A stretch of DNA of 64,000 bases, taken from an uncultured Candidatus Woesearchaeota archaeon (GTDB taxonomy: Archaea > Nanobdellota > Nanobdellia > Woesearchaeales > DSVV01). Shown here piece after piece: positions 1-64,000 of the stretch. The stretch is taken from NCBI GenBank assembly GCA_963717515.1, contig OY970338.1:916861-980860 (forward strand), written 5' to 3'. The notes beneath the pieces were generated by a model. The model searched no databases, was not told where the DNA came from, and was given only the letters and a program-made list of their open reading frames with translations. Made by a program: the position numbers and the translations under genes. Numbering within the stretch: the stretch's first letter is position 1; every line of letters begins with the position of its first letter.

Positions 1-262
1 AATCCACGAAATTCCTGATGATCTTGTAGTCCCTGATATAGTTGAAACCTTTATCTGTAAGCTCAAAATATTTTCTGCCGTTCTTCTGGACCTTCTCGAG
101 CATAAATCCCTTGGATATGAGCTCTGCCAGGTAATCAGTCATCATCTGGTGGGACAGGTTCGACTTGTAAAGGATGTGCGTGGGGTTGACAGCACCTCTC
201 TTTTCCTGGATAGCCTTTAGTATGTCATAAATAATCTCGAGGCGGTCACGTTTCCTGTTCAT
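1..262 (-). CDS. small winged-helix DNA-binding protein (HTH_45/ArsR-like); C-terminus cut by window edge
   Basis: Own reverse-strand translation gives MNRKRDRLEIIYDILKAIQEKRGAVNPTHILYKSNLSHQMMTDYLAELISKGFMLEKVQKNGRKYFELTDKGFNYIRDYKIIRNFVD. It is a clear paralog of 49060-49341 and 45789-46064. Its ATG overlaps the stop of the upstream membrane gene (ATGA). Confidence 0.75.
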   Translation of the reverse strand, partial: MNRKRDRLEIIYDILKAIQEKRGAVNPTHILYKSNLSHQMMTDYLAELISKGFMLEKVQKNGRKYFELTDKGFNYIRDYKIIRNFVD

Positions 263-921
263 TTTCGGAGCACCATGTAAAGGTTTGCGAGGATGAATAC
301 ATACGCCAACAGTTCAAGGACATGTCCCAGAACATAGAACAGCTGGTGGTTGACAGATATAAGGAAATGTATGGTTCCGAACAGCAGGAATATGAATGCC
401 ACTGCCACGAGGAGGGTCTGCGACTGCCTGCTCTTCCTGTAATTGCTGATATAGTACCATGAGATGAATATGAGGTATATCGATGACGCCAGATAAAATG
501 CATAGACCGGGTTTGTGCTCAGGAAGACGAGCAGCAGTGATGTTATCAACAGAAGCAAGAGCAGCTTTTTGTTCTCTATCCTGAAAGTTAGATAGACCAG
601 AAGGACAAGCCCGACTGTCATGAAGAACATGTGGACATACGCTGCGAGGGCATTGAAAAGCTCGATGGACTCGATATTGACAGCCCTGCATATCGACTCA
701 TTTGCATTTGAGATTATCAGGTAATTCAGGATCGACTCGATGATGTAGGATATGCCTATGGACAGGAATGCTGCTGAAAAAAGCTTGATCTGCCTCTGGT
801 CGGTCTTCCTGTAAATCTTCAGCGCGAATGATGCAATCAATATCGATATGACTGCAAAGATCATCTCAAGGGCAATATCATAGCCGAAGAACCACGAAGG
901 CGACAGGCAGGCATAGCTCAT
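259..921 (-). CDS. polytopic membrane protein (about 6-7 TM), unknown family; paralog of 49338-50000
   Basis: 220-aa ORF that is hydrophobic throughout. It aligns over its full length with the 49338-50000 product (blocks LSP.WF.GYD, FAVIS, ES.LNY, HFLISVNHQLFYV.GHVLE). Confidence 0.75.
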   Translation of the reverse strand: MSYACLSPSWFFGYDIALEMIFAVISILIASFALKIYRKTDQRQIKLFSAAFLSIGISYIIESILNYLIISNANESICRAVNIESIELFNALAAYVHMFFMTVGLVLLVYLTFRIENKKLLLLLLITSLLLVFLSTNPVYAFYLASSIYLIFISWYYISNYRKSRQSQTLLVAVAFIFLLFGTIHFLISVNHQLFYVLGHVLELLAYVFILANLYMVLRK

Positions 922-1080
922 ATGACAGCAGTAATCACATGGATGTTTTTAAAGTTTCTGGAACTGCGCACAGTCTTTTTTGACAGGAACAGAGAATTTT
1001 TCAGAAGGGCTTTATGAACCAAGCCCTATTTTCCATTTTTAAATTTTTGGTATCTGCCCTACCTAAATGATTTATTTAAT

Positions 1081-1100
1081 ATATGTTTTACATAACATAT
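1081..1100. promoter_or_regulatory. inverted repeat ATATGTT-N6-AACATAT overlapping the ArsR start codon; candidate autoregulatory operator
   Basis: The 7-bp arms are perfectly complementary. A TATA-like TTTATTTAA lies at 1071-1079, about 27 nt upstream of the ATG at 1099. Confidence 0.35.
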
Positions 1101-1407
1101 GATACAGGATGCACATGATATTTTCCTGACGACACTGGCAAACATGAACAGGCTCAGGATAATCAATGCCCTGAGGGAGAGGGAACTCAACGTGACAGAG
1201 ATCTCGAAATCAGCAGGGATGAACCAGACGACTGCATCACATAATCTCAAGAGATTGCTGGAAAGCGGTTTCGTCAATGCAAGACAGCAGGGACAGCACA
1301 GGTATTATGCCCTGAACAACAAGACCATCAGACCCCTGATGGACCTCATAGACAGGCACATAAGGACCAATTGCCAGCATCTGATAACAAAGCCAGGAGG
1401 TGGTTGA
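1099..1407 (+). CDS. ArsR/SmtB-family metalloregulator
   Basis: Contains LANMNRLRIINALRERELNVTEISKSAGMNQTTASHNLKRLLESGFV, the typical ArsR wHTH with the recognition helix QxxxSHHLxxL pattern. Confidence 0.85.
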   Translation: MIQDAHDIFLTTLANMNRLRIINALRERELNVTEISKSAGMNQTTASHNLKRLLESGFVNARQQGQHRYYALNNKTIRPLMDLIDRHIRTNCQHLITKPGGG

Positions 1408-1408
1408 G

Positions 1409-1633
1409 ATGTATTACTTCGGACACATGGGAATGGGCTATCTTGGATTCTTCGGATGGATCTGGATAATCATATTCTGGGCAGCGGTCATATGGCTGAT
1501 AGTATGGCTTGCGACAAGGCACAGGATGCCTGAGACGAGAAGCAGCCACATGCAGATTCTCAAAGACAGGTATGCCAAAGGCGAGCTGACAAAGAAGCAG
1601 TATGACGAGATGAAGGAGGACCTGTCAAAATGA
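1409..1633 (+). CDS. small membrane protein with C-terminal SHOCT domain
   Basis: One Trp-rich TM segment followed by ILKDRYAKGELTKKQYDEMKEDL (SHOCT signature). GGAGGTGG lies 6 nt upstream of the ATG at 1409. The track start at 1400 (GTG) is less likely. Confidence 0.75.
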   Translation: MYYFGHMGMGYLGFFGWIWIIIFWAAVIWLIVWLATRHRMPETRSSHMQILKDRYAKGELTKKQYDEMKEDLSK

Positions 1634-1706
1634 GGCAGGGTTCCTGAATGAATTATCAGGATTATATGAAAATGCTACAGATGGAAAATACTACAGGGGG
1701 ATTGAA

Positions 1707-2294
1707 ATGGAAAACGAAAAGCTGAAGATAATAGGGATAGCAGGAAGCCTAAGGAAAGGCTCATTCAACAGGTCTTTACTCAATGCCGCAAAGGAGGCAT
1801 GTCCAGAGGAGGCAGAGGTTGAGATAATCGAGATAGATTCCCTTCCTCTGTTCAACCAGGACCTGGAGAAGAACATGCCTAAAAACGTGATGGAATTCAA
1901 GGAGAAGGTCAAGAAGTCGGATGCAGTGCTGTTTGCGACACCTGAATACAATTACTCGGTTCCGGGGGTGCTGAAGAATGCGATTGACTGGCTCTCAAGG
2001 CCTTACGGAAACAACAGCCTTGAAGGCAAACCCACAGGCATAATGAGCGCTGCAATCGGGATGCTCGGCGGGGCGAGGGCGCAGTATCATCTGAGGCAGT
2101 CGATGGTGTTTCTCAACATGAGGCCCATGAACCTTCCGGAATTCATGGTGTCGTATGCCAAGGAAAAGATAGGTGAGGATGGGAAGATTAAAGATGAGAC
2201 GACAAGAGAAATGCTGGATAGGTTCATGGCAGCATTCGTGGAATGGGTAAAAGAACACAGGCTTCTGGAAAATGACATAAAAATCATGAGGTGA
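1707..2294 (+). CDS. NADPH-dependent FMN reductase (ChrR/YieF-like flavoprotein)
   Basis: N-terminal KIIGIAGSLRKGSFNRSLL and ATPEYNYSVPGVLKNAIDWLSRP are family signatures. Confidence 0.85.
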   Translation: MENEKLKIIGIAGSLRKGSFNRSLLNAAKEACPEEAEVEIIEIDSLPLFNQDLEKNMPKNVMEFKEKVKKSDAVLFATPEYNYSVPGVLKNAIDWLSRPYGNNSLEGKPTGIMSAAIGMLGGARAQYHLRQSMVFLNMRPMNLPEFMVSYAKEKIGEDGKIKDETTREMLDRFMAAFVEWVKEHRLLENDIKIMR

Positions 2295-2692
2295 TAAGGT
2301 TGAGAAAATATCTGCTGATCATAGGGATTTTGGCTGTGTTGTTCATCGCCGGCTGTGCAAACCAGCAAACATCGACGACAACGCAGACACAGGCAACAGG
2401 AAACCAGGGTTCAGACCAACCGATGATACCGGCACCGGGAAGCAAGACTGCGAAAGTGGCAATCCAGAACTTCGCGTATTCCCCTGCAGACATCACTGTT
2501 CAGAAAGGCACGACCGTGACTTGGACAAACCTCGACTCGGTGCAGCACACTGTGACATCTGACACAGGACTGTTCGATTCAGGCAGATTGTCCCAGGACC
2601 AGGTATGGAGCTACACATTCAATGACGCAGGGACATTCTCGTATCATTGCACTGTACATCCCAACATGAAAGGGACTGTGACTGTACAATAA
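2291..2692 (+). CDS. secreted or lipoprotein cupredoxin (plastocyanin/amicyanin-like blue copper protein)
   Basis: Signal peptide with lipobox-like LFIAGC. The C-terminal Cu-ligand pattern is H..(T).. then YHCTVHPNMKGTVTV (C-x2-H-x2-M). The start may be TTG at 2300, after GAGGTGA. Confidence 0.8.
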   Translation: MIRLRKYLLIIGILAVLFIAGCANQQTSTTTQTQATGNQGSDQPMIPAPGSKTAKVAIQNFAYSPADITVQKGTTVTWTNLDSVQHTVTSDTGLFDSGRLSQDQVWSYTFNDAGTFSYHCTVHPNMKGTVTVQ

Positions 2693-2694
2693 GC

Positions 2695-2844
2695 AGCGGC
2701 AAGAAATACGGATGCAGCAAAGAGATTCCTCGGTCATACGATAAGGCTGTGGAAAAGGCAAAGCATGAGCTGAAGAAGGAAGGCTTCGGGGTCCTGACTT
2801 AGATAGATATATGTGAGATCTTTGGAAATGGTCAGAAAAATTGA
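2695..2844 (+). pseudogene. remnant of a DUF302-like gene (N-terminal fragment, in-frame TAG, no start codon)
   Basis: The frame reads ..KYGCSKEIPRSYDKAVEKAKHELKKEGFGVLT*IDICEIFGNGQKN*. The segment YDKAVEKAKHELKKEGFGVLT(E)IDI resembles the conserved N-terminus of DUF302 proteins. TAG sits where Glu is expected, and the reading frame ends shortly afterwards. Confidence 0.4.
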
Positions 2845-2983
2845 TAATGGAAAAAGACCGTATTACTCATGCGGTGAATGCGGGCTTGTTTATGATGAAG
2901 AGGAGCTTGCAGAGAGATGCGAAATCTCTTGCAGGACTCATCATGCATGCAGCCTGGAGATATCTGAACCTGGAGATATCTGA
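2828..2983 (+). CDS. small Cys-rich (putative zinc-binding) protein, 51 aa
   Basis: Own translation gives MVRKIDNGKRPYYSCGECGLVYDEEELAERCEISCRTHHACSLEISEPGDI, with a CxxC ... CxxxC..HxxC pattern. It is below the 60-aa cutoff of the ORF track. Its 3' end contains a 16-bp tandem duplication. Confidence 0.5.
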   Translation: MVRKIDNGKRPYYSCGECGLVYDEEELAERCEISCRTHHACSLEISEPGDI

Positions 2984-3084
2984 ACTTTCTTTAATGATAT
3001 GAATTGAATTCTGGATAAACAGGATCCTCAAGGAAAATTTTTAAATACTCCGACAGACAACCTTCTCTTACCTGAAAAGTCAAT

Positions 3085-4287
3085 ATGGCAGAAGCAAAGA
3101 GCAGTTTCATGAAAGGAATCACCCGGAACATTGTACTTCTCGGACTTGTGAGCTTGTTCACAGACCTCAGCAGCCAGATGGTCTTTCCGCTGATCCCGCT
3201 GTTCATGACAACAGTGCTCGGTGCTGGTGCGTTGGCAGTCGGAATTGTCGAGGGAGCTGCAGAATCAACTGCATCGCTTCTCAAGGTCGTATCAGGCTAC
3301 TGGTCAGACCGGATAAGGAAGAGGAAGCCGTTTGTCATGTTCGGATATTCGCTGTCGACAATAACAAAACCGCTGTTCTCTCTTGCATATGTATGGCCAT
3401 TCGTCCTGGTTATCAGGATAGTGGAGAGGATAGGCAAAGGCATACGGTCTGCTCCGAGAGATGCATTCGTCGCCGAATCCACTGATGAAAAGGTGATGGG
3501 GAAGGCATACGGATTTCATCGGGCGATGGACGGCCTGGGTTCGATACTCGGCGCTGTCATGGCTTTCATTCTCCTGCCTCTCCTCGGGTTCAGGAAGATA
3601 TTCCTCTTTGCCTTCATACCCGGGATCCTTGCAGTGCTCGTGATATTATTCGTCAGGGAAAGGAAAGCTCAAACAAGAACAGCCCCGGGGAAGAAACCTG
3701 TGAAGCTGAGTTTCAGCAGGCTTCCGTCCAACCTGAAGATGTTCATCATCGTAGCTTCAGTCTTCACGCTCGGCAATTTCGGGTATGCATTCCTGCTTCT
3801 CAAGGCGCAGAACATCGGGCTGTCCGACAATACTGCAATCCTTCTTTATGTGCTTTTCTATGTCGTCTATACCATATGCATAATACCTTCAGGCATACTG
3901 TCAGACAAGATAGGAAGGAAGCCGGTGCTTACGGTTGGCTACCTAATCTTCGCGATAGTCTCTGTGGGGCTTTTCTTCACGACAGGCCTATATACTTTGC
4001 TTGCATTCTTCATAATCTATGGGATATTCTTTGCCATGACAGACGGTGTGCAGAGGGCGTTTGTCGTCGACCTTGCGCCTAAGGACATGAAGGCGACTGC
4101 GCTTGGGACTTTCCATACAGCAGTAGGGTTGGTCGCATTGCCGGGCGGGCTGATAGCAGGGCTTCTTTGGGACAAGATAAGCCCACAGGCGACATTCATC
4201 TACGGCTTTGCCATGGCAGCAGTGTCACTTCTGATGTTCGGTTTTGTAAAAGTCGGGCCATTGGAAACAGAAGCACAGAAAAGCTGA
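3085..4287 (+). CDS. MFS transporter
   Basis: 400 aa with about 12 TM segments. The motif GYWSDRIRKRKP lies between TM2 and TM3 (MFS signature D-R-x-G-R-K type), and a second copy LSDKIGRKP lies in the second half. Confidence 0.85.
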   Translation: MAEAKSSFMKGITRNIVLLGLVSLFTDLSSQMVFPLIPLFMTTVLGAGALAVGIVEGAAESTASLLKVVSGYWSDRIRKRKPFVMFGYSLSTITKPLFSLAYVWPFVLVIRIVERIGKGIRSAPRDAFVAESTDEKVMGKAYGFHRAMDGLGSILGAVMAFILLPLLGFRKIFLFAFIPGILAVLVILFVRERKAQTRTAPGKKPVKLSFSRLPSNLKMFIIVASVFTLGNFGYAFLLLKAQNIGLSDNTAILLYVLFYVVYTICIIPSGILSDKIGRKPVLTVGYLIFAIVSVGLFFTTGLYTLLAFFIIYGIFFAMTDGVQRAFVVDLAPKDMKATALGTFHTAVGLVALPGGLIAGLLWDKISPQATFIYGFAMAAVSLLMFGFVKVGPLETEAQKS

Positions 4288-4329
4288 ATCTCTGTCGAAA
4301 TCCTGGTCAATCTTCTAGGAGGCACATCC

Positions 4330-5346
4330 CTACAGCCTGCCATACTCATGGAGCTTCCTTGCAATCAGCACGGCATTTAGGGCAGCACCCCTCAATAGCT
4401 GGTCACCGCAGACGAACATCCTGACACCCTTCCTATTGCCGTCAAGAGCCCTGATACGCCCGACTGCCACAGGATATACCCCTGTCGTGTTCGAGGGCAT
4501 TGGATATTCCAGGTTTTGGGGGTCATCCCTCAACTTTATCATGGGCTCTCTGCTTAACAGGGTCCTGTATTCGTCATAATCCACAGGATCCATTGTCTCC
4601 ACAGCGATGTCCAGAGCATGGGAACGCAGCACAGGCACCCTGACGCAGGTGCTGGATATCCCAACCCTGTCGTCCAGGCCGAGTATCTTTCTTGTCTCCC
4701 ATTTTATCTTCATCTCCTCTCTTGTGTAGCCGTTGTCCATGAACTTGTCGATATGCGGAATCACATTGAAAGGCAGTGGATGCTGGAATTTCCTGTTGCC
4801 CATTGGCCTGCCGTCCAGGTAGTTCCTGGTCTCTTGAAGAAGCTCCTCTCTCCCGCCGTCGCCTGCTCCGCTTGCAGACTGCCATGTCGAGACTGTTATG
4901 TATTCGATGCCTGCCATCTCATCAAGCTTGTGAAGAGGGAGTGCAGCTATCGCCGTGGTGCAGTTCGGGTTGGCTATAAGCCTGGAAGGATGGTCCCTAA
5001 GGATGTGCCCGTTTATCTCAGGAACTATGAGGGGGATATCAGGCTCTTGCCTGAAAGCCTGGGAATTGTCGATCACATAACAATGCGATTCCATGGCCTT
5101 TTCCCGGTTTTTCCTGGACCAGTCGGCATTGATAGACCAGAAAGCAAGGTCAAGGCCAGAATAATCCGCATCTTCAGTCTTTTTCACCTCGATGATGCCA
5201 GAGGGCGTATCCATGACCGTGCCTGCCGACCGGCCTGCATATAGGGACATTGCCCCGACAGGAAACCTGATGTCGTCAAGCAACTTGAGCAACTCCTTTC
5301 CGACCCCGCCGGTCGCCCCGAAGATGCCTATTTTTATTTTCTTCAT
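4330..5346 (-). CDS. asd: aspartate-semialdehyde dehydrogenase
   Basis: Rossmann fold IGIFGATGGVGKELLKLL, active-site IANPNCTT, and SASGAG motifs. Confidence 0.85.
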   Translation of the reverse strand: MKKIKIGIFGATGGVGKELLKLLDDIRFPVGAMSLYAGRSAGTVMDTPSGIIEVKKTEDADYSGLDLAFWSINADWSRKNREKAMESHCYVIDNSQAFRQEPDIPLIVPEINGHILRDHPSRLIANPNCTTAIAALPLHKLDEMAGIEYITVSTWQSASGAGDGGREELLQETRNYLDGRPMGNRKFQHPLPFNVIPHIDKFMDNGYTREEMKIKWETRKILGLDDRVGISSTCVRVPVLRSHALDIAVETMDPVDYDEYRTLLSREPMIKLRDDPQNLEYPMPSNTTGVYPVAVGRIRALDGNRKGVRMFVCGDQLLRGAALNAVLIARKLHEYGRL

Positions 5347-5520
5347 TTGTATACCAATAAGCTTTCAGAATATTTAAGGGTTATTGAACCAATTATGGAC
5401 ATCTATGTAATAATTATGGATATTTCTCCTCATAGTCATAAAAAAGGAATATTTAATAACTTCAACTGCTGTTGAATCCTTGGAAAATTATTAATATATG
5501 ATGCGGATAGCAGGAAAAGG

Positions 5521-6405
5521 GTGATAATCGTGGGAGTAAAAGACCAATTGATTAAGATCAAGGACAACTGGCTGCTCATCGCGGCAGTGCTGCTGTTATT
5601 CATCTTCCTGTATTCGGGCGGGGTCAGGAACATTTCATATTCAATGGATTCAGTCTCGCAGAAGATGGGAAGCGGAGCGATGTATGAATCAGCCGATTAT
5701 AATTTAGCACCAAGCTATGCATCCAATGGGGATTTCGCCCCTGATGTCGAGGAGAGGAAGATAACCAGATCTGTAAGCCTGTCCTCAGAAGTCGAAAGAG
5801 GGGCTTTCCAGGATGCTGAACAGAGCCTCAAGGCCATTGTCTCCTCATCAGATTCATTCATCCTGAGCGAGAATGTCAACAGGTATGGGACTGACAGAAA
5901 AGAATATTTCCAGGGGAGCTACCAGCTCAAGGTCGACACAGCAAAGTACGATTCAGTCCTGTCCCAGCTCAAGGGGATCGGCGAGGTGCAGTCATTCAAC
6001 GAGAACACCCAGGACGTCACAGGAACCTATACAAATACAGAGCTCAACCTGGAGACTGAAAAGTCAAGGCTTGCAAGATACCAGCAGATGTACGATGAGG
6101 CAAAGGATGTCGAAGACAAGATCAATATCAACGATCGCATCTTCGATGAGGAGAGACGGATAAAATACATGGAAGACTCCCTGAAGAACATAGACCAGCG
6201 CATCGATTACTCGACTGTATATTTCACAATGACAGAGAAGAGATCAGAATATGCTGACATCGCAATGGTCAAGCTCTCGTCCCTTGTCAAAGATTTTGTA
6301 GGCAGCTTCAATGCGCTCCTGACTTTCCTCTTCACAGTGTTTCCATGGGCAGTGGTAGTATTGATAGGGGCAGTCGCATGGAGATTCTTCAGGCGAAGAG
6401 CTTAG
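5521..6405 (+). CDS. DUF4349-like membrane-anchored coiled-coil protein
   Basis: N-terminal TM, then RKITRSVSLSSEVERGAFQDAEQSLKAIV, a central coiled coil and a C-terminal TM. This architecture is typical of DUF4349. The start codon (GTG at 5521) is uncertain. Confidence 0.65.
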   Translation: MIIVGVKDQLIKIKDNWLLIAAVLLLFIFLYSGGVRNISYSMDSVSQKMGSGAMYESADYNLAPSYASNGDFAPDVEERKITRSVSLSSEVERGAFQDAEQSLKAIVSSSDSFILSENVNRYGTDRKEYFQGSYQLKVDTAKYDSVLSQLKGIGEVQSFNENTQDVTGTYTNTELNLETEKSRLARYQQMYDEAKDVEDKININDRIFDEERRIKYMEDSLKNIDQRIDYSTVYFTMTEKRSEYADIAMVKLSSLVKDFVGSFNALLTFLFTVFPWAVVVLIGAVAWRFFRRRA

Positions 6406-6533
6406 GATAGAAGGCAGATATTTTTTTTTCTTTTTAATTTTATTACCGATTATCTTTGGCTGCTGTCACGGCATTGCTGCACTTTATGCACTTTTTCTCC
6501 TGCAATATTCCCGAAAGATGCCCCGCCTGATTT

Positions 6534-7283
6534 TCAGGGTGCCTGCCTGAGGTTCCCGGCAAAGAATTCCAGGGTCTTCTTCCAGGCATCGGCAGTCTCT
6601 TTCTCTGCATATGTGTTCCCTGTAGGATTGGCGAATGCATGGCCGACGCCATCATAGACATGGATGCTGTTCCTTATACCGAGGCTGTCCAAAATCTTCC
6701 TGAACTCTTCCACTGATGACACAGTGACATTTGTATCGGTGCTTCCGAAGATGCCGAGGACAGGGCCTTTGAATTTTTTCAGCATGTCCTTGTCAGATAC
6801 CAGATTGCCGTAATATATCACTGTAGCATCAATCTTCTCATTGAGGCTGAGCTGAAGCGATTGGCCGCCTCCGAAACACCATCCTATCGAGCCTATCTTT
6901 CCGACATCATCAAGCCCTCTCAGGTATTGCACAGCAGCCTTCATCTTCTTTACAGCTTCGTCAGGGTTGCTCCTGACCATTGTCGCCAGCTCCATGGCCT
7001 TTGAAGGCTCTGTTGCGACCTCGCCGCCAAACAGGTCAACTGCGAACACGACATACCCTTTGTCAGCAAGTATCCTGGCAGTCCTCTTTATATGGTCATT
7101 GAGCCCCCACCATTCGTGTATCATGACTATTCCTGGGTATTTCCCCCCATCTCCGGGTCTTGCTAGATACCCTGGTGCTTTTCCTTCAATATCTTCTGAT
7201 TCCACTGACTGGCCTGGATCAGGACCATACGGACTTTTATTTCCAGTATCCGATGTTTTTTCATCCATTTCAATTACCTCCAA
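6534..7283 (-). CDS. dienelactone hydrolase-family alpha/beta hydrolase
   Basis: Contains GIVMIHEWWGLNDHIKRTARILADKGYVVFAVDLF, a nucleophile elbow GWCFGG, and C-terminal HAF. The start may be the internal Met at 7268. Confidence 0.85.
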   Translation of the reverse strand: MEVIEMDEKTSDTGNKSPYGPDPGQSVESEDIEGKAPGYLARPGDGGKYPGIVMIHEWWGLNDHIKRTARILADKGYVVFAVDLFGGEVATEPSKAMELATMVRSNPDEAVKKMKAAVQYLRGLDDVGKIGSIGWCFGGGQSLQLSLNEKIDATVIYYGNLVSDKDMLKKFKGPVLGIFGSTDTNVTVSSVEEFRKILDSLGIRNSIHVYDGVGHAFANPTGNTYAEKETADAWKKTLEFFAGNLRQAP

Positions 7284-7351
7284 GATTCAAAAATGCTTTC
7301 ATTATAAGCAAGATAAATAAGAGCCTCGCTACATGCCCTGAATTCTGGCTC

Positions 7352-7810
7352 CTATTCGACAATGAAGGTTCCTTTCATGCCTTTCTGCCTATGGCTGTCT
7401 ACACTGCAGTAATACTCAAACGTGCCCTTCTTGTCGGCGACAAATTCGACAGAAGCAGACTGCCCTGTATTTACCCTGTCAGTATGGGCATTGAACTCAT
7501 CGAGAACCCAGTCGTGGAACCCACCGGCGCTTGTCAATGTTATCTTCACTGTGTCACCCTCCTTGACTGTAAGCACAGGCGCATCCTGGCCATCCATGGA
7601 GAACTTGAAATTCTCGCCAGTCAGGCCAAAGGACACTACATTGCCGCCCTGGCTTCCAGCTGCCTGGTCCTGGCCCGTCACTGCTGCCTGTACAGGCTGG
7701 CTGCCAGATGCAGGGACCTGGCCTGCCGTGGTCGTCTGGACCGTCTGACTGCAGCCATAAACCAAAAGCAATGCCAAAAGCAATTCCGATGCAATAATTA
7801 TTTTTTTCAT
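7352..7810 (-). CDS. secreted or lipoprotein cupredoxin (halocyanin/plastocyanin-like)
   Basis: Signal peptide with LLVYGC, the ligand-bearing GGFHDW, and C-terminal YYCSVDSHRQKGMKGTFIV (C..H....M). Confidence 0.8.
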   Translation of the reverse strand: MKKIIIASELLLALLLVYGCSQTVQTTTAGQVPASGSQPVQAAVTGQDQAAGSQGGNVVSFGLTGENFKFSMDGQDAPVLTVKEGDTVKITLTSAGGFHDWVLDEFNAHTDRVNTGQSASVEFVADKKGTFEYYCSVDSHRQKGMKGTFIVE

Positions 7811-7978
7811 GTTTCATCACTCCCCTATACTTGCAGAATATTATCGTTGCAACGGTACAACGATCAATAAGTTGTGTGAATAGCATTATTATAATAATTG
7901 ATGTAAAAGCCTTAAACAAATTGTTTAATATTCAAGCTGTGAGCCTGGCAGAGGCATCATCCAGCGGATGAATTTCAA

Positions 7979-9100
7979 CTAAGCCCTCTGTGCCGTGAAC
8001 CTTGAATATGCCGCATTGAGCGCTTTCTCAAGTCTTTCGGCGTCCCGGGTGCTCTTTATAAGTTCCATTGCAGCATCGTAGTATCTTTTCCTGCCGTCAT
8101 CTGATATATTCCTGCGGCCATCGACAGCTGCCCTCCCTATTGCCAAGATAAACTCTCTCAGGATGTAACCCTCGACATTCTTCTGGGTTGTGCTCTGCAC
8201 TGAAATGTCAATCGGCTCCATGCCGCAATAATATTTCGTCAGCCTACGCAAGGTCACGTCATTGATTTTCCTGTCAATCTCCCTGCACACCTCGCCATAT
8301 GTCAGGATATCATCCAAAGAATAAATCTTTTCATCACTCCTTCCAATATTGGCATATCTGACTTTGATCTCTGCAACCATATTTTCAAACTTGATGGGAT
8401 TTTTCTTTGCATAAGCTCTCATGTCCTTCCCAGGCAGCTTCCTTGCAAGAAAGAGAAAGGGCACGACCAGGTCTTTGATGATATCATTTGACCAGAATTT
8501 CTCTTGACTTACCCTGTATTCAATCCTGCGGAGAATCTCGCCCGGCGAAAGCCTGACCCCCATATTCCTGAGGTCATCACCGCCTGACTCAAATATCATC
8601 TGCCCTGATCTTCTGTCAAATATGTTGTGAGAGACCTTCAGGAATGCGTTTAGATTGTACTGGCTCTCTTCATCACCAGGATCCCAGGGCTTATCGGGAC
8701 TTGGCAGGGACTCTATCATCTTATCGACATCCAACAAATCGGATCTGCCAATCTGCCCCCTGTTTTTCAGATATGATTCAAGATATGGTTTTCCGTCCAT
8801 GAGGCCCTCAACCGTGGAAAACAGGAGATTCATGCCGTCCCCTGCTATCGCTTTCTCGATGGCATCAATCAATTCCCCGACCCCGAACCTTTTTTCTGTC
8901 CTGTACCTGACTTTTGGGTCAGGCGGACCCAGGATATATTTTATTGCTATCTTTCTGAGGGTGGATTCACTCACGCATCTGCCCATAATCTCGTGCGCTT
9001 CGGGGATGTTTACCTTCATTTCATCTGGATGGATTACGTCATCTATGGCCATTACCTGGTGGAAAATATCTGGATTTAAATATCTTAGTTTTAATACCAC
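7979..9100 (-). CDS. hypothetical protein, 373 aa, no recognisable family
   Basis: Long uninterrupted ORF with balanced composition. The motif IGRSD occurs twice (RGQIGRSDLLDVD and YANIGRSDEKIYS), which suggests an internal duplication. Confidence 0.6.
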   Translation of the reverse strand: MVLKLRYLNPDIFHQVMAIDDVIHPDEMKVNIPEAHEIMGRCVSESTLRKIAIKYILGPPDPKVRYRTEKRFGVGELIDAIEKAIAGDGMNLLFSTVEGLMDGKPYLESYLKNRGQIGRSDLLDVDKMIESLPSPDKPWDPGDEESQYNLNAFLKVSHNIFDRRSGQMIFESGGDDLRNMGVRLSPGEILRRIEYRVSQEKFWSNDIIKDLVVPFLFLARKLPGKDMRAYAKKNPIKFENMVAEIKVRYANIGRSDEKIYSLDDILTYGEVCREIDRKINDVTLRRLTKYYCGMEPIDISVQSTTQKNVEGYILREFILAIGRAAVDGRRNISDDGRKRYYDAAMELIKSTRDAERLEKALNAAYSRFTAQRA

Positions 9101-9223
9101 TACCGAAGAGCAACTTTTAAGTGGTGCCTGGTCAGAGTCTCGCAGAGAAATCCCTCATCAACACCCCGGACCAGACTCATTTCGAAACCCTTATAAAATC
9201 TCCATGCTTATTTAAGCACCAAC

Positions 9224-9508
9224 ATGAGAAACCTGATATGGTATCTAGTCGGTGGCACAAGAGGCGGGATGACAAGAGGGAGGATAATAAGCCTCCTGAA
9301 GGACAGGCCCTCCAACATGAACAGGATTGCAAAAGAGCTCAGCCTCGACTACAAGACAGTGCTCCACCATGTGAGGATACTTGAGAAGAACAACATCATT
9401 GAGGCGATAGAGAAAGGCAAATACGGCGCAGTGTATTTCCTGACTGACATAATGAAGCACCACAACAGCGATTTTCTGGAGATATGGGGCAGATTTGGGA
9501 AACAATAG
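9224..9508 (+). CDS. small wHTH transcriptional regulator (ArsR-like)
   Basis: LIWYLVGGTRGGMTRGRIISLLKDRPSNMNRIAKELSLDYKTVLHHVRILEKNNII is the wHTH pattern common in archaeal small regulators. Confidence 0.75.
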   Translation: MRNLIWYLVGGTRGGMTRGRIISLLKDRPSNMNRIAKELSLDYKTVLHHVRILEKNNIIEAIEKGKYGAVYFLTDIMKHHNSDFLEIWGRFGKQ

Positions 9509-9578
9509 GGCAGAATCCCGGAATACTCATATTAATGACCTTATCTGTACCATGATAAAATTCATGGAGGTCGAGGAT

Positions 9579-9869
9579 ATGAAAAAGATTGCATTCGGAC
9601 TTATTTTGGGATTGATGGTGATGTCCATCGGAGCACTCGCACTGCCTGTCCAGAAGACGGACGGCTTTGTATGTCCGGTGATAAAGACTGATGCAGTCCT
9701 GAATTCGCCAAAGGGAGCAGCAATCGGAGAAGGGCACTTCACCATAGGAGGGCCTGATGTCAATGTCCCGCTGCATGCCACCAATGGCGACGGGGCAGGC
9801 ACACCACCAGGACCCCACTCAGCCCCTGGTGACATCGGCTATACAGCAGTCTGGGCTAAGCAGGGTTGA
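9579..9869 (+). CDS. small secreted protein, unknown function
   Basis: An internal ATG at 9579 gives MKKIAFGLILGLMVMSIGALALP (signal peptide) plus a Gly/Pro-rich mature part. The track ORF 9495-9869 has an implausible N-terminus. Confidence 0.5.
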   Translation: MKKIAFGLILGLMVMSIGALALPVQKTDGFVCPVIKTDAVLNSPKGAAIGEGHFTIGGPDVNVPLHATNGDGAGTPPGPHSAPGDIGYTAVWAKQG

Positions 9870-9932
9870 TTTTTTTTATTTTTTCCAATTAAACCGAAAA
9901 TTTATTAAGGAAGGGATTCATAATGACTCAAA

Positions 9933-10217
9933 ATGGCAATGATAATGGTCATGACAACGATTGCTACAGCACTGTCAGCCCTGATGCTCGCCGTGCTCCT
10001 CTGGATATATGTGAAAAATTTCAGGCAGATAAAGTCAAAATTCACCGCAGGGCTGATGGTATTTGCAGGGCTCATGCTCCTTCAGAACATCGTGTCGCTG
10101 TATTATTACTTCACGATGATGGACCTGTATGTCGCCCAGGTGTCTGTACAGGTTTTGATATACAGCCTGCTCCAGATGGTTGCATACATAGTGCTGCTGT
10201 TCATAACCCTGGATTGA
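9933..10217 (+). CDS. small 3-TM membrane protein
   Basis: 94 aa with three hydrophobic helices. It lies downstream of the wHTH gene on the same strand. Confidence 0.55.
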   Translation: MAMIMVMTTIATALSALMLAVLLWIYVKNFRQIKSKFTAGLMVFAGLMLLQNIVSLYYYFTMMDLYVAQVSVQVLIYSLLQMVAYIVLLFITLD

Positions 10218-10266
10218 CAGGCAGGCAAAGTCATTTCCCATTTAGAAATTCTTGGAGGCGATTGAG

Positions 10267-11472
10267 ATGAAAAGGCTATTGATACTATTCGGTCTGCTCG
10301 CAATAGCAGGATGCGCGACCAGGATCACGGACTATTCACCGGGAAGGATGCCTGATGCAGGCGTGAAAGAAGCGATTTCACAGGCAGATGCCGGCATGAA
10401 ACCTGAACCTAAGCTTGATGTCGCGACATTCTCAGGAGGCTGTTTCTGGTGTGTCGAGTCCACGTTCGAGCATTATGACGGAGTAGATAGAGTCATCTCA
10501 GGGTATACCGGAGGTAATGAGACTGATCCGACATATGAGGATGTAGCTTCAGGGAAGACAGGGCACATGGAATCTGTCCAGGTGTTCTACGATCCGGAGA
10601 GGATATCCTACAATGACCTTCTCGAGATATACTGGAGGATGATAGACCCGACAGACCCGGGAGGCTCGTTTGCTGACAGAGGGACTCAGTACAGGTCGGC
10701 GATATTCTATTACACTGACGAACAGAAGAGGCTAGCCGAGGAATCGAAGCAGAACCTGGAAGCATCAGGCAGGTATGATAAGCCGATAGTCACTGAGATC
10801 AGGCCAGCGATGGAATTCTATCCAGCAGAGGCCTATCAGCAGGATTATTCTGACAAGCACCCTGTAAGCTATAACCTCTACAGGTTCGCCTCTGGCAGGG
10901 ACCAGTACTTCAAGCAGATCTGGGGGGCAGACAAGGACTACGTCCCTGAAGATGCTGCCGCATCCTCCGACAGCATGGACAATTCAGATAAGGAAACTAA
11001 TGATGATGAGATGAGCAGGGCCAGCCCCTGGCAGGAGTATGTCAAGCCGGGTGATGATGAGCTGCAGAAGGTCTTGACTCCCCTTCAATACATGGTCACC
11101 CAGAATGACGGGACAGAGACGCCGTTCGACAATGAGTACTGGAACAACCATGAGGATGGAATATACGTCGACATCCTGTCTGGCGAGCCCCTCTTCTCAT
11201 CAACAGACAAGTTCGAGTCAGGAACAGGCTGGCCGAGCTTCACAAAGCCGCTCGAGCCGGACGATATCGTCGAGAAGACAGACAAATCCCTGTTCATTAC
11301 GAGGACAGAGGTAAGAAGCAGGTTCAGCGATGATCACCTGGGCCATGTCTTCGATGACGGGCCAAAGCCTACAGGCCTCCGATACTGCATGAACTCTGCT
11401 GCGCTCAGGTTCATACCGAAAGATGAGATGGAAAAGGAGGGATATGGGAGATACCTGTTCCTTTTTTCATAG
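10267..11472 (+). CDS. msrAB: bifunctional methionine sulfoxide reductase MsrA-MsrB, secreted or lipoprotein form
   Basis: Signal peptide with lipobox LAIAGC. The MsrA active site is GGCFWCVE and the MsrB C-terminus is [13 protein letters not shown]. The start is taken at MKRLL (10267). Confidence 0.9.
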
Positions 11473-11583
11473 GGCTTTTTGCTTTTCCCCCATTTTTTAA
11501 TATCGTTCAATCCTAATTTCTGAGCAACTTACTTAATTTATGGCTTAATATATATCATGCTAAATATTTTTGGTGCGTAATTT

Positions 11584-12162
11584 TCATGATATCTTGCTTG
11601 CAAGTTTGATAATTTCAGAGAATAAATTGCTGACCTGTCCTTTAAACGAGAAGAGGATAATAGCAACTATCAACGATACTGCTAAGCTGCCTGCAATGTC
11701 CAGGGGAAAGTGCAATCCGCAGTAAATCCTGGCAAACCCTACAGCCAATGCCATAATGGCAAAGCATAACCCCTGCCAATATCTTCTCAGAAAGAACAGT
11801 GTAAACATTACAGAGAACAGTATCAGCGCATGATCGCTGGGAAATGAGCTGTCTGGAGCATACTGTATCAGTAGGGTTCCAAGCCCAAGCATGAACGGGC
11901 GCGGGTGGAAATAAAAAAATCCGATGATCCAGCCGACAAGCAAAGACACCACTGTGGCAGAAAATATGAACAACGCCTGCATCCTGCCATCAATCCCGGC
12001 CTTACCAGCCACCTTGTCTCTGAACCATAAATATATTAGATAAAATGGCACAAGATAAACCAAATACTTTGCAAGAAAGACCATGGTACCATCCAACAAT
12101 CCGGACTTTCCAGCTAGGCCATTTATCAAACCATACAAGGCAATGTTAGGATCATATACCAT
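11584..12162 (-). CDS. PAP2-family lipid phosphatase (undecaprenyl/polyprenyl-diphosphatase-like)
   Basis: PAP2 motifs PSDHA and (R)IYCGLHFPLDI are present in a multi-TM protein. Confidence 0.8.
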   Translation of the reverse strand: MVYDPNIALYGLINGLAGKSGLLDGTMVFLAKYLVYLVPFYLIYLWFRDKVAGKAGIDGRMQALFIFSATVVSLLVGWIIGFFYFHPRPFMLGLGTLLIQYAPDSSFPSDHALILFSVMFTLFFLRRYWQGLCFAIMALAVGFARIYCGLHFPLDIAGSLAVSLIVAIILFSFKGQVSNLFSEIIKLASKIS

Positions 12163-12360
12163 AGCAAATGAGCTTGCACATCCGCTCGTTTAATAATGTT
12201 TTGGTATATTATTCAAGAATTATGCTCAACTCTTCTTGATTCTCCCTGTCCAGCAGGCAGATATTTCCCAGGGACAGCGCTTCAATGGAAGTTCATGGGG
12301 TCAATGGGCTGACCAATATCTTTAAATATTACAATGCCCCGGCATGTCCCGGGTGATAAC

Positions 12361-12933
12361 ATGACAGTAGAAGATACTATCAACAGCACGATAAAAGACG
12401 GCTTTCTTGAATTCAGGAAACAGTATGTCGCATTGATTATAGGGACTATTGTCGCAGTCCTCATGATGCTCCTCATAATAACCATCCCGCCGATGATATT
12501 CGGGATCTTCTTCATGGGCATGCAGGTGATGAAGGGCAAGAGGGTGAAGATAACCGACGTGTTCAAGGGGTTTGATTATTTCTTCCTCAGCTGGGGTATC
12601 ATCATCCTTGCTGCGATTGCGATATGCATCGGGCTTGTCCTGCTGGTGATACCGGGGATCCTGCTCATGATATTGTTGCAGTACACAATAGCAATTGCCC
12701 TGCTAGAGAACAAGGGAGTCATCGCATCCCTCAAAAGGAGCTATGAGATTGGGAAGAGGAATTTCACATTCTCGATAGTGTTCTTCATATTCATGGCTGT
12801 GATAAACACAGTGGCCGGCTATACATACGTCGGGCTGCTTGCTGCTATCCCTTTCACGTCCCTATGCACCATAGCTGCAGCAGGGAAGCTCTCAGAAAAA
12901 GAGAAATCAATAAAGAAAGAAACAAATGCCTAA
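12361..12933 (+). CDS. integral membrane protein, unknown family
   Basis: Several TM helices. GGGTGA lies upstream of the ATG at 12361. Confidence 0.6.
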   Translation: MTVEDTINSTIKDGFLEFRKQYVALIIGTIVAVLMMLLIITIPPMIFGIFFMGMQVMKGKRVKITDVFKGFDYFFLSWGIIILAAIAICIGLVLLVIPGILLMILLQYTIAIALLENKGVIASLKRSYEIGKRNFTFSIVFFIFMAVINTVAGYTYVGLLAAIPFTSLCTIAAAGKLSEKEKSIKKETNA

Positions 12934-12940
12934 GACAGGC

Positions 12941-13135
12941 TTATGCATCAAGCGAGACATTGGTCGCTTTCGGGCCCCTGTCGCCTTCGGTGACATCGAA
13001 TGTGACGGGGTCGTTTTCCCTTATTGACACGCCTTCATTCAGGCCGGAAATGTGCACAAAGTACTCTTTTCCGTCGTCTGCAGCAATAAAGCCAAAGCCC
13101 TTGCCCTCGTTAAAAAACTTCACTGTACCTTTCAT
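12941..13135 (-). CDS. csp: cold-shock domain protein (CspA family)
   Basis: MKGTVKFFNEGKGFGFIAADDGKEYFVHISGL carries the RNP1 (KGFGFI) and RNP2 (VFVH-like) motifs. Confidence 0.9.
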   Translation of the reverse strand: MKGTVKFFNEGKGFGFIAADDGKEYFVHISGLNEGVSIRENDPVTFDVTEGDRGPKATNVSLDA

Positions 13136-13356
13136 TTTGTTTTACCTCATAGCTTTTTAATCAGAATTAATAATCAATAGCAGAAAATTGTTGATTTTCT
13201 TTTTGAATGATTAATCTGTTCTGATATGCTGCCGAGAATCATTCTCAGTATTTAAATTCTTTCATTTTGAGCAGACATTATGGCCCATAATGGGAAAATA
13301 ACCCCTTATCCCTGCCTGGGAAACATTTTAATATTTCCGCCTTTCCCCTCCCATAT

Positions 13357-13656
13357 ATGAGGAAACTTGCAGCTGTTGTGATAATACTGTCAGCTTATTA
13401 TGTTTTCCAGCCAGGACAATTGAAAATATCTGACACGGGAACTGCCTATAAGTCCTCGCCGGTTCAGGTTAACAGCTGCCAGAATGCGTATGATGAATTC
13501 AGCAAGGGAATAGGTTCTGAGCTGGATTCAAGACTGGACATCGCTCTTCTGCATTACAGAAAAGCCCATGAATTATGCCCGGACTACCAGATGTTTACTG
13601 ATACCTACAACAGGCTTGAAAAAAGACTGGAGAACCGGATCTGGTTCAAGACCTGA
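13357..13656 (+). CDS. small secreted or anchored hypothetical protein
   Basis: 99-aa ORF with an N-terminal hydrophobic segment. Confidence 0.45.
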   Translation: MRKLAAVVIILSAYYVFQPGQLKISDTGTAYKSSPVQVNSCQNAYDEFSKGIGSELDSRLDIALLHYRKAHELCPDYQMFTDTYNRLEKRLENRIWFKT

Positions 13657-13692
13657 AATATCCGGGATCCATGTATGATGAGGTGATTTGGA

Positions 13693-13944
13693 ATGGAAAA
13701 ACTGAGCATAAAGGCTGCGGGTGTATCCATAGGTGGGACATGGTCGCTCTGCATGCTTCTCGCCGGGCTGTCCACAGCATACCTGGGTTGGGGGAACAGC
13801 ATCGTCGGGCTCATGTCATCATTGTACATCGGCTACAGCCCTACACTTGGAGGAAGCCTGATAGGGGCTGTCTGGTGATTCTTTGATGGTGCCCTCGGCG
13901 GTCTGTTGATTGCACTGATATATAATGCTGTGATAGGGAAATGA
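13693..13944 (+). CDS. two-helix small membrane protein interrupted by an in-frame TGA at 13876-13878
   Basis: The frame reads ...YSPTLGGSLIGAVW*FFDGALGGLLIALIYNAVIGK*. The second hydrophobic helix continues across the TGA. The extended stop overlaps the ATG of the downstream methyltransferase (ATGA at 13941-13944). Confidence 0.55.
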
Positions 13945-14498
13945 AAATGCCGCATGACAATGACAGGGTTTTCGACATACGGAGAGCTGGTAAGCTTGAA
14001 GGCAATTTCAGGAAGATAGTCCATAACCCAAAAAGGCTTCTTGGCAGTTACATAAAGCAAGGCATGACTGTCCTTGATTTCGGATGCGGTCCGGGGTTCT
14101 TCACAATCCCGATGGCAGAGATGGCCGGGGATTCAGGGAAGGTCATCGCAGCCGACCTCCAGCAGGGGATGCTGGACAGGCTAAGGGAGAAGATTGCGGG
14201 GAAAAAAATCGGGAAGAGGATCATCCTGCACAAGGTGCAGGAGGACAGCATAAATATCAGGGAGAAGTTCGACTTTGCCCTGGCATTCTACGTAGTGCAC
14301 GAGGTCCCGAGCCAGGAGAGGTTCTTCGAGGAGATGAAATCATTGCTGAAACCGGGCGGGAAGATGCTTGTCGTCGAGCCGAAATTCAAGGTCTCGAAAA
14401 AAGGATTTGATAAGACATTATCGATTGCAAAAAAAGCCGGCTACAGCCTGAAAAAAAGGCCCTCGGTACTATTGAGCAGAGCAGCAGTCCTGTGCTGA
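13941..14498 (+). CDS. class I SAM-dependent methyltransferase
   Basis: Motif I VLDFGCGPGFFT, acidic post-I residue (AADL), and LKPGGKMLVVE. Confidence 0.85.
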   Translation: MKMPHDNDRVFDIRRAGKLEGNFRKIVHNPKRLLGSYIKQGMTVLDFGCGPGFFTIPMAEMAGDSGKVIAADLQQGMLDRLREKIAGKKIGKRIILHKVQEDSINIREKFDFALAFYVVHEVPSQERFFEEMKSLLKPGGKMLVVEPKFKVSKKGFDKTLSIAKKAGYSLKKRPSVLLSRAAVLC

Positions 14499-15071
14499 CC
14501 TCATATATTTCATAAGTCCCTGATTCTCCAAATCTCTGTCAAAATTTTGCTGGGACCTGACTGCCATATCAGAAAGCAGCCATTCTGTCCTGATAACCTC
14601 GGAAAGGTCTGTCCCCATCTTGAAGCCAAACCTTGATATGTAATCAAGCCTGTACATTGAATACGTGCCGTTATCTCCAAGGATCTGCTCCATTACAATC
14701 ATGCACTTCGGCGCGTATCTGCCCTCCGCAAGCTTTAAGGAGCTATAAAGATTTATGCGCATAAATTCATAGAATATGTGAAAATCTGTAGGGGCTTTTT
14801 CGCCGGTCTCTACATATATATGCCCTCTTTTGCCATGTTTGTTAAAGGGATGCATGAATCCAAGACCATGGGGCTGCAGGATATCATAGGTCCCGATGGA
14901 TTGAACAGCATTGCCATCCAGGACACCCAGAGCAACCGTGATTTGGTTCTTTTTCAAATGTATAGTTTCCCTATATCCAGCAATTGCCAGCATTTCCTCT
15001 GAACAGTCCAATGATTTGTTCAGCCCCTTTGCAAACCTTTCCATGTCAAACAGCTGCAATTCGATGCCCAT
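14469..15071 (-). CDS. hypothetical protein, 200 aa
   Basis: Uninterrupted ORF with no recognisable motif. It is convergent with, and slightly overlaps, the methyltransferase 3' end. Confidence 0.5.
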   Translation of the reverse strand: MGIELQLFDMERFAKGLNKSLDCSEEMLAIAGYRETIHLKKNQITVALGVLDGNAVQSIGTYDILQPHGLGFMHPFNKHGKRGHIYVETGEKAPTDFHIFYEFMRINLYSSLKLAEGRYAPKCMIVMEQILGDNGTYSMYRLDYISRFGFKMGTDLSEVIRTEWLLSDMAVRSQQNFDRDLENQGLMKYMRSAQDCCSAQ

Positions 15072-15216
15072 TTTACCAGGTCATATTCAAAGTTTATAAA
15101 AAATTTTCTTATCTCTTCATCTGCAAATGGTAAAAATTCTGCCTGCATATACAGATGATACTAAATCAGGCAAAACAGCAAAATTTATAATTTCATGACC
15201 AATACCTTTTTTCATA

Positions 15217-16266
15217 ATGAGAAAGCTGATGATCCTGATTATGAGCATTCTTGCAATCTCTTCTGTTTTTGCCCTTTCGAACCCTATTACAAACAATGGC
15301 AAGACGTATTACAAGGTAAATTCTGCAGACCCGACTGAAGACACAGGGGCAGAGGTCTGCGCACAGGCAGGCATGAGCTGTGCGGGGTACACAGAGCCGA
15401 CAAGTGCTGTATGCAAGTTGTTCCACCCAAACGCTGCAGAGACTTCAGGAGGATCAGGAGACCTTGCAGGAGTGTACTGCGACGGGGCTCCGCAGTCAGG
15501 TGAATGCTCTCTTCTAACTGACTCATGCCTCACATGCCCGGCATGCACAAACACTGTCGACTGCAACACACCCATAGGAGGGCTCTACAGGGAGATGTAT
15601 GTCGAATGTGCTGCAGGCAGCTGCAAGCTCAGCATATCTGCTGCTGACCTCAATGATCTCCTCAACCAGGTGCAGGGGCTTAATGCACAGCTCCAGGCAT
15701 GCCCCCAGACCCTGCCGACAGGGACAGGGCTCGTGTTTGCAGACGGTAACACTGTCGTCGACATCGTAACCAACAGTGGAACGACAGAGACTCTTGCAGT
15801 GACTATCATGAATGGGCAGGTGACCGGAATTGCACGAGGAACGACCTCCACCTGCAAGCAGACGATAACAGTCGCTGAAAATGACGTAAACACCATACTG
15901 AAAAGCTCCAGCCCTGTACAAGCAATAGCATATATGGTAGGACAGAAGACGATAAAGGTCAGCGGCTGCACATTCATTAGCTCTATAAGGCTTGCTTTCA
16001 CCAATCCGATAACAGCGTTCATCGCAAGAAGAAAGGCCCCAACCCCTCCGCCTCCGAAACCCCAGCCTGACTGCGGCCAGGTAGGAGAGCAGTGCAACAA
16101 CAGGGCATGCTGGACAGGGATATGCGGCGCACCAAGAGAGAACATCAACGGCCAGTGGGGGTATTTCAATTACAGATGCATCGACCAGTCGGAATTCAAT
16201 GCAGATTGCGTGGGCCGCGGAAATGCCCCGCCGGCATGGAGCTGCTTAACAGGCCCCTGCAGATAG
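15217..16266 (+). CDS. secreted cysteine-rich protein
   Basis: Signal peptide MRKLMILIMSILAISSVFA. Cys-rich N- and C-terminal modules flank a Thr/Val-rich middle region, followed by a PTPPPPKPQP linker. Confidence 0.6.
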   Translation: MRKLMILIMSILAISSVFALSNPITNNGKTYYKVNSADPTEDTGAEVCAQAGMSCAGYTEPTSAVCKLFHPNAAETSGGSGDLAGVYCDGAPQSGECSLLTDSCLTCPACTNTVDCNTPIGGLYREMYVECAAGSCKLSISAADLNDLLNQVQGLNAQLQACPQTLPTGTGLVFADGNTVVDIVTNSGTTETLAVTIMNGQVTGIARGTTSTCKQTITVAENDVNTILKSSSPVQAIAYMVGQKTIKVSGCTFISSIRLAFTNPITAFIARRKAPTPPPPKPQPDCGQVGEQCNNRACWTGICGAPRENINGQWGYFNYRCIDQSEFNADCVGRGNAPPAWSCLTGPCR

Positions 16267-16351
16267 AGCATTATTTTTTTCTTTCCTAATCAATTATAAT
16301 CAATCATCAACACAATAAAATATTTAAACGATGAATGATTGCTCCTTTTCC

Positions 16352-16846
16352 ATGGATTACAAAAACATCTTCTCATCTGATTTAGAATGGAACTACAGGA
16401 CGACCGGGCTGTTCATAATCCTCATGGCCCTGCCGAACCTGCTAGGGATGATAAACATAAGCACTGCATCCGGGTTCAAGCTCCACCTGTTCCAGATAGC
16501 TATATTCTTTGCAGCCATGATATACGGGCCGGCAGGCGGGGCGTTGTCAGGGTTCTTCGGCTCAGTCTATTCAGCATTCATCATGCACAACCCTTACATA
16601 ATTATAGGCAATGTCATCCTCGGTCTCTTTGCAGGGCTCTTCGCCAGGAAGCTGAACATCATAATCGCTGTGATGCTTGCATATCTGATACAGCTGCCAT
16701 GGCTTGTGCTTTCAGACCACTATCTAGCAGGCCTGCCAGGGAGCTTCATACTGCCGCTGGTGATTGCCCTTGCAGTATCAAACCTTCTCTGGGCAACGCT
16801 TGTGCATCTCGCCAACAAACCTTTAAGGGATCTGATAAAATGCTGA
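16352..16846 (+). CDS. multi-TM membrane protein (ECF-transporter S-component-like)
   Basis: Five to six TM helices with Gly-rich helix faces. A TATA-like AAATATTTAAA lies about 27 nt upstream of the ATG at 16352 (leaderless geometry). Confidence 0.55.
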   Translation: MDYKNIFSSDLEWNYRTTGLFIILMALPNLLGMINISTASGFKLHLFQIAIFFAAMIYGPAGGALSGFFGSVYSAFIMHNPYIIIGNVILGLFAGLFARKLNIIIAVMLAYLIQLPWLVLSDHYLAGLPGSFILPLVIALAVSNLLWATLVHLANKPLRDLIKC

Positions 16847-17241
16847 AGCCTGATTTTTCCAGATATTCCCTTGCGCTATTCAGCGAGGGGCAGGTGGTCT
16901 TCTCATCTGACAAATCAGGTATCAGGCCGCTTGTCGACTGCATAAGGGAATGCAAGGACAAGTTCGGAGGCTGCCTTCTCCATGACAAGGTCACCGGCCT
17001 TGCAGCAGCAAAGCTCATCGTGTTCTCAGGGATGATATCAAATGTCATGACAGGGCTTATCTCAGCCCCGGCATTGGAACTCCTCAAGGAAGAGGGTGTA
17101 AAGGTTTTGGCTGAAAAGAAAGTCGATATGATAATGAACAGGGAGGGGACCGGCAGGTGCCCGATGGAAGAGAGGGCAGAGATAACCCTCGACAACGAAA
17201 GCTTCTTCTTTGAGCTCAACAATGTCCTCATGTATTCATGA
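16840..17241 (+). CDS. DUF1893 (TM1506-like) protein
   Basis: MLKPDFSRYSLALFSEGQVVFSSDKSGIRPL..LHDKVTGLAAAKLIV..GRCPMEE matches the DUF1893 pattern. The ATG overlaps the upstream stop. The track ORF 16387-17241 merges an out-of-frame N-terminal extension. Confidence 0.7.
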   Translation: MLKPDFSRYSLALFSEGQVVFSSDKSGIRPLVDCIRECKDKFGGCLLHDKVTGLAAAKLIVFSGMISNVMTGLISAPALELLKEEGVKVLAEKKVDMIMNREGTGRCPMEERAEITLDNESFFFELNNVLMYS

Positions 17242-17274
17242 AGATCAGATATTCCAGGTTGAGATATCCATTTC

Positions 17275-17580
17275 TTATCTCTTCTCTTCCAGCATGTCGA
17301 AGAAGATGGCCATGAATCTCTTTGTTGCGATGCCAAGCTCTTTTTTCCCTTCAGATGTTATCCGGTATTTTTTCTCCTTTCCAGAATCCTTGATCTCTTC
17401 AATGAGCCCGAATTCACCGAGGGTCTTGAGCACAGGATAGATTGTCCCAGGGCTCGGCCTTGAGCCTTTCCTTTTCTCAATCTCTGCAGCAATATCGCTT
17501 CCTGACATGTTGTTCTTGCTTATGAGCTTAAGGACTATGAAGCGCAGGTAACCCCTCATATCGCAGCATCCGGACCCCAT
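17275..17580 (-). CDS. PadR-family transcriptional regulator
   Basis: RGYLRFIVLKLISKNNMSGSDIAAEIEKRKGSRPSPGTIYPVLKTLGEFGLI is the canonical PadR wHTH. Confidence 0.85.
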   Translation of the reverse strand: MGSGCCDMRGYLRFIVLKLISKNNMSGSDIAAEIEKRKGSRPSPGTIYPVLKTLGEFGLIEEIKDSGKEKKYRITSEGKKELGIATKRFMAIFFDMLEEKR

Positions 17581-17659
17581 TTTATCATGGTATATCACCT
17601 GCATATATATTAGTTGCGTATACAAATATCATCATGGCATGCGGTATTAAAGAGCAGTT

Positions 17660-17717
17660 ATATCGGATAAACGATATATTTATATATGCAAGATGCATAC
17701 CTATCGTATAACCGATA
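17660..17717. promoter_or_regulatory. two related palindromes (ATATCG-N6-CGATAT and TATCG-N6-CGATA) flanking a TATA-like element; candidate PadR operators
   Basis: The palindromes lie at 17660-17677 and 17702-17717, about 41 bp centre to centre. TATATTTATATATG lies between them, in the divergent region between padR and the small ORF at 17795. Confidence 0.35.
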
Positions 17718-17794
17718 TCAAAATGAGGAGGCATCACGGATTCAAAAAAGGATTCCCTTGCGCTCCTCGTTAAAACAACACGGAGGTGGTTGTC

Positions 17795-17929
17795 ATGCAC
17801 GAATACTGTATGCCAAGGCGTTTCCTGACAAAGGAAGAGAAGATCGAGAGGCTCGAGGAATACAAGAAAGAGCTCGAGACTGAGACAAAGGCAGTAGACG
17901 AGAAGATAGAGTGGCTCAGGAAGAAATGA
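17795..17929 (+). CDS. small coiled-coil protein (DUF5320-like C-terminus), 44 aa
   Basis: Own translation gives MHEYCMPRRFLTKEEKIERLEEYKKELETETKAVDEKIEWLRKK. GGAGGTGG lies 5-6 nt upstream. It is divergent from padR. Confidence 0.5.
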   Translation: MHEYCMPRRFLTKEEKIERLEEYKKELETETKAVDEKIEWLRKK

Positions 17930-17993
17930 ATTTTTTCTTATTTTTTTTTTGTTGTTTGTGAAGTTATGATATCCAAGATTTCCGGGCGGGATT

Positions 17994-18491
17994 ATGGAAT
18001 ATGAGCAAAAGATAAGGGATGCAAGAACCATTGGGGACATATTTGATATAGTCAAAGCCTTGGTAAGAGAATTCCTGGGAAGGGACCAGGCAGGCCTCAT
18101 GGTGGGCCTGTCAGACCTGGGCTCCCACAGCAGTGGATTTATCGGGGCCTATTATTCCCCTAATGCGAACATCATAATCATCAACAAAAAGCCGCTCGAG
18201 AGGATCCTGCAGACAGACCCCGGCCTCTACAACTTCTATCTTTTCCACGTGATGCTCCATGAATACATGCATTCAATAGGGCTGTATGACGAGATGGGGA
18301 CAAGGCAGCTTGTCAACGAGATAAGCACCCATTATTTCGGCCGGAGCCATGAGATAACCCAGCTCGGGACGAATATCGAGAGATTCTTCCCAAATCTGAC
18401 TTTCCCCGGCTCAGGCTACCAGCCACCCGATGACTCGAGTGTCGAATTCATCTCCGGCATTGACAGGGGAAACACCGGCTATATCCTCTGA
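17994..18491 (+). CDS. putative zinc metallopeptidase (HExxH)
   Basis: The motif FHVMLHEYMHSIG sits in a 165-aa soluble protein. The family was not identified. Confidence 0.55.
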   Translation: MEYEQKIRDARTIGDIFDIVKALVREFLGRDQAGLMVGLSDLGSHSSGFIGAYYSPNANIIIINKKPLERILQTDPGLYNFYLFHVMLHEYMHSIGLYDEMGTRQLVNEISTHYFGRSHEITQLGTNIERFFPNLTFPGSGYQPPDDSSVEFISGIDRGNTGYIL

Positions 18492-18534
18492 AATTCAATT
18501 AACTTTATTTAGACTGCATGATTTCCTGCCCCAT

Positions 18535-19878
18535 ATGGTCACTACTGAAGAGAGAATAATACTTCAGACACTCAGGGGAAACCCTGGAAAAAGGAAAAGA
18601 TTCTGCAATGGAATCCATGCTGAGCTTGCAGGATTCCTCAAGGTAGATGTATCTGAGAAGCTTGTATCCGGACTTGAATACCTAATCGAGACGACTGACC
18701 CATACAATTTAGAGAGAAAAGGGGTGGTCATCAACTGCAAAGTAAGCAGAAAAGCCCGGAAAACAACAACCCAGGCAATGGAAGAAAGGTACAGGTTGAC
18801 GCTATTCTCAAAATCATATTACTTAAACGGATTTCCCCAGAGGAAGGGGATTGCCGAGGACCTAGACTGTGAAGCAACCATATCGTATGACCGTGCGGAT
18901 ATAAAATATTTGGTCAACGGCAGAGCCACCCAGGCCAGGCTAAAGCCGAAAGAAGGCGCATTCATATTCAGGACAAGAAGGCTCGCAGATTACAGGGACT
19001 TTTCCGGCGTCATGCTTACAGGCATGGTCTCATCGCGCAGGGTGAATTATGGCCGTAAGTGCGTAGTTATCTCGGGAGAGGACAGGGGAAGCCTGGTATT
19101 CCTGATTGAGCACAAGGGCAATATATTTAATTACAACCTCTATGGTGAGATGGTGCAGCCATGTTTCTCGAAAGAAGAGACAGCATCAAGAAAAGTGATG
19201 TTCAAGGCAGACAGGCTGTATGAAGAAGCGAAAAAGCAACATCCCAGCAAGCACCTGGAAATGGTCAAAAAGAACCTCAAGTCAAGATGGGGCAATGATT
19301 ATGAATCATTCAACAACATGGGTGTGACAGCAATACTGAGCGGGGAGGTGCATAATAATATAGGCCCAAAAGGAAATTTCAATTTCATGACAGGGACACC
19401 CAGCGGAGGCAGGAAGTCATTCTATGTCGGAAAAGAATATCACGAAGAGAGGTGCAGAGCTGAATTCAAGGGGCCGTACGTATTTTTTTATATCAATGAC
19501 TTCCTTGTAAACGGTTTCAGGTCCGCATCGGACACCTTTGAGGTAGTCACCCCGAAAACAACACATGAATATGATTATTTCAGGTTAAGGAACATCCCGG
19601 AATCATCGAACAAACCAATCGAGATTAACACACCCCTGGCAATATATGGATTCACACATAAAGGTCTCTCCAGGTATGCAGGGACAGACATAAAAAATGC
19701 GAGATGCGCACTCGCATGCCTTCATACAAAAGACTCAGGAGACCTGTTCACTCTGCTCGTCAAAGAGCACAGGATAGTCTATGAGCACGAGGTCCAGCCA
19801 TGCCATGTTAAGATGAGGGAGGAGAAATCAGAACCTTTGTCTGGGATCGGATTAAGAGTGATAGCAGCATCTCATTGA
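18535..19878 (+). CDS. hypothetical protein, about 447 aa, no recognisable family
   Basis: Long ORF. The start is taken at MVTTEERIILQ (18535), because the track start at 18430 overlaps the upstream gene. Confidence 0.55.
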   Translation: MVTTEERIILQTLRGNPGKRKRFCNGIHAELAGFLKVDVSEKLVSGLEYLIETTDPYNLERKGVVINCKVSRKARKTTTQAMEERYRLTLFSKSYYLNGFPQRKGIAEDLDCEATISYDRADIKYLVNGRATQARLKPKEGAFIFRTRRLADYRDFSGVMLTGMVSSRRVNYGRKCVVISGEDRGSLVFLIEHKGNIFNYNLYGEMVQPCFSKEETASRKVMFKADRLYEEAKKQHPSKHLEMVKKNLKSRWGNDYESFNNMGVTAILSGEVHNNIGPKGNFNFMTGTPSGGRKSFYVGKEYHEERCRAEFKGPYVFFYINDFLVNGFRSASDTFEVVTPKTTHEYDYFRLRNIPESSNKPIEINTPLAIYGFTHKGLSRYAGTDIKNARCALACLHTKDSGDLFTLLVKEHRIVYEHEVQPCHVKMREEKSEPLSGIGLRVIAASH

Positions 19879-19989
19879 CTTTCTCCAACTTGGCAACAAC
19901 TTCTGCAATGGCAATGCATGGGAAAACCACAATATGCACTGGCCATGCCCGGGCAAGCTTTATAACCTGATATCCATTCCCAGATAATC

Positions 19990-21918
19990 ATGATGTTCCA
20001 GCTGAAATCGGATTTCAAACCCAGGGGCTCGCAGCCCGAGGCCATAAAGAAGCTCGTCAGCGGCCTTTTGGCTGGCAACAGGTTCCAGACTCTTCTCGGG
20101 ATCACAGGCTCTGGAAAGACATTCACCATAGCAAATGTCATAAACCAGGTCCAGAGGCCGACGCTTGTCCTCGCCCACAACAAGACCCTTGCAGCGCAGC
20201 TCTACAATGAACTCAGGGATTTCTTCCCTGGTAACAGGGTCGAGTATTTTGTCTCGTACTATGACTACTACCAGCCGGAGTCATACATACCTCAGAAGGA
20301 CCAGTACATCGAGAAGGATACGCAGGTCAACCCGAAGATCGAGCAGATGCGCCTCTCTGCGACAGCATCGCTGATGTCAAGGAAGGATGTGATAATCGTA
20401 GCCTCTGTCTCATGCATATACAGCCTGGGAAAGCCTGAGAATTTCCGTGAGCTGGGATTCGAGCTCAAGAAAGGGCAGAAGGCAAAGAGAAACGACATCC
20501 TGCAGAAGCTCATAAATATCCAGTTCGAGAGAAACGACATGGAGCTCATGCCCGGAAGGTTCAGGGTCAAGGGCGACACCATCGACATGATTCCCGGCTA
20601 TCAGAACAACATTATACGGATCGAGCTCTTCGGCGACGAGATAGAGAAGATCCATGAGATCGAGAAGACCTCTGGAAAGGCAGTCGATTCGTTTGATTAT
20701 TTCTATGTGTATCCGGCAAGGCATTTCGTGATATCCGAGGATGAGAAGAGGAAGGCAATCGGCGAGATAAAAGCCGAGCTTGAGCTTCGGTTTGGGGAAC
20801 TTGACATGATAGAGCAGCACAGGCTAAGGCAGCGGACGCTCTACGATATCGAGATGATAGAAGAGACAGGTTTCTGCAAGGGCATAGAGAACTATTCCAG
20901 GCATTTCGACGGCAGGAAGCCAGGTGAGAAGCCCTATACCCTGCTTGATTATTTCCCTGACGACTTCATATTCATAATAGACGAGTCCCACCAGACAATA
21001 CCCCAGCTCCACGGCATGTACAACGGGGATTATTCAAGGAAAAAGACCCTTGTCGATTTCGGGTTCCGACTGCCGAGCGCCCTTGACAACAGGCCCCTGA
21101 AGTTCCATGAGACAGAGGAGTATTTCAGGAACACGATATTCGTCTCTGCGACACCAGCGGAATACGAGCTCGGAAAATCCAAGCAGGTGGTCGAGCAGAT
21201 AATCAGACCGACAGGACTTATCGACCCGGAGGTGGAGATAAGGAAGATAGAGGGACAGGTCGATGATCTCAAGAAGGAGATTAAAAAGACGATTGAAAAA
21301 GGCAACAGGGTGCTTGTGACAACGCTCACAAAGAAGCTTGCAGAAGAGCTTACAGAGTTCCTCGCTGAGGATAATTTCAGGACAAGGTACCTGCATTCTG
21401 AGATAGACACACTCGAGAGGACTGAGATAATAAGGGAGCTCAGGCTCGGGAAATTCGACGTGCTTGTAGGCATCAATCTCCTTAGAGAGGGCCTTGACAT
21501 CCCAGAGGTAGGGTTCATAGGAATACTTGATGCAGACAAGGAGGGGTTTCTGAGGGATGCAAGGAGCCTGATACAGATAATAGGCAGGGCAGCCAGGAAC
21601 ACTGACTCAAAAGTGATACTCTACGCCGACAACATGACAAAATCCATAAAAGAGGCTGTCGCAGAGACTTACAGGAGAAGGAGCCTTCAGATAGAATACA
21701 ACAGGAAGCACAATATAACGCCCAAGACCATCATCAAGCCTATCAAGGAGAAGGTAGTCGAGATAAAAGATGTCAAGTCAGTGCCAAAAAAAGAGATACC
21801 TAACATGATAATAGGTCTTGAGGCTGAGATGGCAGAGGCAGCTGACAGGCTTGACTTTGAGGAGGCGATCCAGCTCAGGGAGAGGATAAGGAAGCTCAGG
21901 GAGCGCATCTCAAAATGA
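19990..21918 (+). CDS. uvrB: excinuclease ABC subunit B
   Basis: Walker A GITGSGKT, YYDYYQPE (beta-hairpin region), DESH, helicase motifs, and a C-terminal UVR domain (LDFEEAIQLRERIRKL). Confidence 0.95.
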   Translation: MMFQLKSDFKPRGSQPEAIKKLVSGLLAGNRFQTLLGITGSGKTFTIANVINQVQRPTLVLAHNKTLAAQLYNELRDFFPGNRVEYFVSYYDYYQPESYIPQKDQYIEKDTQVNPKIEQMRLSATASLMSRKDVIIVASVSCIYSLGKPENFRELGFELKKGQKAKRNDILQKLINIQFERNDMELMPGRFRVKGDTIDMIPGYQNNIIRIELFGDEIEKIHEIEKTSGKAVDSFDYFYVYPARHFVISEDEKRKAIGEIKAELELRFGELDMIEQHRLRQRTLYDIEMIEETGFCKGIENYSRHFDGRKPGEKPYTLLDYFPDDFIFIIDESHQTIPQLHGMYNGDYSRKKTLVDFGFRLPSALDNRPLKFHETEEYFRNTIFVSATPAEYELGKSKQVVEQIIRPTGLIDPEVEIRKIEGQVDDLKKEIKKTIEKGNRVLVTTLTKKLAEELTEFLAEDNFRTRYLHSEIDTLERTEIIRELRLGKFDVLVGINLLREGLDIPEVGFIGILDADKEGFLRDARSLIQIIGRAARNTDSKVILYADNMTKSIKEAVAETYRRRSLQIEYNRKHNITPKTIIKPIKEKVVEIKDVKSVPKKEIPNMIIGLEAEMAEAADRLDFEEAIQLRERIRKLRERISK

Positions 21919-22031
21919 CTGGTCCGAATGCATATGCACCTTAGATTATGATATCTCTTCGATATCTCTTCATTCACGTATTGAATAAATTTAAATACTC
22001 AGCCCCAACCATGGTCCCGGGGGGTGATTGA

Positions 22032-22271
22032 ATGAAATCTGAAGTCGTTGAGAAACTGGCCGCTTTGATAACAGCTGCTTTCGGCCTTGTCGCAGCGCTT
22101 GCATGGAACAGTGCCATCACTGCAATGTTTGTGGGCCCGTGCGGAACAGAGGGTGCCGGAGTCCTATGCAGCCTTTCAGCAGGAGGCCCATGGGTCTATG
22201 CAGTCTTTGTCACCATCATTGCTGTGATTGCGACTATCTGGATAGGTAAAGTCGCTGAGAAAAAGAAGTGA
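22032..22271 (+). CDS. DUF5654-like small membrane protein
   Basis: Contains LITAAFGLVAALAWNSAITAMF and a C-terminal TM. GGGGGTGA lies upstream. Confidence 0.65.
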   Translation: MKSEVVEKLAALITAAFGLVAALAWNSAITAMFVGPCGTEGAGVLCSLSAGGPWVYAVFVTIIAVIATIWIGKVAEKKK

Positions 22272-22342
22272 TTCTTAATTTTTTCTTTTTTTTGTACCTC
22301 TAATATTGACCGAGACTTTCAAAATTTTGCATATTCAGATTT

Positions 22343-23413
22343 ATGAATAATTTTAAATATGAATTAAAAAATCAATTCCTGATGGGCCTGACGAAAAAGC
22401 AGTACAACCAGATAAGGGATGAGCTTGACACATGCACAAGGCCGCTCTTCTATTTCCATGACGATCCTGACGGGCTATGCTCGTTTCTACAGTTCTATAA
22501 TTACATACATGAAGGCTACGGGGTCGTTGTCAAGAGCAGGCCGCTAATCGACATGAAGTTCCTTGGGAAGGTCGAGACCTACAATCCTGACAAGATATTC
22601 GTCCTTGACATCGCCGGCATTGAGCAGGAATTCGTGGATTCTGCAAAAAGGCCCCTTATCTGGGTCGACCATCATCCGCGCCAGGAGATCGAAAGGGTCA
22701 GGTACTTCAACCCCATGCCAAAGGGCAATCCCTGCGTGTCATACCTAACCTACAAGACCGTAAAAGAGAGCCTCTGGATTGCAATGGTAGGATGCATCAG
22801 CGACATGTACTGGCCAAAGGACCTGCTGGGTGAATTCAGGAAAAGATATCCAGGCCTTCTGCCGAAGAAAATCAAGGATGTGCGCACCGCCCTGTATGAA
22901 AGCGACGCAGGGAAGCTTGCCAGGATATTCTCTGCAGTGCTGAAAGGTACGAGCAGCGATGCGATGAAATATGTAAAGGCTCTTACAAGGGTGAAGGAGC
23001 CTGGGGAGATACTGGACCAGGAGGATGCAAGGGGCAAATTCATATTCAAGAGATACAAGGAGATAGACAGGGAATACCAGAAGCTCCTCAGGGCCGCTAA
23101 AAAGAAGGTGACTGATGACAGCATAGCACTTTTCATATACAGGGAAAGCAAGTTCGCTTTTTCCGGCGACATTGCAAATGAGATGCTCTACAGGTTCCCG
23201 GAAAAGCTCGTCATCATAGGAAGGGAGAAGAGCGGCGAGGTCAAGTGCAGCCTGCGCTCAAACGACCTGGTGCTTCCGCCGATGATAGGGAAGGCCCTTG
23301 TGGGATGCGAGGGATACGGTGGAGGACATGACCATGCGTGCGGGGCCTGCATAAAGCAGGAGGATTTCGAGAGGTTCATGGAGAATCTCAGGGGTCAACT
23401 GGATACAAATTGA
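22343..23413 (+). CDS. DHH/DHHA1-family phosphoesterase (NrnA/RecJ-like)
   Basis: Motifs HDDPDGLCS, VLDIAG, VDHH, and GGGHDHACGA (DHHA1). Confidence 0.75.
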   Translation: MNNFKYELKNQFLMGLTKKQYNQIRDELDTCTRPLFYFHDDPDGLCSFLQFYNYIHEGYGVVVKSRPLIDMKFLGKVETYNPDKIFVLDIAGIEQEFVDSAKRPLIWVDHHPRQEIERVRYFNPMPKGNPCVSYLTYKTVKESLWIAMVGCISDMYWPKDLLGEFRKRYPGLLPKKIKDVRTALYESDAGKLARIFSAVLKGTSSDAMKYVKALTRVKEPGEILDQEDARGKFIFKRYKEIDREYQKLLRAAKKKVTDDSIALFIYRESKFAFSGDIANEMLYRFPEKLVIIGREKSGEVKCSLRSNDLVLPPMIGKALVGCEGYGGGHDHACGACIKQEDFERFMENLRGQLDTN

Positions 23414-24558
23414 TAAAGGATTTCCCTGACTTTGTACGACGCAGCCATTTTTTTCAGGTTTTTTTCTATAATCTGTTTGGCTCTCTGCTTTGCCCCCTTA
23501 TATTTGTATTTCTCTCCGATCTCTTTAAAAGTATGCTCCCTGTCATAACCAATGGCGTATTTCATCTTAATCATGTCTCTTGCCTTTCTATCCAGCCTAT
23601 CCAATTCAGCTGTCAACTTTTCTGATAGGTCATTTCCGCAGACAGCAGAAAAAGGCGAGGGCATCTTATCATCTGCAATAATATCAATTCTTGGAACATC
23701 ATAATTTTTATGTGTTTTCTCATCAAGTGAAAAGGTTTGATTCATGAGTATCATATATTCCGACACTTTTTTTTTTGGCAGATTGGACAAATCCGCAAGC
23801 TCTCTAATTGTTGCATCCTCTCCTGTCCGGCGATAGATCTCATCCTTATACCGCATGATGGCAAAATATTTTTTTGCTGCATCAAGGCCCAACTTATCAT
23901 TACTTCCTTTGATAATGGCCATCATCATGTAGCATTTTATCCAATAGGCTGCGTATGTGCTGAATCTGTTGGTTTTTCTATTTTCGGCATTTTCCGCTGC
24001 TGAAAACAGGCCCCAATTGCCTTCATTCACAAGATCTGAAAACTCAATATTTGGGTTCTCTGACATATGATAATTTAGATTACTATAGCTCTTTGCGATG
24101 ATTTTCACAAGATCCTGCTGCGAGTCCACCAGGATATTGACATCCATCATTTTTTTGTCGACATAACTCTTCAGGGATTGTGCAGTGCCATTGAATGATT
24201 TTTTTGCATTCATCTCATTGACAATGGAATGCCCATATTCATTGTCGACAAGCAAAGGAAAAAGCCTGCTATTGACAATCTTCCTGATATAGTCCCCATA
24301 TTTCCCGTTCGATGAGCCATTATTGTTTAATTCTGAAGCAGAATTAAGATTTGGCCTGAAGATATCGATATGCGTTTTCCAATGGGGCCTGGTTCCTTCT
24401 AAATATTCCAATGGAGGATAAATAAAATCAGGAAATCTGGGAATACCCATTGCAATATTGAATATCTTCTCTTTTTCGATATTTTTATGCCTGATTATCT
24501 GCCTCTCCTGTTCCCGGCTGAGCCTTCTGTCCCCATTTTGCCTATAGTTTATCATCAT
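23395..24558 (-). CDS. sigma-70-family RNA polymerase sigma factor homolog (regions 2-4) with a unique N-terminal extension of about 150 aa
   Basis: Region 2 is DLVNEGNWGLFSAAENAENRKTNRFSTYAAYWIK (compare bacterial [17 protein letters not shown]....[12 protein letters not shown]). A region 3-like segment is TIRELADLSNLPKKKVSEYM..FSLDE. A region 4-like segment is LDRKARDMIKMKY.....TFKEIGEKY...GAKQRAKQIIEKNLKKM. Confidence 0.75.
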   Translation of the reverse strand: MMINYRQNGDRRLSREQERQIIRHKNIEKEKIFNIAMGIPRFPDFIYPPLEYLEGTRPHWKTHIDIFRPNLNSASELNNNGSSNGKYGDYIRKIVNSRLFPLLVDNEYGHSIVNEMNAKKSFNGTAQSLKSYVDKKMMDVNILVDSQQDLVKIIAKSYSNLNYHMSENPNIEFSDLVNEGNWGLFSAAENAENRKTNRFSTYAAYWIKCYMMMAIIKGSNDKLGLDAAKKYFAIMRYKDEIYRRTGEDATIRELADLSNLPKKKVSEYMILMNQTFSLDEKTHKNYDVPRIDIIADDKMPSPFSAVCGNDLSEKLTAELDRLDRKARDMIKMKYAIGYDREHTFKEIGEKYKYKGAKQRAKQIIEKNLKKMAASYKVREILYQFVSS

Positions 24559-24625
24559 TATATTTTTTCACTACTTGTGAAAGAAGAATATTTCATGATT
24601 TTATATATTTTTGCATATAGGTAAA

Positions 24626-24640
24626 CTTTATATATAAAAT
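24626..24640 (+). promoter_or_regulatory. TATA-box promoter element CTTTATATATAAAAT upstream of tRNA-Gly
   Basis: Centred about 27 nt upstream of the tRNA 5' end. An identical 15-mer lies upstream of psmB at 33316-33330. Confidence 0.45.
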
Positions 24641-24660
24641 CCAAGTCCTATCGATAATAC

Positions 24661-24799
24661 GCGTCGGTGGTCTAATGGCTACAACCTTTTATGTAATGCA
24701 ATAATCGGTTGCTGTAAATGACTGCGGCCTTCCATAATCCTACAGCAACATGCGGATTGAAGCGAGCCGCCTATCCGGGTTCAAATCCCGGCCGACGCA
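24661..24799 (+). tRNA. tRNA-Gly(UCC) with two introns (37 nt in the D-loop at 24682-24718; 30 nt at the canonical 37/38 site, 24735-24764)
   Basis: Hand-folded. Acceptor GCGTCGG/CCGACGC; D-stem GUCU/UGAC; anticodon stem GCGGC/GCCGC; loop CUUCCA[intron]A; T-arm CCGGG-TTCAAAT-CCCGG; discriminator A. The mature length adds up to 72 nt. No CCA is encoded. Confidence 0.8.
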
Positions 24800-25037
24800 T
24801 ATATTTTCTTTGATTATCCTGAATGTTTCCGGGATTTGAACACACTGCGAAAACCTTACTATTTTCTTGTGCCTCTCGTTGACTTCGTCAACTTCAAGGA
24901 ATCCCGGCCGACGCATATATTTTCTTTGATTAACCTGAATGTTTCCGGGATTTGAACACACTGCGAAAACCTTACTGTTTTCTTGTGCCTCTCGTTGACT
25001 TCGTCAACTTCAAGGAATCCCGGCCGACGCATATATT
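24784..25037 (+). repeat. tandem direct repeat, 116-bp period, 2 full units plus a 22-bp third core; each unit begins with the tRNA-Gly 3' end (AATCCCGGCCGACGCATATATT)
   Basis: The units at 24784-24899 and 24900-25015 differ at 2 positions. The third core is at 25016-25037. Each unit contains the hairpin GTTGAC-TTC-GTCAAC and an inverted copy of the T-arm (CCGGGATTTGAAC). Confidence 0.9.
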
Positions 25038-25054
25038 CCATTCCATAGGAGAAT

Positions 25055-26365
25055 TCACTTTCCAAGAACCACCCGTTCTATCTCATAAACGCCCAGATTC
25101 GGCGCCCCGAGATATCCATCCCAGCAGAGATTCGCAAGCCTGCCGTCATTGAGCCAGTCAAACAGCCACTCGCATATGTAATCCGGATTATCCTGCTCAA
25201 TCCCGAAGTTATGACGCAACAGCCATTGCTTGTTATAGATCTCGTGCGCCCCGACTGGCGGTGAAATGATGATGGGGATTCCAAGAGCTGTATAAAAACT
25301 GATCTCACTTGGTTTTGACCATAACATATCGGTTGTTTTCAGAGCTTCGTTGAACCTTTCAAAATAGGCTCTTTTGTTCAACGCATTGATCTGGCTTATC
25401 CCAATTCCTGCTTCCTTTTCAAGACCATAATCAAGTATCATCTTGTCGACCTTCTGTGAAATCTCAAGCCTTGTGCCTGTCACTACAAACAGCCTTATCT
25501 TCTTCTTTAATATCTCATTCTTCAGGCTGCTGATTATCCTTTCGACAATCTCACTCTGAGCACCAGCTCCTCCGATAGCGCACATGAGCGTCAGGGGATG
25601 ATCGCTTCTTTTCGGTATGTCTTGTTCCAGGTGCTTTTTCATGTGGGACCTGTACTTGTCGATGAAGCATCTGCCTGGATCAAGGTTGGCCAGTCTGTTC
25701 GCAACTGTCTTCTTGAGGATATTTTTCTCCCTTCCGCCGATCAGCTCTTTGGGAAGCGGAAACCCTGTGTCAAAAATCCTTGTCCTGGGCACACCGTATT
25801 GCATAAGCCTTTTTGTCGTGTGCTTTGTGGGGGAGAGATATCTTACCTTGGATCTTTTCGGGTCCTTGGCGACCCAGACCCTGCTGATATCGCTGTCTGT
25901 TACAACACAGTATACATCCTCTTTCCCATTGTAATCCGCAGCCAAAGCAGGGATGAAATAAGTAGTGATGAACGGACGCCTGTCTTTTTTAGTGAATTCA
26001 GAGACACTCCTGCAAAGCCCCTTCCTGATAAGCCTATCTATATAATTGACTTCAAAATTTGATTTTGACAGGTCCCTGAAAGGATAATAAGGGGATATGT
26101 GCTGCAGCTTATCATACATCTTAAAGACTGCCTTCCCTATTACTGGAAACCCTGTCATCCTGGATATCCAGTCATAGAACTTATGGGTCTTGCGCCAAAG
26201 CCTTTTTTCATCATCCTGGATGATCTTGTCGCTGTTGGCAGTGATGATCCGGTCATAAGCGATATCTTTCAGAGGGTATGCTGCCCTTGCATGGCCATAT
26301 CCCATATCGACAGAGATTACCCATGCCTTATTGAATTTCTGATTCGGCCTTTGATCTGCCATCAA
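25055..26365 (-). CDS. putative GT-B glycosyltransferase (MGDG synthase/UgtP/MurG-like, GT28-type)
   Basis: N-terminal VISVDMGYGHARAAYPL (G-x-GH-x2-AA motif), a mid-protein GGAGAQ, and C-terminal SKPSEISFYTALGIPIII..PVGAHE. Confidence 0.5.
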   Translation of the reverse strand: MMADQRPNQKFNKAWVISVDMGYGHARAAYPLKDIAYDRIITANSDKIIQDDEKRLWRKTHKFYDWISRMTGFPVIGKAVFKMYDKLQHISPYYPFRDLSKSNFEVNYIDRLIRKGLCRSVSEFTKKDRRPFITTYFIPALAADYNGKEDVYCVVTDSDISRVWVAKDPKRSKVRYLSPTKHTTKRLMQYGVPRTRIFDTGFPLPKELIGGREKNILKKTVANRLANLDPGRCFIDKYRSHMKKHLEQDIPKRSDHPLTLMCAIGGAGAQSEIVERIISSLKNEILKKKIRLFVVTGTRLEISQKVDKMILDYGLEKEAGIGISQINALNKRAYFERFNEALKTTDMLWSKPSEISFYTALGIPIIISPPVGAHEIYNKQWLLRHNFGIEQDNPDYICEWLFDWLNDGRLANLCWDGYLGAPNLGVYEIERVVLGK

Positions 26366-26465
26366 TCTGTTTTTAGTATTCAGGTTTAAAAAGTTTATGA
26401 TGCTGCCTCATCATAATCAGCATATCTCACAACCTTTAAATAATACAAACAAAAATCATCTTCCA

Positions 26466-27110
26466 ATGAAAATCCTCGGAATAGACGAAGCTGGCAGGGG
26501 GCCTGTCATAGGTCCGATGGTCATGGCAGGGGTCCTGGTGGATGACAGGGACCAGGCAAGGCTTGAAAAGCTCAAGCTGAAGGACTCGAAGGCATATACA
26601 AAAAAAAGGCGCGAGGAGCTATTCGGTAGGATAATCACTGTAATAGACAAGTATGAGATCCTCATCATCAACCCACCTGAAATAGATGATGCCCTCAACA
26701 GCCCGTCATCGAACCTGAACTGGCTGGAAGCTGACAAGATGCTCGAGCTCATACATATCCTGAGGCCGGACAAGGTGATCGGAGACTGCCCGAGCACAAA
26801 CATCAGGAGGTTCACGGATTATGTCAGGAACAGGCTGGATAATTCTAAGATCAAGCTGGCATTCGAGCACAAGGCTGACGAGAATTATCCGGTCGTCTCT
26901 GCTGCATCGATTCTTGCAAAAGTGACAAGGGACAATTCTATAGAGACCCTGAAGAAGATATATGGGGACTTCGGCTCAGGCTACATGAGCGACCCGAAGA
27001 CTCAAGAGTTCATCAAGAGGGACCATTCGCTTCCCATCTACAGGAAGACATGGGTGACCTGGAAGCAGGTCTCAGGCATGAAGAGCCAGAGAAGCCTGGG
27101 CGATTTCTGA
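26466..27110 (+). CDS. rnhB: ribonuclease HII
   Basis: MKILGIDEAGRGPVIGPMVMAGV, with the DEDD catalytic pattern including DSK and SAASILAK. The start is taken at the internal Met (26466). Confidence 0.9.
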   Translation: MKILGIDEAGRGPVIGPMVMAGVLVDDRDQARLEKLKLKDSKAYTKKRREELFGRIITVIDKYEILIINPPEIDDALNSPSSNLNWLEADKMLELIHILRPDKVIGDCPSTNIRRFTDYVRNRLDNSKIKLAFEHKADENYPVVSAASILAKVTRDNSIETLKKIYGDFGSGYMSDPKTQEFIKRDHSLPIYRKTWVTWKQVSGMKSQRSLGDF

Positions 27111-27251
27111 GCATTTGATGAAGGATTTTCCCCATGACACATTCTGTTAACCTATTTAACAATAAAAGGTTTTCAGCAGGAAATTCCCTCTTAATCAAAA
27201 GCTTTAAATACTACAAAAAATTGAGTAAAATCAGTTTTCACGTGAAAAAGC

Positions 27252-30200
27252 ATGACAAAGATAAACAAGATAGTTATGAAGGGTTTCAAGTCGTTCGGCA
27301 ACAAGGTCGAGCTCCAATTCGACAGTGATTTCAACTGCGTTCTGGGACCGAACGGCGCAGGCAAGAGCAATATCATCGACGCCATCTGCTTTGTCTTAGG
27401 CAAAGGCTCAGCCAAAGGGCTCAGAGCTGAAAAGGCTGCAAACCTTGTCTACAACGGCGGCAAGAAAAAAGAGCCGGCAAAATACGGCGAGGTGAGCATA
27501 TACTTCGACAACAAGAACAAGGTCTTCCCGACAGAAGATGATTATGTCAAGATTACAAGGATAATAAAGCCGACAGGCATGAGCACGTACAAGATAAATG
27601 ACCAGAAGAGGACCAGGCAGCAGGTCCTTGACCTTCTAGCTATAGCTAACATCGACCCCGACGGGTACAACATAACCCTCCAAGGCGATATAATCAGGCT
27701 CGTCGAGATGAGCTCTGTCGAGAGGAGGCACATCATCGAGGAAATCGCAGGTATCTCAATCTACGAGGAGAAGAAGAACAAGGCACTCAAGGAGCTCGAG
27801 AAGGTGGAAAGCAAGCTCGCCGAGGCCGAGATAATCCTCACTGAGAGGCAGACTTACCTGAGGGAGCTCAAGAAAGACAGGGACCAGGCATTGAAGTACA
27901 AGGATGTCGCAGACAAGCTCAAGAGCAGCAAGGCGACATATGTCAATCTGCAGATCAATAGCAGGGAAGAGAAGAAGGAGAAGATAGAGAAGGACATCGG
28001 CAAGTTCGAATCAGAGATAAAGAAGTTCGAGGAGCAGATTGCTGGCCTTAAATCTGATATCGCGAAGAAGAGGCAGGCCATATCAGACATATCAAAAGAG
28101 ATTGAGGAAAAGGGTGAGAAGGAGCAGGTCAAGATAATGAAGGATATCGAGCAGCTCAAGATCGACATCGCCACCAACAAGACCAGGATGAGCTCCAATG
28201 CAAATGAGATAAACAGGGTCCATGACAGGAAGGACCAGCTCCAGGGCTCGCTATCGGAGATAGACGAGAAGATAAGCGGGCTCAACTCAGACAAGAACAG
28301 GTTTGAGAAGGACAAGGCCTCAGCTGAGAAGAACATCAGCCAGCTCAAGTCAAAGATTACAGCCTTCAGGCAGAAGCACAAGATAGAGGACTCCAATGCT
28401 CTCGAGCTTGACATGGACAACATGGACAAGGATGCAGACAAGATGCAGGCTGAGATCCAGGAGCTCCGAGAAGAGCAGCAGAACCTTCTCAGGGAAAAGG
28501 ACAAGGCCGAGCTATACATCAACAGCATCGATGAGAAGATAAGCAAGGTGCTCGAGGTAGAAAAAGAGCACAAGAATGACATCGAGAAGCTGAAGAACAG
28601 GAAGGCCGAGTTCAAGAAGACGACGCTTGAGCTCAATGAGATACTGAACAGGGACTCGTCGCATGCAGCTGAACTCGGAAACGCAAAGCAGAAGCTCATA
28701 TCAGCCAATGACGAGCTTGCGAAGCTAAGGAGCAGGGAGAGCACATTCAGGCAGAGCCAGGCTGATAACATAGCCACAAAGAGCATCCTTGAGTCAAAGA
28801 ACAGGTTCGGCAGGGTCTACGGGACAATCACTGACCTTGGCAAGGTCCCTTCACGATATTCGACAGCACTCCAGATTGCAGCAGGACTAAGGATAAGGAG
28901 CATTGTCGTCGACAATGAAAAGACGGCCGCAAACTGCATAAAGCACCTCAAGAATAACAGGCTGGGGACTGCGACATTCCTGCCATTGAACAAGATCAAG
29001 GGCAAGGACTCAAAAGTCGAGCAGTCAGTGCTGAAATCCGGCGGGGTTCTCGGAAGGGCGATCGACCTCATCGATTTCGATTCTCAATTCAAGAATGCAT
29101 TCTCATTCGTGTTCGGCAACACGATTGTCGTCGAGGACATCGACGTCGCAAGAAGGATAGGCGTGGGAACGGTCAGGATGGTGACCCTTGACGGCGACCT
29201 TGTCGAGCTTTCCGGCGCGATGCAGGGCGGATACCGCAAGAAGATTGCAGGCAGCGGGTTTGCAGAAAAAGAGGTCGCATCGGACATCAAGGCCAAAGAG
29301 AAGCTCGCAGCTGACATGGAGGCTGTGGTCTCCAGGCTTGAGAAGGCCAGAAGCTCAGATGAAGAGAAGATAGGAAGGTTCAGGGAATTGAAGGCAGGGC
29401 TTGAAGGCGAGATAATAAAGCTTGAGAAATCCCTGCATCTCGAGGAAGGCGACCTTTCCGCTTCCAAGAAGGAGAAGGAAGTGTTCAGGGAAAGGCTCAA
29501 GGGAATCGAGAAGAAATCCGCAGAACTCCAGGGAAGCATAAGCAGGCTCACCAAGGAGCTGACAGTCATCAAGGTCAAGAAGCAGAATCTCAGGTCAAAG
29601 ATAAACGAGATGCGCAGCCCGACCCTGCTTGCAGAGCTAAACACTTTCGAGCAGAAGCATTCAGAGGAGAAAGAAGAGCTCATCAGGATAGAGGCGAACA
29701 TCAAGAACGCAAATATGCAGACCACAAACATACTCCTACCTGAGAAAGAGAACATCATAAAGATCCTCTCCCAGCATGAGAAGGAGGAGAAAAAGTTCGG
29801 GGAGGAGAACAAGCAGTTGAAGGAGAAGATAAAGTCCCAGGAGACTGAGCTCGTGGACAAGGAGAAGAGGCAGAAGCAGTTCTACGGGAAATACAAAGAG
29901 CTCTTTGTCGAGAAGGACAGGCTCAATGAATCCATGCAGAAGGCGGAGAATGCCCTGGTGAGGCACGAGGAAGGCATCAGGAGGACGGAGCAGAGGAGCA
30001 ATGTCCTCTCCGTGGACAGCGCAAGCGTAAAGGCAGAGCTTGCAGGGCTCTATGAAGAGAAGAAGAGATACGAAGACATGCCGCTCCTGAAAGGCAAGAA
30101 TGAAGAGGAGCTGAAGAAGGAGATCTGGCAGATGGAGAGGCAGATGGACGCTGCGGGAAACGTCAATATGAGGGCCCTCGAAGTCTACGACTCTATTGAA

Positions 30201-30743
30201 AAAGAATACAATTCGCTTATCGATAAGAAGAAGAAGCTTAAGTCCGAGAAGGAAGAGGTCCTGGTCATGATGAATGAGATAGAGACCAAGAAAAAGGACC
30301 TATTCATGAATACTTTCGAGGTCATCGACAAGAATTTCCAGAAGATGTTCGAGAGCCTGACTACAAAAGGCCAGGCATTCCTCGAGCTTGAGAACCCCAA
30401 GGATCCGCTCGCTGAGGGACTGAGGATAAAAGTCAGGATAACAGGCAAGAAGTTCCTGGACATCAGGAGCCTTTCAGGCGGCGAGAAGACATTGACCGCG
30501 CTATCTTTCATTTTCGCAATCCAGGAGCATGAGCCGGCATCGTTCTATATCCTCGACGAGGTCGATGCAGCTCTTGACAGGAAGAACTCTGAGAAACTTG
30601 CGGAACTGATAGCCAATTATTCAAAAGGAGCTCAGTATGTCATGATATCTCACAATGACAATGTCATATCGTCCGCAAGCACGCTCTACGGCGTGTCGAT
30701 GAACGAGCACGGCATGAGCAAGGTCGTGAGCCTGAAGCTCTGA
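27252..30743 (+). CDS. smc: chromosome segregation protein SMC
   Basis: Walker A GPNGAGKSN, long Lys/Glu coiled coils, a hinge (GTITDLG...FLPLNKI), signature LSGGEKTL, and Walker B FYILDEVDAALD. Confidence 0.95.
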   Translation: MTKINKIVMKGFKSFGNKVELQFDSDFNCVLGPNGAGKSNIIDAICFVLGKGSAKGLRAEKAANLVYNGGKKKEPAKYGEVSIYFDNKNKVFPTEDDYVKITRIIKPTGMSTYKINDQKRTRQQVLDLLAIANIDPDGYNITLQGDIIRLVEMSSVERRHIIEEIAGISIYEEKKNKALKELEKVESKLAEAEIILTERQTYLRELKKDRDQALKYKDVADKLKSSKATYVNLQINSREEKKEKIEKDIGKFESEIKKFEEQIAGLKSDIAKKRQAISDISKEIEEKGEKEQVKIMKDIEQLKIDIATNKTRMSSNANEINRVHDRKDQLQGSLSEIDEKISGLNSDKNRFEKDKASAEKNISQLKSKITAFRQKHKIEDSNALELDMDNMDKDADKMQAEIQELREEQQNLLREKDKAELYINSIDEKISKVLEVEKEHKNDIEKLKNRKAEFKKTTLELNEILNRDSSHAAELGNAKQKLISANDELAKLRSRESTFRQSQADNIATKSILESKNRFGRVYGTITDLGKVPSRYSTALQIAAGLRIRSIVVDNEKTAANCIKHLKNNRLGTATFLPLNKIKGKDSKVEQSVLKSGGVLGRAIDLIDFDSQFKNAFSFVFGNTIVVEDIDVARRIGVGTVRMVTLDGDLVELSGAMQGGYRKKIAGSGFAEKEVASDIKAKEKLAADMEAVVSRLEKARSSDEEKIGRFRELKAGLEGEIIKLEKSLHLEEGDLSASKKEKEVFRERLKGIEKKSAELQGSISRLTKELTVIKVKKQNLRSKINEMRSPTLLAELNTFEQKHSEEKEELIRIEANIKNANMQTTNILLPEKENIIKILSQHEKEEKKFGEENKQLKEKIKSQETELVDKEKRQKQFYGKYKELFVEKDRLNESMQKAENALVRHEEGIRRTEQRSNVLSVDSASVKAELAGLYEEKKRYEDMPLLKGKNEEELKKEIWQMERQMDAAGNVNMRALEVYDSIEKEYNSLIDKKKKLKSEKEEVLVMMNEIETKKKDLFMNTFEVIDKNFQKMFESLTTKGQAFLELENPKDPLAEGLRIKVRITGKKFLDIRSLSGGEKTLTALSFIFAIQEHEPASFYILDEVDAALDRKNSEKLAELIANYSKGAQYVMISHNDNVISSASTLYGVSMNEHGMSKVVSLKL

Positions 30744-30791
30744 CTCATAAAAAAAGAAATATTATTATATTTATCGCAAATCCTTCCAGAC

Positions 30792-31298
30792 ATGGACAAC
30801 CTCTATTCAATCGTGCAGACGACCATCGATACAGGATTCCATGAGCTGAAATTCTTCAGGGATCATATCAATGCCTGCTTCACGGATCTCAAAGGCGATT
30901 TCAGCTCATACGAGACTGATGGCTATGATGCCAATATACTTCTTGACAACAGGCTCAGGCAGGCACCGATCCAGGCCCACAGGGGAGGGGTCGCCCTGCA
31001 GCTGAACATCATCAGGTTAGGGGAATACATGCCCTTGGCCCTTCTTTGCATCAGCAACATGCTTGAAGGGAGATCTGAAAAATATTCTGCATGGGTTGCC
31101 CGAATCAGTGATAAGATGCTGGTCAAAAAGGATCTAGGCAGGGAGCTCTTTGCATACAAAAGATTCCTGGCTGAAGAGCTCAAATACAGGATGATGCCGG
31201 CTGACGGCCTCAATCTCCTCCAGCTTGATTATGAGCTGCGCAAATATGAAGCAGGAAAAAAGACACATAAGAGTCTGTCCGAGATGCGGCGGGATTGA
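30792..31298 (+). CDS. hypothetical protein, 168 aa (occupies the position usually taken by ScpA downstream of smc; no ScpA motif recognised)
   Basis: Uninterrupted ORF 48 nt downstream of the smc stop. Confidence 0.5.
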   Translation: MDNLYSIVQTTIDTGFHELKFFRDHINACFTDLKGDFSSYETDGYDANILLDNRLRQAPIQAHRGGVALQLNIIRLGEYMPLALLCISNMLEGRSEKYSAWVARISDKMLVKKDLGRELFAYKRFLAEELKYRMMPADGLNLLQLDYELRKYEAGKKTHKSLSEMRRD

Positions 31299-31440
31299 TA
31301 TTGGCATACCACCTGCAGGGCTTGATCTCAGGATGACCATGCGAGATTACTGCCGGAACTGCAAAAATATCGGCAATTTCCCAGAAGTCGACATTGATGA
31401 CGTAAAGGAATTCATAGAAGAGATCAGGAAGCGCATATGA
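31246..31440 (+). CDS. small zinc-ribbon protein, 64 aa
   Basis: MKQEKRHIRVCPRCGG....CRNCKN contains two CxxC pairs. It overlaps the 3' end of 30792-31298 in another frame. Confidence 0.5.
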   Translation: MKQEKRHIRVCPRCGGIDIGIPPAGLDLRMTMRDYCRNCKNIGNFPEVDIDDVKEFIEEIRKRI

Positions 31441-31458
31441 AATCCATACATATTTGGA

Positions 31459-32580
31459 TCATGCATTTCCGAAATCTCGCAGGATCTCTCTTATACTGCC
31501 GATTGTCTGATCCCATCTGAAATTCTCGACTATGGTCTTTCTCGCCTTAGAACCTAGCTCTTTTCTCAGCTCAGGATTCTCAAGAAGCATCTCGAGCTTC
31601 ATCGAGAGGACGAGCGAATTCTTGAACGGGAAGAACATCCCGTTCCTCTTCTCTGCAATGTATTCCTTGACAAACCCGACCGGAGTCGTCACAACAGGCA
31701 GGCCGCAGGCCATAGCCTCCATGGTCGCAAGCGAAGACGTCTCTGTAAGCGATGGAAGGACAAAGACATCCATGGCCTGGAGATAATCCTGTATATTATT
31801 GACAGAGCCGGGCAGCATTATGCTCTTCATCGAGGAGAACATCTCCTCAAGCTCCCTAATACCCTTTCCGACGATGAGAAGCCGTGTGTTGAAATGCTTC
31901 TTCTCGACACGCCTGAAAGCCCTGTAGAGCGTTATCAGGTCCTTCTCCCTGCCTATCCTTCCGGAAAACCCGATTATGAAAAGGTAAGGGTTTATGCCAA
32001 GCCTCTTCTTCGCTTCCTCGATGTCGCCAGGCATGAACTTCTCAGTGTCAGTGCCCAGATGGACGACCTTTTTTTCAGTGTGTATCCGGTTCCTCTTGTA
32101 TTTCTCCTCGACCTCAATTGATGGGACTATCAGGAGGTCGCATCTGTTATAAAATCTGCGTGCAATCCATTTTGTCCCGATGTTCGTGAACCACCTGAAG
32201 CGCTTCACACTCCTGGTAGTAAGCTCCCATTCGATTGAATGTGCGAATGCAACGACCGGCTTCTTCAGCTTCCTTCCTGCTTTTATTGCCGACATGCCCA
32301 CCGGGCCTATGGTCTGGACAAAAACCAGGTCGCAATCGCTTACAAGCCTTTTTATCTTCCTGTAATTGCCCCATGTGAATTCGATGTCGCCGAAATTGAT
32401 GTTGATGACAGGGAACCTGACGACATTGATCCCTGAGAGTCCTGTGTACTCCCCGAAATCAGGAGCAGCAATTGTTATGTCATATTCCTCCTTGAGCCCG
32501 GGGATTATCTCGAGGAGAAACCTGACTATCCCGTCCCACCTGGGAAGGAAGCAGTCTGTGGCGATCAAGAGCTTTTTCAT
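31459..32580 (-). CDS. GT4-family glycosyltransferase (group 1)
   Basis: GT-B fold. The C-terminal half carries GRIGREKDL, LLIVGKG and PSLTETSSLATMEAMACGLPVV (the E-x7-E region). Confidence 0.85.
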   Translation of the reverse strand: MKKLLIATDCFLPRWDGIVRFLLEIIPGLKEEYDITIAAPDFGEYTGLSGINVVRFPVININFGDIEFTWGNYRKIKRLVSDCDLVFVQTIGPVGMSAIKAGRKLKKPVVAFAHSIEWELTTRSVKRFRWFTNIGTKWIARRFYNRCDLLIVPSIEVEEKYKRNRIHTEKKVVHLGTDTEKFMPGDIEEAKKRLGINPYLFIIGFSGRIGREKDLITLYRAFRRVEKKHFNTRLLIVGKGIRELEEMFSSMKSIMLPGSVNNIQDYLQAMDVFVLPSLTETSSLATMEAMACGLPVVTTPVGFVKEYIAEKRNGMFFPFKNSLVLSMKLEMLLENPELRKELGSKARKTIVENFRWDQTIGSIREILRDFGNA

Positions 32581-33242
32581 CTTAGCTTCACAAACACCTC
32601 AGCATATTTAACACCTTTGTCAAGGCCATTGAGCAGTCCCCTTATGTAAGTCGCTGGAAGCATCGTAAGGAGCGCCAGCCATTGGCTCTCATGGCGCTTT
32701 ATCGCCTTTATCTTGAGTCCGAATGTCTTTGTGACATCAACGACAAGCTTTGGCCTGTCCCTGTGCCTGATGTTGAGCGGATTCCAGATGTCAAATGAAT
32801 AGAGGTCGCATTTGTATTTCAACCTGTCCATTATCTCTGTCACCACATTATATACAGCCCTGTGGTCTGGATGAGGGTCATCAAGAGAATGAGTGAAGAT
32901 CTTAACAGGCCTGATTATGTTTATGAGCCGCCTGATCTTTGCTTTCCTCTTCTTCTGCCTGATCCCTTCAGGGAACTTTCCCTCCTTGAGCCCAAGATAA
33001 TAAAGCTTTCCCCCTCCTATGATTATGTCTGCCTTATGGGATTCGCCGACCCGCATCTTTATCGCCTCTTCCTGCCTCAGCCAGGGATGAGTTGACTCTC
33101 CATAAGAGAATATGACAGTGATGACCTCAATGCCCTCTTTGGCATATCTGGCAAGCGTCCCGCCTGCGCCGATGACATGGTCGTCATTATGCGCGCAGAA
33201 CACAAGCACAGTGTCAGCATTGTCCACCTTGTTTTCTGCCAT
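32577..33242 (-). CDS. PIG-L/LmbE-family N-acetylglucosaminyl deacetylase
   Basis: VLVFCAHNDDHVIGAGGTLA (the AHPDD-type metal motif) and a downstream HPDH. Its stop overlaps the GT4 start (ATGA). Confidence 0.85.
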   Translation of the reverse strand: MAENKVDNADTVLVFCAHNDDHVIGAGGTLARYAKEGIEVITVIFSYGESTHPWLRQEEAIKMRVGESHKADIIIGGGKLYYLGLKEGKFPEGIRQKKRKAKIRRLINIIRPVKIFTHSLDDPHPDHRAVYNVVTEIMDRLKYKCDLYSFDIWNPLNIRHRDRPKLVVDVTKTFGLKIKAIKRHESQWLALLTMLPATYIRGLLNGLDKGVKYAEVFVKLR

Positions 33243-33315
33243 TATGGGTTGAAGGAGTTAGCTGCAGTTAAATTATTTTTGGTTTTTGCAGGCTTCCCTT
33301 GACGATTACCGAAAC

Positions 33316-33341
33316 CTTTATATATAAAATATCACTCCATC
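33316..33341 (+). promoter_or_regulatory. TATA-box element plus conserved downstream block (CTTTATATATAAAATATCACTCCATC)
   Basis: It shares a 15-mer with the tRNA-Gly promoter, and a 19-mer (1 mismatch) with the promoter at 51142-51160. Confidence 0.4.
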
Positions 33342-33392
33342 ATTGATTAGAGTTAATTCTTAACATAATAGAAGATGAAGGTGTTAAGCTAA

Positions 33393-34034
33393 ATGGATAA
33401 GAATGAAAATATTTTGAAGGGAACTACAACTGTAGGCATAAAGTGCAAAGACGGGATAGTCCTTGCAGCTGACAAGAGGGCGACAGCAGGGAACCTGATA
33501 GTCAACAAGAAGACGGACAAGATATACCAGATAAACGACACCATGGCAATCACCATGGCAGGGACTGTGTCTGACGCCCAGCTCATCTCAAAGCTGATCA
33601 AGGCAGAGCTCAACCTGAAGAAGCTCAGGAGCGGAAGGGAATCTACTGTCAGGGAATCGGCAAACCTGCTTGCAGGTATGGTCTACTCAAACATCAGGAA
33701 GATGTCCATGATACCAGGCATCAGCCACTTTCTCCTAGGAGGCAGGGATGATACAGGATACTACCTCTTTGATGTATTTGCAGACGGCTCGCTCACTGAG
33801 GAGAATGAGTACATCACATCAGGCAGCGGCAGCGTCATGGCTTTCGGAGTGCTTGAGACGCTCTTCAAGCAGGACATGTCAATCGGCGAGGGAGTTGAGC
33901 TCGCAATCAAGTCTATAAATGCGGCCTTGCAGAGGGACAGCGCAACAGGAAACGGAATCAAGGTAATCACGATAACTGACAAAGGAATCCAGGAGACTTT
34001 CAACAAGGAAATTAACACAGGGATAAAAGAATAA
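33393..34034 (+). CDS. psmB: proteasome subunit beta
   Basis: A short propeptide followed by GTTTVGIKCKDGIVLAADKRATAG, with the catalytic Thr after the Gly. Confidence 0.9.
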   Translation: MDKNENILKGTTTVGIKCKDGIVLAADKRATAGNLIVNKKTDKIYQINDTMAITMAGTVSDAQLISKLIKAELNLKKLRSGRESTVRESANLLAGMVYSNIRKMSMIPGISHFLLGGRDDTGYYLFDVFADGSLTEENEYITSGSGSVMAFGVLETLFKQDMSIGEGVELAIKSINAALQRDSATGNGIKVITITDKGIQETFNKEINTGIKE

Positions 34035-34089
34035 ATTTTCTGGTCAAGGACGATAAAAATTCTTAAAAAACACATGTTTAGGTGACAAT

Positions 34090-35982
34090 ATGAGCACGAT
34101 AATAAAAGAAATAATGAAACACCTGCCTGAAGACAAGATAAGCGAGGCAGTATTCGAGGCGGCAAATATAGTTCTTTACACGAAGAGCAGGGATTTCTTC
34201 TTCAACAACAACGGCGTGATAAAAGATATCGTCAACAAGATAAAGAAAAGGATAGAGCTGAGACCTGACCCTAGCATAGTCATGGAGATTGAAAAAGCTG
34301 AGACAGAGATAAAAAAGATCCTTCCGGAAGAGGCAGGCATCAGCCAGATAATCTTTGATGCCCCGAGGTCACAGGTAGTCATCGAGGCTGAAAAGCCCGG
34401 CCTTGCGATAGGCAAACAAGGCTCGCTCCTGAGAGAGATAAAAGAAAAGACTCTCTGGATACCTCTCATCAGGAGAACTCCCGCAATAAGGTCACAGCTC
34501 ATAGAGAACATCAGGGCTGTGCTATACCAGAACAATGATTACAGGAGAAAGTTCCTCGACAAGATAGGGCACAGGATATACGACGGCTGGCTCAGGCAGA
34601 AGCAGCATGAATGGATAAGGGTCACGATGCTCGGCTCAGGAAGGCAGGTCGGAAGGAGCTGCTTGTTCCTCCAGACACCTGAATCCAGGATACTTATGGA
34701 CTGCGGCGTCGATGTCGCAAGCGAAAATGATTCCTACCCTTTCCTTGATGCGCCTGAATTCAGGATAAATGAGCTCGACGCTGTCATCATCTCTCACAGC
34801 CACCTAGACCATTGCGGGTTTGTCCCCTATCTTTTCAAGTATGGCTACAGGGGGCCGGTGTACTGCACAGAACCCACGAGAGATGTCATGAGCCTTCTTC
34901 TCCTTGACTATATCAAGATCATGAGGACAGAGGGCAAGGAGCCCATATTCACGAGCGATGATGTAAAGGAGATGGTGAAGCATACCATATGCCTTGAATA
35001 CGATGAGGTCTCCGATGTCACTCCTGATGTCAGGATAACAATGCATAATGCAGGGCATATATTAGGTAGCGCAATGGTTCACCTCAACATCGGAAACGGC
35101 CTGCATAACATGCTTTATTCAGCTGACCAGAAATTCGGAAGGACCCAGCTCCTTGAGCCTGCTGTGACAAGGTTCCAGAGGCTTGAGACCCTTGTCATAG
35201 AGAGCACCTACGGCGGGAAGGACAATGTGCTTCCACCGAAGAAGGAATGCGAGGATTTCCTCGGCGAGATAATCACAAAGACCATCGACCGGCGAGGCAA
35301 AGTCCTGATTCCTGTCCTTGGGAGCGGGAGGGCTCAGGAGGTCATGCTCATAGTCGAGAACCTCGTAAGGATGGGCCAGCTTGAGCCTGTGGACGTATAT
35401 ATAGACGGCATGGTCTGGGACATCACTGCAATCCATTCTGCATACCCAGAGTATCTTAACAACAATGTTAGAAAAAGGATATTCCACAAGAACCAGAACC
35501 CGTTCCTAAACGAGATATTCAAGAGGGTGGGCTCAGGCAAGGAGAGAAAACAGCTCATCGAAGAAGCAAAGCCATGCATCGTCCTTGCAACAAGCGGGAT
35601 GCTGGTAGGCGGGCCGAGCGTCGAATACCTAAAGGCATTTGCCGAGGGCAAGCGGAATTCGCTGGTATTTGTCGCATATCAGGGCGAAGGCTCGCTAGGA
35701 AGGCGGATACAGAGAGGCGAGAGAGAGCTGGCATTTGCAAACGGCAACAGGCAGGAGCAGATGCACTTGAACATGGAAGTATACACGATTGAGGGATTTA
35801 CCGGACATTCAGGAAGAAAGCAGCTGATGAGCTTCATCTATAAGCTAAATCCGAAGCCAAGGAAAGTCATAATAAACCACGGCGAGAATTCCAGATGCCT
35901 GGACCTTGCAAGCTCAATACACAAGATATACAGGATTGAGTCTATAGCACCGAAGAACCTCGAGGCTGTGAGGATTAAATAA
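34090..35982 (+). CDS. aCPSF1-type beta-CASP ribonuclease with N-terminal KH domains
   Basis: KH-like N-terminus (GLAIGKQGS), metallo-beta-lactamase HSHLDHCG, and beta-CASP motifs. The size of about 630 aa is typical of archaeal CPSF1. Confidence 0.9.
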   Translation: MSTIIKEIMKHLPEDKISEAVFEAANIVLYTKSRDFFFNNNGVIKDIVNKIKKRIELRPDPSIVMEIEKAETEIKKILPEEAGISQIIFDAPRSQVVIEAEKPGLAIGKQGSLLREIKEKTLWIPLIRRTPAIRSQLIENIRAVLYQNNDYRRKFLDKIGHRIYDGWLRQKQHEWIRVTMLGSGRQVGRSCLFLQTPESRILMDCGVDVASENDSYPFLDAPEFRINELDAVIISHSHLDHCGFVPYLFKYGYRGPVYCTEPTRDVMSLLLLDYIKIMRTEGKEPIFTSDDVKEMVKHTICLEYDEVSDVTPDVRITMHNAGHILGSAMVHLNIGNGLHNMLYSADQKFGRTQLLEPAVTRFQRLETLVIESTYGGKDNVLPPKKECEDFLGEIITKTIDRRGKVLIPVLGSGRAQEVMLIVENLVRMGQLEPVDVYIDGMVWDITAIHSAYPEYLNNNVRKRIFHKNQNPFLNEIFKRVGSGKERKQLIEEAKPCIVLATSGMLVGGPSVEYLKAFAEGKRNSLVFVAYQGEGSLGRRIQRGERELAFANGNRQEQMHLNMEVYTIEGFTGHSGRKQLMSFIYKLNPKPRKVIINHGENSRCLDLASSIHKIYRIESIAPKNLEAVRIK

Positions 35983-36073
35983 GAAAAACCAATATTTAAC
36001 CACTCTTAAGTAATTACAAAAACGAAAGATTTAAATACTAGTTCTGACATCATTACTCCTAGTTGGGGGTAAA

Positions 36074-36592
36074 ATGAGCAGATACATAATTAGCCTGGTA
36101 GTCCTGGTCTTCTTGCTGGGATGGGTTGCGAATAATGTATATAGTGACATCTATAAAGACAATTACCAGCTGGGCCTAGTACAGGACAAGGCTGATGATG
36201 TCAGCCTCAAGGTGACTGCCAAAGAGAGAGACAGCCCTGCTGACAGGATAAAAGAGAGCCAGATACACGTATACGACAACAGTGTCGTGATCCAGGTGGA
36301 CAACCCTGAATGGTCGACCTTCACTGATACGAATTCCATGGACCCGGTCATTGATAATGGAGCTAATGCCATACATGTTGTCCCTCAGTCAGAGGATGAT
36401 CTCCAGGTAGGCGATATAGTGGCCTATGAATCCCAGTATGCAAACGGGACCATAATCCACAGGATAATCGATAAAGGGATCGACGAGCAGGGCACTTATT
36501 TCATCATGAAAGGAGACAACAATCCAACGCAAGACCCTGGCAAAGTCAGGTTCTCACAGATAAAGAGAGTCCTTGTCGCAATCATCTATTAA
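36074..36592 (+). CDS. signal peptidase I (archaeal/ER S26B type)
   Basis: N-terminal TM, the catalytic Ser motif NSMDP, and a conserved KGDNN..D box near the C-terminus. Confidence 0.75.
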   Translation: MSRYIISLVVLVFLLGWVANNVYSDIYKDNYQLGLVQDKADDVSLKVTAKERDSPADRIKESQIHVYDNSVVIQVDNPEWSTFTDTNSMDPVIDNGANAIHVVPQSEDDLQVGDIVAYESQYANGTIIHRIIDKGIDEQGTYFIMKGDNNPTQDPGKVRFSQIKRVLVAIIY

Positions 36593-36637
36593 TCATCAAT
36601 CAGAAGAAGATATAAAAAAATTGAAAAAATATTCTAT

Positions 36638-37567
36638 TCAGGGATACAGGTAAACCCTTTCTGTGCTTATCACATCAGGTGTCACGAACTGTGTAAGCGT
36701 CGGCGTACCTATCTTCGGGATGAAGTTCAGCCTTACCTGCTCATCTTCTGTTATCTCTCCAGGTGCCTCATAGCATAGCCTGATTATGTCTCCTCTCTGC
36801 AGGTTGCCTTCAACCCAATTAGTTCCCTGTTGCTCGTAGACAACCGTGAAATACCCTTCTCCTAACCTGTACGGCGTCACAGTCACCGATACATTCTCGT
36901 CTATGGTGTCGTTTGTGCTGGCAAAGCCTGATACGTCCAGGTAAGCAAAAGTGTCTGTACCATTTGTAACCGTACCTGAGTAGGCGACATCGACAGGTGT
37001 CGTCGATGCATCAGATATGTCCTCGCCGCTGTTGAGACTGAAATTCCCAGCCGAGGACAGGACAAACATGTATGTCAGATCAGTCGTGTTTGAAAGGTAC
37101 AGGTAATCGTCTGCGCCATCATCATCAAGGTCTTCCTCCAATGTGATCACATTGGGTGTCGAGTCGATGAGTCCGATAGCCTCTGCGTTCCAGGTATTGT
37201 ACCCGTTTACATTGTTCTTCTCGCAGATTCCATCTACGCCCTTGTATTTCAGAGTAGATGTCTGGTCCTTAGTGTTGAATGTGAAGATAATCTGCTCGAT
37301 CTTTATCGGGTCTGAACCAGGGCTGAGCTTCATTATCTCCTGGAAATCAGTCAAATTCCCGTTTCTTCCGTCAGTACCGGATACCTCGATTACCCTTGCA
37401 TTCGTCGATATCTGGGCCCTCGCCTGCTGGCCTGTCGAGAGGCTCTTCTCCTGGAGTGAGCCAGCAGTCTGGATAAGGACACCGGCCGCGACGGCAGCAA
37501 CCAAGAGCATTGCTATAAAAACAATCAGGGTTCCAACACCCATCTCTGCTTTCTTTTTCATCATCAT
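36638..37567 (-). CDS. archaellin-domain protein (class III signal peptide; archaeal flagellin N-terminal domain)
   Basis: KKKAEMGVGTLIVFIAMLLVAAVAAGVLIQTAGSLQEKSLSTGQQA is the canonical archaellin N-terminus. Confidence 0.8.
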   Translation of the reverse strand: MMMKKKAEMGVGTLIVFIAMLLVAAVAAGVLIQTAGSLQEKSLSTGQQARAQISTNARVIEVSGTDGRNGNLTDFQEIMKLSPGSDPIKIEQIIFTFNTKDQTSTLKYKGVDGICEKNNVNGYNTWNAEAIGLIDSTPNVITLEEDLDDDGADDYLYLSNTTDLTYMFVLSSAGNFSLNSGEDISDASTTPVDVAYSGTVTNGTDTFAYLDVSGFASTNDTIDENVSVTVTPYRLGEGYFTVVYEQQGTNWVEGNLQRGDIIRLCYEAPGEITEDEQVRLNFIPKIGTPTLTQFVTPDVISTERVYLYP

Positions 37568-37781
37568 ATTTTACACCTCGGTGATTGAAGTTGTTTATAT
37601 ATTAGTATACATATTCATACATTTAGGTAGGCTAATATATAAATGTTTCGTTTTAAGGACGTGTTTTTCGCATATTCACCACTGCCATAAAACTTATATA
37701 CCAATAGTCCATTCTCAGAGGCAGACCACGCTCCAGGGCTGATACAAGCAATTTACCCTCATTGGGGCGGAACGAATCAAT

Positions 37782-37856
37782 GGCGACTGTAGTGTAGCCT
37801 GGTTAGCATAGGGGACTGTGGATCCCCTGGCCCGAGTTCAAATCTCGGCAGTCGCC
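37782..37856 (+). tRNA. tRNA-His(GUG) with genomically encoded G-1
   Basis: Hand-folded. G-1 plus acceptor GCGACTG/CAGTCGC; anticodon arm GGGGA-CTGTGGA-TCCCC; T-arm CCGAG-TTCAAAT-CTCGG; discriminator C. Confidence 0.9.
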
Positions 37857-38032
37857 CTTATTTTCCTCTTCTGATATTGACGAAACATGAACTCATTTAA
37901 TACTTAAATATAAATTATTAATAGCTAATAAACTTACCTATATCAGTTTTGTTGGAAAGATGGCCGCCAAGGCTTGTAGACATTTCTTTATTTGTGTGAT
38001 TATCAATCCAGAATGCCATGGAGGTGGAAACA

Positions 38033-38422
38033 ATGGATAAAGTGCAGCATTTTGAGATCCCTGCAGACGACCCGCAAAGGGCAGGGAGATTCTACAAGAA
38101 GATATTCGGGTGGAATGTCGTGGATGCATCAGAGCCAGGGATGGAATATCACGTGGTGCATACGGCAAAGACTGACAGCAAGGGCATGATCCAGGAGAAA
38201 AATGCCATAAATGGGGGCATATTCAGACGGGAACATGGAGAGGCGCCAAATATCGTAATTACAGTCAAGTCAATAGAAAAGGCTGTGAAGGAAGCGAAAA
38301 CCGCTGGCGGGAGAGTGTTATCAGAAAAATCCAAGGTTGGCAAGATGGGATATTATGCAAGAATCACTGATTCTGAAGGTAACACCATCGGTCTCTGGGA
38401 GGACCTTCCCAAAAGCAGCTGA
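38033..38422 (+). CDS. VOC-family (glyoxalase/bleomycin-resistance fold) protein
   Basis: Contains HFEIPADDPQRAGRFYKKIFGW and C-terminal DSEGNTIGLWE. GGAGGTGG lies upstream of the ATG at 38033. Confidence 0.8.
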   Translation: MDKVQHFEIPADDPQRAGRFYKKIFGWNVVDASEPGMEYHVVHTAKTDSKGMIQEKNAINGGIFRREHGEAPNIVITVKSIEKAVKEAKTAGGRVLSEKSKVGKMGYYARITDSEGNTIGLWEDLPKSS

Positions 38423-38491
38423 GCCATCTCTTTATTTTTCTTTCTTGTTGACAGATGGCCCTTGCCTGTCCTGTTCACAGATATGGGGGTT

Positions 38492-39730
38492 TTATTCATA
38501 CCTCAATGCGTCGACCGGCCTGAGCTTTGAGGCCTTGTAAGCCGGGATGAAGCCTGCCAGGATTCCAACAATAAGAGATATCGAAATTGCCATGACGACC
38601 GAACTAAGGGTGATGACACCTCCTGAGCGGAAGAACCCTACATTGCCAAGGAACATAGGAATCAGGCCTGAAAGGATAGTCCCGAACACTATTCCCAATA
38701 TGCCGCCGACAAGACCAATAAGGCAGGAATTGAAGAGAAATATCAATAGGATGTCCCTGTTCCTGGCGCCGATGGCCTTCATGATGCCTATTTCCTTTGT
38801 CTTCTCAAGGACTGATGTGAACATGGTGTTTGCAATCCCCACTGCACCGACAATAAGAGATACAGCAGCGATTGCAAGAAGGAACATGCTCATGGTCTGC
38901 ATAGTCTGCTGGCGCGAGCTGTTTACCTGCTGATTGGATTCGATTGAAAAATCCTTTGTGCTGTTTGTCACATGCCTGACAAGCATGAGCTTCTTATCGA
39001 TAGCTGCAATATCAGCATCAATATTATCAACATTACTGACCTTGACGATTATAGAGTCATAGACATTGACATCCTTGTCTGTGAGCAACTGATAGGCCAT
39101 CTGGATAGGCATGTATATGTTTGTTGAGGAATCGTCAAGGACTCCGACAATCCGAAACGGGCTGTTCTCTATTGTGATCATCTTATTGATGCCTAACGGC
39201 TGGTCAAAGTATGATGATGCGAGCCTTCCGCCTATAACCACAACATTCTGGTCTGCAGAGTCAAGCAGCCTTCCTTCTGAAACTGTTGAAGTGGTGACCT
39301 CGGCCCATGTCTTCTGGTCAACTCCAGTCAATGATACCGAGCCTGATTTTCCAAGATACGAGACATCCACGCTTCCTCTTATCTGCGGATTGATATACTT
39401 GATTCCAGGAACCCCTCTGAGGGCCTGGAGGTCTGACCTGTCAAGCACAATCTTATCAGTAGTTGCTGTGGCACTTCCACCTCCGCCGAACTCCCCCCTA
39501 CCGCCTCCGAAGAATCCTCCACCCCTTGAAAAACCTGCGGTTATGGTAAGCAGGTCACCACCGAGGCTTCCGAACTGGCTCTGCACTTCAGTCTGGAGGC
39601 CCTGGCCAAGGGAAACAATGGCTATGACAGCCCCTACACCAAGGACTATGCCAATTATGGTGAGCCAGCTCCTGAGCCTGCTGTGGACCACCATGTTGAA
39701 AGCCTGCCTGAGGCATTTCGAGAGTTTCAT
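38492..39730 (-). CDS. ABC transporter permease, MacB/FtsX type
   Basis: N-terminal TM, a large extracytoplasmic domain, and a C-terminal FtsX 3-TM bundle (IGIMKAIGARNRDIL). Confidence 0.85.
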   Translation of the reverse strand: MKLSKCLRQAFNMVVHSRLRSWLTIIGIVLGVGAVIAIVSLGQGLQTEVQSQFGSLGGDLLTITAGFSRGGGFFGGGRGEFGGGGSATATTDKIVLDRSDLQALRGVPGIKYINPQIRGSVDVSYLGKSGSVSLTGVDQKTWAEVTTSTVSEGRLLDSADQNVVVIGGRLASSYFDQPLGINKMITIENSPFRIVGVLDDSSTNIYMPIQMAYQLLTDKDVNVYDSIIVKVSNVDNIDADIAAIDKKLMLVRHVTNSTKDFSIESNQQVNSSRQQTMQTMSMFLLAIAAVSLIVGAVGIANTMFTSVLEKTKEIGIMKAIGARNRDILLIFLFNSCLIGLVGGILGIVFGTILSGLIPMFLGNVGFFRSGGVITLSSVVMAISISLIVGILAGFIPAYKASKLRPVDALRYE

Positions 39731-41157
39731 TTTTTGAAGATGTCTTTTACCTTAAACTCCGGGTCAAGCAACTTTTTCTTCTTGTACCATGAGCGCATCA
39801 CAAGGCCCAAGAGCAAGACCACTATCAGGATGACATACCACTTGTACTGAGACCAGAAGCTCTGCTGCTGGACCCTGGTCCTGCCCTGGAACCCTGAGTA
39901 GGCTGATGCTCCTGCGCTTGTCGAATTGGTTGAAAATCCTGCTGTCTGCGTGTTCATCTGGACATCTTTTGTAACTGTCATCCTGTCTCCCTTGGTATCT
40001 GTGTAGTCGACCTGGATCTTGATTGTCGAACCTCCTCCTGCCAGAAATCCGGACTGGCCTGGATTAGTTGGTGTGCTGCCGGATGAACCAGATGATGTGT
40101 CTAATGATGAACCTGCTGATCCAGAGGACGGGGCTCCTTGGGAAGAGCCGGTCGTCCTTGCCCTTGACCTTTCAAGGGTGAAGCTTGCGACAGTGTAGTC
40201 CCCCTTGTTCAGGTTCCCGATTATCATTGCATTCGACCCTGTTGTTGTCCATCCGTCCTGCTTGGGTATGCTCACTGATACAGAATATGCAGGATTGCTC
40301 CCGATGTTTGCGACCGTAAAGGACGTGTCTGAGCCAGAGCTCTCTGAGAAAGCAATATCAAAATCAGTGCCGCCTCCCACATAGACTCCTGCAGTCGTTT
40401 CAATCTCCTTTTGTGTCCCAGTCAGAGGGTCTGTGTATGTCAGCTTAAGATTTATAGGATACAGCCCAGGGTCGGCATTCGTGTCAGCGATGACATTATA
40501 GTCTAGCTCAGCACCGTCACCCACATCGATGTATTTGATGTACTTGGTGTTATCGCTTCCGACAGGAAGTATTATCTGGTCATCATTCTCCCAGGAGAAT
40601 GTCAGGTCTCTTAAGGGTGAGCTCCCGACATTATTTATCGTGAATGTGAGAGGGGTCTGCTCACCGGGGACCAGGACACTCTTGTCTATGTATATGACTT
40701 CAGCAGACTGCTGGCCCTGAACATCGATATTGAGGCTCTGCTGGGTCTTGACCCCTGATCCTTTCTCATAATAATTTATCTTAAGAGGGTATGTCCCAGC
40801 TGATGCATCCTTGTCGACCTGGACCTGGAACTTCACGATCCTCTGGTTGTCCCCGTCCTGGTATGCGCTTATCGCACCCATCTCTATGGTCTTGTTCTGG
40901 CCAGGTACAACAGTGAACGGGTATTCCTCGACAAGTTCTGCCACCATGTCGTTTGCCCCGGTCCCGCCAAGGTTCACAAATCCGACCCTGGCCTCAAATG
41001 TGTTCCCTGCAAGCGCAGGGTCGGGGTTCTGGTTCACAAGACTGACTGTAATCTCTTTGATATTTGTAAGGTCAGTGGTCGTGCTGATCGCAGCAAAACC
41101 TATGTTTGCAGCCAATATGCATATTATCAATGCAATCAATCCTATTTTTTTCATCAT
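39727..41157 (-). CDS. secreted surface protein with repeated beta-sandwich (CARDB/COG1361-like) modules and a C-terminal TM anchor
   Basis: Signal peptide, repeated V.N.G pattern segments, a Ser/Gly/Thr-rich linker, and a C-terminal TM plus KKKK. It is translationally coupled to both ABC genes. Confidence 0.65.
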   Translation of the reverse strand: MMKKIGLIALIICILAANIGFAAISTTTDLTNIKEITVSLVNQNPDPALAGNTFEARVGFVNLGGTGANDMVAELVEEYPFTVVPGQNKTIEMGAISAYQDGDNQRIVKFQVQVDKDASAGTYPLKINYYEKGSGVKTQQSLNIDVQGQQSAEVIYIDKSVLVPGEQTPLTFTINNVGSSPLRDLTFSWENDDQIILPVGSDNTKYIKYIDVGDGAELDYNVIADTNADPGLYPINLKLTYTDPLTGTQKEIETTAGVYVGGGTDFDIAFSESSGSDTSFTVANIGSNPAYSVSVSIPKQDGWTTTGSNAMIIGNLNKGDYTVASFTLERSRARTTGSSQGAPSSGSAGSSLDTSSGSSGSTPTNPGQSGFLAGGGSTIKIQVDYTDTKGDRMTVTKDVQMNTQTAGFSTNSTSAGASAYSGFQGRTRVQQQSFWSQYKWYVILIVVLLLGLVMRSWYKKKKLLDPEFKVKDIFKK

Positions 41158-41906
41158 AAATCACCTCCGATTTCATGAGGAGTTTCCAAGATATCCTTAT
41201 CTGCTTTCTTGATACCTCGAGAGCTTATTATCTCTCCGTCTTTCAACTCAATTATCCTGTGCGCATTCCGTGCGATATTGAGATCATGAGTGACCATTAT
41301 TATCGTCTTTCCCTGGTCTTTCCAGAGCTCCCTGAATATGTCCATTATGCCCTTCCCTGTAGAAGTATCAAGGTTTCCGGTGGGCTCGTCTGCCAGAATA
41401 ATCCCTGGGTCAGTGACCAGGCTCCTTGCGATTGAGACCCTCTGCTGCTGGCCTCCTGAAAGCTGGGTCGGCAGATGATGCATCTTGTCGCCAAGCCCCA
41501 CCCTCTCTAGGATCGCTTTTGATCTCTTATACGCCTCAGCCTCGTTGTATTCAAGAAACTCCAAGGGCAGCATGACATTATCAAATGCAGTCATCGTGGG
41601 AATGAGGTTGTACTGCTGGAAGATGAATCCGATGGACCTGCCCCTGAATGTCGCAAGGTCGGACTCGCTCATCATGGATATGTCCCTTGATTTCAGGAAT
41701 ATCTTCCCCTTGGTGGCAATATCGAGGCAACCTATCAGGTTCATCATCGTCGATTTCCCGCTTCCGGATGTTCCGATTATCGCGACAAAATCCCCAACCC
41801 TTATGCTCAGGTTTATGCCCTTCAGCGCAGGGACATCTACATTGCCCATCCTGTATATCTTCCAGACATTTTCCAGGTTCAGGAGTATTTGGTTCTGCTT
41901 TTTCAT
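41154..41906 (-). CDS. ABC transporter ATP-binding protein (MacB/LolD type)
   Basis: Walker [11 protein letters not shown]-loop, signature LSGGQQQR, and Walker [12 protein letters not shown]. The start is taken at MKKQNQ (41906). Confidence 0.9.
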
Positions 41907-42062
41907 TTCGATATCCGTGGTCCTCCGGATGAGATTTTTGTTTATAAAGAAGGTGGAGGATAAGTCCACAATTGCAAATGGAAACTTTTATAGGTTTATA
42001 AAATCTGATAAGCCTGGACATTAACTTTATATATTCAATATAATAACCTCTTGTCGGGGGTG

Positions 42063-42266
42063 ATGCATATGGCAGAAAAGAATGCCTTGGATTGGATAGC
42101 ATTGGTTCTGGTGATTGTCGGAGGGCTCAACTGGGGGCTTGTCGGATTGTTCAACTTCGACCTGGTCGAAGCGATTCTCGGCTCAATCCCAGTGCTGCAG
42201 AAGATTGTGTACATCCTGGTCGGGCTGGCTGCGATATACATGATCTATTTCGCAGTAAAGGAATGA
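42063..42266 (+). CDS. DUF378 small membrane protein
   Basis: LDWIALVLVIVGGLNWGLVGLFNFDLV is the hallmark. GGGGGTG lies directly upstream of the ATG at 42063. Confidence 0.75.
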   Translation: MHMAEKNALDWIALVLVIVGGLNWGLVGLFNFDLVEAILGSIPVLQKIVYILVGLAAIYMIYFAVKE

Positions 42267-42331
42267 TATTTTTTTATTTTTATTCTCATTTTAATAGGAT
42301 TATGGATATTTGAACTTATTCTTTAAACAAC

Positions 42332-42341
42332 ATTTAAATAA
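42332..42341 (+). promoter_or_regulatory. TATA box (ATTTAAATAA) for leaderless tspO
   Basis: Centred about 27 nt upstream of the ATG at 42363. Confidence 0.4.
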
Positions 42342-42362
42342 ACAATACATCTACCTTTTTAT

Positions 42363-42839
42363 ATGAGAATAAATTATATCAGGCTTGCTGTCTCCTTGGT
42401 TGTCTGCCTCGGTGCAGGTTTCATCGGCTCTTTCTTCACATCATCATCCATCCCGACATGGTATGCAGGAATCGACAAGCCTGCCTTCAACCCTCCCAAC
42501 TGGGTTTTCGCCCCTGTCTGGACAGCGCTGTTCATCCTGATGGGGATCTCTCTTTACCTCATATGGGACAAGGGTCTGCAGAGCAATAATGTGAAGATTG
42601 CGATGGCTGTATTCGCTATCCAGCTCATCCTCAATGTGCTCTGGTCTGTCCTTTTCTTCGGGATGAAATCGCCTTTCTATGCATTCATCGAGATAATTAT
42701 ATTATGGATTGCGATTCTTGCCACCATCATCCTGTTCTTCAGCATCTCAAGGCCGGCAGGATATCTCCTTGTCCCGTACATACTCTGGGTCAGCTTTGCA
42801 GCATTGCTCAATTTCTCGATATGGAGACTGAATGCATGA
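42363..42839 (+). CDS. tspO: TspO/MBR-family tryptophan-rich sensory protein
   Basis: Five TM helices with PSWVFAPVWT-type (PNWVFAPVWTALFILMG) and YLLVPYILWVSFAALLN motifs. Confidence 0.9.
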   Translation: MRINYIRLAVSLVVCLGAGFIGSFFTSSSIPTWYAGIDKPAFNPPNWVFAPVWTALFILMGISLYLIWDKGLQSNNVKIAMAVFAIQLILNVLWSVLFFGMKSPFYAFIEIIILWIAILATIILFFSISRPAGYLLVPYILWVSFAALLNFSIWRLNA

Positions 42840-42904
42840 TTGCGCGCTCATTTTGCAATTAAAACCAATCTTTAAATAAGCTGCCTGCTTTCCCTTAAAT
42901 TAGA

Positions 42905-43651
42905 ATGAAGTTCAAAGGCGATACGATTCTCGTGACAGGAGGCGGAACAGGAATAGGCCTTTCTTTAGCCGAGGCTTTCACAAAAGAAGGCAACACAGTG
43001 ATAATCTGCGGAAGAATGATGGACAGGCTGGAGAAGGCAAAGAAGAAGATTCCGGGCCTGCATATAAGGCAGTGCGACCTCCTGGACAAGAAAGACCGCG
43101 AAAAGCTGGTCAGCTGGGTCCTGAAGAATTTCCCTGACATCAATGTCCTCGTCAACAACGCTGGTATCCAGAGGATCATAGACCTGAAGGCAGGGATTGA
43201 TGAGATTACAGGCGGAGATGATGAGATAGAGGTGAACCTGAAGGCTCTCATCCACATGTCAGCAAACTTCATCCCGCATTTCATGAAGAAAAAATATTCT
43301 GCGATCATGAACATCTCTTCAGGCCTTGGATTTGTCCCCATGTCCATGGCACCCATCTACTGCGCTACAAAGGCAGCAGTGCACTCGTACAGTGTCTCGC
43401 TCCGTCACCAGCTAAAGGATACTACTGTCGAGGTGATTGAGATAATTCCACCTATGGTGGACACTGAGCTCGGCAAAGGCTCGAGGGACGAGAGAGGAGT
43501 GACCTTCAGGGGACTCTCGACTGATGAATTCACAAAAGAGGTCATGCAAAAGCTTTCGGCCAATCAGATGGAGATAGCTGTAGGCAGTGCAGAGGGGCTC
43601 AAGAATGCTTCTGGAAAGGGTTTTGACGAAGCATTCAGCAGGATGAATTAA
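42905..43651 (+). CDS. short-chain dehydrogenase/reductase (SDR)
   Basis: TGGGTGIG cofactor motif, NNAG, and the catalytic YCATKAA (YxxxK). Confidence 0.9.
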   Translation: MKFKGDTILVTGGGTGIGLSLAEAFTKEGNTVIICGRMMDRLEKAKKKIPGLHIRQCDLLDKKDREKLVSWVLKNFPDINVLVNNAGIQRIIDLKAGIDEITGGDDEIEVNLKALIHMSANFIPHFMKKKYSAIMNISSGLGFVPMSMAPIYCATKAAVHSYSVSLRHQLKDTTVEVIEIIPPMVDTELGKGSRDERGVTFRGLSTDEFTKEVMQKLSANQMEIAVGSAEGLKNASGKGFDEAFSRMN

Positions 43652-44241
43652 GCTGCATCTTTCATGAAATACTAATAGATTTTCATCAGGCAAGCAATGA
43701 TGGATGCTTTCTGAGGTAAAAATAAGCTAATCATGCAGAAAACCAACTGATAATTTGATTTTTTTTGTTTATATCAACCTAAATCAGATAAACTTCAAAA
43801 TATATTATAGGCAATAGGGAGATATAACCATGACTATTGATTTGGATTGAGACAATCTTCAATCAAATTGATATATATATGGGTGTTGGGGAAATTTTTT
43901 TTTGTAAGCATCGTTGAAATGACTTACAAACGAAGATTGGATTCATTCAGAACATACATGCTATCATCGAGTTTACCGGAATATGGTGACCATGTGAAAA
44001 CTGTAAAAAAAAGATGGCGGAAAAGATGAAAACAACCAATGTCAGAAAAAATGTGATTGAGGTGAAAGAATTTCTTGATAAAGATGCAGAAAAAGATCTT
44101 CTCAGCAAAACTTTGATATTTGACAGGAAATCTCTTAAATTGATATCTGCATCAAAGTGAACAGGCAGGATTTGACTTTATCTTATTCATTGTTGTAATG
44201 GGGAATCTTGTGAGACATCAAATATTTTCATAATATAAAAG

Positions 44242-44263
44242 AAAAAAAAAGGGTTTCCCCTTT
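44242..44263 (-). terminator. hairpin (AAAGGG-GAAA-CCCTTT) followed by a T-run on the minus strand, just after the stop of 44267-44893
   Basis: Minus-strand read: AAAGGGGAAACCCTTTTTTTTTC. Archaeal termination commonly uses oligo-T tracts. Confidence 0.4.
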
Positions 44264-44266
44264 CTT

Positions 44267-44893
44267 TCATCCTGCCCTTATGAAGCTGAACCTTCCTCTT
44301 TCATGGCCCATTGGCATCCCAGGACCTGCCTGGAAATGATTCAGCCCGAGTTCTGACTGAAGCTCTCTTGCTGCCTCCAGGTCATTGTCCTGCACAGCAT
44401 CATGGAGCTGCACATAAGTGTCGAAGTTGCCTTCGTCTATCACCTGGGTCAATCTGTCCGCCATGGGAGTGCCTTCTATCGCCGAAATCCATGCATCATA
44501 GTCGTGGTCCTCCAATGCCTGTTGAACTGCCTGGTACTGCATCTGATCCTGGACAAGCATGTTGAACCTGTCCTGAGTGAACCTGGCTGACTTCGCCTGT
44601 CTCCAAGCACCATAGTCCCCTGAATCGAGCGCTGCCTGCACCTTTTCCCTCTGCTGGGCCATCTCTTGGTACTGCTCTGAACGCTGTGAGAACTCTTCAT
44701 CTGTCAAGACCTGAGAATCAGGCCTGTTGCCATTGTCCACAGCTGCCAGATATGCATCATAGTCGCCTGATTCCAACGCTTCACTGATGCCATTGTTTCC
44801 CTGCATCCACCTGCCAAAAGGCATAGCATATGCCCCGGCAACAACAATCCCTCCCAGAATAAGGGCAAGGAATCCATAAATCACTGATTTCAT
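44267..44893 (-). CDS. secreted repeat protein (four (S/D)GDYDAW-type repeats)
   Basis: Signal or anchor peptide. The repeats are ALESGDYDAYLAAV, ALDSGDYGAWRQA, ALEDHDYDAWISAI, and IDEGNFDTYVQL. Confidence 0.6.
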   Translation of the reverse strand: MKSVIYGFLALILGGIVVAGAYAMPFGRWMQGNNGISEALESGDYDAYLAAVDNGNRPDSQVLTDEEFSQRSEQYQEMAQQREKVQAALDSGDYGAWRQAKSARFTQDRFNMLVQDQMQYQAVQQALEDHDYDAWISAIEGTPMADRLTQVIDEGNFDTYVQLHDAVQDNDLEAARELQSELGLNHFQAGPGMPMGHERGRFSFIRAG

Positions 44894-45105
44894 TCTTAAC
44901 CACCTCGTTATCGAATTGCTTCAGGAAAGAACCAGGGGATATAAAAGCCCAAAGAAGCTGAAATGTACACTTCAAGTCCATTCATTTTATATGTCAGGAA
45001 TATAATCTCCCTGATGTAGAGCAGATATCCGCACAGGGCCGCATGTCATGGACTTGCGGTTCTTGAGATATATTTATATATGACATTTCCCCTGGTGATA
45101 CCAAA

Positions 45106-45792
45106 ATGGCCATGCAGCCCATATCCCATATTCCTGGTCCGGGATTCCTTCATTCTCCCGGTTTCGGATTTGAATTCGAGCTCATCTATACACTTGTGAT
45201 AATATTCTTCTGTTTTCTTGTATACTTCAGGACCAGGGAGATATATGAGCTGACCAAGTACAAAGGCATACATTACTTCCGAAACGCATTCCTCTTCTTC
45301 GGGCTTGCCTATGCTGCTAGGCTTTTCTTCCACCTCTTCCAGCTCACGACGATAGCGTTTGATTTCTTCTTACCAAGGAGGTTGATGTTTCCCCTGAGCA
45401 TAATCCCAGTCGGTTATCTAAGCACAATGGCGATATTCTACCTCGCATACAGCACATCATGGAAGAGGATGAAGTACAGGAATTTCATCATCATCGCCAA
45501 TATCGTTGCGCTTGCCATCTCAGCTATCGCATTCATGACACGTTCCCCTGAGATACTTTCACTGATACAGCTCGGGCTTCTGATAGTGACAATAATCATC
45601 GGCATAAAAGAGCACAGAAAAAAATTTTCACAGGCCCGGGCACTGTACTGGCTCATAACCATCTTCTGGCTCATCAACCTCTTCGTGCTCAGCCCGGGAT
45701 TCCATCCTTTCGAGATCAAGGCAGTGTTCCAGATAGTGTCGATAGGGGTGTTTGTCGCAATCTATTACAAAGTCAGGAAATGGGTAAAATGA
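45106..45792 (+). CDS. polytopic membrane protein, distant paralog of 259-921 and 49338-50000
   Basis: About 6-7 TM with the same length class. It is followed by an ATGA-coupled wHTH gene, exactly as in the other two cassettes. The start codon is uncertain. Confidence 0.65.
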   Translation: MAMQPISHIPGPGFLHSPGFGFEFELIYTLVIIFFCFLVYFRTREIYELTKYKGIHYFRNAFLFFGLAYAARLFFHLFQLTTIAFDFFLPRRLMFPLSIIPVGYLSTMAIFYLAYSTSWKRMKYRNFIIIANIVALAISAIAFMTRSPEILSLIQLGLLIVTIIIGIKEHRKKFSQARALYWLITIFWLINLFVLSPGFHPFEIKAVFQIVSIGVFVAIYYKVRKWVK

Positions 45793-46064
45793 CAAGGAAA
45801 AGGGACAGGCTTGAAGTCATCTATGATTTCGTGAAGATTGTGCAGGACAACAACAATTCCATCAGGCCGACTCCACTTCTCAGGAAATCAAACCTGTCAT
45901 CCCAGAGCTTTGCCGAATACCTGGGGGAGCTGGTCGAGAAGGGGTTTGTCAAGGAAGTGCCTGACCGGAAAGGGAAGAAATACATCACGCTGACAGACAA
46001 GGGGTTCCGTCTCATCGAGAGATACAGCCTGATTAAGGGATTCATCGACGAGTTCGAGCTTTGA
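45789..46064 (+). CDS. small winged-helix DNA-binding protein (HTH_45/ArsR-like), paralog of 49060-49341
   Basis: Contains MTRKRDRLEVIYDFVKIVQDNNNSIRPTPLLRKSNLSSQSFAEYLGELVEKGFV. The ATG at 45789 overlaps the upstream stop (ATGA). Confidence 0.75.
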   Translation: MTRKRDRLEVIYDFVKIVQDNNNSIRPTPLLRKSNLSSQSFAEYLGELVEKGFVKEVPDRKGKKYITLTDKGFRLIERYSLIKGFIDEFEL

Positions 46065-46088
46065 TCCCCGCTGATGCAAAGCCCATTA

Positions 46089-46337
46089 TCAGAATATCCC
46101 GGCCCCTTTGATGAGATGAACCCGGTTCTTCGTCATCTTATATATTTCCTGCAGCTCCATCGGTGAGAAATCAATTATCCCGGACGAGTCTTTTCCCCTG
46201 AAGCAGACTGAAATGGACTCATTGCCCGGCTGGAGAAAATCCTCATTTATCAGTATCTCCTTTATCTCCCCTCCAGACTCGACCCTTATCGATCCATCCT
46301 TGTTTGATTTTCTTAATTTGATATGCATCATGAGCAC
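46089..46337 (-). CDS. hypothetical protein, 82 aa
   Basis: ORF only; no motif recognised. Confidence 0.4.
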   Translation of the reverse strand: MLMMHIKLRKSNKDGSIRVESGGEIKEILINEDFLQPGNESISVCFRGKDSSGIIDFSPMELQEIYKMTKNRVHLIKGAGIF

Positions 46338-46500
46338 CCCCTGGCAAACCAGTATCTATTATGTAATAGTTACATATGCTGAAGTTTTTAAATGTTTCTT
46401 TTAAGACTCCAGCATCGACGGGATATGCACGGGAAATACTCCATTTTAGGAATCGAGGCATTATGCAGAGGCACCTTGGCATGATGTCAATATCAAAGAC

Positions 46501-46510
46501 TTTTTAAATT
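46501..46510 (+). promoter_or_regulatory. TATA box (TTTTTAAATT) for the leaderless helicase gene
   Basis: Centred about 26 nt upstream of the ATG at 46531. Confidence 0.4.
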
Positions 46511-46530
46511 CTTGAACTTTTTTTGCACAA

Positions 46531-48420
46531 ATGGAATACAAAGGATTCACATTAGACAGGTTCCAGGAAGATTCGATAAAGGCTGTGGACAACGGCCATT
46601 CTGTTGTAGTCTCAGCACCGACAGGCTCAGGAAAGACCCTGATTGCCGACTACATAATCAACAAGTACCTCAAAGAGGGCATTAGGGTCATCTACACTGC
46701 GCCGATAAAGGCACTATCCAACCAGAAATACAAGGAATTCTCTACTGATTACGGCAAAGACAGCATAGGCCTCCTCACAGGCGACATCGTCATCAACCCA
46801 GGCGCTCCGGTGCTGATAATGACGACAGAAATCTACAGGAACATGGCCCTCATCAACGATCCGATGCTCGATACTGTGAAATATGTCGTGTTCGACGAGA
46901 TCCACTTCATCAACGACATCGAGAGGGGGTATGTCTGGGAAGAGTCCATCATTTTCTCAAAAGAGCACGTGAGGTTCCTCTGCCTCTCAGCGACAATCCC
47001 CAATGCAGATGAGTTTGCCAGGTGGATAAAGAAGACCAAGAAGCATCCTGTGGAGGTTGTCAGGTATGACAAGAGGCATGTGCCCCTGTTCAGGTATTTC
47101 TATGACACAGAGCTCGGCATATGCACGCTGGAGGACATAAAAGATGTCAACGACATCCCTGAGTACCACAGGGGGAAAACGAGGAGACAGAGGATAAAGC
47201 CCCCTGATCATGTTGAGCTTGTCAGGGAGATAAAGGATAAGCTGCCGTGTTTCTTCTTCTATTTCTCAAGGATGGGCTGCCAGGATTCGGCGATTGAGCT
47301 TGCAAGGGCAAGGCTTTTCAGGATAGACCCTGCAATAGGACCTATTGTCAGGAAGAAGCTGGAGAATTCGGCGCCTGAGATAAGGAACCTGAAATCCACA
47401 AGGCTCCTTCGGGAGACACTGCCGTACGGCATCGCATTCCATCATGCAGGGCTCATCCCGCTCATAAAGGAGCTTGTCGAGGACCTGTTTTCACAAGGGC
47501 TTATCAAGGTCCTCTACACTACAGAGACATTCGCAGTGGGAATCAACATGCCTGCAAAGACTGTCGCTTTCCGCTCGCTTCGCAAGTTTGATGGCGCGAA
47601 TTTCCGGTTCCTCAATTCAAAGGAATATTTCCAGATTGCAGGAAGGGCAGGCAGGCGGGGAATAGACAAGGAAGGTTTTGTATATTCGATGATAGACAGG
47701 CGGGATTTTGACTACGCAAAGCTCAAGAAGATGACTGACAAGGATGTCGAACCAATCAGGTCGCAGTTCAGGCTCTCTGTCAACACAGTGCTGAACATTA
47801 TAATGCAGCACAGCAGCGAAGAGATAGACAGGATACTGAGGATGAATTTTTTCACATTCCAGAAAGGCTCGTACAGCGCAGTCAAGAGATCCTTTGACAG
47901 CTCAAGAAAGAAGCTCATCAGGCTGGATTACATCAGGGACGGCAGGTTGACTGAGAAGGGTGAGTTCTCCTCGAGGATCTATGCTGATGAGATAATAATA
48001 GGGGAGGTCTTCGGGACAGATTTCTATACCAGCCTCAATGAGTACCAGATGCTTCTAATCATAGCATGCCTCGCATACGAGTCCAGGGAAAAGACAAGGT
48101 TCTACAGCAGGTATCCGTCTGAATCCCTGAGCGACCTCAAGAAGAAGATTCATGCATCACCCAATATCGGCAGGGAGACACGGTTTCGGAACCTTAACAA
48201 GATTACTGCTCTCGTAGACCCGGCCTATCACGGCAAGGACATATTCGAGCTGATGAAGAACACGAACCTTGTCGAAGGCGACATAATCAGGCTCTTCCGC
48301 CAGATTCTCGACAGGCTGGCGCAGATTAGGCACGCGACAGGGGACGAGAGGCTCAAGCAGATGGCAGCAAGCTGCCAGGAAGTGATGATCGCTTCGCTTG
48401 CAGACGTAGATACGATATGA
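46531..48420 (+). CDS. Ski2/HelY-like DExH-box RNA helicase with a DSHCT-like C-terminus
   Basis: Motif I APTGSGKT, motif II FDEIH, SAT, a QIAGRAGRRG-type motif VI, and a C-terminal LVEGDIIRLFRQILDRL (DSHCT-like). Confidence 0.85.
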   Translation: MEYKGFTLDRFQEDSIKAVDNGHSVVVSAPTGSGKTLIADYIINKYLKEGIRVIYTAPIKALSNQKYKEFSTDYGKDSIGLLTGDIVINPGAPVLIMTTEIYRNMALINDPMLDTVKYVVFDEIHFINDIERGYVWEESIIFSKEHVRFLCLSATIPNADEFARWIKKTKKHPVEVVRYDKRHVPLFRYFYDTELGICTLEDIKDVNDIPEYHRGKTRRQRIKPPDHVELVREIKDKLPCFFFYFSRMGCQDSAIELARARLFRIDPAIGPIVRKKLENSAPEIRNLKSTRLLRETLPYGIAFHHAGLIPLIKELVEDLFSQGLIKVLYTTETFAVGINMPAKTVAFRSLRKFDGANFRFLNSKEYFQIAGRAGRRGIDKEGFVYSMIDRRDFDYAKLKKMTDKDVEPIRSQFRLSVNTVLNIIMQHSSEEIDRILRMNFFTFQKGSYSAVKRSFDSSRKKLIRLDYIRDGRLTEKGEFSSRIYADEIIIGEVFGTDFYTSLNEYQMLLIIACLAYESREKTRFYSRYPSESLSDLKKKIHASPNIGRETRFRNLNKITALVDPAYHGKDIFELMKNTNLVEGDIIRLFRQILDRLAQIRHATGDERLKQMAASCQEVMIASLADVDTI

Positions 48421-48431
48421 GAACAAGACCC

Positions 48432-48992
48432 TTATTTCTTGCCTTTGACTGAATCCCTTATGCTCTTGATGATGTCCATTATCATCCCTCTGAACTCATC
48501 GCCAATGTCATGCCAGCCGGGATCAGCATGTTCCCTTCCAGCCTTCTCTTTCGGTCTTCTTGTCTTGCGATACCTTGGTGTGGGTATGAAGACCTTGACA
48601 AACCCGACAATGAGAACTATGAAGAACACGAGCACTGCAAAGAAATATCTCAGGCTGATGAGCGGGTAAAGGTCTGCCCCTGTGACGCCCTGTATCATGA
48701 GAAACAGCCTGAACAGGAATATCACCAACAGGAAACCCCCTACTGCATTGAACAGGGGGTAGGGAAGGTTGAACGGGAGGAACAGGACATAGAACAGCTC
48801 TGCTATGAAAAAAAAGATGGAAAACGCGATGATGAGCCCCAGATTGCTGTTCAGGAATGAAAGAACCGCAATCACAGACTTGTTAGAGGAATTGCCGAGG
48901 AAGATGTCTGCAAGGGCAAGCATTACCAGGAACAGCAGGAACCCGCCTATGTTCGAGAGAACCACCCACAGGACGCTTTTCTTCCTTCTCAT
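48432..48992 (-). CDS. integral membrane protein with a basic C-terminal tail
   Basis: 186 aa with about 5 TM helices. Confidence 0.6.
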   Translation of the reverse strand: MRRKKSVLWVVLSNIGGFLLFLVMLALADIFLGNSSNKSVIAVLSFLNSNLGLIIAFSIFFFIAELFYVLFLPFNLPYPLFNAVGGFLLVIFLFRLFLMIQGVTGADLYPLISLRYFFAVLVFFIVLIVGFVKVFIPTPRYRKTRRPKEKAGREHADPGWHDIGDEFRGMIMDIIKSIRDSVKGKK

Positions 48993-49059
48993 CTTCGAGT
49001 AAGAATGATTGGCATGACTTGTTTAAATAATTTTCTGAAAAGAATAAATAATATCGCCA

Positions 49060-49341
49060 TCACTCATCAAGGCCGTAGCTCTCGATGAATGACCTTATGA
49101 CATCGAAATCCTCCAGATAGCTGTGCCCTTTCACAGTCAATGCATATGACCTGTTGTCCTTCTTGTCCGTCTCCTCTTCGATGAAGCCCTTGTCGATGAG
49201 GTCTGAAAGATATTCCCTGAGCATCTGCGATGAGAGGTTCGACCTGTAGAGTATGTGTGTCGGCCTCGCATTTCCACGCCTGTCCTGGACTGCTTTCAGT
49301 ATATCATGGATTATCTCAATCCTCTCCCTTTTTCTGGTCAT
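49060..49341 (-). CDS. small winged-helix DNA-binding protein (HTH_45/ArsR-like)
   Basis: Contains MTRKRERIEIIHDILKAVQDRRGNARPTHILYRSNLSSQMLREYLSDLIDKGFI. The ATG overlaps the stop of 49338-50000 (ATGA). Confidence 0.8.
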   Translation of the reverse strand: MTRKRERIEIIHDILKAVQDRRGNARPTHILYRSNLSSQMLREYLSDLIDKGFIEEETDKKDNRSYALTVKGHSYLEDFDVIRSFIESYGLDE

Positions 49342-50000
49342 TGTCTTTGCACCAGGTAAAAATTGATCAGGATGAACGCATAAGCGACAAACTCAAGCAC
49401 ATGACCAATCACATAGAACAGCTGGTGATTGACAGATATCAGGAAATGAAAGTTCCCGATAAGCAGGAATATGAATGCCAGGGCAACCAGCAATGTCTTT
49501 GCCTGCTTGTTCCTGAGGTAATTGAGGATGAAATGCCAGGATATGAAGGCAAGAAATATTGTAGATACCATGTAGAACATGTACAATGTGTCCTCATTGA
49601 AAAGAATTGCAGCAAGAGAGATTATGATGAGGAACCAGAGAAGCCTGAGCCTCCTGTCCTTGAGCGTCGCATATAGAAGGATTGACAGGCCGATCGTCAT
49701 GAACACTATATGGGTCAGGATCCCGATGTATTCAAAACCTGCGACTGATGTAAGTTTCTCGACAACAGGCATCTGCCCGTTGAGATACGTCACTATGAAA
49801 TAATTCAGGACAGACTCGATAAAATACGAAAGCGATATCAGCAGGAATGAGAACCCGAAAAGCCTTACCAGCCTCTGAGATGTCTTCTTGTAAATCCTGA
49901 ATGCAAACAGTGAGACGACTAATGATATCACTGCGAATGCCAGCTCAAAACCGGCATCATACCCATAGAACCATTCAGGCGAAAGATAGGAATATATCAT
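49338..50000 (-). CDS. polytopic membrane protein, close paralog of 259-921
   Basis: 220 aa, the same length as the 259-921 product, and collinear with it. Confidence 0.75.
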   Translation of the reverse strand: MIYSYLSPEWFYGYDAGFELAFAVISLVVSLFAFRIYKKTSQRLVRLFGFSFLLISLSYFIESVLNYFIVTYLNGQMPVVEKLTSVAGFEYIGILTHIVFMTIGLSILLYATLKDRRLRLLWFLIIISLAAILFNEDTLYMFYMVSTIFLAFISWHFILNYLRNKQAKTLLVALAFIFLLIGNFHFLISVNHQLFYVIGHVLEFVAYAFILINFYLVQRQ

Positions 50001-50167
50001 GTGACAGGGGCTTGAAAATTGATTTTTAAATTTTATGGAAGACTAATCAGATTAATCCTTCTTTTAGTATATAAATGAGCAGGGCATTCCACAACCAAGC
50101 AAAGAAGGAAGTCGACGGAACCTTCAAAGGATTCCCGAAGATTTCCTAAAAACGGAGGTGCAAAAGA

Positions 50168-50281
50168 ATGGAAAATGTGGAAAAGATCAGGAGGATGCTC
50201 GGCCTGGACATGATAGCCCAGGTCTATCCCAGCGAGGGAGATCGGACCCTGATAATAAGGAGAGAGGAGGTGGGAATATGA
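50168..50281 (+). CDS. possible micro-ORF, 37 aa
   Basis: MENVEKIRRMLGLDMIAQVYPSEGDRTLIIRREEVGI is preceded by GGAGGTG. Its stop overlaps the next ATG (ATGA). The alternative is the 109-aa track ORF from 50158, which has a low-complexity N-terminus. Confidence 0.3.
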   Translation: MENVEKIRRMLGLDMIAQVYPSEGDRTLIIRREEVGI

Positions 50282-50487
50282 GCCCGATGGATAGCATGAA
50301 GAAGATGCTGATGCTCAAGGAGATGAGGGCATCTGTCTGGGAGCAGCACAGGGAAGTGGCTGAGCTCAAGGAGCTGGAAGAAGAGATGAAAGACAACGAA
50401 CATATCATGATAGGGGATATGTTCAGGTGGCAGAAAAGCAAGCAGGGCAATTTCCTTATAATGGAAAACCAGCCCGCATCAATGTGA
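50278..50487 (+). CDS. small Met/Glu-rich protein, 69 aa
   Basis: MSPMDSMKKMLMLKEMRASVWEQHREVAELKELEEEMKDNEH.. is preceded by GGAGGTGGG. Confidence 0.45.
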   Translation: MSPMDSMKKMLMLKEMRASVWEQHREVAELKELEEEMKDNEHIMIGDMFRWQKSKQGNFLIMENQPASM

Positions 50488-50498
50488 GGTGATGGAAG

Positions 50499-50714
50499 AT
50501 GAAAGAAAAGATGGCAATGATCGGAATCATGGCAGCGCTCATCATCAGCATGATCGGCGCAGTGTATGCGCACGGCACAAGTGATGAGGATTATGGATAC
50601 GGAATGATGGACACCTACGGGATGATGGGAAGCCAGGTATATAATGATATGGACGATATGCAGAACGACATGATGACAGTGCCTGTTCCAGGCACTTGTG
50701 ATAATTTCTTTTAA
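50499..50714 (+). CDS. small secreted Met/Asp/Tyr/Gly-rich peptide, 71 aa
   Basis: Signal-like MKEKMAMIGIMAALIISMIGAVYA, then HGTSDEDYGYGMMDTYGMMGSQVYNDMDDMQNDMM. GAGGTGATGG lies upstream. Confidence 0.5.
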   Translation: MKEKMAMIGIMAALIISMIGAVYAHGTSDEDYGYGMMDTYGMMGSQVYNDMDDMQNDMMTVPVPGTCDNFF

Positions 50715-50764
50715 TACATATCAATGCAATCAAGTAAGGACTATATCCATGGGGTGAGCTGCAA

Positions 50765-51136
50765 ATGAAAATCTCAAATGATGTTGACAAGACCATTGAA
50801 GATACCAAGAAAATTGAAGAGTATTCCAATCATTATGATTTCGACAGGGTTGATGTCGAGGCAATGAAGCTTATCAATTACAAGCTCAGAGCGCAGCCAG
50901 GGCAGACTATTGACGAATTCTTTGAAAATTCAGGAGATTATCCTGACGGGGTGATATTTTTTGACATGTCTCACCTGATTTTTGACCATATCCCGACCGA
51001 TAGCTTCAAGAATATCTTACATCTGAGGCCAGAGAGCTATCAAAGATTACACAATGACCCTGGCTACAGAAACAAGATGTACGAGAAACTGATCTTTGAA
51101 ATCGCTCCACAGGCAGGAATTGTATACGGTTCCTAA
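50765..51136 (+). CDS. hypothetical protein, 123 aa
   Basis: ORF only. Confidence 0.45.
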   Translation: MKISNDVDKTIEDTKKIEEYSNHYDFDRVDVEAMKLINYKLRAQPGQTIDEFFENSGDYPDGVIFFDMSHLIFDHIPTDSFKNILHLRPESYQRLHNDPGYRNKMYEKLIFEIAPQAGIVYGS

Positions 51137-51138
51137 AA

Positions 51139-51160
51139 TTTTATAAAATATCACTGCATC
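51139..51160 (+). promoter_or_regulatory. TATA box plus conserved block (TTTTATAAAATATCACTGCATC) for a leaderless DUF362 gene
   Basis: The TATA is centred about 26 nt upstream of the ATG at 51170. The 19-mer at 51142-51160 matches 33323-33341 with 1 mismatch. Confidence 0.4.
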
Positions 51161-51169
51161 CTGCATCAG

Positions 51170-52147
51170 ATGGAACTGATTCATACAAAGGACATACTGG
51201 ATAACGAGGACCTGCTTGCAGAAGAGTTCAGAAAGACATTCTCAGAAGGCGATTCTGTCGCTGTCAAGCTCCATTACGGCGAGCTCGGAAACCCGACAAG
51301 CCTGAAGCCGATATACGCAAGGACAGTCGTTTCAGCGCTGAAAAAGGCAGGTGCAAAACCATTCCTCTTCGACAGCTCGACGATGTATGACGGGCACAGG
51401 GGAAACCCTGACAAGCACAGGGACAATGCTGAGAAGCAGGGCTTCGCAGAAGAGACAGTAGGCTGCCCGCTCGTGTTCACCGATGATATTGTCACGGTAA
51501 AGACTGAAACCCTTGATGCAGAGGTCTGCAAGCCGCTGCTCGATGCTGACGGCATGGTGGTTCTTACGCATGTCAAAGGCCACCCGTGCACAGGATTCGG
51601 CGGCGCAATCAAGAACCTCGGCATGGGAGGGCTCTCCAGCAAGACCAAGAAGGAGATCCACATGCTCGCAGGTGTAGAATACATAGGCGGATGTTCCGCG
51701 TGCGGGCTCTGTGAGACGATATGCCCGGGCAACATCAAGGTGACAGACCACCCCGAGGTGAACATGTGCCTGGGGTGCAATGTCTGCTACATGCACTGCC
51801 CGCAGGAGGCTTTCAGGATAAAGGTAAAATCGTTCGATACCCTAATCTCAGAAGGCGCTTCTGCTGTGATAAGGAACATGGAGAAGGTCTACTACATAAA
51901 TGTCATGAAAGACATAACTGAGAAATGCGACTGCCTCTCAAATCCAGGGAAGATAATCGCGCCGGATGCTGGATCCCTCCTTGGAAAAGATATCGTGGCG
52001 ATCGACCGGGCATCCCATGACATCATCATGAAAAACACCGGGAAAGACATATTCAAGGCCACCCATCATAAGTCAGCGCTTGGCCATATCAAAGAGGCTG
52101 AAAGGCTCAGCATGGGCAGCCAGAAGTATTCTCTCCAGGAGGCATGA
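51170..52147 (+). CDS. DUF362-domain protein with a 2x[4Fe-4S] ferredoxin insert
   Basis: The DUF362 N-terminus is VAVKLHYGELGNPTSLKPIYARTVVSALKKAGAKPFLFDSSTMY. There are two Cys clusters, CSACGLCETICP and CLGCNVCYMHCP. Confidence 0.8.
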   Translation: MELIHTKDILDNEDLLAEEFRKTFSEGDSVAVKLHYGELGNPTSLKPIYARTVVSALKKAGAKPFLFDSSTMYDGHRGNPDKHRDNAEKQGFAEETVGCPLVFTDDIVTVKTETLDAEVCKPLLDADGMVVLTHVKGHPCTGFGGAIKNLGMGGLSSKTKKEIHMLAGVEYIGGCSACGLCETICPGNIKVTDHPEVNMCLGCNVCYMHCPQEAFRIKVKSFDTLISEGASAVIRNMEKVYYINVMKDITEKCDCLSNPGKIIAPDAGSLLGKDIVAIDRASHDIIMKNTGKDIFKATHHKSALGHIKEAERLSMGSQKYSLQEA

Positions 52148-52148
52148 C

Positions 52149-52901
52149 ATGTTCATCGACCTCCATGCTCACCTGGACCTCATAAAAGATATCGACAAGG
52201 CTCTCAGAGATGCAGAAAAGGCAGGGGTGAGCGTCATCCTTGCCTCAGGCATCCACCCCAAGTCAAACCGCATGACCCTGGAGCTTGCAAAGAAACATGA
52301 AATGGTCAGGGCAAGTGTCGGCCTCTATCCAATCGACGCCCTCAAGACTGAGATATCTCCTGAGAGATACAGTGTCGACGTGGATGCAGAGATCAGGTTC
52401 ATCAGGGAGAACAGGGACAACATCTCTGCAATCGGAGAGATAGGGCTTGATTACAAGACAGGGAAGGACAGGAATGAACAGGAAAAACTGTTTTGCAGGA
52501 TGCTCGACCTTGCAGCAGAGCTTGACAAGCCTGTGATAATCCATTCGAGAAAAGCTGAGGCTGATGCGCTCAGCATATTGAAGGGTTATGATCTGAAGGT
52601 CATCCTGCACTGCTTCTCAGGCAAGAAAAAGCTTGTCGAGAAGGCAATCATCAGGGGATATCTTTTCACGGTGCCGACAATCATCGTCAAAAGCGAGCAG
52701 TTCCAGCACCTCGCTCATACGGCCCCCCTGAACCAGCTCTTCTGCGAGACAGACTCGCCTTTCATGAGCCCGTTTGAAGGGAAGAAGAACGAGCCTGCAT
52801 TCGTCGTCGAATCATACAAAAAGATTGCTGATATCAGGGGCTTGGACCTGACTGAAGTGAAAAACATCATCTACAGCAACTGGCAGAGAGTCTTCTTATG
52901 A
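52149..52901 (+). CDS. tatD: TatD-family metal-dependent hydrolase/DNase
   Basis: MFIDLHAHLD, GEIGLDY, the HSR motif (IIHSRKA), LHCFSG, and ETDSPF. The start is taken at 52149. Confidence 0.9.
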   Translation: MFIDLHAHLDLIKDIDKALRDAEKAGVSVILASGIHPKSNRMTLELAKKHEMVRASVGLYPIDALKTEISPERYSVDVDAEIRFIRENRDNISAIGEIGLDYKTGKDRNEQEKLFCRMLDLAAELDKPVIIHSRKAEADALSILKGYDLKVILHCFSGKKKLVEKAIIRGYLFTVPTIIVKSEQFQHLAHTAPLNQLFCETDSPFMSPFEGKKNEPAFVVESYKKIADIRGLDLTEVKNIIYSNWQRVFL

Positions 52902-52948
52902 CTGGAAAATTAAGAAAAAAGTTTATAAATGGCTGAGTCCAAGGACCA

Positions 52949-53470
52949 GTGATGAGTTTTGAAAAAGAGATATTCAATGACATCTCTGAAGAAAAAAAAG
53001 AGATCCAGTTCATCGAGCAGCAGATAAGGATAATCGAGGAAAAGCTGCTTGACAGGGTACCGGACCACTTCTCCATGAGGGATGCAATCAATGCCTTTTT
53101 CGGCGCACTGACAATAGGCATCACATTCATCCTCAAGGGAGCGACAGTATCGACGGCTGTCGGACTTGACCTCCTTCATACAGAACTCATCATCGGCGCC
53201 ACGCTCGCTATCCTCTTTGTCGAGATATATTTCATCGGCTACAGCAGGGTGAAGAACAAGAGCCAGAGAAAGCTCGGCCAGTTCATGACAAAACGGCTGC
53301 TTAGCATGTATGCCATCACTGTTGTCATATCCTTTACACTTGTGTACCTTATGAACCTTGACCACAGCCCCTATGTCCATTCTTTCAGTGACGTGATGAA
53401 GATTGTCGTTGTCGTCGCATTCCCCTGCGCAATAGGTTCAGCGCTGCCGAGCCTCCTGAAGAAGTACTAA
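52949..53470 (+). CDS. integral membrane protein (possibly DUF2391-like)
   Basis: Acidic N-terminal segment followed by 4 TM helices. The family assignment is tentative. Confidence 0.55.
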   Translation: MMSFEKEIFNDISEEKKEIQFIEQQIRIIEEKLLDRVPDHFSMRDAINAFFGALTIGITFILKGATVSTAVGLDLLHTELIIGATLAILFVEIYFIGYSRVKNKSQRKLGQFMTKRLLSMYAITVVISFTLVYLMNLDHSPYVHSFSDVMKIVVVVAFPCAIGSALPSLLKKY

Positions 53471-53472
53471 GA

Positions 53473-53480
53473 TTTTTATA
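53473..53480 (+). promoter_or_regulatory. TATA box (TTTTTATA) for the leaderless archease gene
   Basis: Centred about 26 nt upstream of the ATG at 53503. Confidence 0.4.
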
Positions 53481-53502
53481 GACAATACATTTTCTTCAGT
53501 GC

Positions 53503-53913
53503 ATGAAGTACAGATTTTTCGAGCACACTGCTGATGCCAAGTTCCGGGCATACGGCAAAGACCATGAGGAGGCATTCTCGAATGCAGCGCTTGCATTGTC
53601 CTCTATCATGATTGGGCATGAGAAGGTAAAGCCTAAGGAAGAAGTAAAAATCAATGTCGAGGGCAGCGATAAGAAGTCGCTGCTTTACAATTTCCTAGAG
53701 GAGCTTCTTTTTTTGCTTGATACCAAAGGCTTCCTCCTGCACGATGTCAAGGAGCTCAGGATTGACGGGCTGAAGCTGAGTGCGGTGCTTTCTGGTGATA
53801 CTGATATTGGAAAGTATGCAGTCAATGGGGATGTCAAGGCTGTGACCTACAACCAGATGGAGATATCTGAACAGAAGGGGAAGTGCATGGTGCAGGTCGT
53901 AGTCGACATATGA
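53503..53913 (+). CDS. archease (RtcB activator)
   Basis: The hallmark N-terminus is MKYRFFEHTADAKFRAYG, with C-terminal VKAVTYNQMEI. Confidence 0.9.
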   Translation: MKYRFFEHTADAKFRAYGKDHEEAFSNAALALSSIMIGHEKVKPKEEVKINVEGSDKKSLLYNFLEELLFLLDTKGFLLHDVKELRIDGLKLSAVLSGDTDIGKYAVNGDVKAVTYNQMEISEQKGKCMVQVVVDI

Positions 53914-53962
53914 AGCAATCAAATGAAAGATATATAAATGAAGGAATTATTCTTCGAGCAAG

Positions 53963-55384
53963 ATGGAACTGAAGAAGATAGATGACAATACATGGGAGAT
54001 ACCCAAAAAGGGGGGTATGAGGGTGCCTGGAAGGGTGTTCGCCTCAGAAAGGCTTCTCGCTCTGATGAAGAAAGACATCACCCTCCAGCAGGTTGCGAAT
54101 GTCGCCCATCTCAAAGGCATAATCAGGCATTCCATCGCATGCCCTGACGCGCACCAGGGCTACGGGTTCAGCATAGGCGGAGTTGCAGCCTTCGATCTAG
54201 ACGAAGGCATAGTCAGCCCCGGCGGTGTCGGATACGACATCAACTGCGGGGTAAGGCTTCTGCGCACCGATTTCACAGAAAAAGAGGTCACGGGCAAAAG
54301 GAAAGAGCTTCTCGACGGGTTCTTCAAAGAAGTCCCTGCTGGTGTCGGAAAAGGCGGCCAGACAAGGGTCACGAGGGATATCCTGTCTGAGGTCATTGTA
54401 AAAGGGGCGGAATGGGCTTATAAGAACGGCTATGGTACCAAAGAGGATCTGCAGCGCACAGAGGAATACGGCAGGATGCCCAATGCAGACCCGAATGCTG
54501 TATCAGACAGGGCCATGAAAAGGGGCATGCCCCAGCTCGGCACGCTCGGCGCAGGCAATCATTTCCTGGAGATCCAGAAAGTCGACAGGATATATGATGA
54601 AAATACAGCAAAGAAGTTCGGCGTGACAAAGACAGGCCAGATAAATGTCATGATACACTGCGGAAGCAGGGGGCTTGGTCATCAGGTCGCCTCTGATTAT
54701 ATCCAGAGCATGGAGAGAAAATATGGTTTTGCTGGTTTGCCTGACCGGGAACTGGTCAATGCACCTATCCAGTCAGAGCTTGGACAAAATTACATGAAAG
54801 CAATGGCAGGAGCAATCAATTTCGCATTCGTGAACAGGCAGATGATTGCGCACTGGACCAGAGGTGTCTTTGAGAAGGTCATGGGTACGTCTGATGGCAT
54901 GGGGCAGGTCTATGATGTCTGCCACAATCTCGCGAAAATAGAGAAGCATGATATTGATGGCTCGCTTAAAAAAGTCTGCGTGCACAGGAAAGGCGCGACG
55001 AGGTCGTTCGGCCCGGGAAGAGATGAGATTCCTGAGGTCTACAGGGAAACCGGCCAGCCGGTGCTGATTCCCGGGAGCATGGGGACTGCATCATATGTGC
55101 TTGTGGGCACGAAAAAGGCTGAGGAGCTCACATTCGGCTCGACTGCGCACGGCGCAGGCAGGGTCATGTCAAGGCATGAGGCCATGAGGAACTACAGGGG
55201 CGAGCAGGTGACAAGTGACCTTGCAAAGAAGGGCATCATGATAAAGGGCGCATCCATGAAAGGGATTGCCGAGGAGACCTACCAGGCGTACAAGGATGTC
55301 GACGAGGTCGTCAGGGTCAGCCATGCGGCAGGCATCGGGAAACTGGTGTACAGGGTCGTGCCTATCGCTGTGATGAAGGGATAG
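53963..55384 (+). CDS. rtcB: RNA-splicing ligase RtcB
   Basis: Contains PDAHQGYGFSIGGV, GYDINCGVR, GAGNHFLE, HCGSRGLG, and the catalytic His region TAHGAGR. Confidence 0.95.
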   Translation: MELKKIDDNTWEIPKKGGMRVPGRVFASERLLALMKKDITLQQVANVAHLKGIIRHSIACPDAHQGYGFSIGGVAAFDLDEGIVSPGGVGYDINCGVRLLRTDFTEKEVTGKRKELLDGFFKEVPAGVGKGGQTRVTRDILSEVIVKGAEWAYKNGYGTKEDLQRTEEYGRMPNADPNAVSDRAMKRGMPQLGTLGAGNHFLEIQKVDRIYDENTAKKFGVTKTGQINVMIHCGSRGLGHQVASDYIQSMERKYGFAGLPDRELVNAPIQSELGQNYMKAMAGAINFAFVNRQMIAHWTRGVFEKVMGTSDGMGQVYDVCHNLAKIEKHDIDGSLKKVCVHRKGATRSFGPGRDEIPEVYRETGQPVLIPGSMGTASYVLVGTKKAEELTFGSTAHGAGRVMSRHEAMRNYRGEQVTSDLAKKGIMIKGASMKGIAEETYQAYKDVDEVVRVSHAAGIGKLVYRVVPIAVMKG

Positions 55385-55446
55385 TATCTACTTCAGGATA
55401 GTCTCATCCGGAAAGATTTATATATACAAGTTCTGAACTTTTCCTG

Positions 55447-56373
55447 ATGGAAGGAAGCAAGGTACTGAAAATATTACTGGCATTCCTAATTGCAGATGTA
55501 GCGGGTATGTTGTATATCACCAATAGGAAGCAGGAACATGAGCCAGAAAAAAGACCGGCCATCACAATGAAGGTCCCTGCTGATACATCGATAAATGATT
55601 ACATCGACAGGATGTATGCAGATAAGGAAGCGAAGACTATTGACCAGGACATCCTCGAGACTGTCAGGAGATTGCTCAAGCATGGAGAATCGTATAAGAC
55701 TCCCTGGTTCACCAGCAATATAGTGAATGACGGTCCGCTTTACGAGGCATGCAAGCTTCTTGTCGATTCAGGAAACTACAATACTGCGAGCGGGAATGCT
55801 TCGAGGCTGAAAGATGATTTTCTCAAGAGCAACATTGCAGACATGCTCATTAGCCATGGCCAACCAGACAATTCAATTGATGTCATCCTAAAAATTTCAG
55901 ACATGGAAATCAAATATGAAAAATTCAGGAAGACCATCCAGCACGGCAATATCGGCAACAGCGCATTCCTGCTGGGAAAACTGGACCCCGACTACCAGGC
56001 GATGGGCATCAATGAATATCTCGCGACAGGCAATTTCAGGAATGCAGCAAGATTCCAGAGAAAGCTCGAGGAAGAGGGCCTTGGATTTGTCGTCAGCTTC
56101 TACTCAGATGATGACATAAGGTGTGATGCTGCGATGAAGTCCATCGAGAAGAAGGATTATTTCAGGGGCAGAGACATCGCGAAGTACATCAAGACAAATT
56201 CGAGCCTCGTGCCTGTCATTGCAGAGCTTGCAAGGGAGAACAGCATCGATATCAGTTTCACCCTGTTAAAACATCTCAACAAGCCTGTCTCTGAAGAGGA
56301 ATTCAAGACACTCAATGAAATCTATTGCAGGAAAGGGCATTGCTATTGGGTACAGCTCCTTAACGAGTCATAA
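55447..56373 (+). CDS. hypothetical membrane-anchored protein, 308 aa
   Basis: N-terminal TM with the rest soluble; no motif recognised. TATA TTTATATATA lies about 26 nt upstream of the ATG. Confidence 0.55.
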   Translation: MEGSKVLKILLAFLIADVAGMLYITNRKQEHEPEKRPAITMKVPADTSINDYIDRMYADKEAKTIDQDILETVRRLLKHGESYKTPWFTSNIVNDGPLYEACKLLVDSGNYNTASGNASRLKDDFLKSNIADMLISHGQPDNSIDVILKISDMEIKYEKFRKTIQHGNIGNSAFLLGKLDPDYQAMGINEYLATGNFRNAARFQRKLEEEGLGFVVSFYSDDDIRCDAAMKSIEKKDYFRGRDIAKYIKTNSSLVPVIAELARENSIDISFTLLKHLNKPVSEEEFKTLNEIYCRKGHCYWVQLLNES

Positions 56374-56640
56374 CAGCTTGTCCACCTGCTCATAATCTAG
56401 CCTTTTCTCACCTGTTATATGCTGTTCATGCCTCTTGAAGAAATCCCTGTCTGCCGTATCTTCCAGCTCGCTCAGCTGGTAAACATCCATCACACCATCC
56501 AGCGACATCTGGTCGTTTTTGATGCTAGTATACCTCTTTATCTTATCGATGAATTCCTGAGGAACAACAGAATGGCGTATCTGATAAAGAGCGTAAATGA
56601 CTGCAGCACCATAAAATATGTCACCAATCGCAATCTTCAT
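56368..56640 (-). CDS. hypothetical protein, 90 aa
   Basis: ORF abutting the metallophosphoesterase gene on the same strand. Confidence 0.45.
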   Translation of the reverse strand: MKIAIGDIFYGAAVIYALYQIRHSVVPQEFIDKIKRYTSIKNDQMSLDGVMDVYQLSELEDTADRDFFKRHEQHITGEKRLDYEQVDKLL

Positions 56641-56642
56641 CC

Positions 56643-57245
56643 CTAGACCTCTATTATCTTGCCTTCCTTGCCCACGTTCAGGACCTTGGTGTTGCCTATC
56701 TTCTCCTCGAGACCCTCTGCCTCGTGCACATGGCTGCAGAGCATGATGTCAGGCTTGAATGACTCGACTGCCTTCCTGATGCTGTCGCTTCCCGGAAAGA
56801 AGCTCGTGAACTTCTCCATCTTGGTGCCCGAGGGATGGACATGCGTCACCATTATCTTCTTCTTGAGGTATTTGACCCTGTCGAAGCCTTTCTTGAGCAG
56901 GCTGTAAATCTCTTTTTCAGATAGCTGCTCAACACCGATGTTCGCCCCGCCTGCACCGAATATCCCCACATCCTTGTACCTGACCGAGTACCCGTGGATG
57001 TTCTTTATGGGGTACATCTCTGCAAGGAAGTCGGCAGTGGCAAAGCTGTCATGGTTTCCCGGGACGAACAATACCTTCTTATGCCTCTTGACAAAAGGCC
57101 CCATCAGCCCGGTCGTGTCCCTGTCGAAATTGGTTATGTCTCCGCAGATTATGACCAGGTCTACATCCTCCTTGTCAGCCTTCTTTGCGAGCTTCTCTGC
57201 CAGGCGGGAGTCTCCATGCAGGTCCCCGAATGCGAGTATCTTCAT
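56643..57245 (-). CDS. metallophosphoesterase (MJ0936/YfcE-like)
   Basis: MKILAFGDLHG, GDITN, the GNHD motif (VPGNHD), and HVH/GH motifs. Confidence 0.85.
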   Translation of the reverse strand: MKILAFGDLHGDSRLAEKLAKKADKEDVDLVIICGDITNFDRDTTGLMGPFVKRHKKVLFVPGNHDSFATADFLAEMYPIKNIHGYSVRYKDVGIFGAGGANIGVEQLSEKEIYSLLKKGFDRVKYLKKKIMVTHVHPSGTKMEKFTSFFPGSDSIRKAVESFKPDIMLCSHVHEAEGLEEKIGNTKVLNVGKEGKIIEV

Positions 57246-57334
57246 GGTTGAGAAGGAGAAAAATGGTTTATTTAAAGTTAATGTTGAAAAGAACTATAAT
57301 ATTTCAGGATTTTGCCAATCCAGAAAAGAAAAGA

Positions 57335-57407
57335 TAGCCCTGCACGGATTTGAACCGTGGTCTCCAGGCCCAGAACCTAGAATGCTTGGCCACTACACCA
57401 CAGGGCT
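57335..57407 (-). tRNA. tRNA-Gln(CUG)
   Basis: Hand-folded. Acceptor AGCCCUG/CAGGGCU; anticodon arm CUAGG-UUCUGGG-CCUGG; T-arm CACGG-UUCAAAU-CCGUG. 73 nt, no intron. Confidence 0.85.
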
Positions 57408-57470
57408 GTTATCTTTTTGCTGTCTTTTCTTTGTACTTTTTATGCCGGCCTCGGTCTTGCCTTGAAAAAA

Positions 57471-57686
57471 CAAACGCCGACGCCCGGATTTGTATCGGGA
57501 ATCTCCGATTCCCGGAACCCCTCGTTCGCTCAGAGCGAACTTCAGGGAACCGGGATACTGCAAATAACAAACGCCGACGCCCGGATTTGTATCGGGAATC
57601 TCCGATTCCCGGAACCCCTCGTTCGCTCAGAGCGAACTTCAGGGAACCGGGATACTGCAAATAACAAACGCCGACGCCCGGATTTG
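57471..57686 (-). repeat. tandem direct repeat, 97-bp period: two identical units plus a third core that is the genuine 3' end of tRNA-Ser
   Basis: The units at 57471-57567 and 57568-57664 are identical by eye. Each carries CAAATCCGGGCGTCGGCGTTTG (tRNA-sense), a degenerate T-arm, and two perfect hairpins (CGGGAATC-TCC-GATTCCCG; GTTCGCTC-A-GAGCGAAC). Confidence 0.9.
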
Positions 57687-57751
57687 AACCGGGATATCCA
57701 GAGGAAACCGGCTTTCGAGGCCAGCGCAGTACCAGATTGTGCCACGTCGGC
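57669..57751 (-). tRNA. tRNA-Ser(CGA), long variable arm, no intron
   Basis: Hand-folded. Acceptor GCCGACG/CGUCGGC; anticodon arm CUGGC-CUCGAAA-GCCGG; 14-nt variable arm; T-arm CCCGG-UUCAAAU-CCGGG; discriminator G. 83 nt. Confidence 0.8.
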
Positions 57752-57880
57752 AATTTTGCTTATTTCGTACCATTTGGCTTTGACAAATGGTACTTGGGTG
57801 AATTTTCCCAAGTTTTTAAGCCTGAGGTCTTTTCCGAAGGCGGCAAAAAGCTGGCATGTGCCAGATTGTGCCACGTCGGC
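57752..57880 (-). repeat. hairpin-rich 109-nt segment bounded by a 20-nt direct duplication of the tRNA-Ser 5' end (57732-57751 equals 57861-57880)
   Basis: The exact 20-mer CCAGATTGTGCCACGTCGGC occurs twice, 129 bp apart. The insert holds a 10-bp/7-nt-loop hairpin (57767-57793) and a 6-bp hairpin (57793-57812). In tRNA sense, the upstream copy is followed by a hairpin plus T5. Confidence 0.85.
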
Positions 57881-57936
57881 GTCGTCTGTTTTTAATTGTC
57901 CTTCTGCAAAAACCGGCTCCTGCACAGGTGATCCTA

Positions 57937-58057
57937 TGCCCCAAACGGGATTCGAACCCGTGTCCCGGCCTGTCTTCCTTCGGGAAGACGCCAGGGAAAA
58001 CCCTGTTTTCCCGCTGTCGAGAGGGCCGGATGATTGGCCGGACTACACTATTGGGGC
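57937..58057 (-). tRNA. tRNA-Glu(CUC) with a 46-nt intron at the canonical 37/38 site (57972-58017)
   Basis: Hand-folded. Acceptor GCCCCAA/UUGGGGC; D-arm GUGUAGUCCGGCCAAUCAU, typical of archaeal tRNA-Glu; anticodon stem CGGCC/GGCCG; loop CUCUCG[intron]A; T-arm ACGGG-UUCGAAU-CCCGU. Confidence 0.8.
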
Positions 58058-58083
58058 CTGTAATTCCTGGCGCATGAAAATGA

Positions 58084-58200
58084 TGGGCTCAGGGGGCTTC
58101 GAACCCCCGACCATCCGGTTACCAACAAGCAACGCCTTGGAGGTTCCAAGACGAAGTCTTGATAAGAGCCGGATGCTCTACCAGGCTGAGCTATGAGCCC
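58084..58200 (-). tRNA. tRNA-Lys(CUU) with a 43-nt intron at the canonical 37/38 site (58120-58162)
   Basis: Hand-folded. Acceptor GGGCUCA/UGAGCCC; D-arm GCUC-AGCCUGGUA-GAGC; anticodon stem UCCGG/CCGGA; loop CUCUUA[intron]A; T-arm GGGGG-UUCGAAG-CCCCC. Confidence 0.85.
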
Positions 58201-58307
58201 GTACATATGGCTTCCATGCTGAACCTGCAATATCATTCTTCTGCCATGCCTGTTGCACTTGATACAGAACCGAAAAATCGCTTGTTTTTTAAATCTATCG
58301 GCAAAGG

Positions 58308-58871
58308 CTATCTCTCAATCACCTGTGCCTCTGACATGTTCACTATGGTAGAAGGGGTCCCCCTTATCTCACCGACATCGATCATGAAATCAATATGACG
58401 CCTGATGTCATCATGCAGGGTCTCGAGCGATGTCATGAAAAGCCCTCCTGAAAGGTTCGCCGATGTCGTGATTATCGGAACCTCTGCAATCCTTGCAATC
58501 TCTGTGCACCAGTGGTCAGGGACCCGCACTCCAAGCGTCTCCCTGTCGCTCACGCTCGGAGCCACGCAGTGGGTGTTCTTCAGCGACAATATCAGGGTAT
58601 AGGGGCCAGGGAGCTTATTGAACCAGTCCTCCTCGCTGCTGTATATCTCGCAGTTCTCCCTAATCCAGCCCTTGTCAGGGACCATTACAGAGAAAGGCCT
58701 GTTGAAATTACCCTTTATCTTCCTTATCTTCCTCACAGCATCATCATCGAGCGCATTGCAGCCTATCCCGTATATGGTGTCTGTAGGATAGATGAATATC
58801 GCACCCCTGCGGATGTCTGATATCAGCCTCGCCTTCTTTATCCTGTACTCGTCTGTCGTATAAACCCTCAT
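58308..58871 (-). CDS. tsaC: L-threonylcarbamoyladenylate synthase, YrdC/TsaC-type (single domain)
   Basis: Contains IFIYPTDTIYGIGCNALDDDAVRKIRKIKGNFNRPFSVMV and TSANLSG. Confidence 0.85.
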   Translation of the reverse strand: MRVYTTDEYRIKKARLISDIRRGAIFIYPTDTIYGIGCNALDDDAVRKIRKIKGNFNRPFSVMVPDKGWIRENCEIYSSEEDWFNKLPGPYTLILSLKNTHCVAPSVSDRETLGVRVPDHWCTEIARIAEVPIITTSANLSGGLFMTSLETLHDDIRRHIDFMIDVGEIRGTPSTIVNMSEAQVIER

Positions 58872-58872
58872 C

Positions 58873-59952
58873 TTAATAGTCGGTGATCTTCTTTGTCCTG
58901 AGATAATTCACGATCGTCGTCGAGCCGTCGACGCCGCCTGTCAGCTTTGTCGTCGTGACGAACTTGTTGTCAGAGAGCTTCTGTATCCGTCTCTGGAAAG
59001 TCTTATAGGACGAACCGCCTCCCTCTTTCTGGAACAGCCTGAAGATATCGCCAATCTTCTGGCCTGAGTTATCCTTTACAATGTTGAGTATGAAGCGCGC
59101 CTCGTCATCAAGCTCATCAGAATTCTTGATGGATATCTCATCTATCTTGAGTATCGCCTGCTCAGCATGCTTGATAAGGATCTTCCTTGAGCTCTCTGCC
59201 TCGGCATTGTCGCCTGCTTCCTTCATAAGATGGAGCCCTGTCCTGATATCCTCCCTCTCAAATGTCTTCTCAATGATCTTTTCAAAGGCATCGTTCTCCC
59301 ATACCCCTGGATGGAATGCGAGCTCCTTTCTCTGCTCAAGGATGCCTCTTGTCTCACCCCTGCTGTAGGGGCGGAATTCCAGGATGTCCGGCGCGAGCCT
59401 CGACCTTATCCTGTCCTCGATGCCAAGCAGGAAATCCTTGTGGTTGGTTATGAGTATCATGCTCTTCCTGTAGATCTGTTCAAGTATGGTGTACATGAAG
59501 TCGAAATCCTCGACCTTGTCTATCTCGTCGAAGACAAAGACCCCTGATTTCCTGTTGATGATGTTTGCAATCACCTTGAAGAGCTCCTCTGTCTTCTTGT
59601 TCTGGGTGAATTTGTATCCGAGCAGGTCGCATAGCTCGACCATTATCTTGTATGTCGTATTCTTGTTCCAGCAATTGACGAACAATGTATAGGTCTCCTC
59701 ATCGCCCAGGTCTTCCTCATCCAATGCCTCGAGGAGCTTCTTCACTGCAATGGTCTTGCCTATCCCGGGCTTGCCGTAGAGGAAGACGTTCTTTCCGTTC
59801 CTGTTCTGGAGTAGCGGCGTGATGCAAGCTGCTATCTGCCTCTGCTCTTTTTCCCTGTATTTTAATACCTTCACCTGGTAGGAAAAATCCAGCGCGACAT
59901 CGTTCTTGAACAGGCTTTCGTCAGACTTGAGCATATCCTTGAATATCGACAT
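58873..59952 (-). CDS. cdc6: Orc1/Cdc6 replication initiator
   Basis: AAA+ Walker A LYGKPGIGKT, Walker B VFVFDEID, sensor regions, and a C-terminal winged helix (YKTFQRRIQKLSDNKFV). Confidence 0.9.
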   Translation of the reverse strand: MSIFKDMLKSDESLFKNDVALDFSYQVKVLKYREKEQRQIAACITPLLQNRNGKNVFLYGKPGIGKTIAVKKLLEALDEEDLGDEETYTLFVNCWNKNTTYKIMVELCDLLGYKFTQNKKTEELFKVIANIINRKSGVFVFDEIDKVEDFDFMYTILEQIYRKSMILITNHKDFLLGIEDRIRSRLAPDILEFRPYSRGETRGILEQRKELAFHPGVWENDAFEKIIEKTFEREDIRTGLHLMKEAGDNAEAESSRKILIKHAEQAILKIDEISIKNSDELDDEARFILNIVKDNSGQKIGDIFRLFQKEGGGSSYKTFQRRIQKLSDNKFVTTTKLTGGVDGSTTIVNYLRTKKITDY

Positions 59953-60020
59953 GATAATTTTTGGGAAGGAAAGAGAATTTATATAATTTTCCTATGGATA
60001 ATCAGAAAAACGTATATCTA

Positions 60021-61161
60021 CTATGGTTTTTTTCCGATTGTCCTTTTTTTCTGATACAGCCATAGCATGATGATTGCAGTCCCAAGCACCAGTATCAATA
60101 GCACAAGGACCAGCATGCTTGCAGATATTCCAGGATACTGCCTGGCTTCACTAATCTCAATATTGAAATCTTTAGATGTGATATCCTTTCCATATACCAG
60201 GTTCATCCTCCCGTCGTAAGCGCCAGGGCTCAATCCTTTGGTGTTCCAGTATGCAGAGACCTCTGATGTCCTGTCAATGTCGAATGTCTCGGTGGTCGTG
60301 GTGCTGATGACCTTGCCGTCTCTCATTATCAGCAGGTCGCCGACAACGCCCTTTATCGGCTCAGGCCATCGGTTGATCATGGACACCCTTATCCTCGCGA
60401 TGCCTCCAGGACTGAAGCTTCCTACACTGATATTTGTTATCTCTATGTGCCTCTCACCCGCCTGGAAAGTGCTGTTGAGCTCTATTGTCCCTCCATTGTA
60501 CAGGACATGCGCGACTGCAAGATAATCGCCCGGCGATAGCCTGGCACCTGCGACCAAGCTTTTTCTGCTCCATCGAGCTTATATCAGAGCTTCCTGCATC
60601 GACTGACTGCAAAAGCGTGTTTCCAGAATATATGTCGATGACTGCTGATGCCATAATATCAGATGCCCCGTAATTATAAACCTGGACCTCAAAATCTGCA
60701 CCATCCTGCCCTGGCGTGATAATCATCTTTGCCTGCGCATAATAACCCGGATAAGGGACCTGGACAATAAGCCTTGAGACCTGTGACTGCGCTGCAATGA
60801 CCGTGCCCTGGCCTCTGGCTGCCTCTGTCACGACAATATCCGCTGCATGTTGGCCGGGAGAGAGGTCCTGGGGCAGGCTAAGCATATAACCCACCCTGAG
60901 CGAGGCCTGGTCCTCTGCAAGCGAATACCTGTTATTCTCAAGGGCGATGTAATCGCTCAGCTCTCCTCTTGTGGAGATGTCGAATGTTATGTCCCGGTTG
61001 TCATTGTTGAAGACATACAACGACAGATTTTCAGACAGACCCGGCTCAAAAACAACATATTTCTGCACCGGGCCTATGCCGAGGCCGCTTGCAAAGCTCA
61101 TGGATAAGATTAATGCTAGAAAGACCATCCAAGGCCTGTTCACGATATGTTTGACCGGCAT
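60021..61161 (-). pseudogene. cell-surface protein gene (signal peptide ... C-terminal TM anchor) split into two overlapping ORFs by a 1-nt frame change at a homopolymer (T5 on the plus strand, 60560-60564)
   Basis: The upstream ORF reads sensibly up to ..DISSMEQKK and then turns into Arg/Cys-rich nonsense. The downstream frame continues LVAGARLSPGDYLAVAHV.. from the same point. Only the first ORF has a signal peptide and only the second has the TM anchor. Confidence 0.6.
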
Positions 61162-61223
61162 CTTATCAGGAATGATGACACATCATTATATAATTTACTG
61201 TTTAGATTGCATATTCCAGGTAT

Positions 61224-63569
61224 TCAGCACCCGACTTTCCACTCGGCAATTGCAATCATAAGCTCATGGATTCCCACATCGCCGGATTTCCAGCCTGAGA
61301 TATATTGGATAAGTTCATCAGTCGATACAACACCGTCGGCAGGATCAGAATCTGCATCTGAACTGCATGCCGGACCAGCCCCCTGATAGAACAGATCCGA
61401 TATCTCTGATGAGGAAAGTGCCCTGTTGTAGATACGGACATCGTCGATCCTGCCTTCAAACTCATGATGAGGTGAAAGCAGACCCCCTATGAATACATGT
61501 GATGTGGTGTCATCAATAAAAGTTCCCGCGCCGGTGTCATCTGTGTCATCTATCCCGTCCAGATAAAATCTTGTTGTCTGATCATCATAGACGAATACGA
61601 CATGATACCACTTCCCTGCAGCCAGGGCCGTGCTGCCATGGGCTTCGGACCACCCGTTCCCATTCTCCACGCATATCCTGTCATCAGTGCAGACTTCAAA
61701 GATAAACCCCTTGCCGTTCACTGTTTTCTGTACCGTCCCTTCATAGTGGCCCAGCGCCGAAGGCAATGTGTCAAGATTGACCCATGCCGCTATGGACATG
61801 CTTCCGCTGGCAATGAAGTCCAGAGAGGGATCATTCCCGGCATCGACATAATCATCGACACCATCAAAGCTTAATGCATGGGTCCCTGTTTTTCCTGTTG
61901 TCCAAGCAGGCCCGTTTTTCAGAATTCCATCATTGCCATTCCCTGATGAGTCATGAGCTAATGTTCCGCTGCCTTCATCCAGGTTCCAGTAGGATATCGG
62001 GTCTGCCTGTGACTGGACAGTACAGGAACTTCCATCCCATGTAAAACCGGCATTGCAGTGGTACTGGCATTTTGTCGTCGTATCTGTCGCTGAAAAAACC
62101 CAAGGTTTGTCCGTAGTCAGGTCAATGCTCTCTTCTGAATCATAAGCAACTGCATCCGATGGGACCTGCCCTGTGCATGAGTATGTCTGCGCAGGGGATG
62201 CCCTGTCCAGGTAGAGGACAGCATCACCTGAAAAAGGCGGGTTGAATGTATGGGAGCTCACTGTCATGGTACCTGATTCGATGATAGAGTTCGTCCTCGG
62301 GTTAAACCATTCGTAATCATAATCGCCGTATTCGACATCAGCTGTGAAGCTCCCTGAGCCGGGCTGGTATATCAGGTATTGCTCGCCGGAGTTTACCAGG
62401 CAGTATCTTGTCGAGCAGTCACTGGATCTTTCAGAAGGAAAAGTGCGGGCAAGGTCCAGTTTTATTGAATATTCCACCGTGCTCCCTAATGCATTCCTGA
62501 TAGGGTCAGTGACAGGATCAATCGACCCATAACATTCAAATGTTGGAACATTTGAATCATAGCAGTCCATGAGGATGGGATTGTTGCCCCTGACAAAAGT
62601 CTTCCATATCCATCGCCTGCCTTCATCAAAATTATCCCACAGCTCAAAATTTCCCCATAGATGGTCCACGTCATTTATTATCACTTTTCCGCTGTACGAT
62701 GCAGGACCCCCTTCTTTGTAGTCGTCTGTGCTTGTTGCTGGCTGTCCCCAGGTCGAAAGTGATGTGGGCGATACCCAATCAGCTGGGCTGTCCAGCACCC
62801 AGTCCAGGTACAGCTGGCCTGACCAGCCGTCTGATGTGATGCCTACCAGGTGTTGAAGCGGTTTGCCTGCCTCATAGGATTTGACATAATCGACCATATC
62901 ATACTGCCAGAAACGGCTCTCGGTGAATTCCGCCTCATTGCCTATCTCCCATATGATGTTGTCAAGGTCATTCAGGGAATCTATCATCTTGTTGACGAAC
63001 TGATGCTGGATTGCAAGCGCTCCAGGGTCGGTAGTATAAAAAGTGTTTCCGTCTGTCGTGCTGAAAGCGTCAGCAAGCTCTGGGTTGATATTGTTATTCG
63101 GGTTCCATGCCATGTTGCTCCAGCCTGATGTGCTCATAGCGATGAGAGAGCCGAAAAACATGACAGAGCAGTATATGCCTCTCTCCTGGAGCTTCTCTAT
63201 CCTTCCATGCAGCATGTCAAAATATGCCTGGTTGTATGATGTCATGTCGAATTTCCCGCCTACCTGGTTCCAGGGCTTCGGGTAATTGTTCGCCCATCCT
63301 GTCCACAGCCTTGTATAGGTATAATTATGCTCCTGCATCCAGTCGAGGAACTCGTCGAACTCCTCGTCAGTCATCTGGGGGTTGTTGTCATTGTAGTGGA
63401 TGTTATACCAGATATGGCTTCCTGCAAGATAAACTATGTTGCCCTGGCTGTCCTGGAAATACCTCGGGTTGTCAGGGCTGACTGTGAGCGGGCCGGATGT
63501 TGGCTCGGCAAATGCCATGGCTGACAAAATAATCAAAAATCCCAGAAAAAGGGCTGCACCTCTTATCAT
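61224..63569 (-). CDS. secreted multidomain glycoside hydrolase-like protein: clan GH-A (DUF4038/GH5-like) domain, collagen-binding-like beta domain, Cys-rich linker, LamG/concanavalin-like domain, and a C-terminal dockerin-like module
   Basis: Signal peptide; VSPDNPRYFQDSQGNIVYLAGSHIW and IWEIGNEAE (catalytic NE); YEWFNPRT...FNPPFSGDAVLYL; LamG WNLDEGSG..DSSGNGNDG...FDGVDDYV...FEGRIDDVRIYNRALS; C-terminal DSDPADGVVSTDELIQYISGWKSGDVGIHELMIAIAEWKVGC. Confidence 0.75.
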   Translation of the reverse strand: MIRGAALFLGFLIILSAMAFAEPTSGPLTVSPDNPRYFQDSQGNIVYLAGSHIWYNIHYNDNNPQMTDEEFDEFLDWMQEHNYTYTRLWTGWANNYPKPWNQVGGKFDMTSYNQAYFDMLHGRIEKLQERGIYCSVMFFGSLIAMSTSGWSNMAWNPNNNINPELADAFSTTDGNTFYTTDPGALAIQHQFVNKMIDSLNDLDNIIWEIGNEAEFTESRFWQYDMVDYVKSYEAGKPLQHLVGITSDGWSGQLYLDWVLDSPADWVSPTSLSTWGQPATSTDDYKEGGPASYSGKVIINDVDHLWGNFELWDNFDEGRRWIWKTFVRGNNPILMDCYDSNVPTFECYGSIDPVTDPIRNALGSTVEYSIKLDLARTFPSERSSDCSTRYCLVNSGEQYLIYQPGSGSFTADVEYGDYDYEWFNPRTNSIIESGTMTVSSHTFNPPFSGDAVLYLDRASPAQTYSCTGQVPSDAVAYDSEESIDLTTDKPWVFSATDTTTKCQYHCNAGFTWDGSSCTVQSQADPISYWNLDEGSGTLAHDSSGNGNDGILKNGPAWTTGKTGTHALSFDGVDDYVDAGNDPSLDFIASGSMSIAAWVNLDTLPSALGHYEGTVQKTVNGKGFIFEVCTDDRICVENGNGWSEAHGSTALAAGKWYHVVFVYDDQTTRFYLDGIDDTDDTGAGTFIDDTTSHVFIGGLLSPHHEFEGRIDDVRIYNRALSSSEISDLFYQGAGPACSSDADSDPADGVVSTDELIQYISGWKSGDVGIHELMIAIAEWKVGC

Positions 63570-63608
63570 ATCCTAATGAGTGGTACAGGTGATATTAATA
63601 ATTATTGC

Positions 63609-64000
63609 TCAGCATCCGCTCTTCCATTCGCCGATCGCCTGCATCAGATCAGATATTCCGACATTGCCTGTTTTCCATTCATTTATATAAGCAATAATTT
63701 CATCAATCTCAACATCCCCATCAGTATCTCTGTCTGCATTTCCACAATAGCTTCCAGAAAAACCTACCAGTTCCATTGTCCTGAATGCATTTGTGTCTGT
63801 GTTGAATTCTCCTGTGCCTTTCCAGAACAGGGAGATGTCAGGATTCCCTCCATCATCATCATTGAGCTGGTATGCAATTCCCATCTGATGATTGTTTGAT
63901 GGAGTGATACCTATAGTCGACCAGGGGATTGCAATTTCCAGAGTATATCCAGATGAAGTTGTCCTCTTCCCTATCTGTATTGTCGAATCCCATCCCTTTG
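63609..64000 (-). CDS. secreted carbohydrate-binding (CBM9-like) protein with a C-terminal dockerin-like module; N-terminus lies beyond the window
   Basis: The frame stays open to the window edge (own translation ..KGWDSTIQIGKRTTSSGYTLEIAIPWSTIGITPSNNHQMGIAYQLNDDD..). GYTLEIAIPW...IG.....NDDD resembles CBM9. The C-terminus is DRDTDGDVEIDEIIAYINEWKTGNVGISDLMQAIGEWKSGC. Confidence 0.65.
   Translation of the reverse strand, partial: KGWDSTIQIGKRTTSSGYTLEIAIPWSTIGITPSNNHQMGIAYQLNDDDGGNPDISLFWKGTGEFNTDTNAFRTMELVGFSGSYCGNADRDTDGDVEIDEIIAYINEWKTGNVGISDLMQAIGEWKSGC

Follow-up and report, generated by a model that had tools for sequence, protein, structure and literature searches.

Known sigma factors and the archaeal locus

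Archaea rely on TBP and TFB to initiate transcription; the hallmark of bacterial transcription is the sigma factor. Sigma-70 homologues have been described in DPANN archaea, especially in Woesearchaeota, as the family fam00359 (Castelle et al. 2021, Front Microbiol, PMC8204110). Since sigma-70 genes in Woesearchaeota were published in 2021, the locus described here is not a first discovery and its novelty is lowered; its value lies in its detail and testability. The gene encodes the protein P0001 and lies in a window of 64,000 nucleotides (the whole stretch of DNA that was analysed). Like the published genes, it occurs in a Woesearchaeota-type genome, is surrounded by archaeal machinery, has no nearby anti-sigma gene, and its context excludes mis-binning. 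P0001 and its one full-length relative (P0013) form a tiny, highly divergent subfamily that has an N-terminal region of its own.

In profile and structure searches alike, P0001 matches bacterial group 1/2 sigma factors (RpoD/SigA, RpoS) best. The domain order and the fold from region 2.1 to 4.2 are the same, and the FSTYA motif is kept. However, the scores fall far short of equivalog level (109.9 bits against a cut-off of 354 for RpoD_Cterm, and 96.7 against 378.7 for RpoS). P0001 also differs in having no region 1.1, no detectable region 1.2, and changes at 25 of 61 highly conserved positions, and its host is an archaeon that is expected to contain no bacterial core polymerase.

Short sigma-70-type proteins also occur in phages and conjugative elements (PHROG 351; here P0100 on a phage-like contig and P0030 on a conjugative element), where they are moved by mobile DNA. 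The region 2.3 variants are alike, reading FSTYAAYWIKQ in P0100 and FSTYAAYWIKC in P0001. Unlike P0001, these proteins have a recognisable region 1.2 and serve a bacterial polymerase, and identity is only ~30%. The sigma-70 domain further matches MzaA of the MZA anti-phage system (NCBIfam NF041931, E=1.8e-27; PADLOC MzaA, E=2.9e-20). However, only profile positions 467–714 of 726, the C-terminal sigma part, are covered, at 96.5 bits against a cut-off of 800. The products of the DUF6938 gene, the DHH gene and a 482-aa ORF nearby have no PADLOC matches. With only the sigma part matched, a score far under the cut-off and no defence neighbours among these three proteins, assignment to MZA was rejected.

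Sigma genes whose reading frames have stayed open in archaea across long evolutionary distances pose the question of what role a sigma factor plays without its polymerase. The present locus is a clean test case for this question. It consists of a single gene with its own putative promoter region, and it offers a same-site orthologue in a second genome as well as a close relative that naturally lacks the gene. As a testable hypothesis, the residues lost and retained suggest that regions 2.3 and 4 may bind DNA without core binding.

The sigma-70 gene

23395–24558, minus strand: sigma-70-family gene (P0001), 387 aa with an ATG start; a lineage-specific N-terminal region followed by regions 2.1–2.4, 3 and 4
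24139–24558, minus strand: helical N-terminal region (codons 1–140), seen only in P0001 and P0013; from BLASTP, Smith-Waterman, hhalign and the structural model
23914–24132, minus strand: sigma region 2 (codons 143–215), with core-binding 2.1/2.2 and the FSTYA motif of 2.3/2.4; from Pfam Sigma70_r2 and the residue table
23647–23886, minus strand: sigma region 3 and the 3.2 linker (codons 225–304); from Pfam Sigma70_r3
23440–23604, minus strand: sigma region 4 helix-turn-helix (codons 319–373); from Pfam Sigma70_r4 and alignments

The preliminary description had placed a sigma-70 ORF at 23395–24558, and these coordinates are exact. The gene is on the minus strand, and both peptides quoted from it were located, as DLVNEGNWGLFSAAENAENRKTNRFSTYAAYWIK at residues 175–208 and TFKEIGEKY...GAKQRAKQIIEKNLKKM at residues 343–371. 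The assignment of regions 2, 3 and 4 was likewise borne out, with profile searches (Pfam, NCBIfam), phmmer and Foldseek in agreement. Pfam finds the three regions in canonical order. Sigma70_r3 matches residues 234–304 (E=2.3e-9) at 37.7 bits, above its 25.3-bit cut-off, and the matches to Sigma70_r2 (residues 143–208, 23.3 bits, cut-off 24) and Sigma70_r4 (residues 319–371, 20.4 bits, cut-off 24.1) fall below theirs. The NCBIfam model RpoD_Cterm gives one collinear match over residues 142–379 (E=1.4e-31), and sigma factors in the PDB are matched by phmmer at E=1.2e-20. The AlphaFold model is all-helical (pLDDT 85.2), and its best 50 Foldseek matches in the PDB are all primary sigma factors (E ~1e-10), although the alignment behind the model consists mostly of bacterial sigmas and biases it towards a sigma fold. 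In the aligned recognition helix of region 4, P0001 has KQRAKQ and bacterial sigmas have RERIRQ. P0001 is an intact sigma-70-family gene of group 1/2 type, extending from region 2.1 to region 4.2. Its identity, and its authenticity as part of an archaeal chromosome, can be regarded as very probable.

The N-terminal region stands where sigma factors otherwise have region 1.2 and the non-conserved region. It had been described as a unique part of about 150 aa. That length is too great, since residues 137–159 are sigma region 2.1 (the sole segment that hhalign aligns to bacterial sigmas), and residues 1–135 are not unique, being found also in P0013; no further protein sharing them was found. The N-terminal parts of P0001 and P0013 match each other at 3e-13 by BLASTP and at z=19 against shuffled sequences by Smith-Waterman. 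The pLDDT of the model is 93–95 at residues 11–40 and drops to about 50 at residues 61–80. Neither Pfam Sigma70_r1_1 nor Sigma70_r1_2 matches P0001 at E<=10. MAFFT sets residues 13–25 under the second half of region 1.2, which is suggestive only, and homology of the N-terminal region to region 1.2 is supported by neither Pfam nor hhalign.

Archaeal host and neighbouring genes

22343–23413, plus strand: DHH/DHHA1 phosphoesterase gene; it converges on the sigma gene, with 19 nt of overlap at the 3' ends
24559–24660, no strand assigned: AT-rich divergent spacer separating the sigma gene from tRNA-Gly; both strands carry TATA-like boxes, as seen in the sequence
24661–24799, plus strand: tRNA-Gly(UCC) gene with two introns, whose spliced form is called tRNA-Gly(tcc) by ARAGORN

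The archaeal context claimed for the gene is confirmed by aCPSF1 (887 bits, equivalog), Orc1/Cdc6, a Hel308-like helicase, RtcB and intron-bearing tRNA genes. This view of the genome covers 64 kb of a 1.84-Mb contig, within which all informational genes checked are archaeal. Among 26 DHH-related loci, 19 are titled Woesearchaeota, Nanoarchaeota or Nanoarchaeia (DPANN). A check of contig integrity had been proposed, and it excludes a chimera. A Logan contig from a second, independent assembly is 100% identical over window positions 19055–24813, the locus is syntenic in a second archaeal genome (L002), and both of its flanks are collinear with a Woesearchaeota-type relative (L003). Bacterial contamination and assembly chimerism are thereby refuted.

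The DHH protein is 60% identical to its orthologue in L002 and 89% to that in L003. The tRNA adjacent to the sigma gene is real, although both ARAGORN and Rfam miss its unspliced genomic form, and homologous tRNAs adjoin the DHH gene in L002, L003, L016 and L019. The TATA-like boxes of the spacer may be promoters, as judged from the letters alone; they sit in an AT-rich spacer and so carry little weight as promoter evidence. A scan for sigma-70-type promoters around the gene gave 9 sites against 5.1 +/- 2.1 expected, which the AT-richness of the spacer makes uninformative.

Relatives and distribution

23393–24660, no strand assigned: segment present in the window and absent from L003 (blastn)

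P0013 is the only full-length relative of P0001 among 1.84 billion cluster representatives (E=2.7e-28, residues 8–382). The two proteins share 29% identity, the N-terminal 140 aa included. In L002, a more distant relative of the host, the P0013 gene is flanked on one side by the orthologous DHH gene and on the other by an intron-bearing tRNA-Gly(UCC) gene. The two sigma copies agree in orientation and overlap the DHH stop codon in the same way, and in a tree of DHH proteins L002 groups with the window and L003, so that the host clade is monophyletic. The closest relative is L003 (~83% nucleotide identity), which has no sigma gene. Window positions 19937–23392 match L003 3667–7075 and positions 25018–27110 match L003 7330–9434 (blastn), and L003 has only ~255 bp between these flanks, tRNA included. 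The gene is absent from L003 and hence dispensable.

The GC content of the sigma gene (0.384 against 0.482 +/- 0.031) is the lowest among the 46 ORFs of the window, and the same trend is found in L002. Identity between the window and L002 is 29% for the sigma protein, compared with 60% for DHH, 63% for RNase HII and 78% for UvrB. Despite this saturating divergence, both sigma ORFs are open over 373–387 codons. The gene is thus accessory and fast-evolving.

Searches over about 15 billion proteins yielded two family members only, P0001 and P0013. The same pair was all that a word-indexed search of 5.8 billion proteins returned, whether one sequence or the alignment of both members served as the query, and a scan of GTDB genomes with P0001 found nothing. 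Scans of metagenomes and IMG/VR gave ordinary sigma factors that leave the N-terminal region uncovered; no family member turned up among the viral contigs of IMG/VR, and a scan of these with the N-terminal region alone was empty. The best bacterial-type matches are encoded in a housekeeping dnaG-rpoD operon, on a conjugative element and on a phage contig. All of these are ~30% identical, and no donor lineage can be named from them. The horizontal acquisition proposed in the preliminary description does look likely, given the low GC, the absence from L003, and the fact that the nearest relatives outside the family are sigmas of bacteria, phages and conjugative elements.

Residue changes relative to bacterial sigmas

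Among 77 bacterial-type sigmas, 61 alignment columns are at least 85% conserved. P0001 keeps 36 of these and P0013 keeps 30, with 20 kept by both. Residue positions below follow the E. coli sigma-70 numbering. At the core-binding positions D403/Q406/E407/N409, P0001 has D, N, E, N and P0013 has P, S, D, I, and the NLRLV of region 2.1 is QQDLV in P0001 and NLWVV in P0013. At Y430/W433/W434/Q437/T440/R441/H455/E458, P0001 has Y, Y, W, C, M, M, D, K (T440 was read off the sequence). P0013 has Y, Y, M, R, N, Y, K at the same positions without T440, which is omitted as its column falls below the 85% cut-off and outside the residue table. At R584/E585/R586/R588/Q589, where the consensus is R, E, R, R, Q, P0001 has K, Q, R, K, Q and P0013 has W, E, S, R, Q. 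Only Y430 and Q589 of the promoter-melting, -10 and -35 residues are identical in both proteins, and both have an aromatic residue (Y) at W433. By these alignments, many core-binding and promoter-melting residues appear to be gone, and the two lineages have not lost the same ones. The sigma2–4 parts score 281–311 against bacterial sigmas and 230 against each other (Smith-Waterman). Each part is thus closer to bacterial sigmas than to the other, which fits independent drift from a bacterial-like ancestor.

Origin and possible function

On balance, and with modest confidence, the locus as a whole is best explained as an intact, acquired sigma-70 gene that now serves as a DNA-binding regulator without a bacterial polymerase. 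A single acquisition from a bacterial, phage or plasmid source would have occurred in the ancestor of the window lineage, L003 and L002. The gene would have entered the interval between DHH and tRNA-Gly(UCC), a variable slot, to be retained as an ORF in two of the lineages and lost in the third. This history of one acquisition and a later loss in L003 seems likely. Against it, two independent insertions at one hot spot would require as many events as one gain and one loss, and the slot between DHH and tRNA-Gly clearly takes unrelated genes in other Woesearchaeota.

A bacterial RNA polymerase would not be expected in the host cells. This expectation, the differing erosion of residues, and the retention of the fold, the FSTYA motif and the helix-turn-helix suggest that P0001 would no longer act as a bacterial-style initiation factor. 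Instead, it may be a free-standing, sequence-specific DNA-binding regulator, for which the fold, the FSTYA motif and the basic helix-turn-helix of region 4 would remain available. Sigma-70 without its autoinhibitory region 1.1 reportedly binds DNA by itself. Exaptation as a DNA-binding regulator, one of the possibilities raised earlier, is the most reasonable reading, although the mechanism itself, predicted DNA binding, is put forward only tentatively. Against this reading, the gene is dispensable, as its loss in L003 shows, and the rapid divergence of the two proteins could also mean weak function or none.

The gene could also be a horizontally acquired passenger with little or no function that is drifting to loss. 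Its low GC, its absence from L003, its low identity beside neighbours at 60–78%, the lineage-specific loss of functional residues and the rarity of the family would all agree with this. However, both reading frames are uninterrupted, although neutral sequence this far diverged would hold many stop codons. In addition, P0001 and P0013 have conserved an N-terminal region that is without counterpart in bacteria, and the model is well folded. A passenger gene is therefore considered unlikely.

Another reading takes the gene for the cargo or remnant of a virus, plasmid or integrative element with tRNA-Gly as its target, which would have entered the window lineage and L002 on separate occasions. The gene adjoins a tRNA that is accompanied by repeated tRNA fragments, which in the window are as follows.

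24784–25037, plus strand: 22-nt repeat in three copies at 116-nt spacing, each the last 16 nt of tRNA-Gly plus a 6-nt flank (TATATT)

The array adds two 116-nt units to the downstream side of the tRNA; the unit has no other copy in the window and none in L003. The low GC, the strong divergence of the two copies, the similar bacterial-type sigmas on a phage contig and a conjugative element, and the unrelated genes that occupy the DHH–tRNA-Gly interval in at least eight other Woesearchaeota loci would also suit a mobile origin. However, the sigma gene is 5' of the tRNA and the repeats are 3' of it, so the gene is outside the repeat-bounded intervals. In L002 a repeated 5' tRNA fragment (9910–9928) lies between the tRNA and the sigma gene, which is again outside. 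The repeats are thus no evidence for an integrated element, and the earlier suggestion of a mobile-element remnant, which drew on them, finds no support there. The window and L003 differ by a single gene, integrase and other mobile-element domains are absent from the six adjacent genes that were scanned, and the IMG/VR scans, with full-length and N-terminal alignments, gave no family member. The shared orientation and DHH overlap of the two copies, within a monophyletic host clade, argue further against independent insertion. This origin is accordingly rated as distinctly unlikely.

P0001 might instead bind the archaeal RNA polymerase, for example at the clamp coiled-coil, and either serve as an alternative initiation factor or inhibit by competing with TFE or Spt4/5. 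The clamp coiled-coil is common to bacterial and archaeal polymerases; its homologue in bacteria is the beta-prime surface to which sigma region 2 binds. P0001 retains the equivalents of D403, E407, N409, Y430 and W434, and could thus bind some RNA polymerase clamp; it also has the FSTYA motif and the full sigma2–3.2–4 architecture with the region 3.2 linker. Against this, D403, E407 and N409 are replaced in P0013 (P, D, I), and region 2.1 is divergent in both proteins, so that the family lacks a defining, conserved surface for polymerase binding. The gene is also dispensable. Binding to the archaeal polymerase is for these reasons very improbable, and still more doubtful is the specific case of a bacterial-type sigma re-tooled to the archaeal clamp, from which it would steer or block initiation at some of the promoters of a DPANN archaeon. 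If true, a clamp-docked sigma would constitute a hybrid bacterial/archaeal initiation mechanism beside TBP/TFB. That the protein acts on the polymerase of a bacterial partner or host, as had also been suggested, or is a bacterial contaminant after all, is scarcely credible: nothing but the bacterial ancestry of the family speaks for either, the N-terminus (MMINYRQNGDRRLSREQERQ...) is by eye unlike a signal peptide, the core-binding residues are not conserved within the family, having eroded differently in its two members, and the locus recurs in the identical second assembly, in synteny in L002 and between flanks that align to L003.

The 482-aa ORF (18430–19878), which has no Pfam match, is also missing from L003; it was considered as a partner that co-varies with the sigma gene and was rejected, as it has no homologue beside UvrB in L002.

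Sigma-70 identity and archaeal host

The gene lies exactly where the preliminary description placed it (23395–24558, minus strand, ATG start) and encodes a 387-aa protein, P0001, that contains both peptides quoted there. Its proposed sigma-70 regions are backed by Pfam, NCBIfam and phmmer searches. Sigma70_r3 exceeds its Pfam cut-off (37.7 versus 25.3 bits, E=2.3e-9), Sigma70_r2 (23.3 versus 24 bits) and Sigma70_r4 (20.4 versus 24.1 bits) fall slightly under theirs, and the three matches follow the canonical sequence of regions. Residues 142–379 form a single collinear match to longer NCBIfam models, best to RpoD_Cterm (E=1.4e-31), cyanobacterial RpoD (1.5e-30) and RpoS (1.6e-27). Since FliA and RpoH models score much lower, the protein is of the group 1/2 type. 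It lies far beneath all equivalog cut-offs and is not an RpoD or RpoS orthologue; identification as the anti-phage protein MzaA was also rejected. Among PDB sequences, phmmer matches 57 sigma-factor chains (best E=1.2e-20). The AlphaFold model (input alignment of 79 sequences) is helical throughout with a mean pLDDT of 85.2, and every one of its best 50 Foldseek PDB matches is a primary sigma factor solved as part of a holoenzyme. Their TM-scores are low (0.34–0.43), as expected for a multi-domain protein modelled free but bound to polymerase in the reference structures. Sigma identity is no chance likeness, and homology and predicted fold together mark P0001 as a sigma-70 family member.

The archaeal setting described earlier is borne out by aCPSF1 (887 bits, over the equivalog cut-off), Orc1/Cdc6, a Hel308-like helicase, RtcB and intron-bearing tRNA genes; SMC and RNase HII are also encoded in the window. 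A scan with the protein of the convergent neighbour, a DHH/DHHA1 phosphoesterase (DHH), gave 26 loci at one genome per GTDB species. Record titles read Woesearchaeota, Nanoarchaeota or Nanoarchaeia for 19, 'uncultured Methanosarcinales' for six and just 'uncultured archaeon' for one, and the six are scattered among the remaining loci in the DHH tree. Titles and tree indicate a Woesearchaeota-type DPANN host. The 'uncultured Methanosarcinales archaeon' loci (L003, L007, L012, L015, L017 and L022) are placed with Woesearchaeota/Nanoarchaeota in this tree, and on these MAGs the label looks like a placeholder and wrong as taxonomy.

P0001 is encoded on a 1.84-Mb contig. A chimera at the gene is excluded by a Logan contig (run ERR11571143) identical (100%) to window 19055–24813, spanning UvrB, DUF5654, DHH, the sigma gene and the tRNA and ending within the first repeat unit, and by the alignment of L003, the closest relative, which lacks the sigma gene, to both flanks.

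P0013, a full-length homologue at the matching site

When 1.84 billion cluster representatives were searched exhaustively with phmmer, 25,733 hits were returned, and P0013 (373 aa, E=2.7e-28, 29% identity) alone matches P0001 over its full length (residues 8–382). In the remaining hits, all bacterial-type sigmas, the alignment starts near residue 140; further searches found no third member. P0013 is encoded on L002, a 290-kb JGI contig with the gene order of the window: UvrB, a small gene, DHH/DHHA1, the sigma gene and later RNase HII and SMC. In both genomes the sigma gene and DHH converge, with the sigma gene overlapping the DHH stop codon, and an intron-bearing tRNA-Gly(UCC) lies divergently on its other side. 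P0001 and P0013 share a homologous N-terminal stretch of 135–140 residues (pairwise BLASTP 3e-13; Smith–Waterman 121 versus 29 ± 4.8 for shuffles). This part matches no Pfam family, and hhalign aligns only its residues 137–159, which are region 2.1.

Conserved and lost sigma residues

Among 77 bacterial-type sigmas, 61 alignment columns are at least 85% conserved; P0001 retains 36 and P0013 30, with just 20 common to both. The shared columns are mostly structural (glycines and core hydrophobics), and include the region 2.3 FSTYA, the helix-turn-helix E-x-G of region 4 and the Q589-equivalent glutamine. Sigma-specific functional residues are unevenly eroded between the two proteins.

Sigma residues in the two proteins, in E. 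coli sigma-70 numbering fixed by the identical P0064 motif
Sigma-70; P0001; P0013
NLRLV (region 2.1); QQDLV; NLWVV
D403; D; P
Q406; N; S
E407; E; D
N409; N; I
W433; Y; Y
W434; W; M
Q437; C; R
R441; M; N
H455; D; Y
E458; K; K
R584, E585, R586, R588, Q589; K, Q, R, K, Q; W, E, S, R, Q

No surface for bacterial core polymerase is conserved between P0001 and P0013; in this family region 1.1 is absent and region 1.2 undetectable. Smith–Waterman scores for the sigma2–4 parts are 281–311 against bacterial sigmas and 230 between the two proteins, which fits independent divergence from a bacterial-like ancestor.

Presence, absence and composition of the gene

L003 shares ~83% nucleotide identity with the window, and the DHH proteins are 89% identical. 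Window 19937–23392 aligns with L003 3667–7075 and window 25018–27110 with L003 7330–9434. Between these blocks L003 has just ~255 bp, containing tRNA-Gly and no sigma gene. In a neighbour-joining tree of DHH proteins, the window and L003 are sister to L002, which together with the absence in L003 implies either that the clade ancestor gained the gene once and L003 lost it, or that it was gained twice. A single gain is probable, because P0001 and P0013 share a private N-terminal region, the same orientation and the same overlap with DHH.

The interval between DHH and tRNA-Gly is 20–116 nt in seven Woesearchaeota loci and 0.35–1.9 kb, with unrelated genes, in eight others. It is a variable slot, an insertion hot spot across Woesearchaeota.

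Contents of the filled DHH–tRNA-Gly intervals
Predicted lipoprotein: L008, L009, L011
Gene with LAGLIDADG-like motifs: L008
Membrane proteins: L006, L010, L017
Duplicated unknown genes: L005

L020 is also among the eight filled loci.

Comparison with its neighbours shows the sigma gene to be atypical, with the lowest GC among 46 window ORFs (GC 0.384 and GC3 0.430, against means of 0.482 ± 0.031 and 0.593 ± 0.067). The P0013 gene follows the same trend (GC 0.340 versus 0.41–0.44 in UvrB, DHH and RNase HII of L002). Between the window and L002, the sigma proteins are 29% identical, compared with 60% for DHH, 63% for RNase HII and 78% for UvrB. The sigma gene is thus accessory and fast-evolving. 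Both frames nevertheless stay open for >370 codons, which neutral drift to such divergence would not allow, and a drifting passenger is unlikely.

The tRNA-Gly gene and its repeats

tRNA-Gly(UCC) genes beside the slot
Window 24661–24799, plus strand: two introns (D-arm region; after position 37)
L003 7202–7343: two introns (after position 37; T-loop)
L002 about 9717–9838, minus strand: one long intron

Intron positions thus vary among close relatives. Neither ARAGORN nor Rfam detects the genomic intron-bearing forms; the spliced window tRNA is called tRNA-Gly(tcc) by ARAGORN.

The final 16 nt of the window tRNA plus TATATT (22 nt) occur in three copies at 116-nt spacing. Two additional 116-nt units follow the tRNA 3' end (24784–25037), each ending with this 22-nt sequence and containing an inverted T-arm copy (CCGGGATTTGAAC) and a small hairpin (GTTGAC-TTC-GTCAAC). 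The extra units are found neither in L003, with its single copy of the tRNA-end sequence, nor elsewhere in the window. They could mark past integration and excision events or represent a miniature element. In L002 tRNA-derived sequence is duplicated in another way: a 19-nt stretch spanning the tRNA 5' end (9820–9838) recurs 90 nt on (9910–9928), between the tRNA and the sigma gene.

The preliminary description suggested a mobile-element remnant beside an att-like array. In the window the tRNA stands between the repeats and the sigma gene; repeat positions there and in L002, under the usual integration geometry, put the gene in pre-existing flank. The repeats show that tRNA-Gly draws insertions, not that the sigma gene belongs to one; it is not demonstrably in an integrated element. 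Mobile-element cargo inserted twice is accordingly improbable.

Possible function

The gene encodes a folded, intact sigma-70 family protein in a DPANN genome, kept in two lineages and dispensable in a third. P0001 would no longer work with bacterial polymerase, and could be a free-standing DNA-binding regulator acting through its helix-turn-helix in region 4, perhaps with region 2.3. The lack of the autoinhibitory region 1.1 might help such binding; sigma-70 truncated at its N-terminus reportedly binds promoter DNA unaided (an observation ascribed to Dombroski et al.). This mechanism is tentatively the most likely. Binding to archaeal RNA polymerase is improbable; a role on a bacterial partner is very unlikely, as is an artefact, a chimera being excluded.

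Castelle et al. 2021 (PMC8204110) found sigma-70 genes 'particularly prevalent in Woesearchaeota', ruled out mis-binning, noted that anti-sigma factors were missing and did not settle what the genes do. The P0001 gene is a further instance of this phenomenon. New here are a two-member subfamily, very rare and very divergent, marked by an N-terminal region of its own, its fixed chromosomal site in a variable slot adjoining tRNA-Gly, a close relative naturally without the gene, and a residue-level view of decaying sigma-specific functions.

Other genes near the sigma gene

18430–19878, plus strand: 482-aa ORF directly upstream of uvrB, without Pfam or PADLOC match
17585–18100, minus strand: 171-aa ORF without Pfam match
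19990–21918: bacterial-type UvrB

Like the sigma gene, the 482-aa ORF is absent from L003 (window 18488–19936 has no counterpart there), and no homologue lies beside UvrB in L002. The 171-aa ORF has the second-lowest GC (0.403) and lowest GC3 (0.401) of the window ORFs and may be another recently acquired gene. UvrB is well conserved (78% identical in L002, where 12430–21122 also encodes UvrA and UvrC), and the Uvr genes are a further bacterial-type system beside the sigma gene in these DPANN genomes.

What the first reader, a model, noticed from the sequence alone, without database searches (positions are those of the whole stretch)
24784..25037. tRNA-Gly is followed by a tandem array of 116-bp units, each re-starting with the tRNA's own 3' end (three att-like cores, two units)
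The last 16 nt of tRNA-Gly plus 6 trailing nt (AATCCCGGCCGACGCATATATT) occur three times with an exact 116-bp period, at 24784, 24900 and 25016. The two intervening units differ at only 2 positions. Each unit is highly structured. It has a perfect hairpin GTTGAC-TTC-GTCAAC. It also has an inverted copy of the T-arm (CCGGGATTTGAAC at 24829-24841) that can pair with the genuine T-arm at 24779-24791. Duplicated tRNA 3' ends are the classic footprint of site-specific integration (attL/attR). Here, however, the 'elements' between cores are only about 94 bp long, and no integrase is present in the 64 kb. N units flanked by N+1 cores is what tandem integration of a miniature, non-autonomous att-carrying element would give. 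Replication slippage is an alternative. A strikingly similar architecture occurs at tRNA-Ser, 33 kb away.
Basis: partly seen in the sequence, partly recalled or inferred. Interest (0 to 1): 0.68.

Follow-up and report, generated by a model that had tools for sequence, protein, structure and literature searches.

The report
tRNA-end tandem repeat, tyrT-like
Just after an intron-containing tRNA-Gly gene of a DPANN archaeon, a 116-bp stretch that restarts with the tRNA's own last 16 bases is repeated twice; this is a real example of a recurring kind of tRNA-linked repeat (E. coli tyrT/RtT is the classic case), and nothing shows it to be an active miniature integrating element.

Summary
The 22-nt core occurs three times at an exact 116-bp period. 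The two units differ at 2 positions. Each unit holds a 13-nt inverted T-arm copy and a perfect hairpin. A second array of the same design (97 bp) follows tRNA-Ser. The tRNA is a genuine tRNA-Gly(UCC) with two introns, in a Woesearchaeota-like DPANN genome. I found no integrase, Cas1 or transposase in the 64 kb. I found no copy of the unit elsewhere in the window or in the viral, phage, plasmid and genome collections searched.

The architecture is not unique. E. coli tyrV is followed by 178-bp units that restart at the same T-loop position and also hold an inverted T-arm copy; their number ranges from 1 to 9 per genome. Two other DPANN genomes and many haloarchaea carry such units after tRNA-Gly. 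In fetched loci, 13 of 70 tRNAs have a 3'-end copy downstream and 0 of 70 upstream. The haloarchaeal units show compensatory base-pair changes.

Best reading: a chromosomal, non-coding repeat built partly from the tRNA gene's own 3' end and doubled by recombination or slippage between cores. Tandem integration of a mini-element is not supported. A functional trailer RNA is not excluded.

The parts
24661..24799 (+). tRNA-Gly(UCC) gene with two introns (about 24679-24718 in the D-loop; about 24734-24765 at 37/38)
   Evidence: Rfam tRNA 40.6 bits, E = 3.6e-7, insertions of 40 and 32 nt. The cloverleaf is the minimum-free-energy fold, z = -3.8. Missed by default ARAGORN and by Rfam at gathering threshold.
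24784..24805 (+). Core 1: last 16 nt of the tRNA (from T-loop nt 58) plus 6 nt of trailer
   Evidence: Exact 22-mer, 3 copies, 0 expected.
24784..24899 (+). Repeat unit 1 (116 bp)
   Evidence: Tandem Repeats Finder and the repeat finder.
24829..24841 (+). Inverted copy of the T-arm (CCGGGATTTGAAC), unit 1
   Evidence: 100% complementary to 24779-24791; 0/1000 shuffles reach the score.
24878..24892 (+). Perfect hairpin GTTGAC-TTC-GTCAAC, unit 1, 7 nt before the next core
24900..25015 (+). Repeat unit 2 (116 bp; differs from unit 1 at the positions matching 24817 and 24861). It starts with core 2 (24900-24921) and holds the inverted T-arm copy at 24945-24957 and the hairpin at 24994-25008.
25016..25037 (+). 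Core 3, the terminal solo core. It lies 18 nt from the stop codon of the convergent DUF6938 gene (25055-26365, minus strand).
   Evidence: The junction is present in an independent short-read contig.
57668..57752 (-). tRNA-Ser(CGA), anchor of the second array
   Evidence: ARAGORN and Rfam.
57465..57694 (-). Second array: 97-bp period, two identical units. Three 24-nt cores CAAATCCGGGCGTCGGCGTTTGTT at 57663-57686, 57566-57589 and 57469-57492. Each unit holds a direct T-arm half TATCCCGGTTC (57644-57654, 57547-57557) and two hairpins (57621-57637 and 57593-57611; 57524-57540 and 57496-57514).
   Evidence: Direct 11-nt tRNA piece: 1/1000 shuffles. Fold z = -4.75.
57858..57880 (-). 23-nt copy (1 mismatch) of the 5' end of tRNA-Ser, 129 nt upstream of the gene, followed by a hairpin and T5
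   Evidence: the repeat finder D3.

Best explanation
The array is a chromosomal, non-coding, tRNA-anchored tandem repeat of the same architectural kind as the E. coli tyrT/RtT repeat. It is not a set of integrated mini-elements.

Each 116-bp unit is a patchwork. It has a direct copy of the tRNA-Gly gene's last 16 nt plus 6 nt of trailer. It has an inverted 13-nt copy of the T-arm. The rest is hairpin-rich filler.

Step 1 (inferred). At some point a second copy of the gene's 3' end came to lie about 100 bp downstream of the tRNA. I think this was most likely a local rearrangement of the gene's own 3' region: a partial duplication with template switching at the palindromic T-arm. A decayed attR left by an integrated element is the main alternative for this step.

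Step 2 (inferred from near-identity). Unequal recombination or replication slippage between the two 22-nt cores doubled the unit. That gives 2 units and 3 cores. The same happened independently at tRNA-Ser.

Today the units are probably transcribed only as read-through trailer of the tRNA. Each core carries its own T-rich stretch, so the units may act as back-up terminators. A selected RNA role is possible but not shown.
For: - The repeat is real and exact.
- The two Gly units differ at 2 of 116 positions and the two Ser units at none. The last duplication step was therefore recent and local in both arrays.
- The Gly and Ser units share no significant similarity. Each array is specific to its own tRNA.
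- Unit interiors carry further pieces of the same tRNA gene. Window Gly: inverted 13-nt T-arm, 0/1000 shuffles. Window Ser: direct 11 nt, 1/1000. L038: 19 of 21 nt of the tRNA's own anticodon-loop/intron region, 0/1000, plus an inverted T-arm, 3/1000. E. coli tyrV unit: inverted T-arm 19 of 22, 0/1000.
- The E. coli tyrV repeat restarts at the same T-loop position (AATCC...). Its copy number is 1-9, median 2, in 4,700 complete genomes. This shows that arrays of this design expand and contract.
- The design recurs. In fetched archaeal loci, 13 of 70 tRNAs have a 14-nt 3'-end copy within 400 nt downstream and 0 of 70 have one upstream.
- Two other DPANN genomes, L038 and L067, have one unit after tRNA-Gly(UCC) with the same junction AAGG|AATCCCGG. 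In L067 the copy follows that genome's own acceptor variant, CCGATGC.
- No integrase, Cas1 or transposase domain was found among window ORFs of 180 aa or more.
- No extrachromosomal or dispersed copy was found.
Against: - Simple slippage cannot create the first extra core. The identity ends sharply 6 nt past the tRNA at the last copy, which looks more like an att boundary than a duplication that should carry the whole trailer.
- tRNA-Gly is a proven integration target in haloarchaea (PMC7002104), and partial tRNA genes from integration are pervasive (PMC9897764).
- Cores stay perfect while interiors diverge. In L050 all four cores are identical, although its two type A units look only about 65% alike by eye (not computed).
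- Haloarchaeal units show compensatory changes in 15 of 43 pairs. This hints at selection on structure, meaning a function and not a passive relic.
- The rest of the 1.84-Mb genome could not be searched. A recombinase or further copies elsewhere are therefore not excluded.
- No transcript data are available.
Confidence: 0.5

Rival explanations
1. First reader's model. Each 94-bp unit is a miniature, non-autonomous att-carrying element. A recombinase encoded elsewhere in the genome integrated it twice in tandem into the tRNA 3' end, and each event added one core.
For: N units with N+1 exact cores that begin in the T-loop. Two tRNAs in one genome show it. Casposons and integrative elements are known to pile up in tandem at tRNA 3' ends, sharing duplicated target sequences (PMC4779613; PMC8371274). 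Haloarchaeal arrays mix two unit types in different orders: L050 reads A-B-A', L036 reads B-A.
Against: A 116-bp circle is too small for a plausible excised intermediate (my inference). No recombinase, Cas1 or transposase is recognisable in 64 kb. No second locus and no extrachromosomal copy was found. The Gly and Ser units are unrelated, so two separate mini-elements would be needed. The termini share only about 6 bp of inverted complementarity. Interiors contain the host tRNA's own pieces, including its intron in L038.
Confidence: 0.1
2. The unit is the scar of a full-size integrated virus or plasmid. Core 1 would be attL and the next core attR, and deletions removed all but about 94 bp of the element. 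The scar was later doubled by recombination between the cores.
For: The sharp identity block runs from the T-loop to 6-8 nt past the gene, typical of tRNA att sites. The Ser unit keeps a T-arm-like dyad, CCCGA-TACAAAT-CCGGG, immediately left of the core, as expected of an attP core. In L038 the second copy is a decayed whole 3' half, as after a crossover in the anticodon loop. A 7.5-kb integrase element duplicates part of tRNA-Gly(GCC) in Halobacterium salinarum 91-R6 (PMC7002104). Distal cores in haloarchaeal arrays are more decayed than proximal ones.
Against: No integrase remnant is present. The inverted T-arm copy recurs in unrelated systems (window, L038, haloarchaea, E. coli), which a random deletion remnant of foreign DNA does not predict. 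Similar remnant sizes of 50-220 bp in many lineages are odd for random deletion.
Confidence: 0.25
3. The units are functional RNA modules co-transcribed with the tRNA. The anti-T-arm segment pairs with the next pseudo-T-arm. The tRNA-like 3' end and T-rich tail would then serve as processing or termination signals, or the unit RNA itself would be a small RNA, as RtT is in E. coli.
For: Nine haloarchaeal units share a structure with 94% of cells paired and 15 of 43 pairs changed on both sides. No shuffle reached this (0/500), and slid controls gave about 35% paired. The helix between the inverted T-loop and the next direct T-loop extends into covarying pairs. G-U exceeds A-C 10 to 4 on the tRNA strand. 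The trailer, anti-T-arm and AAGG+core islands are conserved between the window and L038 although the rest has diverged. Cores stay perfect. The Ser unit folds far better than shuffles, z = -4.75. E. coli units are annotated as RtT sRNA.
Against: Most DPANN and Methanosarcinales tRNA-Gly loci with the same 3' end lack any unit, so it is not essential. One of the two Gly differences (24817) breaks a predicted pair. The Gly interior folds only marginally better than shuffles, z = -1.9. No Rfam family matches. Template-switch correction of quasi-palindromes can mimic covariation without selection (established mutational mechanism). The G-U excess is not significant. No expression data exist.
Confidence: 0.25
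4. Assembly artefact: a collapsed or expanded repeat in the long contig.
For: Short-read contigs break at the array, so the exact copy number rests on the long assembly only.
Against: Both outer junctions (tRNA to unit, and unit end to last core to the downstream gene) are present in independent short-read contigs. One contig stops exactly before the T/A difference, which implies that both unit variants exist in the reads. A second array of the same design lies 33 kb away.
Confidence: 0.04

Closest known systems
E. coli tyrT-tyrV operon 178-bp repeat (RtT sRNA / rttR, tpr). The original description (Egan and Landy 1978) is cited from memory; the locus was re-examined here.
   Same: Tandem units directly abut a tRNA gene. 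Each unit restarts with the tRNA's 3' end beginning at 'AAT' of the T-loop, and the array ends in an extra partial core (3.1 copies). The unit interior holds an inverted T-arm copy, 19 of 22 nt. Copy number varies from 1 to 9 among genomes.
   Different: It is bacterial and follows tRNA-Tyr, with a 178-bp unit. There is no sequence or covariance-model similarity to the window units. The E. coli core includes the encoded CCA. The E. coli unit is known to be transcribed and is annotated as an sRNA and a small ORF; nothing is known for the archaeal units.
attL/attR partial tRNA gene copies left by integrative elements (tyrosine recombinases) in archaea
   Same: Direct repeats identical to the 3' part of a tRNA gene. 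tRNA-Gly and tRNA-Ser are typical targets. Tandem pile-ups occur (PMC8371274; PMC7002104; PMC9897764).
   Different: Known cases bracket kilobases of element DNA (7.5-23 kb in the papers read), usually with an integrase. Here 94 and 73 bp lie between cores, with no integrase and near-identical units. The interiors are partly made of the tRNA gene itself.
Casposon target-site duplications at tRNA 3' ends (Methanosarcina)
   Same: The insertion duplicates a short target at the 3' end of a tRNA gene. Tandem elements are separated by one shared duplicated target. The 14-bp target begins with CGCA and ends AT-rich (PMC4779613), and the window core ends ...CGCATATATT.
   Different: There is no Cas1 and there are no terminal inverted repeats beyond about 6 bp. 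The core is 22-24 nt and starts in the T-loop. The units are about 100 bp, not kilobases.
Units after tRNA-Gly in haloarchaea and other DPANN genomes
   Same: The tRNA-Gly 3' end is repeated 50-240 nt downstream. An inverted T-loop copy lies between the copies, in hairpin-rich spacers, and arrays hold up to 4 cores.
   Different: Haloarchaeal units are GC-rich, 130-190 nt, of two alternating types, and not alignable to the window unit. Only L038 and L067 share the AAGG|AATCCCGG junction with the window.

Membership tests
Integrated element bounded by attL/attR in a tRNA gene | Direct repeats identical to the 3' part of the tRNA gene | tested here: met
   22-nt core, three copies; 24-nt core, three copies at tRNA-Ser.
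Integrated element bounded by attL/attR in a tRNA gene | Recombinase (integrase) gene within or next to the element | tested here: not met
   No ORF lies between the cores. Pfam scans of window ORFs of 180 aa or more show no integrase, Cas1 or transposase. Several ORFs have no Pfam hit. The genome outside the window was not searched.
Integrated element bounded by attL/attR in a tRNA gene | Element-sized foreign DNA between the repeats | tested here: not met
   Only 94 bp (Gly) and 73 bp (Ser) lie between cores. The interior is partly tRNA-derived.
Integrated element bounded by attL/attR in a tRNA gene | Matching attP on a virus or plasmid | tested here: inconclusive
   No exact hit in IMG/VR viral contigs. 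No blastn hit in plasmid records, and only a chance-level 26-nt hit (E = 0.4) in phage records. DPANN mobile elements are poorly sampled.
tyrT/RtT-type tRNA-linked tandem repeat (architecture) | Tandem units abut the tRNA gene, each restarting with its 3' end from the T-loop, ending in an extra core | tested here: met
   compared with E. coli.
tyrT/RtT-type tRNA-linked tandem repeat (architecture) | Copy number polymorphic among strains | not testable with these tools
   No close relative is on hand: the best non-self protein hit is 60% identical. The feature is met in E. coli, 1-9 copies.
Rfam RtT RNA family (homology) | Match to the family covariance model | tested here: not met
   cmscan of 24550-25150 at E up to 10 lists only the tRNA and chance hits. 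The array is an analogue, not a homologue.
Casposon or casposon-derived element | Cas1 casposase, terminal inverted repeats, 14-15-bp target duplication | tested here: not met
   No Cas1. The termini pair over only about 6 bp. The core is 22-24 nt.
MITE | Terminal inverted repeats and multiple dispersed copies | tested here: not met
   No other copy in the window or in the collections searched. The whole genome was not available.
Split or permuted tRNA gene piece | A tRNA half with a leader or trailer that pairs with a partner half to form a bulge-helix-bulge site | tested here: not met
   The intact tRNA is present. The units hold only 16 nt of the 3' end. Predicted folds show no bulge-helix-bulge at the junction. 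A partner elsewhere in the genome could not be searched.
CRISPR array | Identical repeats separated by different spacers | tested here: not met
   The 'spacers' are 98-100% identical to each other.

The most novel reading that the evidence does not exclude
Repeats that restart with a tRNA's own 3' end and carry an inverted T-arm copy ('anti-T-arm' followed by a pseudo-T-arm and acceptor 3' strand) may form one cross-domain class. It would include E. coli tyrT/RtT, tRNA-Gly in haloarchaea, and tRNA-Gly and tRNA-Ser in DPANN archaea. Two readings fit. The T-arm hairpin may generate and keep regenerating the units by template switching. Or the units may be selected structured trailer RNAs, in which the anti-T-arm and the tRNA-like end control processing or termination of the tRNA transcript.
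Probability: 0.25. Interest if true: 0.7.

Novelty: new variant of a known kind. Interest (0 to 1): 0.45.

Why it matters
Practical points:
- The tRNA-Gly gene, with two introns, is missed by default tRNA finders.
- The arrays break short-read assemblies.
- Solo tRNA 3'-end copies like these can be mistaken for prophage or island boundaries.

Biological points:
- The same odd design turns up after tRNA genes in a DPANN archaeon, in haloarchaea and in E. coli. Units restart in the T-loop and hold an inverted T-arm copy.
- This suggests a general process. Either the palindromic T-arm seeds local duplications, or a trailer RNA with a tRNA-like end does something useful.
- If the second is true, the long-unexplained E. 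coli RtT repeat would gain archaeal counterparts, and covariation data to work from.

Tried and rejected
- Exact scan of one genome per species for the unit interior: no hit. The source genome is not in that collection.
- Three scans of viral contigs (Gly core with trailer, Gly interior, Ser core with trailer): no hits.
- blastn of both arrays and of a haloarchaeal unit against phage and plasmid records: one chance-level 26-nt hit (E = 0.4) in the phage records, otherwise nothing.
- Synteny approach through the neighbouring DUF6938 protein: relatives are at most 60% identical and the tRNA is not adjacent in them. Orthologous loci could not be compared.
- Rfam with lax thresholds on the array and on seven related loci: only tRNAs and an L4 leader.
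- Local alignment of the unit interiors to the tRNA bodies and to each other: nothing significant beyond the T-arm pieces.
- Casposon-derived element idea: rejected for lack of Cas1 and of inverted repeats.
- Split-tRNA or trans-splicing idea: rejected. An intact gene is present and the folds show no bulge-helix-bulge site.
- Pseudo-tRNA on the minus strand of haloarchaeal units: considered by eye. Acceptor pairing is inconsistent between species and Rfam finds nothing.
- Small-protein idea: a 19-aa ORF, MFPGFEHTAKTLLFSCASR, starts at 24823 and 24939, and the A/G difference is synonymous in it. There is no ribosome-binding site and no counterpart in L038 or L067, so I did not take it further.
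- Literature searches found no description of such arrays in archaea.

Full report
**What is in the sequence.**
The region 24661-25037 was read directly. The 22-mer AATCCCGGCCGACGCATATATT occurs at 24784, 24900 and 25016 and nowhere else in the window, even with 3 mismatches; shuffles give none. Tandem Repeats Finder reports period 116, 2.2 copies, 98% matches. The two full units differ only at 24817 (T/A) and 24861 (A/G). Each unit holds CCGGGATTTGAAC (24829-24841, 24945-24957), a perfect inverted copy of the T-arm at 24779-24791. Each also holds the hairpin GTTGAC-TTC-GTCAAC (24878-24892, 24994-25008).

**The tRNA.**
ARAGORN in default mode and Rfam at gathering threshold find no tRNA here. 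With laxer filters Rfam gives a full-length tRNA at 24661-24799 (40.6 bits, E = 3.6e-7). It has insertions of 40 nt in the D-loop and 32 nt in the anticodon loop, and the anticodon is UCC. The cloverleaf is also the minimum-free-energy fold. 'aragorn -i' finds the same span but mislabels it Cys. So this is tRNA-Gly(UCC) with two introns. The repeated core is its last 16 nt, starting at 'AAT' of the T-loop, plus 6 nt of trailer. Because the copies include trailer and no CCA, they derive from the gene and not from mature tRNA (inference).

**Organism and reality of the array.**
The neighbouring 435-aa DUF6938 protein is 100% identical to a protein on a 1.84-Mb contig. Its next best relatives are at most 60% identical, and those that are named are mostly Woesearchaeota or Nanoarchaeota. 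No close relative is available. Two short-read contigs of run ERR11571143 cover the flanks. One ends 8 nt upstream of the last core. The other runs from the tRNA into unit 1 and stops just before the T/A difference. This is the expected behaviour of a de Bruijn assembly at a real repeat with two unit variants. The exact copy number rests on the long contig.

**The second array.**
tRNA-Ser(CGA) (57752-57668, minus strand) is followed by a 97-bp period with 2.4 copies. The 24-nt core CAAATCCGGGCGTCGGCGTTTGTT occurs three times and the two units are identical. Each Ser unit holds a direct copy of the T-arm 5' half (TATCCCGGTTC; 1/1000 shuffles), two hairpins, and a T-arm-like dyad just left of the core. 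A 23-nt copy of the 5' end of tRNA-Ser lies 129 nt upstream. The other tRNAs in the window have no end copies. The Gly and Ser units are not significantly similar.

**Test of the mini-element idea.**
- Pfam scans of the flanking genes and of window ORFs of 180 aa or more show ordinary cellular genes and no integrase, Cas1 or transposase. Some ORFs have no hit.
- The units have no further copy in the window.
- They have no exact match in one genome per species or in viral contigs.
- blastn against phage and plasmid records gave only a chance-level 26-nt hit (E = 0.4) in the phage records.
- Nothing therefore points to mobility, although the rest of the genome could not be searched.

**Related loci.**
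A scan for the tRNA's last 20 nt returned 58 archaeal loci. In 13-14 of them, extra copies of the 16-nt core lie 50-500 nt downstream of a single tRNA-Gly gene. Most of these loci are haloarchaeal, with up to four cores (L050). One is a Micrarchaeota locus (L035) and one a Woesearchaeota locus (L038). Where an inverted T-loop copy (GGATTTGAA) is present, a direct core nearly always follows, usually 50-75 nt later.

L038 has the same order of parts as the window unit: core, TATATTTTCTT trailer, GGGATTTGAAC, hairpins, AAGG, core. It also holds a 19-of-21 copy of its own tRNA's anticodon-loop/intron region.

A metagenome scan for the junction AAGG|AATCCCGGCYGAYGCA gave one further low-GC, DPANN-like case, L067. 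There the downstream copy follows that genome's own acceptor variant.

Over all fetched loci, 13 of 70 tRNAs have a 14-nt 3'-end copy within 400 nt downstream and 0 of 70 have one upstream. That sample is enriched for tRNA-Gly but was not selected for duplicates.

**The bacterial precedent.**
From memory, the E. coli tyrT locus carries a 178-bp repeat with the tRNA-Tyr 3' end. I checked it. In K-12 the repeat has period 178 and 3.1 copies, directly after tyrV. Each unit restarts with AATCCTTCCCCCACCACCA, the same T-loop position as in the window. Its interior holds an inverted T-arm copy (19 of 22; 0/1000 shuffles). Among 4,700 complete genomes the number of units ranges from 1 to 9, median 2, and the units are annotated as RtT sRNA. 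The window units do not match the Rfam model. The relation is one of architecture, not homology.

**Structure in the haloarchaeal units.**
Nine haloarchaeal units align and share a structure. One hairpin is made of the trailer and its inverted copy. A long helix pairs the inverted T-loop with the next direct T-loop and then extends further. Overall 94% of cells are paired and 15 of 43 pairs show changes on both sides. No shuffle reaches this (0/500), and slid controls give about 35% paired. G-U exceeds A-C 10 to 4 on the tRNA strand, which is not significant.

This may reflect selection on an RNA or DNA structure. It may also reflect template-switch correction of quasi-palindromes, a known mutational process that produces concerted changes without selection.

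In the window, the Gly interior folds only slightly better than shuffles (z = -1.9), and one of the two differences between units breaks a predicted pair. The Ser unit folds much better than shuffles (z = -4.75).

**Interpretation.**
Shown:
- The arrays are real.
- Each array is specific to its own tRNA.
- The arrays are recent in their last step.
- They are partly built from the tRNA gene's own 3' region, in both orientations.
- They are not associated with a recognisable recombinase or with other copies.
- They are one instance of a design found in several archaeal lineages and in E. coli, where copy number is variable.

Inferred:
- The two-unit state arose by unequal recombination or slippage between the 22-24-nt cores.
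- The first extra core arose either by a local rearrangement seeded by the T-arm palindrome or as a decayed attR.
- The sharp end of identity at the last core, and the documented use of tRNA-Gly by integrase-bearing elements (PMC7002104; PMC9897764), keep the attR option alive.
- The inverted T-arm copies in unrelated systems, and the intron piece in L038, favour local origin.
- A selected RNA role is possible and would be the most interesting outcome. It needs transcript data.

**Verdict.**
The array is best filed as a new archaeal variant of the tyrT-type tRNA-linked tandem repeat. Interest is moderate. It would be higher if the cross-domain 'anti-T-arm' design proves to be functional or self-propagating.

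Noticed in passing
window 24661-24799: tRNA-Gly(UCC) carries two introns (D-loop and 37/38). Default ARAGORN and Rfam at gathering threshold miss it, and 'aragorn -i' mislabels it Cys(aca). The 3' part of intron 1 (GGTTGCTGTA) is complementary to the 5' part of intron 2 (TACAGCAAC).
   Followed up: partly
window 57858-57880 (-): A 23-nt copy (1 mismatch) of the 5' end of tRNA-Ser lies 129 nt upstream of the gene. It is followed by the hairpin CTGGCA-CA-TGCCAG and TTTTT. So tRNA-Ser has partial copies on both sides.
   Followed up: partly
window 23395-24558 (-): The 387-aa ORF just upstream of the tRNA-Gly gene matches bacterial Sigma-70 region 3 (E = 2e-9) and, weakly, regions 2 and 4. That is unexpected in an archaeal genome.
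   Followed up: no
window 53503-55384 (+): Genes for archease and the tRNA-splicing ligase RtcB lie about 2 kb from a cluster of four tRNA genes (Thr, Glu, Ser, Gln; 57335-58200). Two of these carry introns of about 45 nt. tRNA-Glu(CUC) at 57937-58057 is called only by 'aragorn -i'.
   Followed up: no
window 58873-59952 (-): An Orc1/Cdc6-like AAA+ gene and a Sua5/YrdC gene (58308-58871) flank the tRNA cluster. A replication origin may be near. No origin repeats were sought.
   Followed up: no
L050 7460-8000; also L036, L046, L063, L040, L048, L061: Haloarchaeal tRNA-Gly(GCC) genes are followed by arrays of two alternating unit types. Type A is about 170 nt with an inverted T-loop. Type B is about 50 nt. 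Arrays hold up to four perfect cores. Type A shows strong covariation. The tRNA lies about 0.5-0.65 kb from an L4 ribosomal-protein leader (Rfam RF03135) in at least four of these loci.
   Followed up: partly
L035 2637-2877 (-): A Micrarchaeota tRNA-Gly(GCC) is predicted with a 118-nt intron. A second copy of its last 14 nt lies only 49 nt downstream, preceded by a GC-rich palindrome.
   Followed up: no
window 24823-24882 and 24939-24998 (+): Each Gly unit contains a 19-codon ORF, MFPGFEHTAKTLLFSCASR. The A/G difference between the units is synonymous in it (CTA/CTG). There is no ribosome-binding site and no counterpart in L038 or L067.
   Followed up: partly
L068 (E. coli K-12, NC_000913 1286300-1288000): The number of 178-bp RtT units after tyrV ranges from 1 to 9 (median 2) among 4,700 complete E. 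coli genomes. 18 places lie on plasmids.
   Followed up: partly

Follow-up and report, generated by a model that had tools for sequence, protein, structure and literature searches.

A recurrent gene pair of DPANN archaea encoding a seven-helix membrane protein and a winged-helix protein: a candidate kinase-free sensory module

DPANN archaea have very small genomes with few recognisable regulators and live mostly attached to a host; little is known of how such cells perceive their environment. The window analysed here, 64,000 nucleotides of a 1.84-Mb DPANN (Woesearchaeota-like) genome, carries three copies of a two-gene cassette in which the gene of a polytopic membrane protein runs into that of a small winged-helix-turn-helix (wHTH) protein. 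Does this cassette carry a signal from the membrane to a promoter, as the initial annotation proposed when it described a family of membrane-tethered or membrane-sensing transcription switches? The genes concerned, with coordinates in the window, are as follows.

49338..50000, minus strand: copy C membrane gene (ORF, 220 aa)
49060..49341, minus strand: copy C wHTH gene (ORF, 93 aa; HTH_45/Sso10a family)
259..921, minus strand: copy A membrane gene (ORF, 220 aa; Cys/His-triad subtype)
1..262, minus strand: copy A wHTH gene (cut by the window start; complete in the genome, 92 aa)
45106..45792, plus strand: copy B membrane gene (ORF, 228 aa; divergent subtype without the His triad)
45789..46064, plus strand: copy B wHTH gene (ORF, 91 aa; HTH_45)

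A gene pair repeated in the genome and across the phylum

The three cassettes of the window belong to a total of five in the genome, where every HTH_45 match above the Pfam cut-off (5/5) lies directly 3' of a gene of the membrane family. Copies C and A are paralogues, as originally described: their membrane proteins, both 220 aa long, are collinear, 50% identical and have the block HFLISVNHQLFYV(I/L)GHVLE in common. Copy B had been called more divergent and is so, its membrane protein being only ~16–23% identical to those of copies C and A; it is recovered by the family profile (E 9.7e-38) and has its own homologue set (n = 119). The wHTH proteins of copies A and B are 53% and 46% identical, respectively, to that of copy C. 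Reading the junctions of copies A, B and C confirmed the same ATGA arrangement at each, in which the TGA of the membrane gene overlaps the ATG of the wHTH gene.

The module is conserved beyond its source genome, the pairing being seen in every related locus examined: a wHTH gene lies directly downstream on the same strand in 23/23 loci of relatives. The same order was found at 47 of 48 loci in named MAGs and at all 45 matches to the membrane profile, drawn from 41 genomes. Of six wHTH genes that seemed to be orphans, five are preceded by a divergent 7TM gene. Pairing of the two genes is essentially obligate, and its recurrence is far beyond chance. Among 46 junctions, 31 are 4-nt ATGA overlaps, 10 are longer overlaps and five are gaps of ≤23 nt. 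The two proteins have co-diversified (r = 0.74 between their pairwise distances; 0/999 permutations as high), the membrane part diverging faster (0.66 vs 0.50 for the wHTH). This order, with a sensor gene first and an overlapping regulator gene second, is the layout of known pairs such as KdpDE and BlaR1-BlaI.

The membrane family is widespread. Of 401 genomes sampled from the phylum, 265 encode it, some of them only 0.5–0.7 Mb in size; of the 281 genera covered, 190 have it, mostly in one copy. Public data contain over 1100 clusters of its sequences.

No natural fusion of a membrane protein to a wHTH was found in the database homologue sets searched, and the proposal is therefore unsupported in its literal 'membrane-tethered' sense. 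One candidate, the 314-aa protein P0486, was rejected, being a membrane protein extended on its outer side by a Met/Gln/Pro-rich stretch. To test for contact between the two proteins, a natural read-through fusion was modelled from locus L044, whose two genes share a frame and lie 6 nt apart, by reading the TGA as Gly. Its pTM of 0.78, a summary score obtained with only five wHTH rows, is ambiguous because TM7 runs on as a helix across the 3-residue linker.

The winged-helix protein

On its profile matches the small protein is a member of the HTH_45/Sso10a family, which specifies the winged helix of the initial annotation. All three copies exceed the Pfam HTH_45 threshold (PF14947, GA 25.5), with 71.6 bits for copy C (E 5.5e-20), 64.7 bits for copy A (E 8.1e-18) and 48.1 bits for copy B (E 1.2e-12). 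Copies C and A (67.5 and 63.9 bits) also pass the cut-off of 60 of the NCBIfam model Sso10a_fam (NF053610), and copy B, at 46.1 bits, falls under it. The structure of Sso10a (PDB 1r7j) matched the copy C protein at 2.5e-5 with the single sequence and at 4.4e-9 with the family profile.

An AlphaFold2 model of the L044 orthologue (pLDDT 79–95) has helices at residues 230–243, 250–257, 261–273 and 293–311, a bridge at 248 and strands at 277–281 and 287–291. The modelled wHTH thereby shows the topology α1-β1-α2-α3-β2-β3-α4, as in Sso10a (PMC4941522). The last helix, α4, comprises ~19 residues in this model and is followed by a conserved SYGL tail; the N-terminus is basic (RKRxR). Conserved Cys or His residues, the possible metal ligands, were looked for in the wHTH proteins and none was present.

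The membrane protein

AlphaFold2 confidently modelled the membrane protein of copy C as a bundle of seven TM helices (pLDDT 89.9, pTM 0.87), with a predicted N-out/C-in topology. The charges follow the positive-inside rule, mean K+R being 2.5–3.4 in loops 1, 3 and 5 and the C-terminal tail vs <0.5 in the N-terminus and loops 4 and 6. The conserved polar residues D15 and E19 (TM1), N66 (TM2) and Y196 (TM7) are proposed to face a pocket that opens to the outside. Copies A and C belong to a subfamily in which C78 and the triad H185/H192/H200 are added at the outer membrane face, a signature found in 29–38 of 66 loci, depending on the residue.

The initial annotation could not match this protein to a described family, and none was found above threshold with Pfam, NCBIfam, Foldseek against the PDB or a profile search of the PDB; nor did sequence or fold link it to a known transporter or enzyme family, which would have spoken against a regulatory role. 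For copy C the Pfam matches (DUF7521, DUF5985 and MASE3) are all sub-threshold. Against the 27 bits needed for DUF7521 (PF24365), copies C and A reach 25.1 and 24.7, and copy B has no match. Across the family, 33 of 54 members match DUF7521 at E <0.01 (best 2.8e-7), the match being confined to residues 20–91, i.e. the first three helices, and a few database relatives have a precomputed PF24365 match. A weak similarity to MASE3 (PF17159) extends over the full length in 18/54 members (E <0.01, best 1.3e-5); the best score in the window, 21.6 bits for copy A, is below the threshold of 31. Three of 54 members match 7TMR-DISM_7TM weakly. All relatives of the membrane protein are stand-alone and ~220 aa long.

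A microbial rhodopsin-like or GPCR-like identity was considered and rejected: the Foldseek matches in the PDB are generic seven-helix ones (best E 0.013, TM-scores 0.22–0.56, rmsd 6–12 Å for nearly all), and no conserved Lys that could bind retinal is present in TM7. Sequence and profile searches returned no relatives in the PDB.

Three points were added to the initial annotation here, namely HTH_45/Sso10a membership of the wHTH, the weak DUF7521/MASE3 resemblance and the copper-efflux context of one subfamily.

Neighbouring genes

Each cassette of the window has its own divergent neighbours.

50168..50714, plus strand: divergent micro-gene unit of copy C (three genes of 37, 69 and 71 aa)
44267..44893, minus strand: divergent partner of copy B (208 aa, signal-anchored, repeated DYDAW-like motifs)
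1099..2692, plus strand: divergent partner unit of copy A (ArsR-type regulator, SHOCT membrane protein, 195-aa gene, cupredoxin)

In the unit beside copy C, conserved in translation in L005 and L024, the 69-aa product has the motif LKEMRASVWE and the 71-aa product is secreted and rich in Met, Asp and Tyr. A small protein with [KR][DE]x[RK]xxxWE adjoins the cassette, mostly divergently, in 17 further loci (some of which are one contig counted twice). The 208-aa partner of copy B matches no Pfam family; look-alikes are divergent from the B-type pairs of L074 and L075. The unit beside copy A gave Pfam matches to HTH_5, SHOCT and Cupredoxin_1/Copper-bind; its 195-aa gene may encode an NADPH-FMN reductase, according to the initial annotation only. 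No consistent neighbours were found among the related loci of the widespread single-copy subtype.

Copper genes accompany ~13–16 of 70 loci. Neighbours encoding heavy-metal ATPases, HMA or SHOCT proteins are all in the branch where the Cys/His signature predominates, and outside this branch a single locus was flagged, L004 (copy E), whose P-type ATPase, 125 nt before copy E, is of another, non-HMA kind. Some 10 loci form a monophyletic group in which SHOCT, a 276–291-aa membrane protein, CopZ and CopA make up the divergent unit and no other regulator is present. In the window, the ArsR, SHOCT and cupredoxin genes opposite copy A and the secreted Met-rich peptide opposite copy C count as further metal context. 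An ArsR-type metal regulator also occurs at copy A, L026 and L060, where it could be the metal sensor instead.

Promoters and candidate operators

Three elements lie between copy C and its divergent neighbours.

50023..50039, minus strand: proximal BRE/TATA of the copy C operon (TCCATAAAATTTAAAAA), ending 22 nt 5' of the ATG
50044..50054, no strand: palindrome TAATCTGATTA, candidate operator of the copy C wHTH, between two TATA-like boxes
50068..50075, no strand: distal TATA-like box (TTTATATA), ~38–40 nt upstream of the proximal TATA

The distance of 22 nt from the proximal BRE/TATA to the ATG of copy C implies a leaderless mRNA. The distal box is the probable promoter of the divergent micro-gene unit. 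A second box at ~38–40 nt spacing is present in most of 66 related loci, and CACCTC, the reverse complement of the Shine-Dalgarno sequence of a divergent gene, is enriched upstream (15/66 loci vs 2.4 expected).

The search for a shared upstream operator motif had a divided outcome. The candidate CCATAAAATTTAAAAA (16–17 nt), whose only two occurrences in the genome precede copies C and D, was rejected: in a weight-matrix scan the same BRE/TATA consensus stands 22–26 nt before many unrelated genes of this genome, and it is therefore the general promoter of this lineage rather than a specific operator. What did emerge on cassette promoters were operator-like inverted repeats. The palindrome TAATCTGATTA does not exceed chance in the window alone, but 16 of 66 related loci have its ATCTGA core in the same position vs 3.1 expected, other members having an ATCTGA-centred palindrome between two TATA boxes. 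TAATCTGATTA is unique in the 1.84-Mb genome, so that no wider regulon is visible there.

In the copper clade a 19-bp inverted repeat, TCTaCAG-N5-CTGcAGA, overlaps the BRE. Its cells are complementary in 84% of cases vs 25–51% when the partner columns are slid, and at two pairs both sides have changed (CG/GC 4:4); 7/500 shuffles reached the observed covariation score, a modest support that comes from related sequences. The repeat is absent at copy A, and its pattern has four scattered matches in the source genome, none linked to cassettes.

A kinase-free signalling pair and its alternatives

The best reading of these observations, to which we would give about an even chance, is that a kinase-free membrane sensor controls a locally acting wHTH repressor. 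Each cassette would be a self-contained transmembrane signalling pair. The outer pocket of the seven-helix protein would be the sensing site, with C78, H185, H192 and H200 added in the A/C subfamily, and the wHTH, being translationally coupled to the membrane gene, would be made in fixed proportion to it. As a dimer, the wHTH would bind the repeat or palindrome located on or beside two BRE/TATA elements, that of its own leaderless operon and that of the back-to-back divergent promoter, and would repress both promoters. The membrane protein would hold or release the wHTH at its basic cytoplasmic loops according to the occupancy of the outer pocket, and an external signal would thus reach transcription with neither phosphorylation nor proteolysis. 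The Cys/His-triad subfamily would most likely sense copper or a similar soft metal and control the adjacent SHOCT, CopZ and CopA efflux genes, and other paralogues would sense other cues. In this scheme we infer the protein–protein contact, the ligand, the DNA binding and the direction of regulation. Gene order, translational coupling, co-diversification and the promoter repeats fit the membrane-sensing form of the switch originally proposed.

Alternatively, the seven-helix protein could be an effector, i.e. a permease, channel, sequestering or reducing protein, and the wHTH an autoregulator without functional contact to it. An acidic and polar outward pocket with a Cys/His triad would suit a cation-binding transporter, the adjoining CopA and CopZ genes and the position of copy E behind a P-type ATPase fit a component of a resistance island, and repeats overlapping promoters suit any local repressor. 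We nevertheless regard this as unlikely, if well worth keeping in mind. A transporter or enzyme family match is absent at the level of both sequence and fold, and so are conserved Cys or His residues with which the wHTH could itself bind a metal. Regulators of effector operons are usually encoded first or divergently and are required at far lower levels, whereas here the wHTH gene is always second and coupled; a faster-diverging membrane part and five divergent paralogues, each with its own wHTH, are typical of sensors. Under the effector reading the wHTH would also regulate the divergent genes, sensing the signal itself or through another factor. If the membrane protein were a new metal-handling protein, it would be an extra component of archaeal copper resistance.

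That the pair organises the nucleoid, with an architectural wHTH and a seven-helix tether serving chromosome anchoring, segregation or the handling of DNA at host contact, is improbable. The five divergent pairs have subfamily-specific neighbours (copper efflux genes, micro-genes, a secreted repeat protein) that point to local roles, and the conserved inverted repeats on cassette promoters point to sequence-specific binding. The C-terminal helix of ~19 residues is also shorter than the dimerising coiled-coil helix of Sso10a. This idea draws on the scores of copies A and C above the curated Sso10a_fam cut-off, on the retention of the pair in very small DPANN genomes and on the ability of Sso10a proteins to bend, bridge and stiffen DNA (PMC4941522).

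A selfish or addiction-type module (toxin-antitoxin-like or mobile-element cargo) spreading without a regulatory role in its host, as small overlapping cassettes in several copies per genome and copies in MAGs labelled Methanoperedens, Altiarchaeota and Nitrosarchaeum might suggest, is highly improbable. The paralogues are ancient (≤50% identity), with orthologues of each one in sister genomes, most of the many genera have a single copy, and the surroundings of the copies showed no integrase, transposase or repeats. The odd taxon labels may be binning errors.

Relation to known systems

A literature search found no description of this gene pair. The kinase-free sensor and repressor favoured here can nevertheless be set beside several known arrangements. 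The pair does not look like a two-component system, neither protein having a Pfam or NCBIfam match to HisKA/HATPase or receiver domains. A parallel in layout is BlaR1-BlaI/MecR1-MecI of Firmicutes, where a membrane sensor gene is likewise followed by that of a small winged-helix repressor in the same operon. BlaI/MecI repressors bind palindromes over their own and the divergent promoter, and CopY-type members control copper efflux. BlaR1, however, signals through an HExxH zinc protease and an extracellular penicillin-binding domain, both absent here (HExxH in 0/66 membrane proteins), and the wHTH does not belong to the Penicillinase_R family; Pfam gave no match to Peptidase_M56 or Penicillinase_R. 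Stoichiometric sequestration at the membrane, the logic proposed here, is also that of Mlc-PtsG, MalT-MalK, PutA and anti-sigma factors, which have no homology to this pair and in which the membrane partner either functions as a transporter or enzyme in its own right or is an anti-sigma factor with a single membrane pass.

Sso10a/Sul10a of Sulfolobales (PDB 1r7j, 4hw0) resemble the wHTH in sequence family, in the RKRxR motif and in modelled topology. Sso10a is described as an abundant architectural chromatin protein and not a specific regulator, which counts against the reading favoured here; it forms a dimer through a long antiparallel coiled coil, and no membrane partner is mentioned for it (PMC4941522). 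The wHTH studied here differs in its short last helix and SYGL tail and in being always coupled to a 7TM gene. On the membrane side, MASE3 and 7TMR-DISM of bacterial and archaeal kinases and cyclases are polytopic helical input modules with weak similarity to our protein, but they form the N-terminal part of proteins that also contain a kinase, cyclase or other output domain, whereas the protein here stands alone beside a separate wHTH.

In Halobacteria, genuine DUF7521 genes found by plasmid BLAST lie directly after a wHTH gene, overlapping it or 1 nt apart, at 4/4 plasmid loci. The order is the reverse of that in DPANN, where the wHTH comes second, and DUF7521 proteins have ~100 aa and three helices as opposed to 220–228 aa and seven helices. 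We tentatively suggest, as a possibility that is rather doubtful at present, that the DPANN 7TM/HTH_45 and the haloarchaeal DUF7521/wHTH pairs form a broad unrecognised archaeal class in which a stand-alone polytopic receptor directly gates a separate small wHTH with no kinase, protease or second messenger, its paralogues being tuned to different cues, copper included; the DPANN pairs may be the main transmembrane signalling device in genomes down to 0.5 Mb.

If the membrane protein does gate its partner, the cassette would be a minimal two-protein route from the cell exterior to a promoter. The copper-linked subfamily would then be a tractable test case with a defined 19-bp site, and a function could be assigned to the DUF7521-wHTH pairs of model haloarchaea, for which genetics is available. 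In the Haloferax pair, the single locus submitted to Pfam, the regulator is HTH_20/ArsR-like, unlike the HTH_45 protein of the DPANN cassettes. The Haloferax volcanii pHV3 pair HVO_B0192/B0193 is co-regulated (bioRxiv 10.1101/2025.11.10.687552).

Organization and copy number of the gene pair

The module formed by a membrane-protein gene and a small winged-helix (wHTH) gene is real, ancient and widely conserved. The ORFs, the protein identities and the junction sequence all agree with the initial annotation, which had described three pairs in the window (copies A, B and C), A and C being paralogues, with ATGA junctions. The genes are:

259–921, minus strand, copy A membrane gene (220 amino acids)
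truncated by the window start, copy A small gene, 3' of the membrane gene (the full gene in the genome encodes 92 amino acids)
45106–45792, plus strand, copy B membrane gene (228 amino acids)
45789–46064, plus strand, copy B small gene (91 amino acids)
49060–49341, minus strand, copy C small gene, 3' of the membrane gene (93 amino acids)
49338–50000, minus strand, copy C membrane gene (220-amino-acid hydrophobic protein)

At all three junctions the start codon (ATG) of the small gene and the stop codon (TGA) of the membrane gene overlap. The membrane proteins of copies C and A are collinear and share 50% identity, B and C share approximately 16–23%, and identity to the copy C small protein is 53% and 46% for the other two. 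The count of three holds for the window; the single-contig genome (1.84 Mb) contains five pairs in total, the two others being:

genome 1507212–1508217, fourth pair (copy D), with a 52-nt spacer
genome 370930–371881, fifth pair (copy E), with a 26-nt overlap

Every HTH_45 match above the Pfam cut-off in the whole genome (5/5) is the downstream partner of a membrane-family gene. The sister genome also encodes five pairs. As a single copy is usual elsewhere, the five copies represent an expansion of old paralogues.

Conservation of the pairing

The wHTH gene lay directly downstream on the same strand at 23/23 loci fetched for 40 relatives, and followed 47 of 48 membrane genes at 47 loci from named MAGs, the exception being at a contig end. 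A family profile run on 41 genomes gave an HTH_45 match after all 45 membrane hits, and five of the six strong HTH_45 genes with no detected partner had a divergent, copy B-like seven-helix gene (220–236 amino acids) directly upstream. The pairing, on whose conservation outside this genome the original proposal depended, is therefore conserved to the limit of detection in all three surveys. With homology-corrected starts (n = 46), the junctions comprised 31 overlaps of 4 nt, 10 longer overlaps and five gaps of 5–23 nt. Pairwise distances of the two proteins were correlated (r = 0.74; reached by 0/999 permutations), which shows that the pairs evolve as units, though not by itself that the proteins touch; the membrane protein diverges faster than the wHTH protein.

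The membrane family forms 1134 clusters at 50% identity (E ≤ 0.001), nearly all of stand-alone proteins of about 220 amino acids. It was found in 265 of 401 genomes and 190 of 281 genera in a sample of the phylum, mostly as one copy, and its carriers include genomes of 0.5–0.7 Mb. Nearly all named relatives are Woesearchaeota, Nanoarchaeota or Nanobdellota MAGs, which makes the organism a DPANN archaeon. A few copies, in intact pairs every time, come from MAGs with a Methanoperedens, Altiarchaeota or Nitrosarchaeum label, reflecting either transfer or binning error. Several contigs (L024, L025, L030 and others) belong to 'uncultured Methanosarcinales archaeon' MAGs and show protein identity of up to 85% to this genome; these labels look wrong.

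The small winged-helix protein

The small protein of copy C matched Pfam HTH_45 (E 5.5e-20), and both copy C (67.5 bits) and copy A (63.9 bits) exceeded the cut-off of 60 for the NCBIfam Sso10a family. The wHTH family profile retrieved Sso10a (1r7j; 4.4e-9) and Sso10a-2 (4hw0; 8.6e-7) from the PDB, and in the model of an orthologue the elements follow the Sso10a order a1-b1-a2-a3-b2-b3-a4, the last helix being around 19 residues long. A basic N-terminus (RKRxR) and an SYGL-like C-terminal tail are conserved across the family, in which no Cys or His is conserved. These matches clearly place the protein in the Sso10a/HTH_45 family as a new member. Sso10a is known for architectural DNA binding, in a paper that makes no mention of a membrane partner (PMC4941522).

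The seven-helix membrane protein

The membrane component, which the initial annotation could not match to a described family, passed no curated Pfam or NCBIfam threshold. DUF7521, whose cut-off is 27 bits, scored 25.1 and 24.7 and covered the first three helices only, and DUF5985, MASE3 and 7TMR-DISM scored even lower; among 54 family members, matches at E < 0.01 were to DUF7521 in 33, MASE3 in 18 and DUF5985 in 17. AlphaFold2 returned a confident seven-helix bundle (pLDDT 89.9, pTM 0.87), for which Foldseek found only generic rhodopsin/GPCR bundles in the PDB (E ≥ 0.013, TM 0.22–0.56), and neither sequence nor profile searches of the PDB gave a match. The protein carries no transporter or enzyme signature, and an HExxH motif and a TM7 Lys are both absent. 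By these comparisons the membrane half is new and lies outside every curated family.

Mean K+R counts are 2.5–3.4 in loops 1, 3 and 5 and the C-tail, whereas the N-terminus and loops 4 and 6 stay below 0.5. This distribution indicates an N-out/C-in topology. The near-universal residues, i.e. an N-terminal SPxWF(F/Y)GYD motif, E19, Y59, N66, G104, A175-F176, F186, Y196, G199 and Y207, cluster towards the outer half of the bundle. The large subfamily to which copies A and C belong carries four further residues, C78 (outer loop 2) and H185, H192 and H200 (around outer loop 6), referred to here as the Cys/His triad.

Neighbouring genes

All neighbours in 70 loci were clustered and compared with a tree of 66 membrane proteins. 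Recurrent neighbours are, with few exceptions, transcribed divergently from the membrane gene. About 10 loci that form a monophyletic group (the copper clade), together with scattered others, face a partner unit that encodes a SHOCT small membrane protein, a membrane-anchored protein of 276–291 amino acids, a CopZ-like HMA chaperone, a CopA-like P-type ATPase bearing HMA and one more HMA protein, no other regulator being present. Copy A and two other loci (L026 and L060) face an ArsR-type regulator plus SHOCT, the copy A unit running on into a cupredoxin. The heavy-metal ATPase, HMA and SHOCT neighbours all fall within the branch where the Cys/His triad predominates. Only one flagged locus falls elsewhere on the tree, namely copy E, situated 125 nt after a different, non-HMA P-type ATPase. 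This gene (genome 368232–370805, plus strand, outside the window, same strand as copy E) encodes 857 amino acids, with an N-terminus of Ca/Mg (type II) rather than heavy-metal appearance, a hint that the copy E paralogue may serve a different cation.

Two further divergent neighbours lie in the window:

50168–50714, plus strand, unit facing copy C: three coupled micro-genes (37, 69 and 71 amino acids)
44267–44893, minus strand, neighbour of copy B: signal-anchored protein with DYDAW/NFEAW-like repeats

The middle micro-gene product (69 amino acids; LKEMRASVWE) carries the motif [KR][DE]x[RK]xxxWE, found in a small cytoplasmic protein at 18 loci, copy C included (some contigs were fetched twice). 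The last encodes a secreted Met/Asp/Tyr-rich peptide of 71 amino acids, a composition that suggests metal binding. The DYDAW-like protein (approximately 170–210 amino acids), for which no Pfam family was found, also occurs beside copy B-type pairs at L074 (1791–2300) and L075 (184–747).

Promoter region

A 17-mer, TCCATAAAATTTAAAAA, is common to copies C and D and found at no other genome site. It was rejected as a cassette-specific site, since a weight matrix placed the same consensus 22–26 nt before many unrelated genes; it thus represents the lineage's general BRE/TATA. This consensus, TCCA(T/A)AAnnTTTA(A/T)AAA (e.g. 50023–50039), ends 22–26 nt before start codons, which indicates putative leaderless transcripts; the sequences imply that first genes are mostly leaderless and that downstream genes use GGTG-type Shine-Dalgarno sites. 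Most loci have a second TATA-like box about 38–40 nt further upstream, probably a divergent promoter, with reverse-complement Shine-Dalgarno sequences enriched just past it.

Between the two boxes most loci have a conserved element. The copper clade has an inverted repeat here, TCTaCAG-N5-CTGcAGA, with its right arm overlapping the BRE. Complementary cells reach 84%, against 25–51% with partner columns slid; position 5 changes from C-G to G-C in 4/12 sequences and position 7 from G-C to A-T in one, and the covariation score was reached by 7/500 shuffles, the sequences being related. The support is modest, but the repeat has the form expected of a dimeric wHTH operator. Other members have an ATCTGA-centred palindrome at the same place (16 of 66 loci against 3.1 expected), which in copy C reads TAATCTGATTA (50044–50054), a single occurrence in the genome, although in the window taken by itself its presence is no more than chance would give. 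No wider regulon was visible in the own genome.

Proposed mechanism and alternatives

We propose, with middling confidence in the reading as a whole, that the two genes of each cassette form a sensor/regulator pair that works without a kinase. An external ligand would bind in the outward-facing polar pocket of the membrane protein, the ligand of the Cys/His-triad subfamily being copper or a similar soft metal. The wHTH protein, made stoichiometrically with its partner, would repress its own and the back-to-back promoter, and the state of the membrane protein would decide between its capture and release. As a functional interpretation, a direct pairing of membrane sensor and regulator, one subfamily being linked to copper, is plausible. 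In a plain effector-plus-repressor operon, which we consider possible but rather unlikely, the membrane protein would not be a sensor. A sensor role is favoured over it by the invariable membrane-first, regulator-second order with translational coupling, by a membrane part that diverges faster and has been multiplied, each copy with its own wHTH partner, and by the lack of ligand-binding residues in the wHTH protein and of a transporter or enzyme signature in the membrane protein. Chromatin tethering fits the data poorly and is improbable, and a selfish module, also a poor fit, is very improbable indeed.

The sensor reading is weakened by the absence of natural membrane–wHTH fusions among the database relatives. 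The L044 locus, modelled with AlphaFold as a natural read-through fusion (TGA as Gly), gave a pTM of 0.78; the membrane part by itself had reached 0.87. The fusion value exceeds what two independent domains would be expected to give, but the TM7 helix runs on through the linker, and no weight is placed on it.

Comparison with known systems

The proposed sensor/regulator pair would combine a DNA-binding half from a known family with a new membrane half, in a system of the membrane sensor plus partner transcription factor kind. BlaR1-BlaI and Mlc-PtsG (repressor sequestration) follow similar logic, but their defining features, e.g. the HExxH of BlaR1-BlaI, are absent from the cassette. Full-text literature on HTH_45/PF14947, DUF7521 and Sso10a with membrane partners yielded no description of the module.

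DUF7521 of Halobacteria, the closest sequence neighbour of the DPANN membrane protein, is likewise paired with wHTH genes. Haloferax volcanii pHV3 (L071, 18141–18825) encodes a 123-amino-acid HTH_20 regulator followed after 1 nt by a 103-amino-acid DUF7521 protein (41 bits), and plasmids of Haloarcula, Halobellus and Haloferax mediterranei have a like arrangement (40–46% identity). The three-helix DUF7521 gene directly follows the wHTH gene at all four halobacterial loci (L071, L082, L083 and L084). According to a preprint (10.1101/2025.11.10.687552), mutation of a quorum-sensing regulator places the Haloferax pair among the genes with the strongest up-regulation. The halobacterial pairs are a parallel to the DPANN module in organisms amenable to genetics.

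Other genes and proteins associated with the pairs

The metagenome protein P0486 (314 amino acids), a copy B-type membrane protein, starts with an extension of 90 residues that is rich in Met, Gln and Pro and has a predicted extracellular location; this single example is reminiscent of Met-rich copper-binding tails. Two further genes lie near copy C:

48432–48992, minus strand, directly downstream of copy C: polytopic membrane protein of 186 amino acids that matched no family
46531–48420, plus strand, between copies B and C: 629-amino-acid DEAD/Ski2-like helicase

The former recurs only in the closest relatives (three loci) and is probably outside the module. Similar helicases lie beside the cassette at three other loci (e.g. 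L037 and L038), which may be coincidence or synteny.
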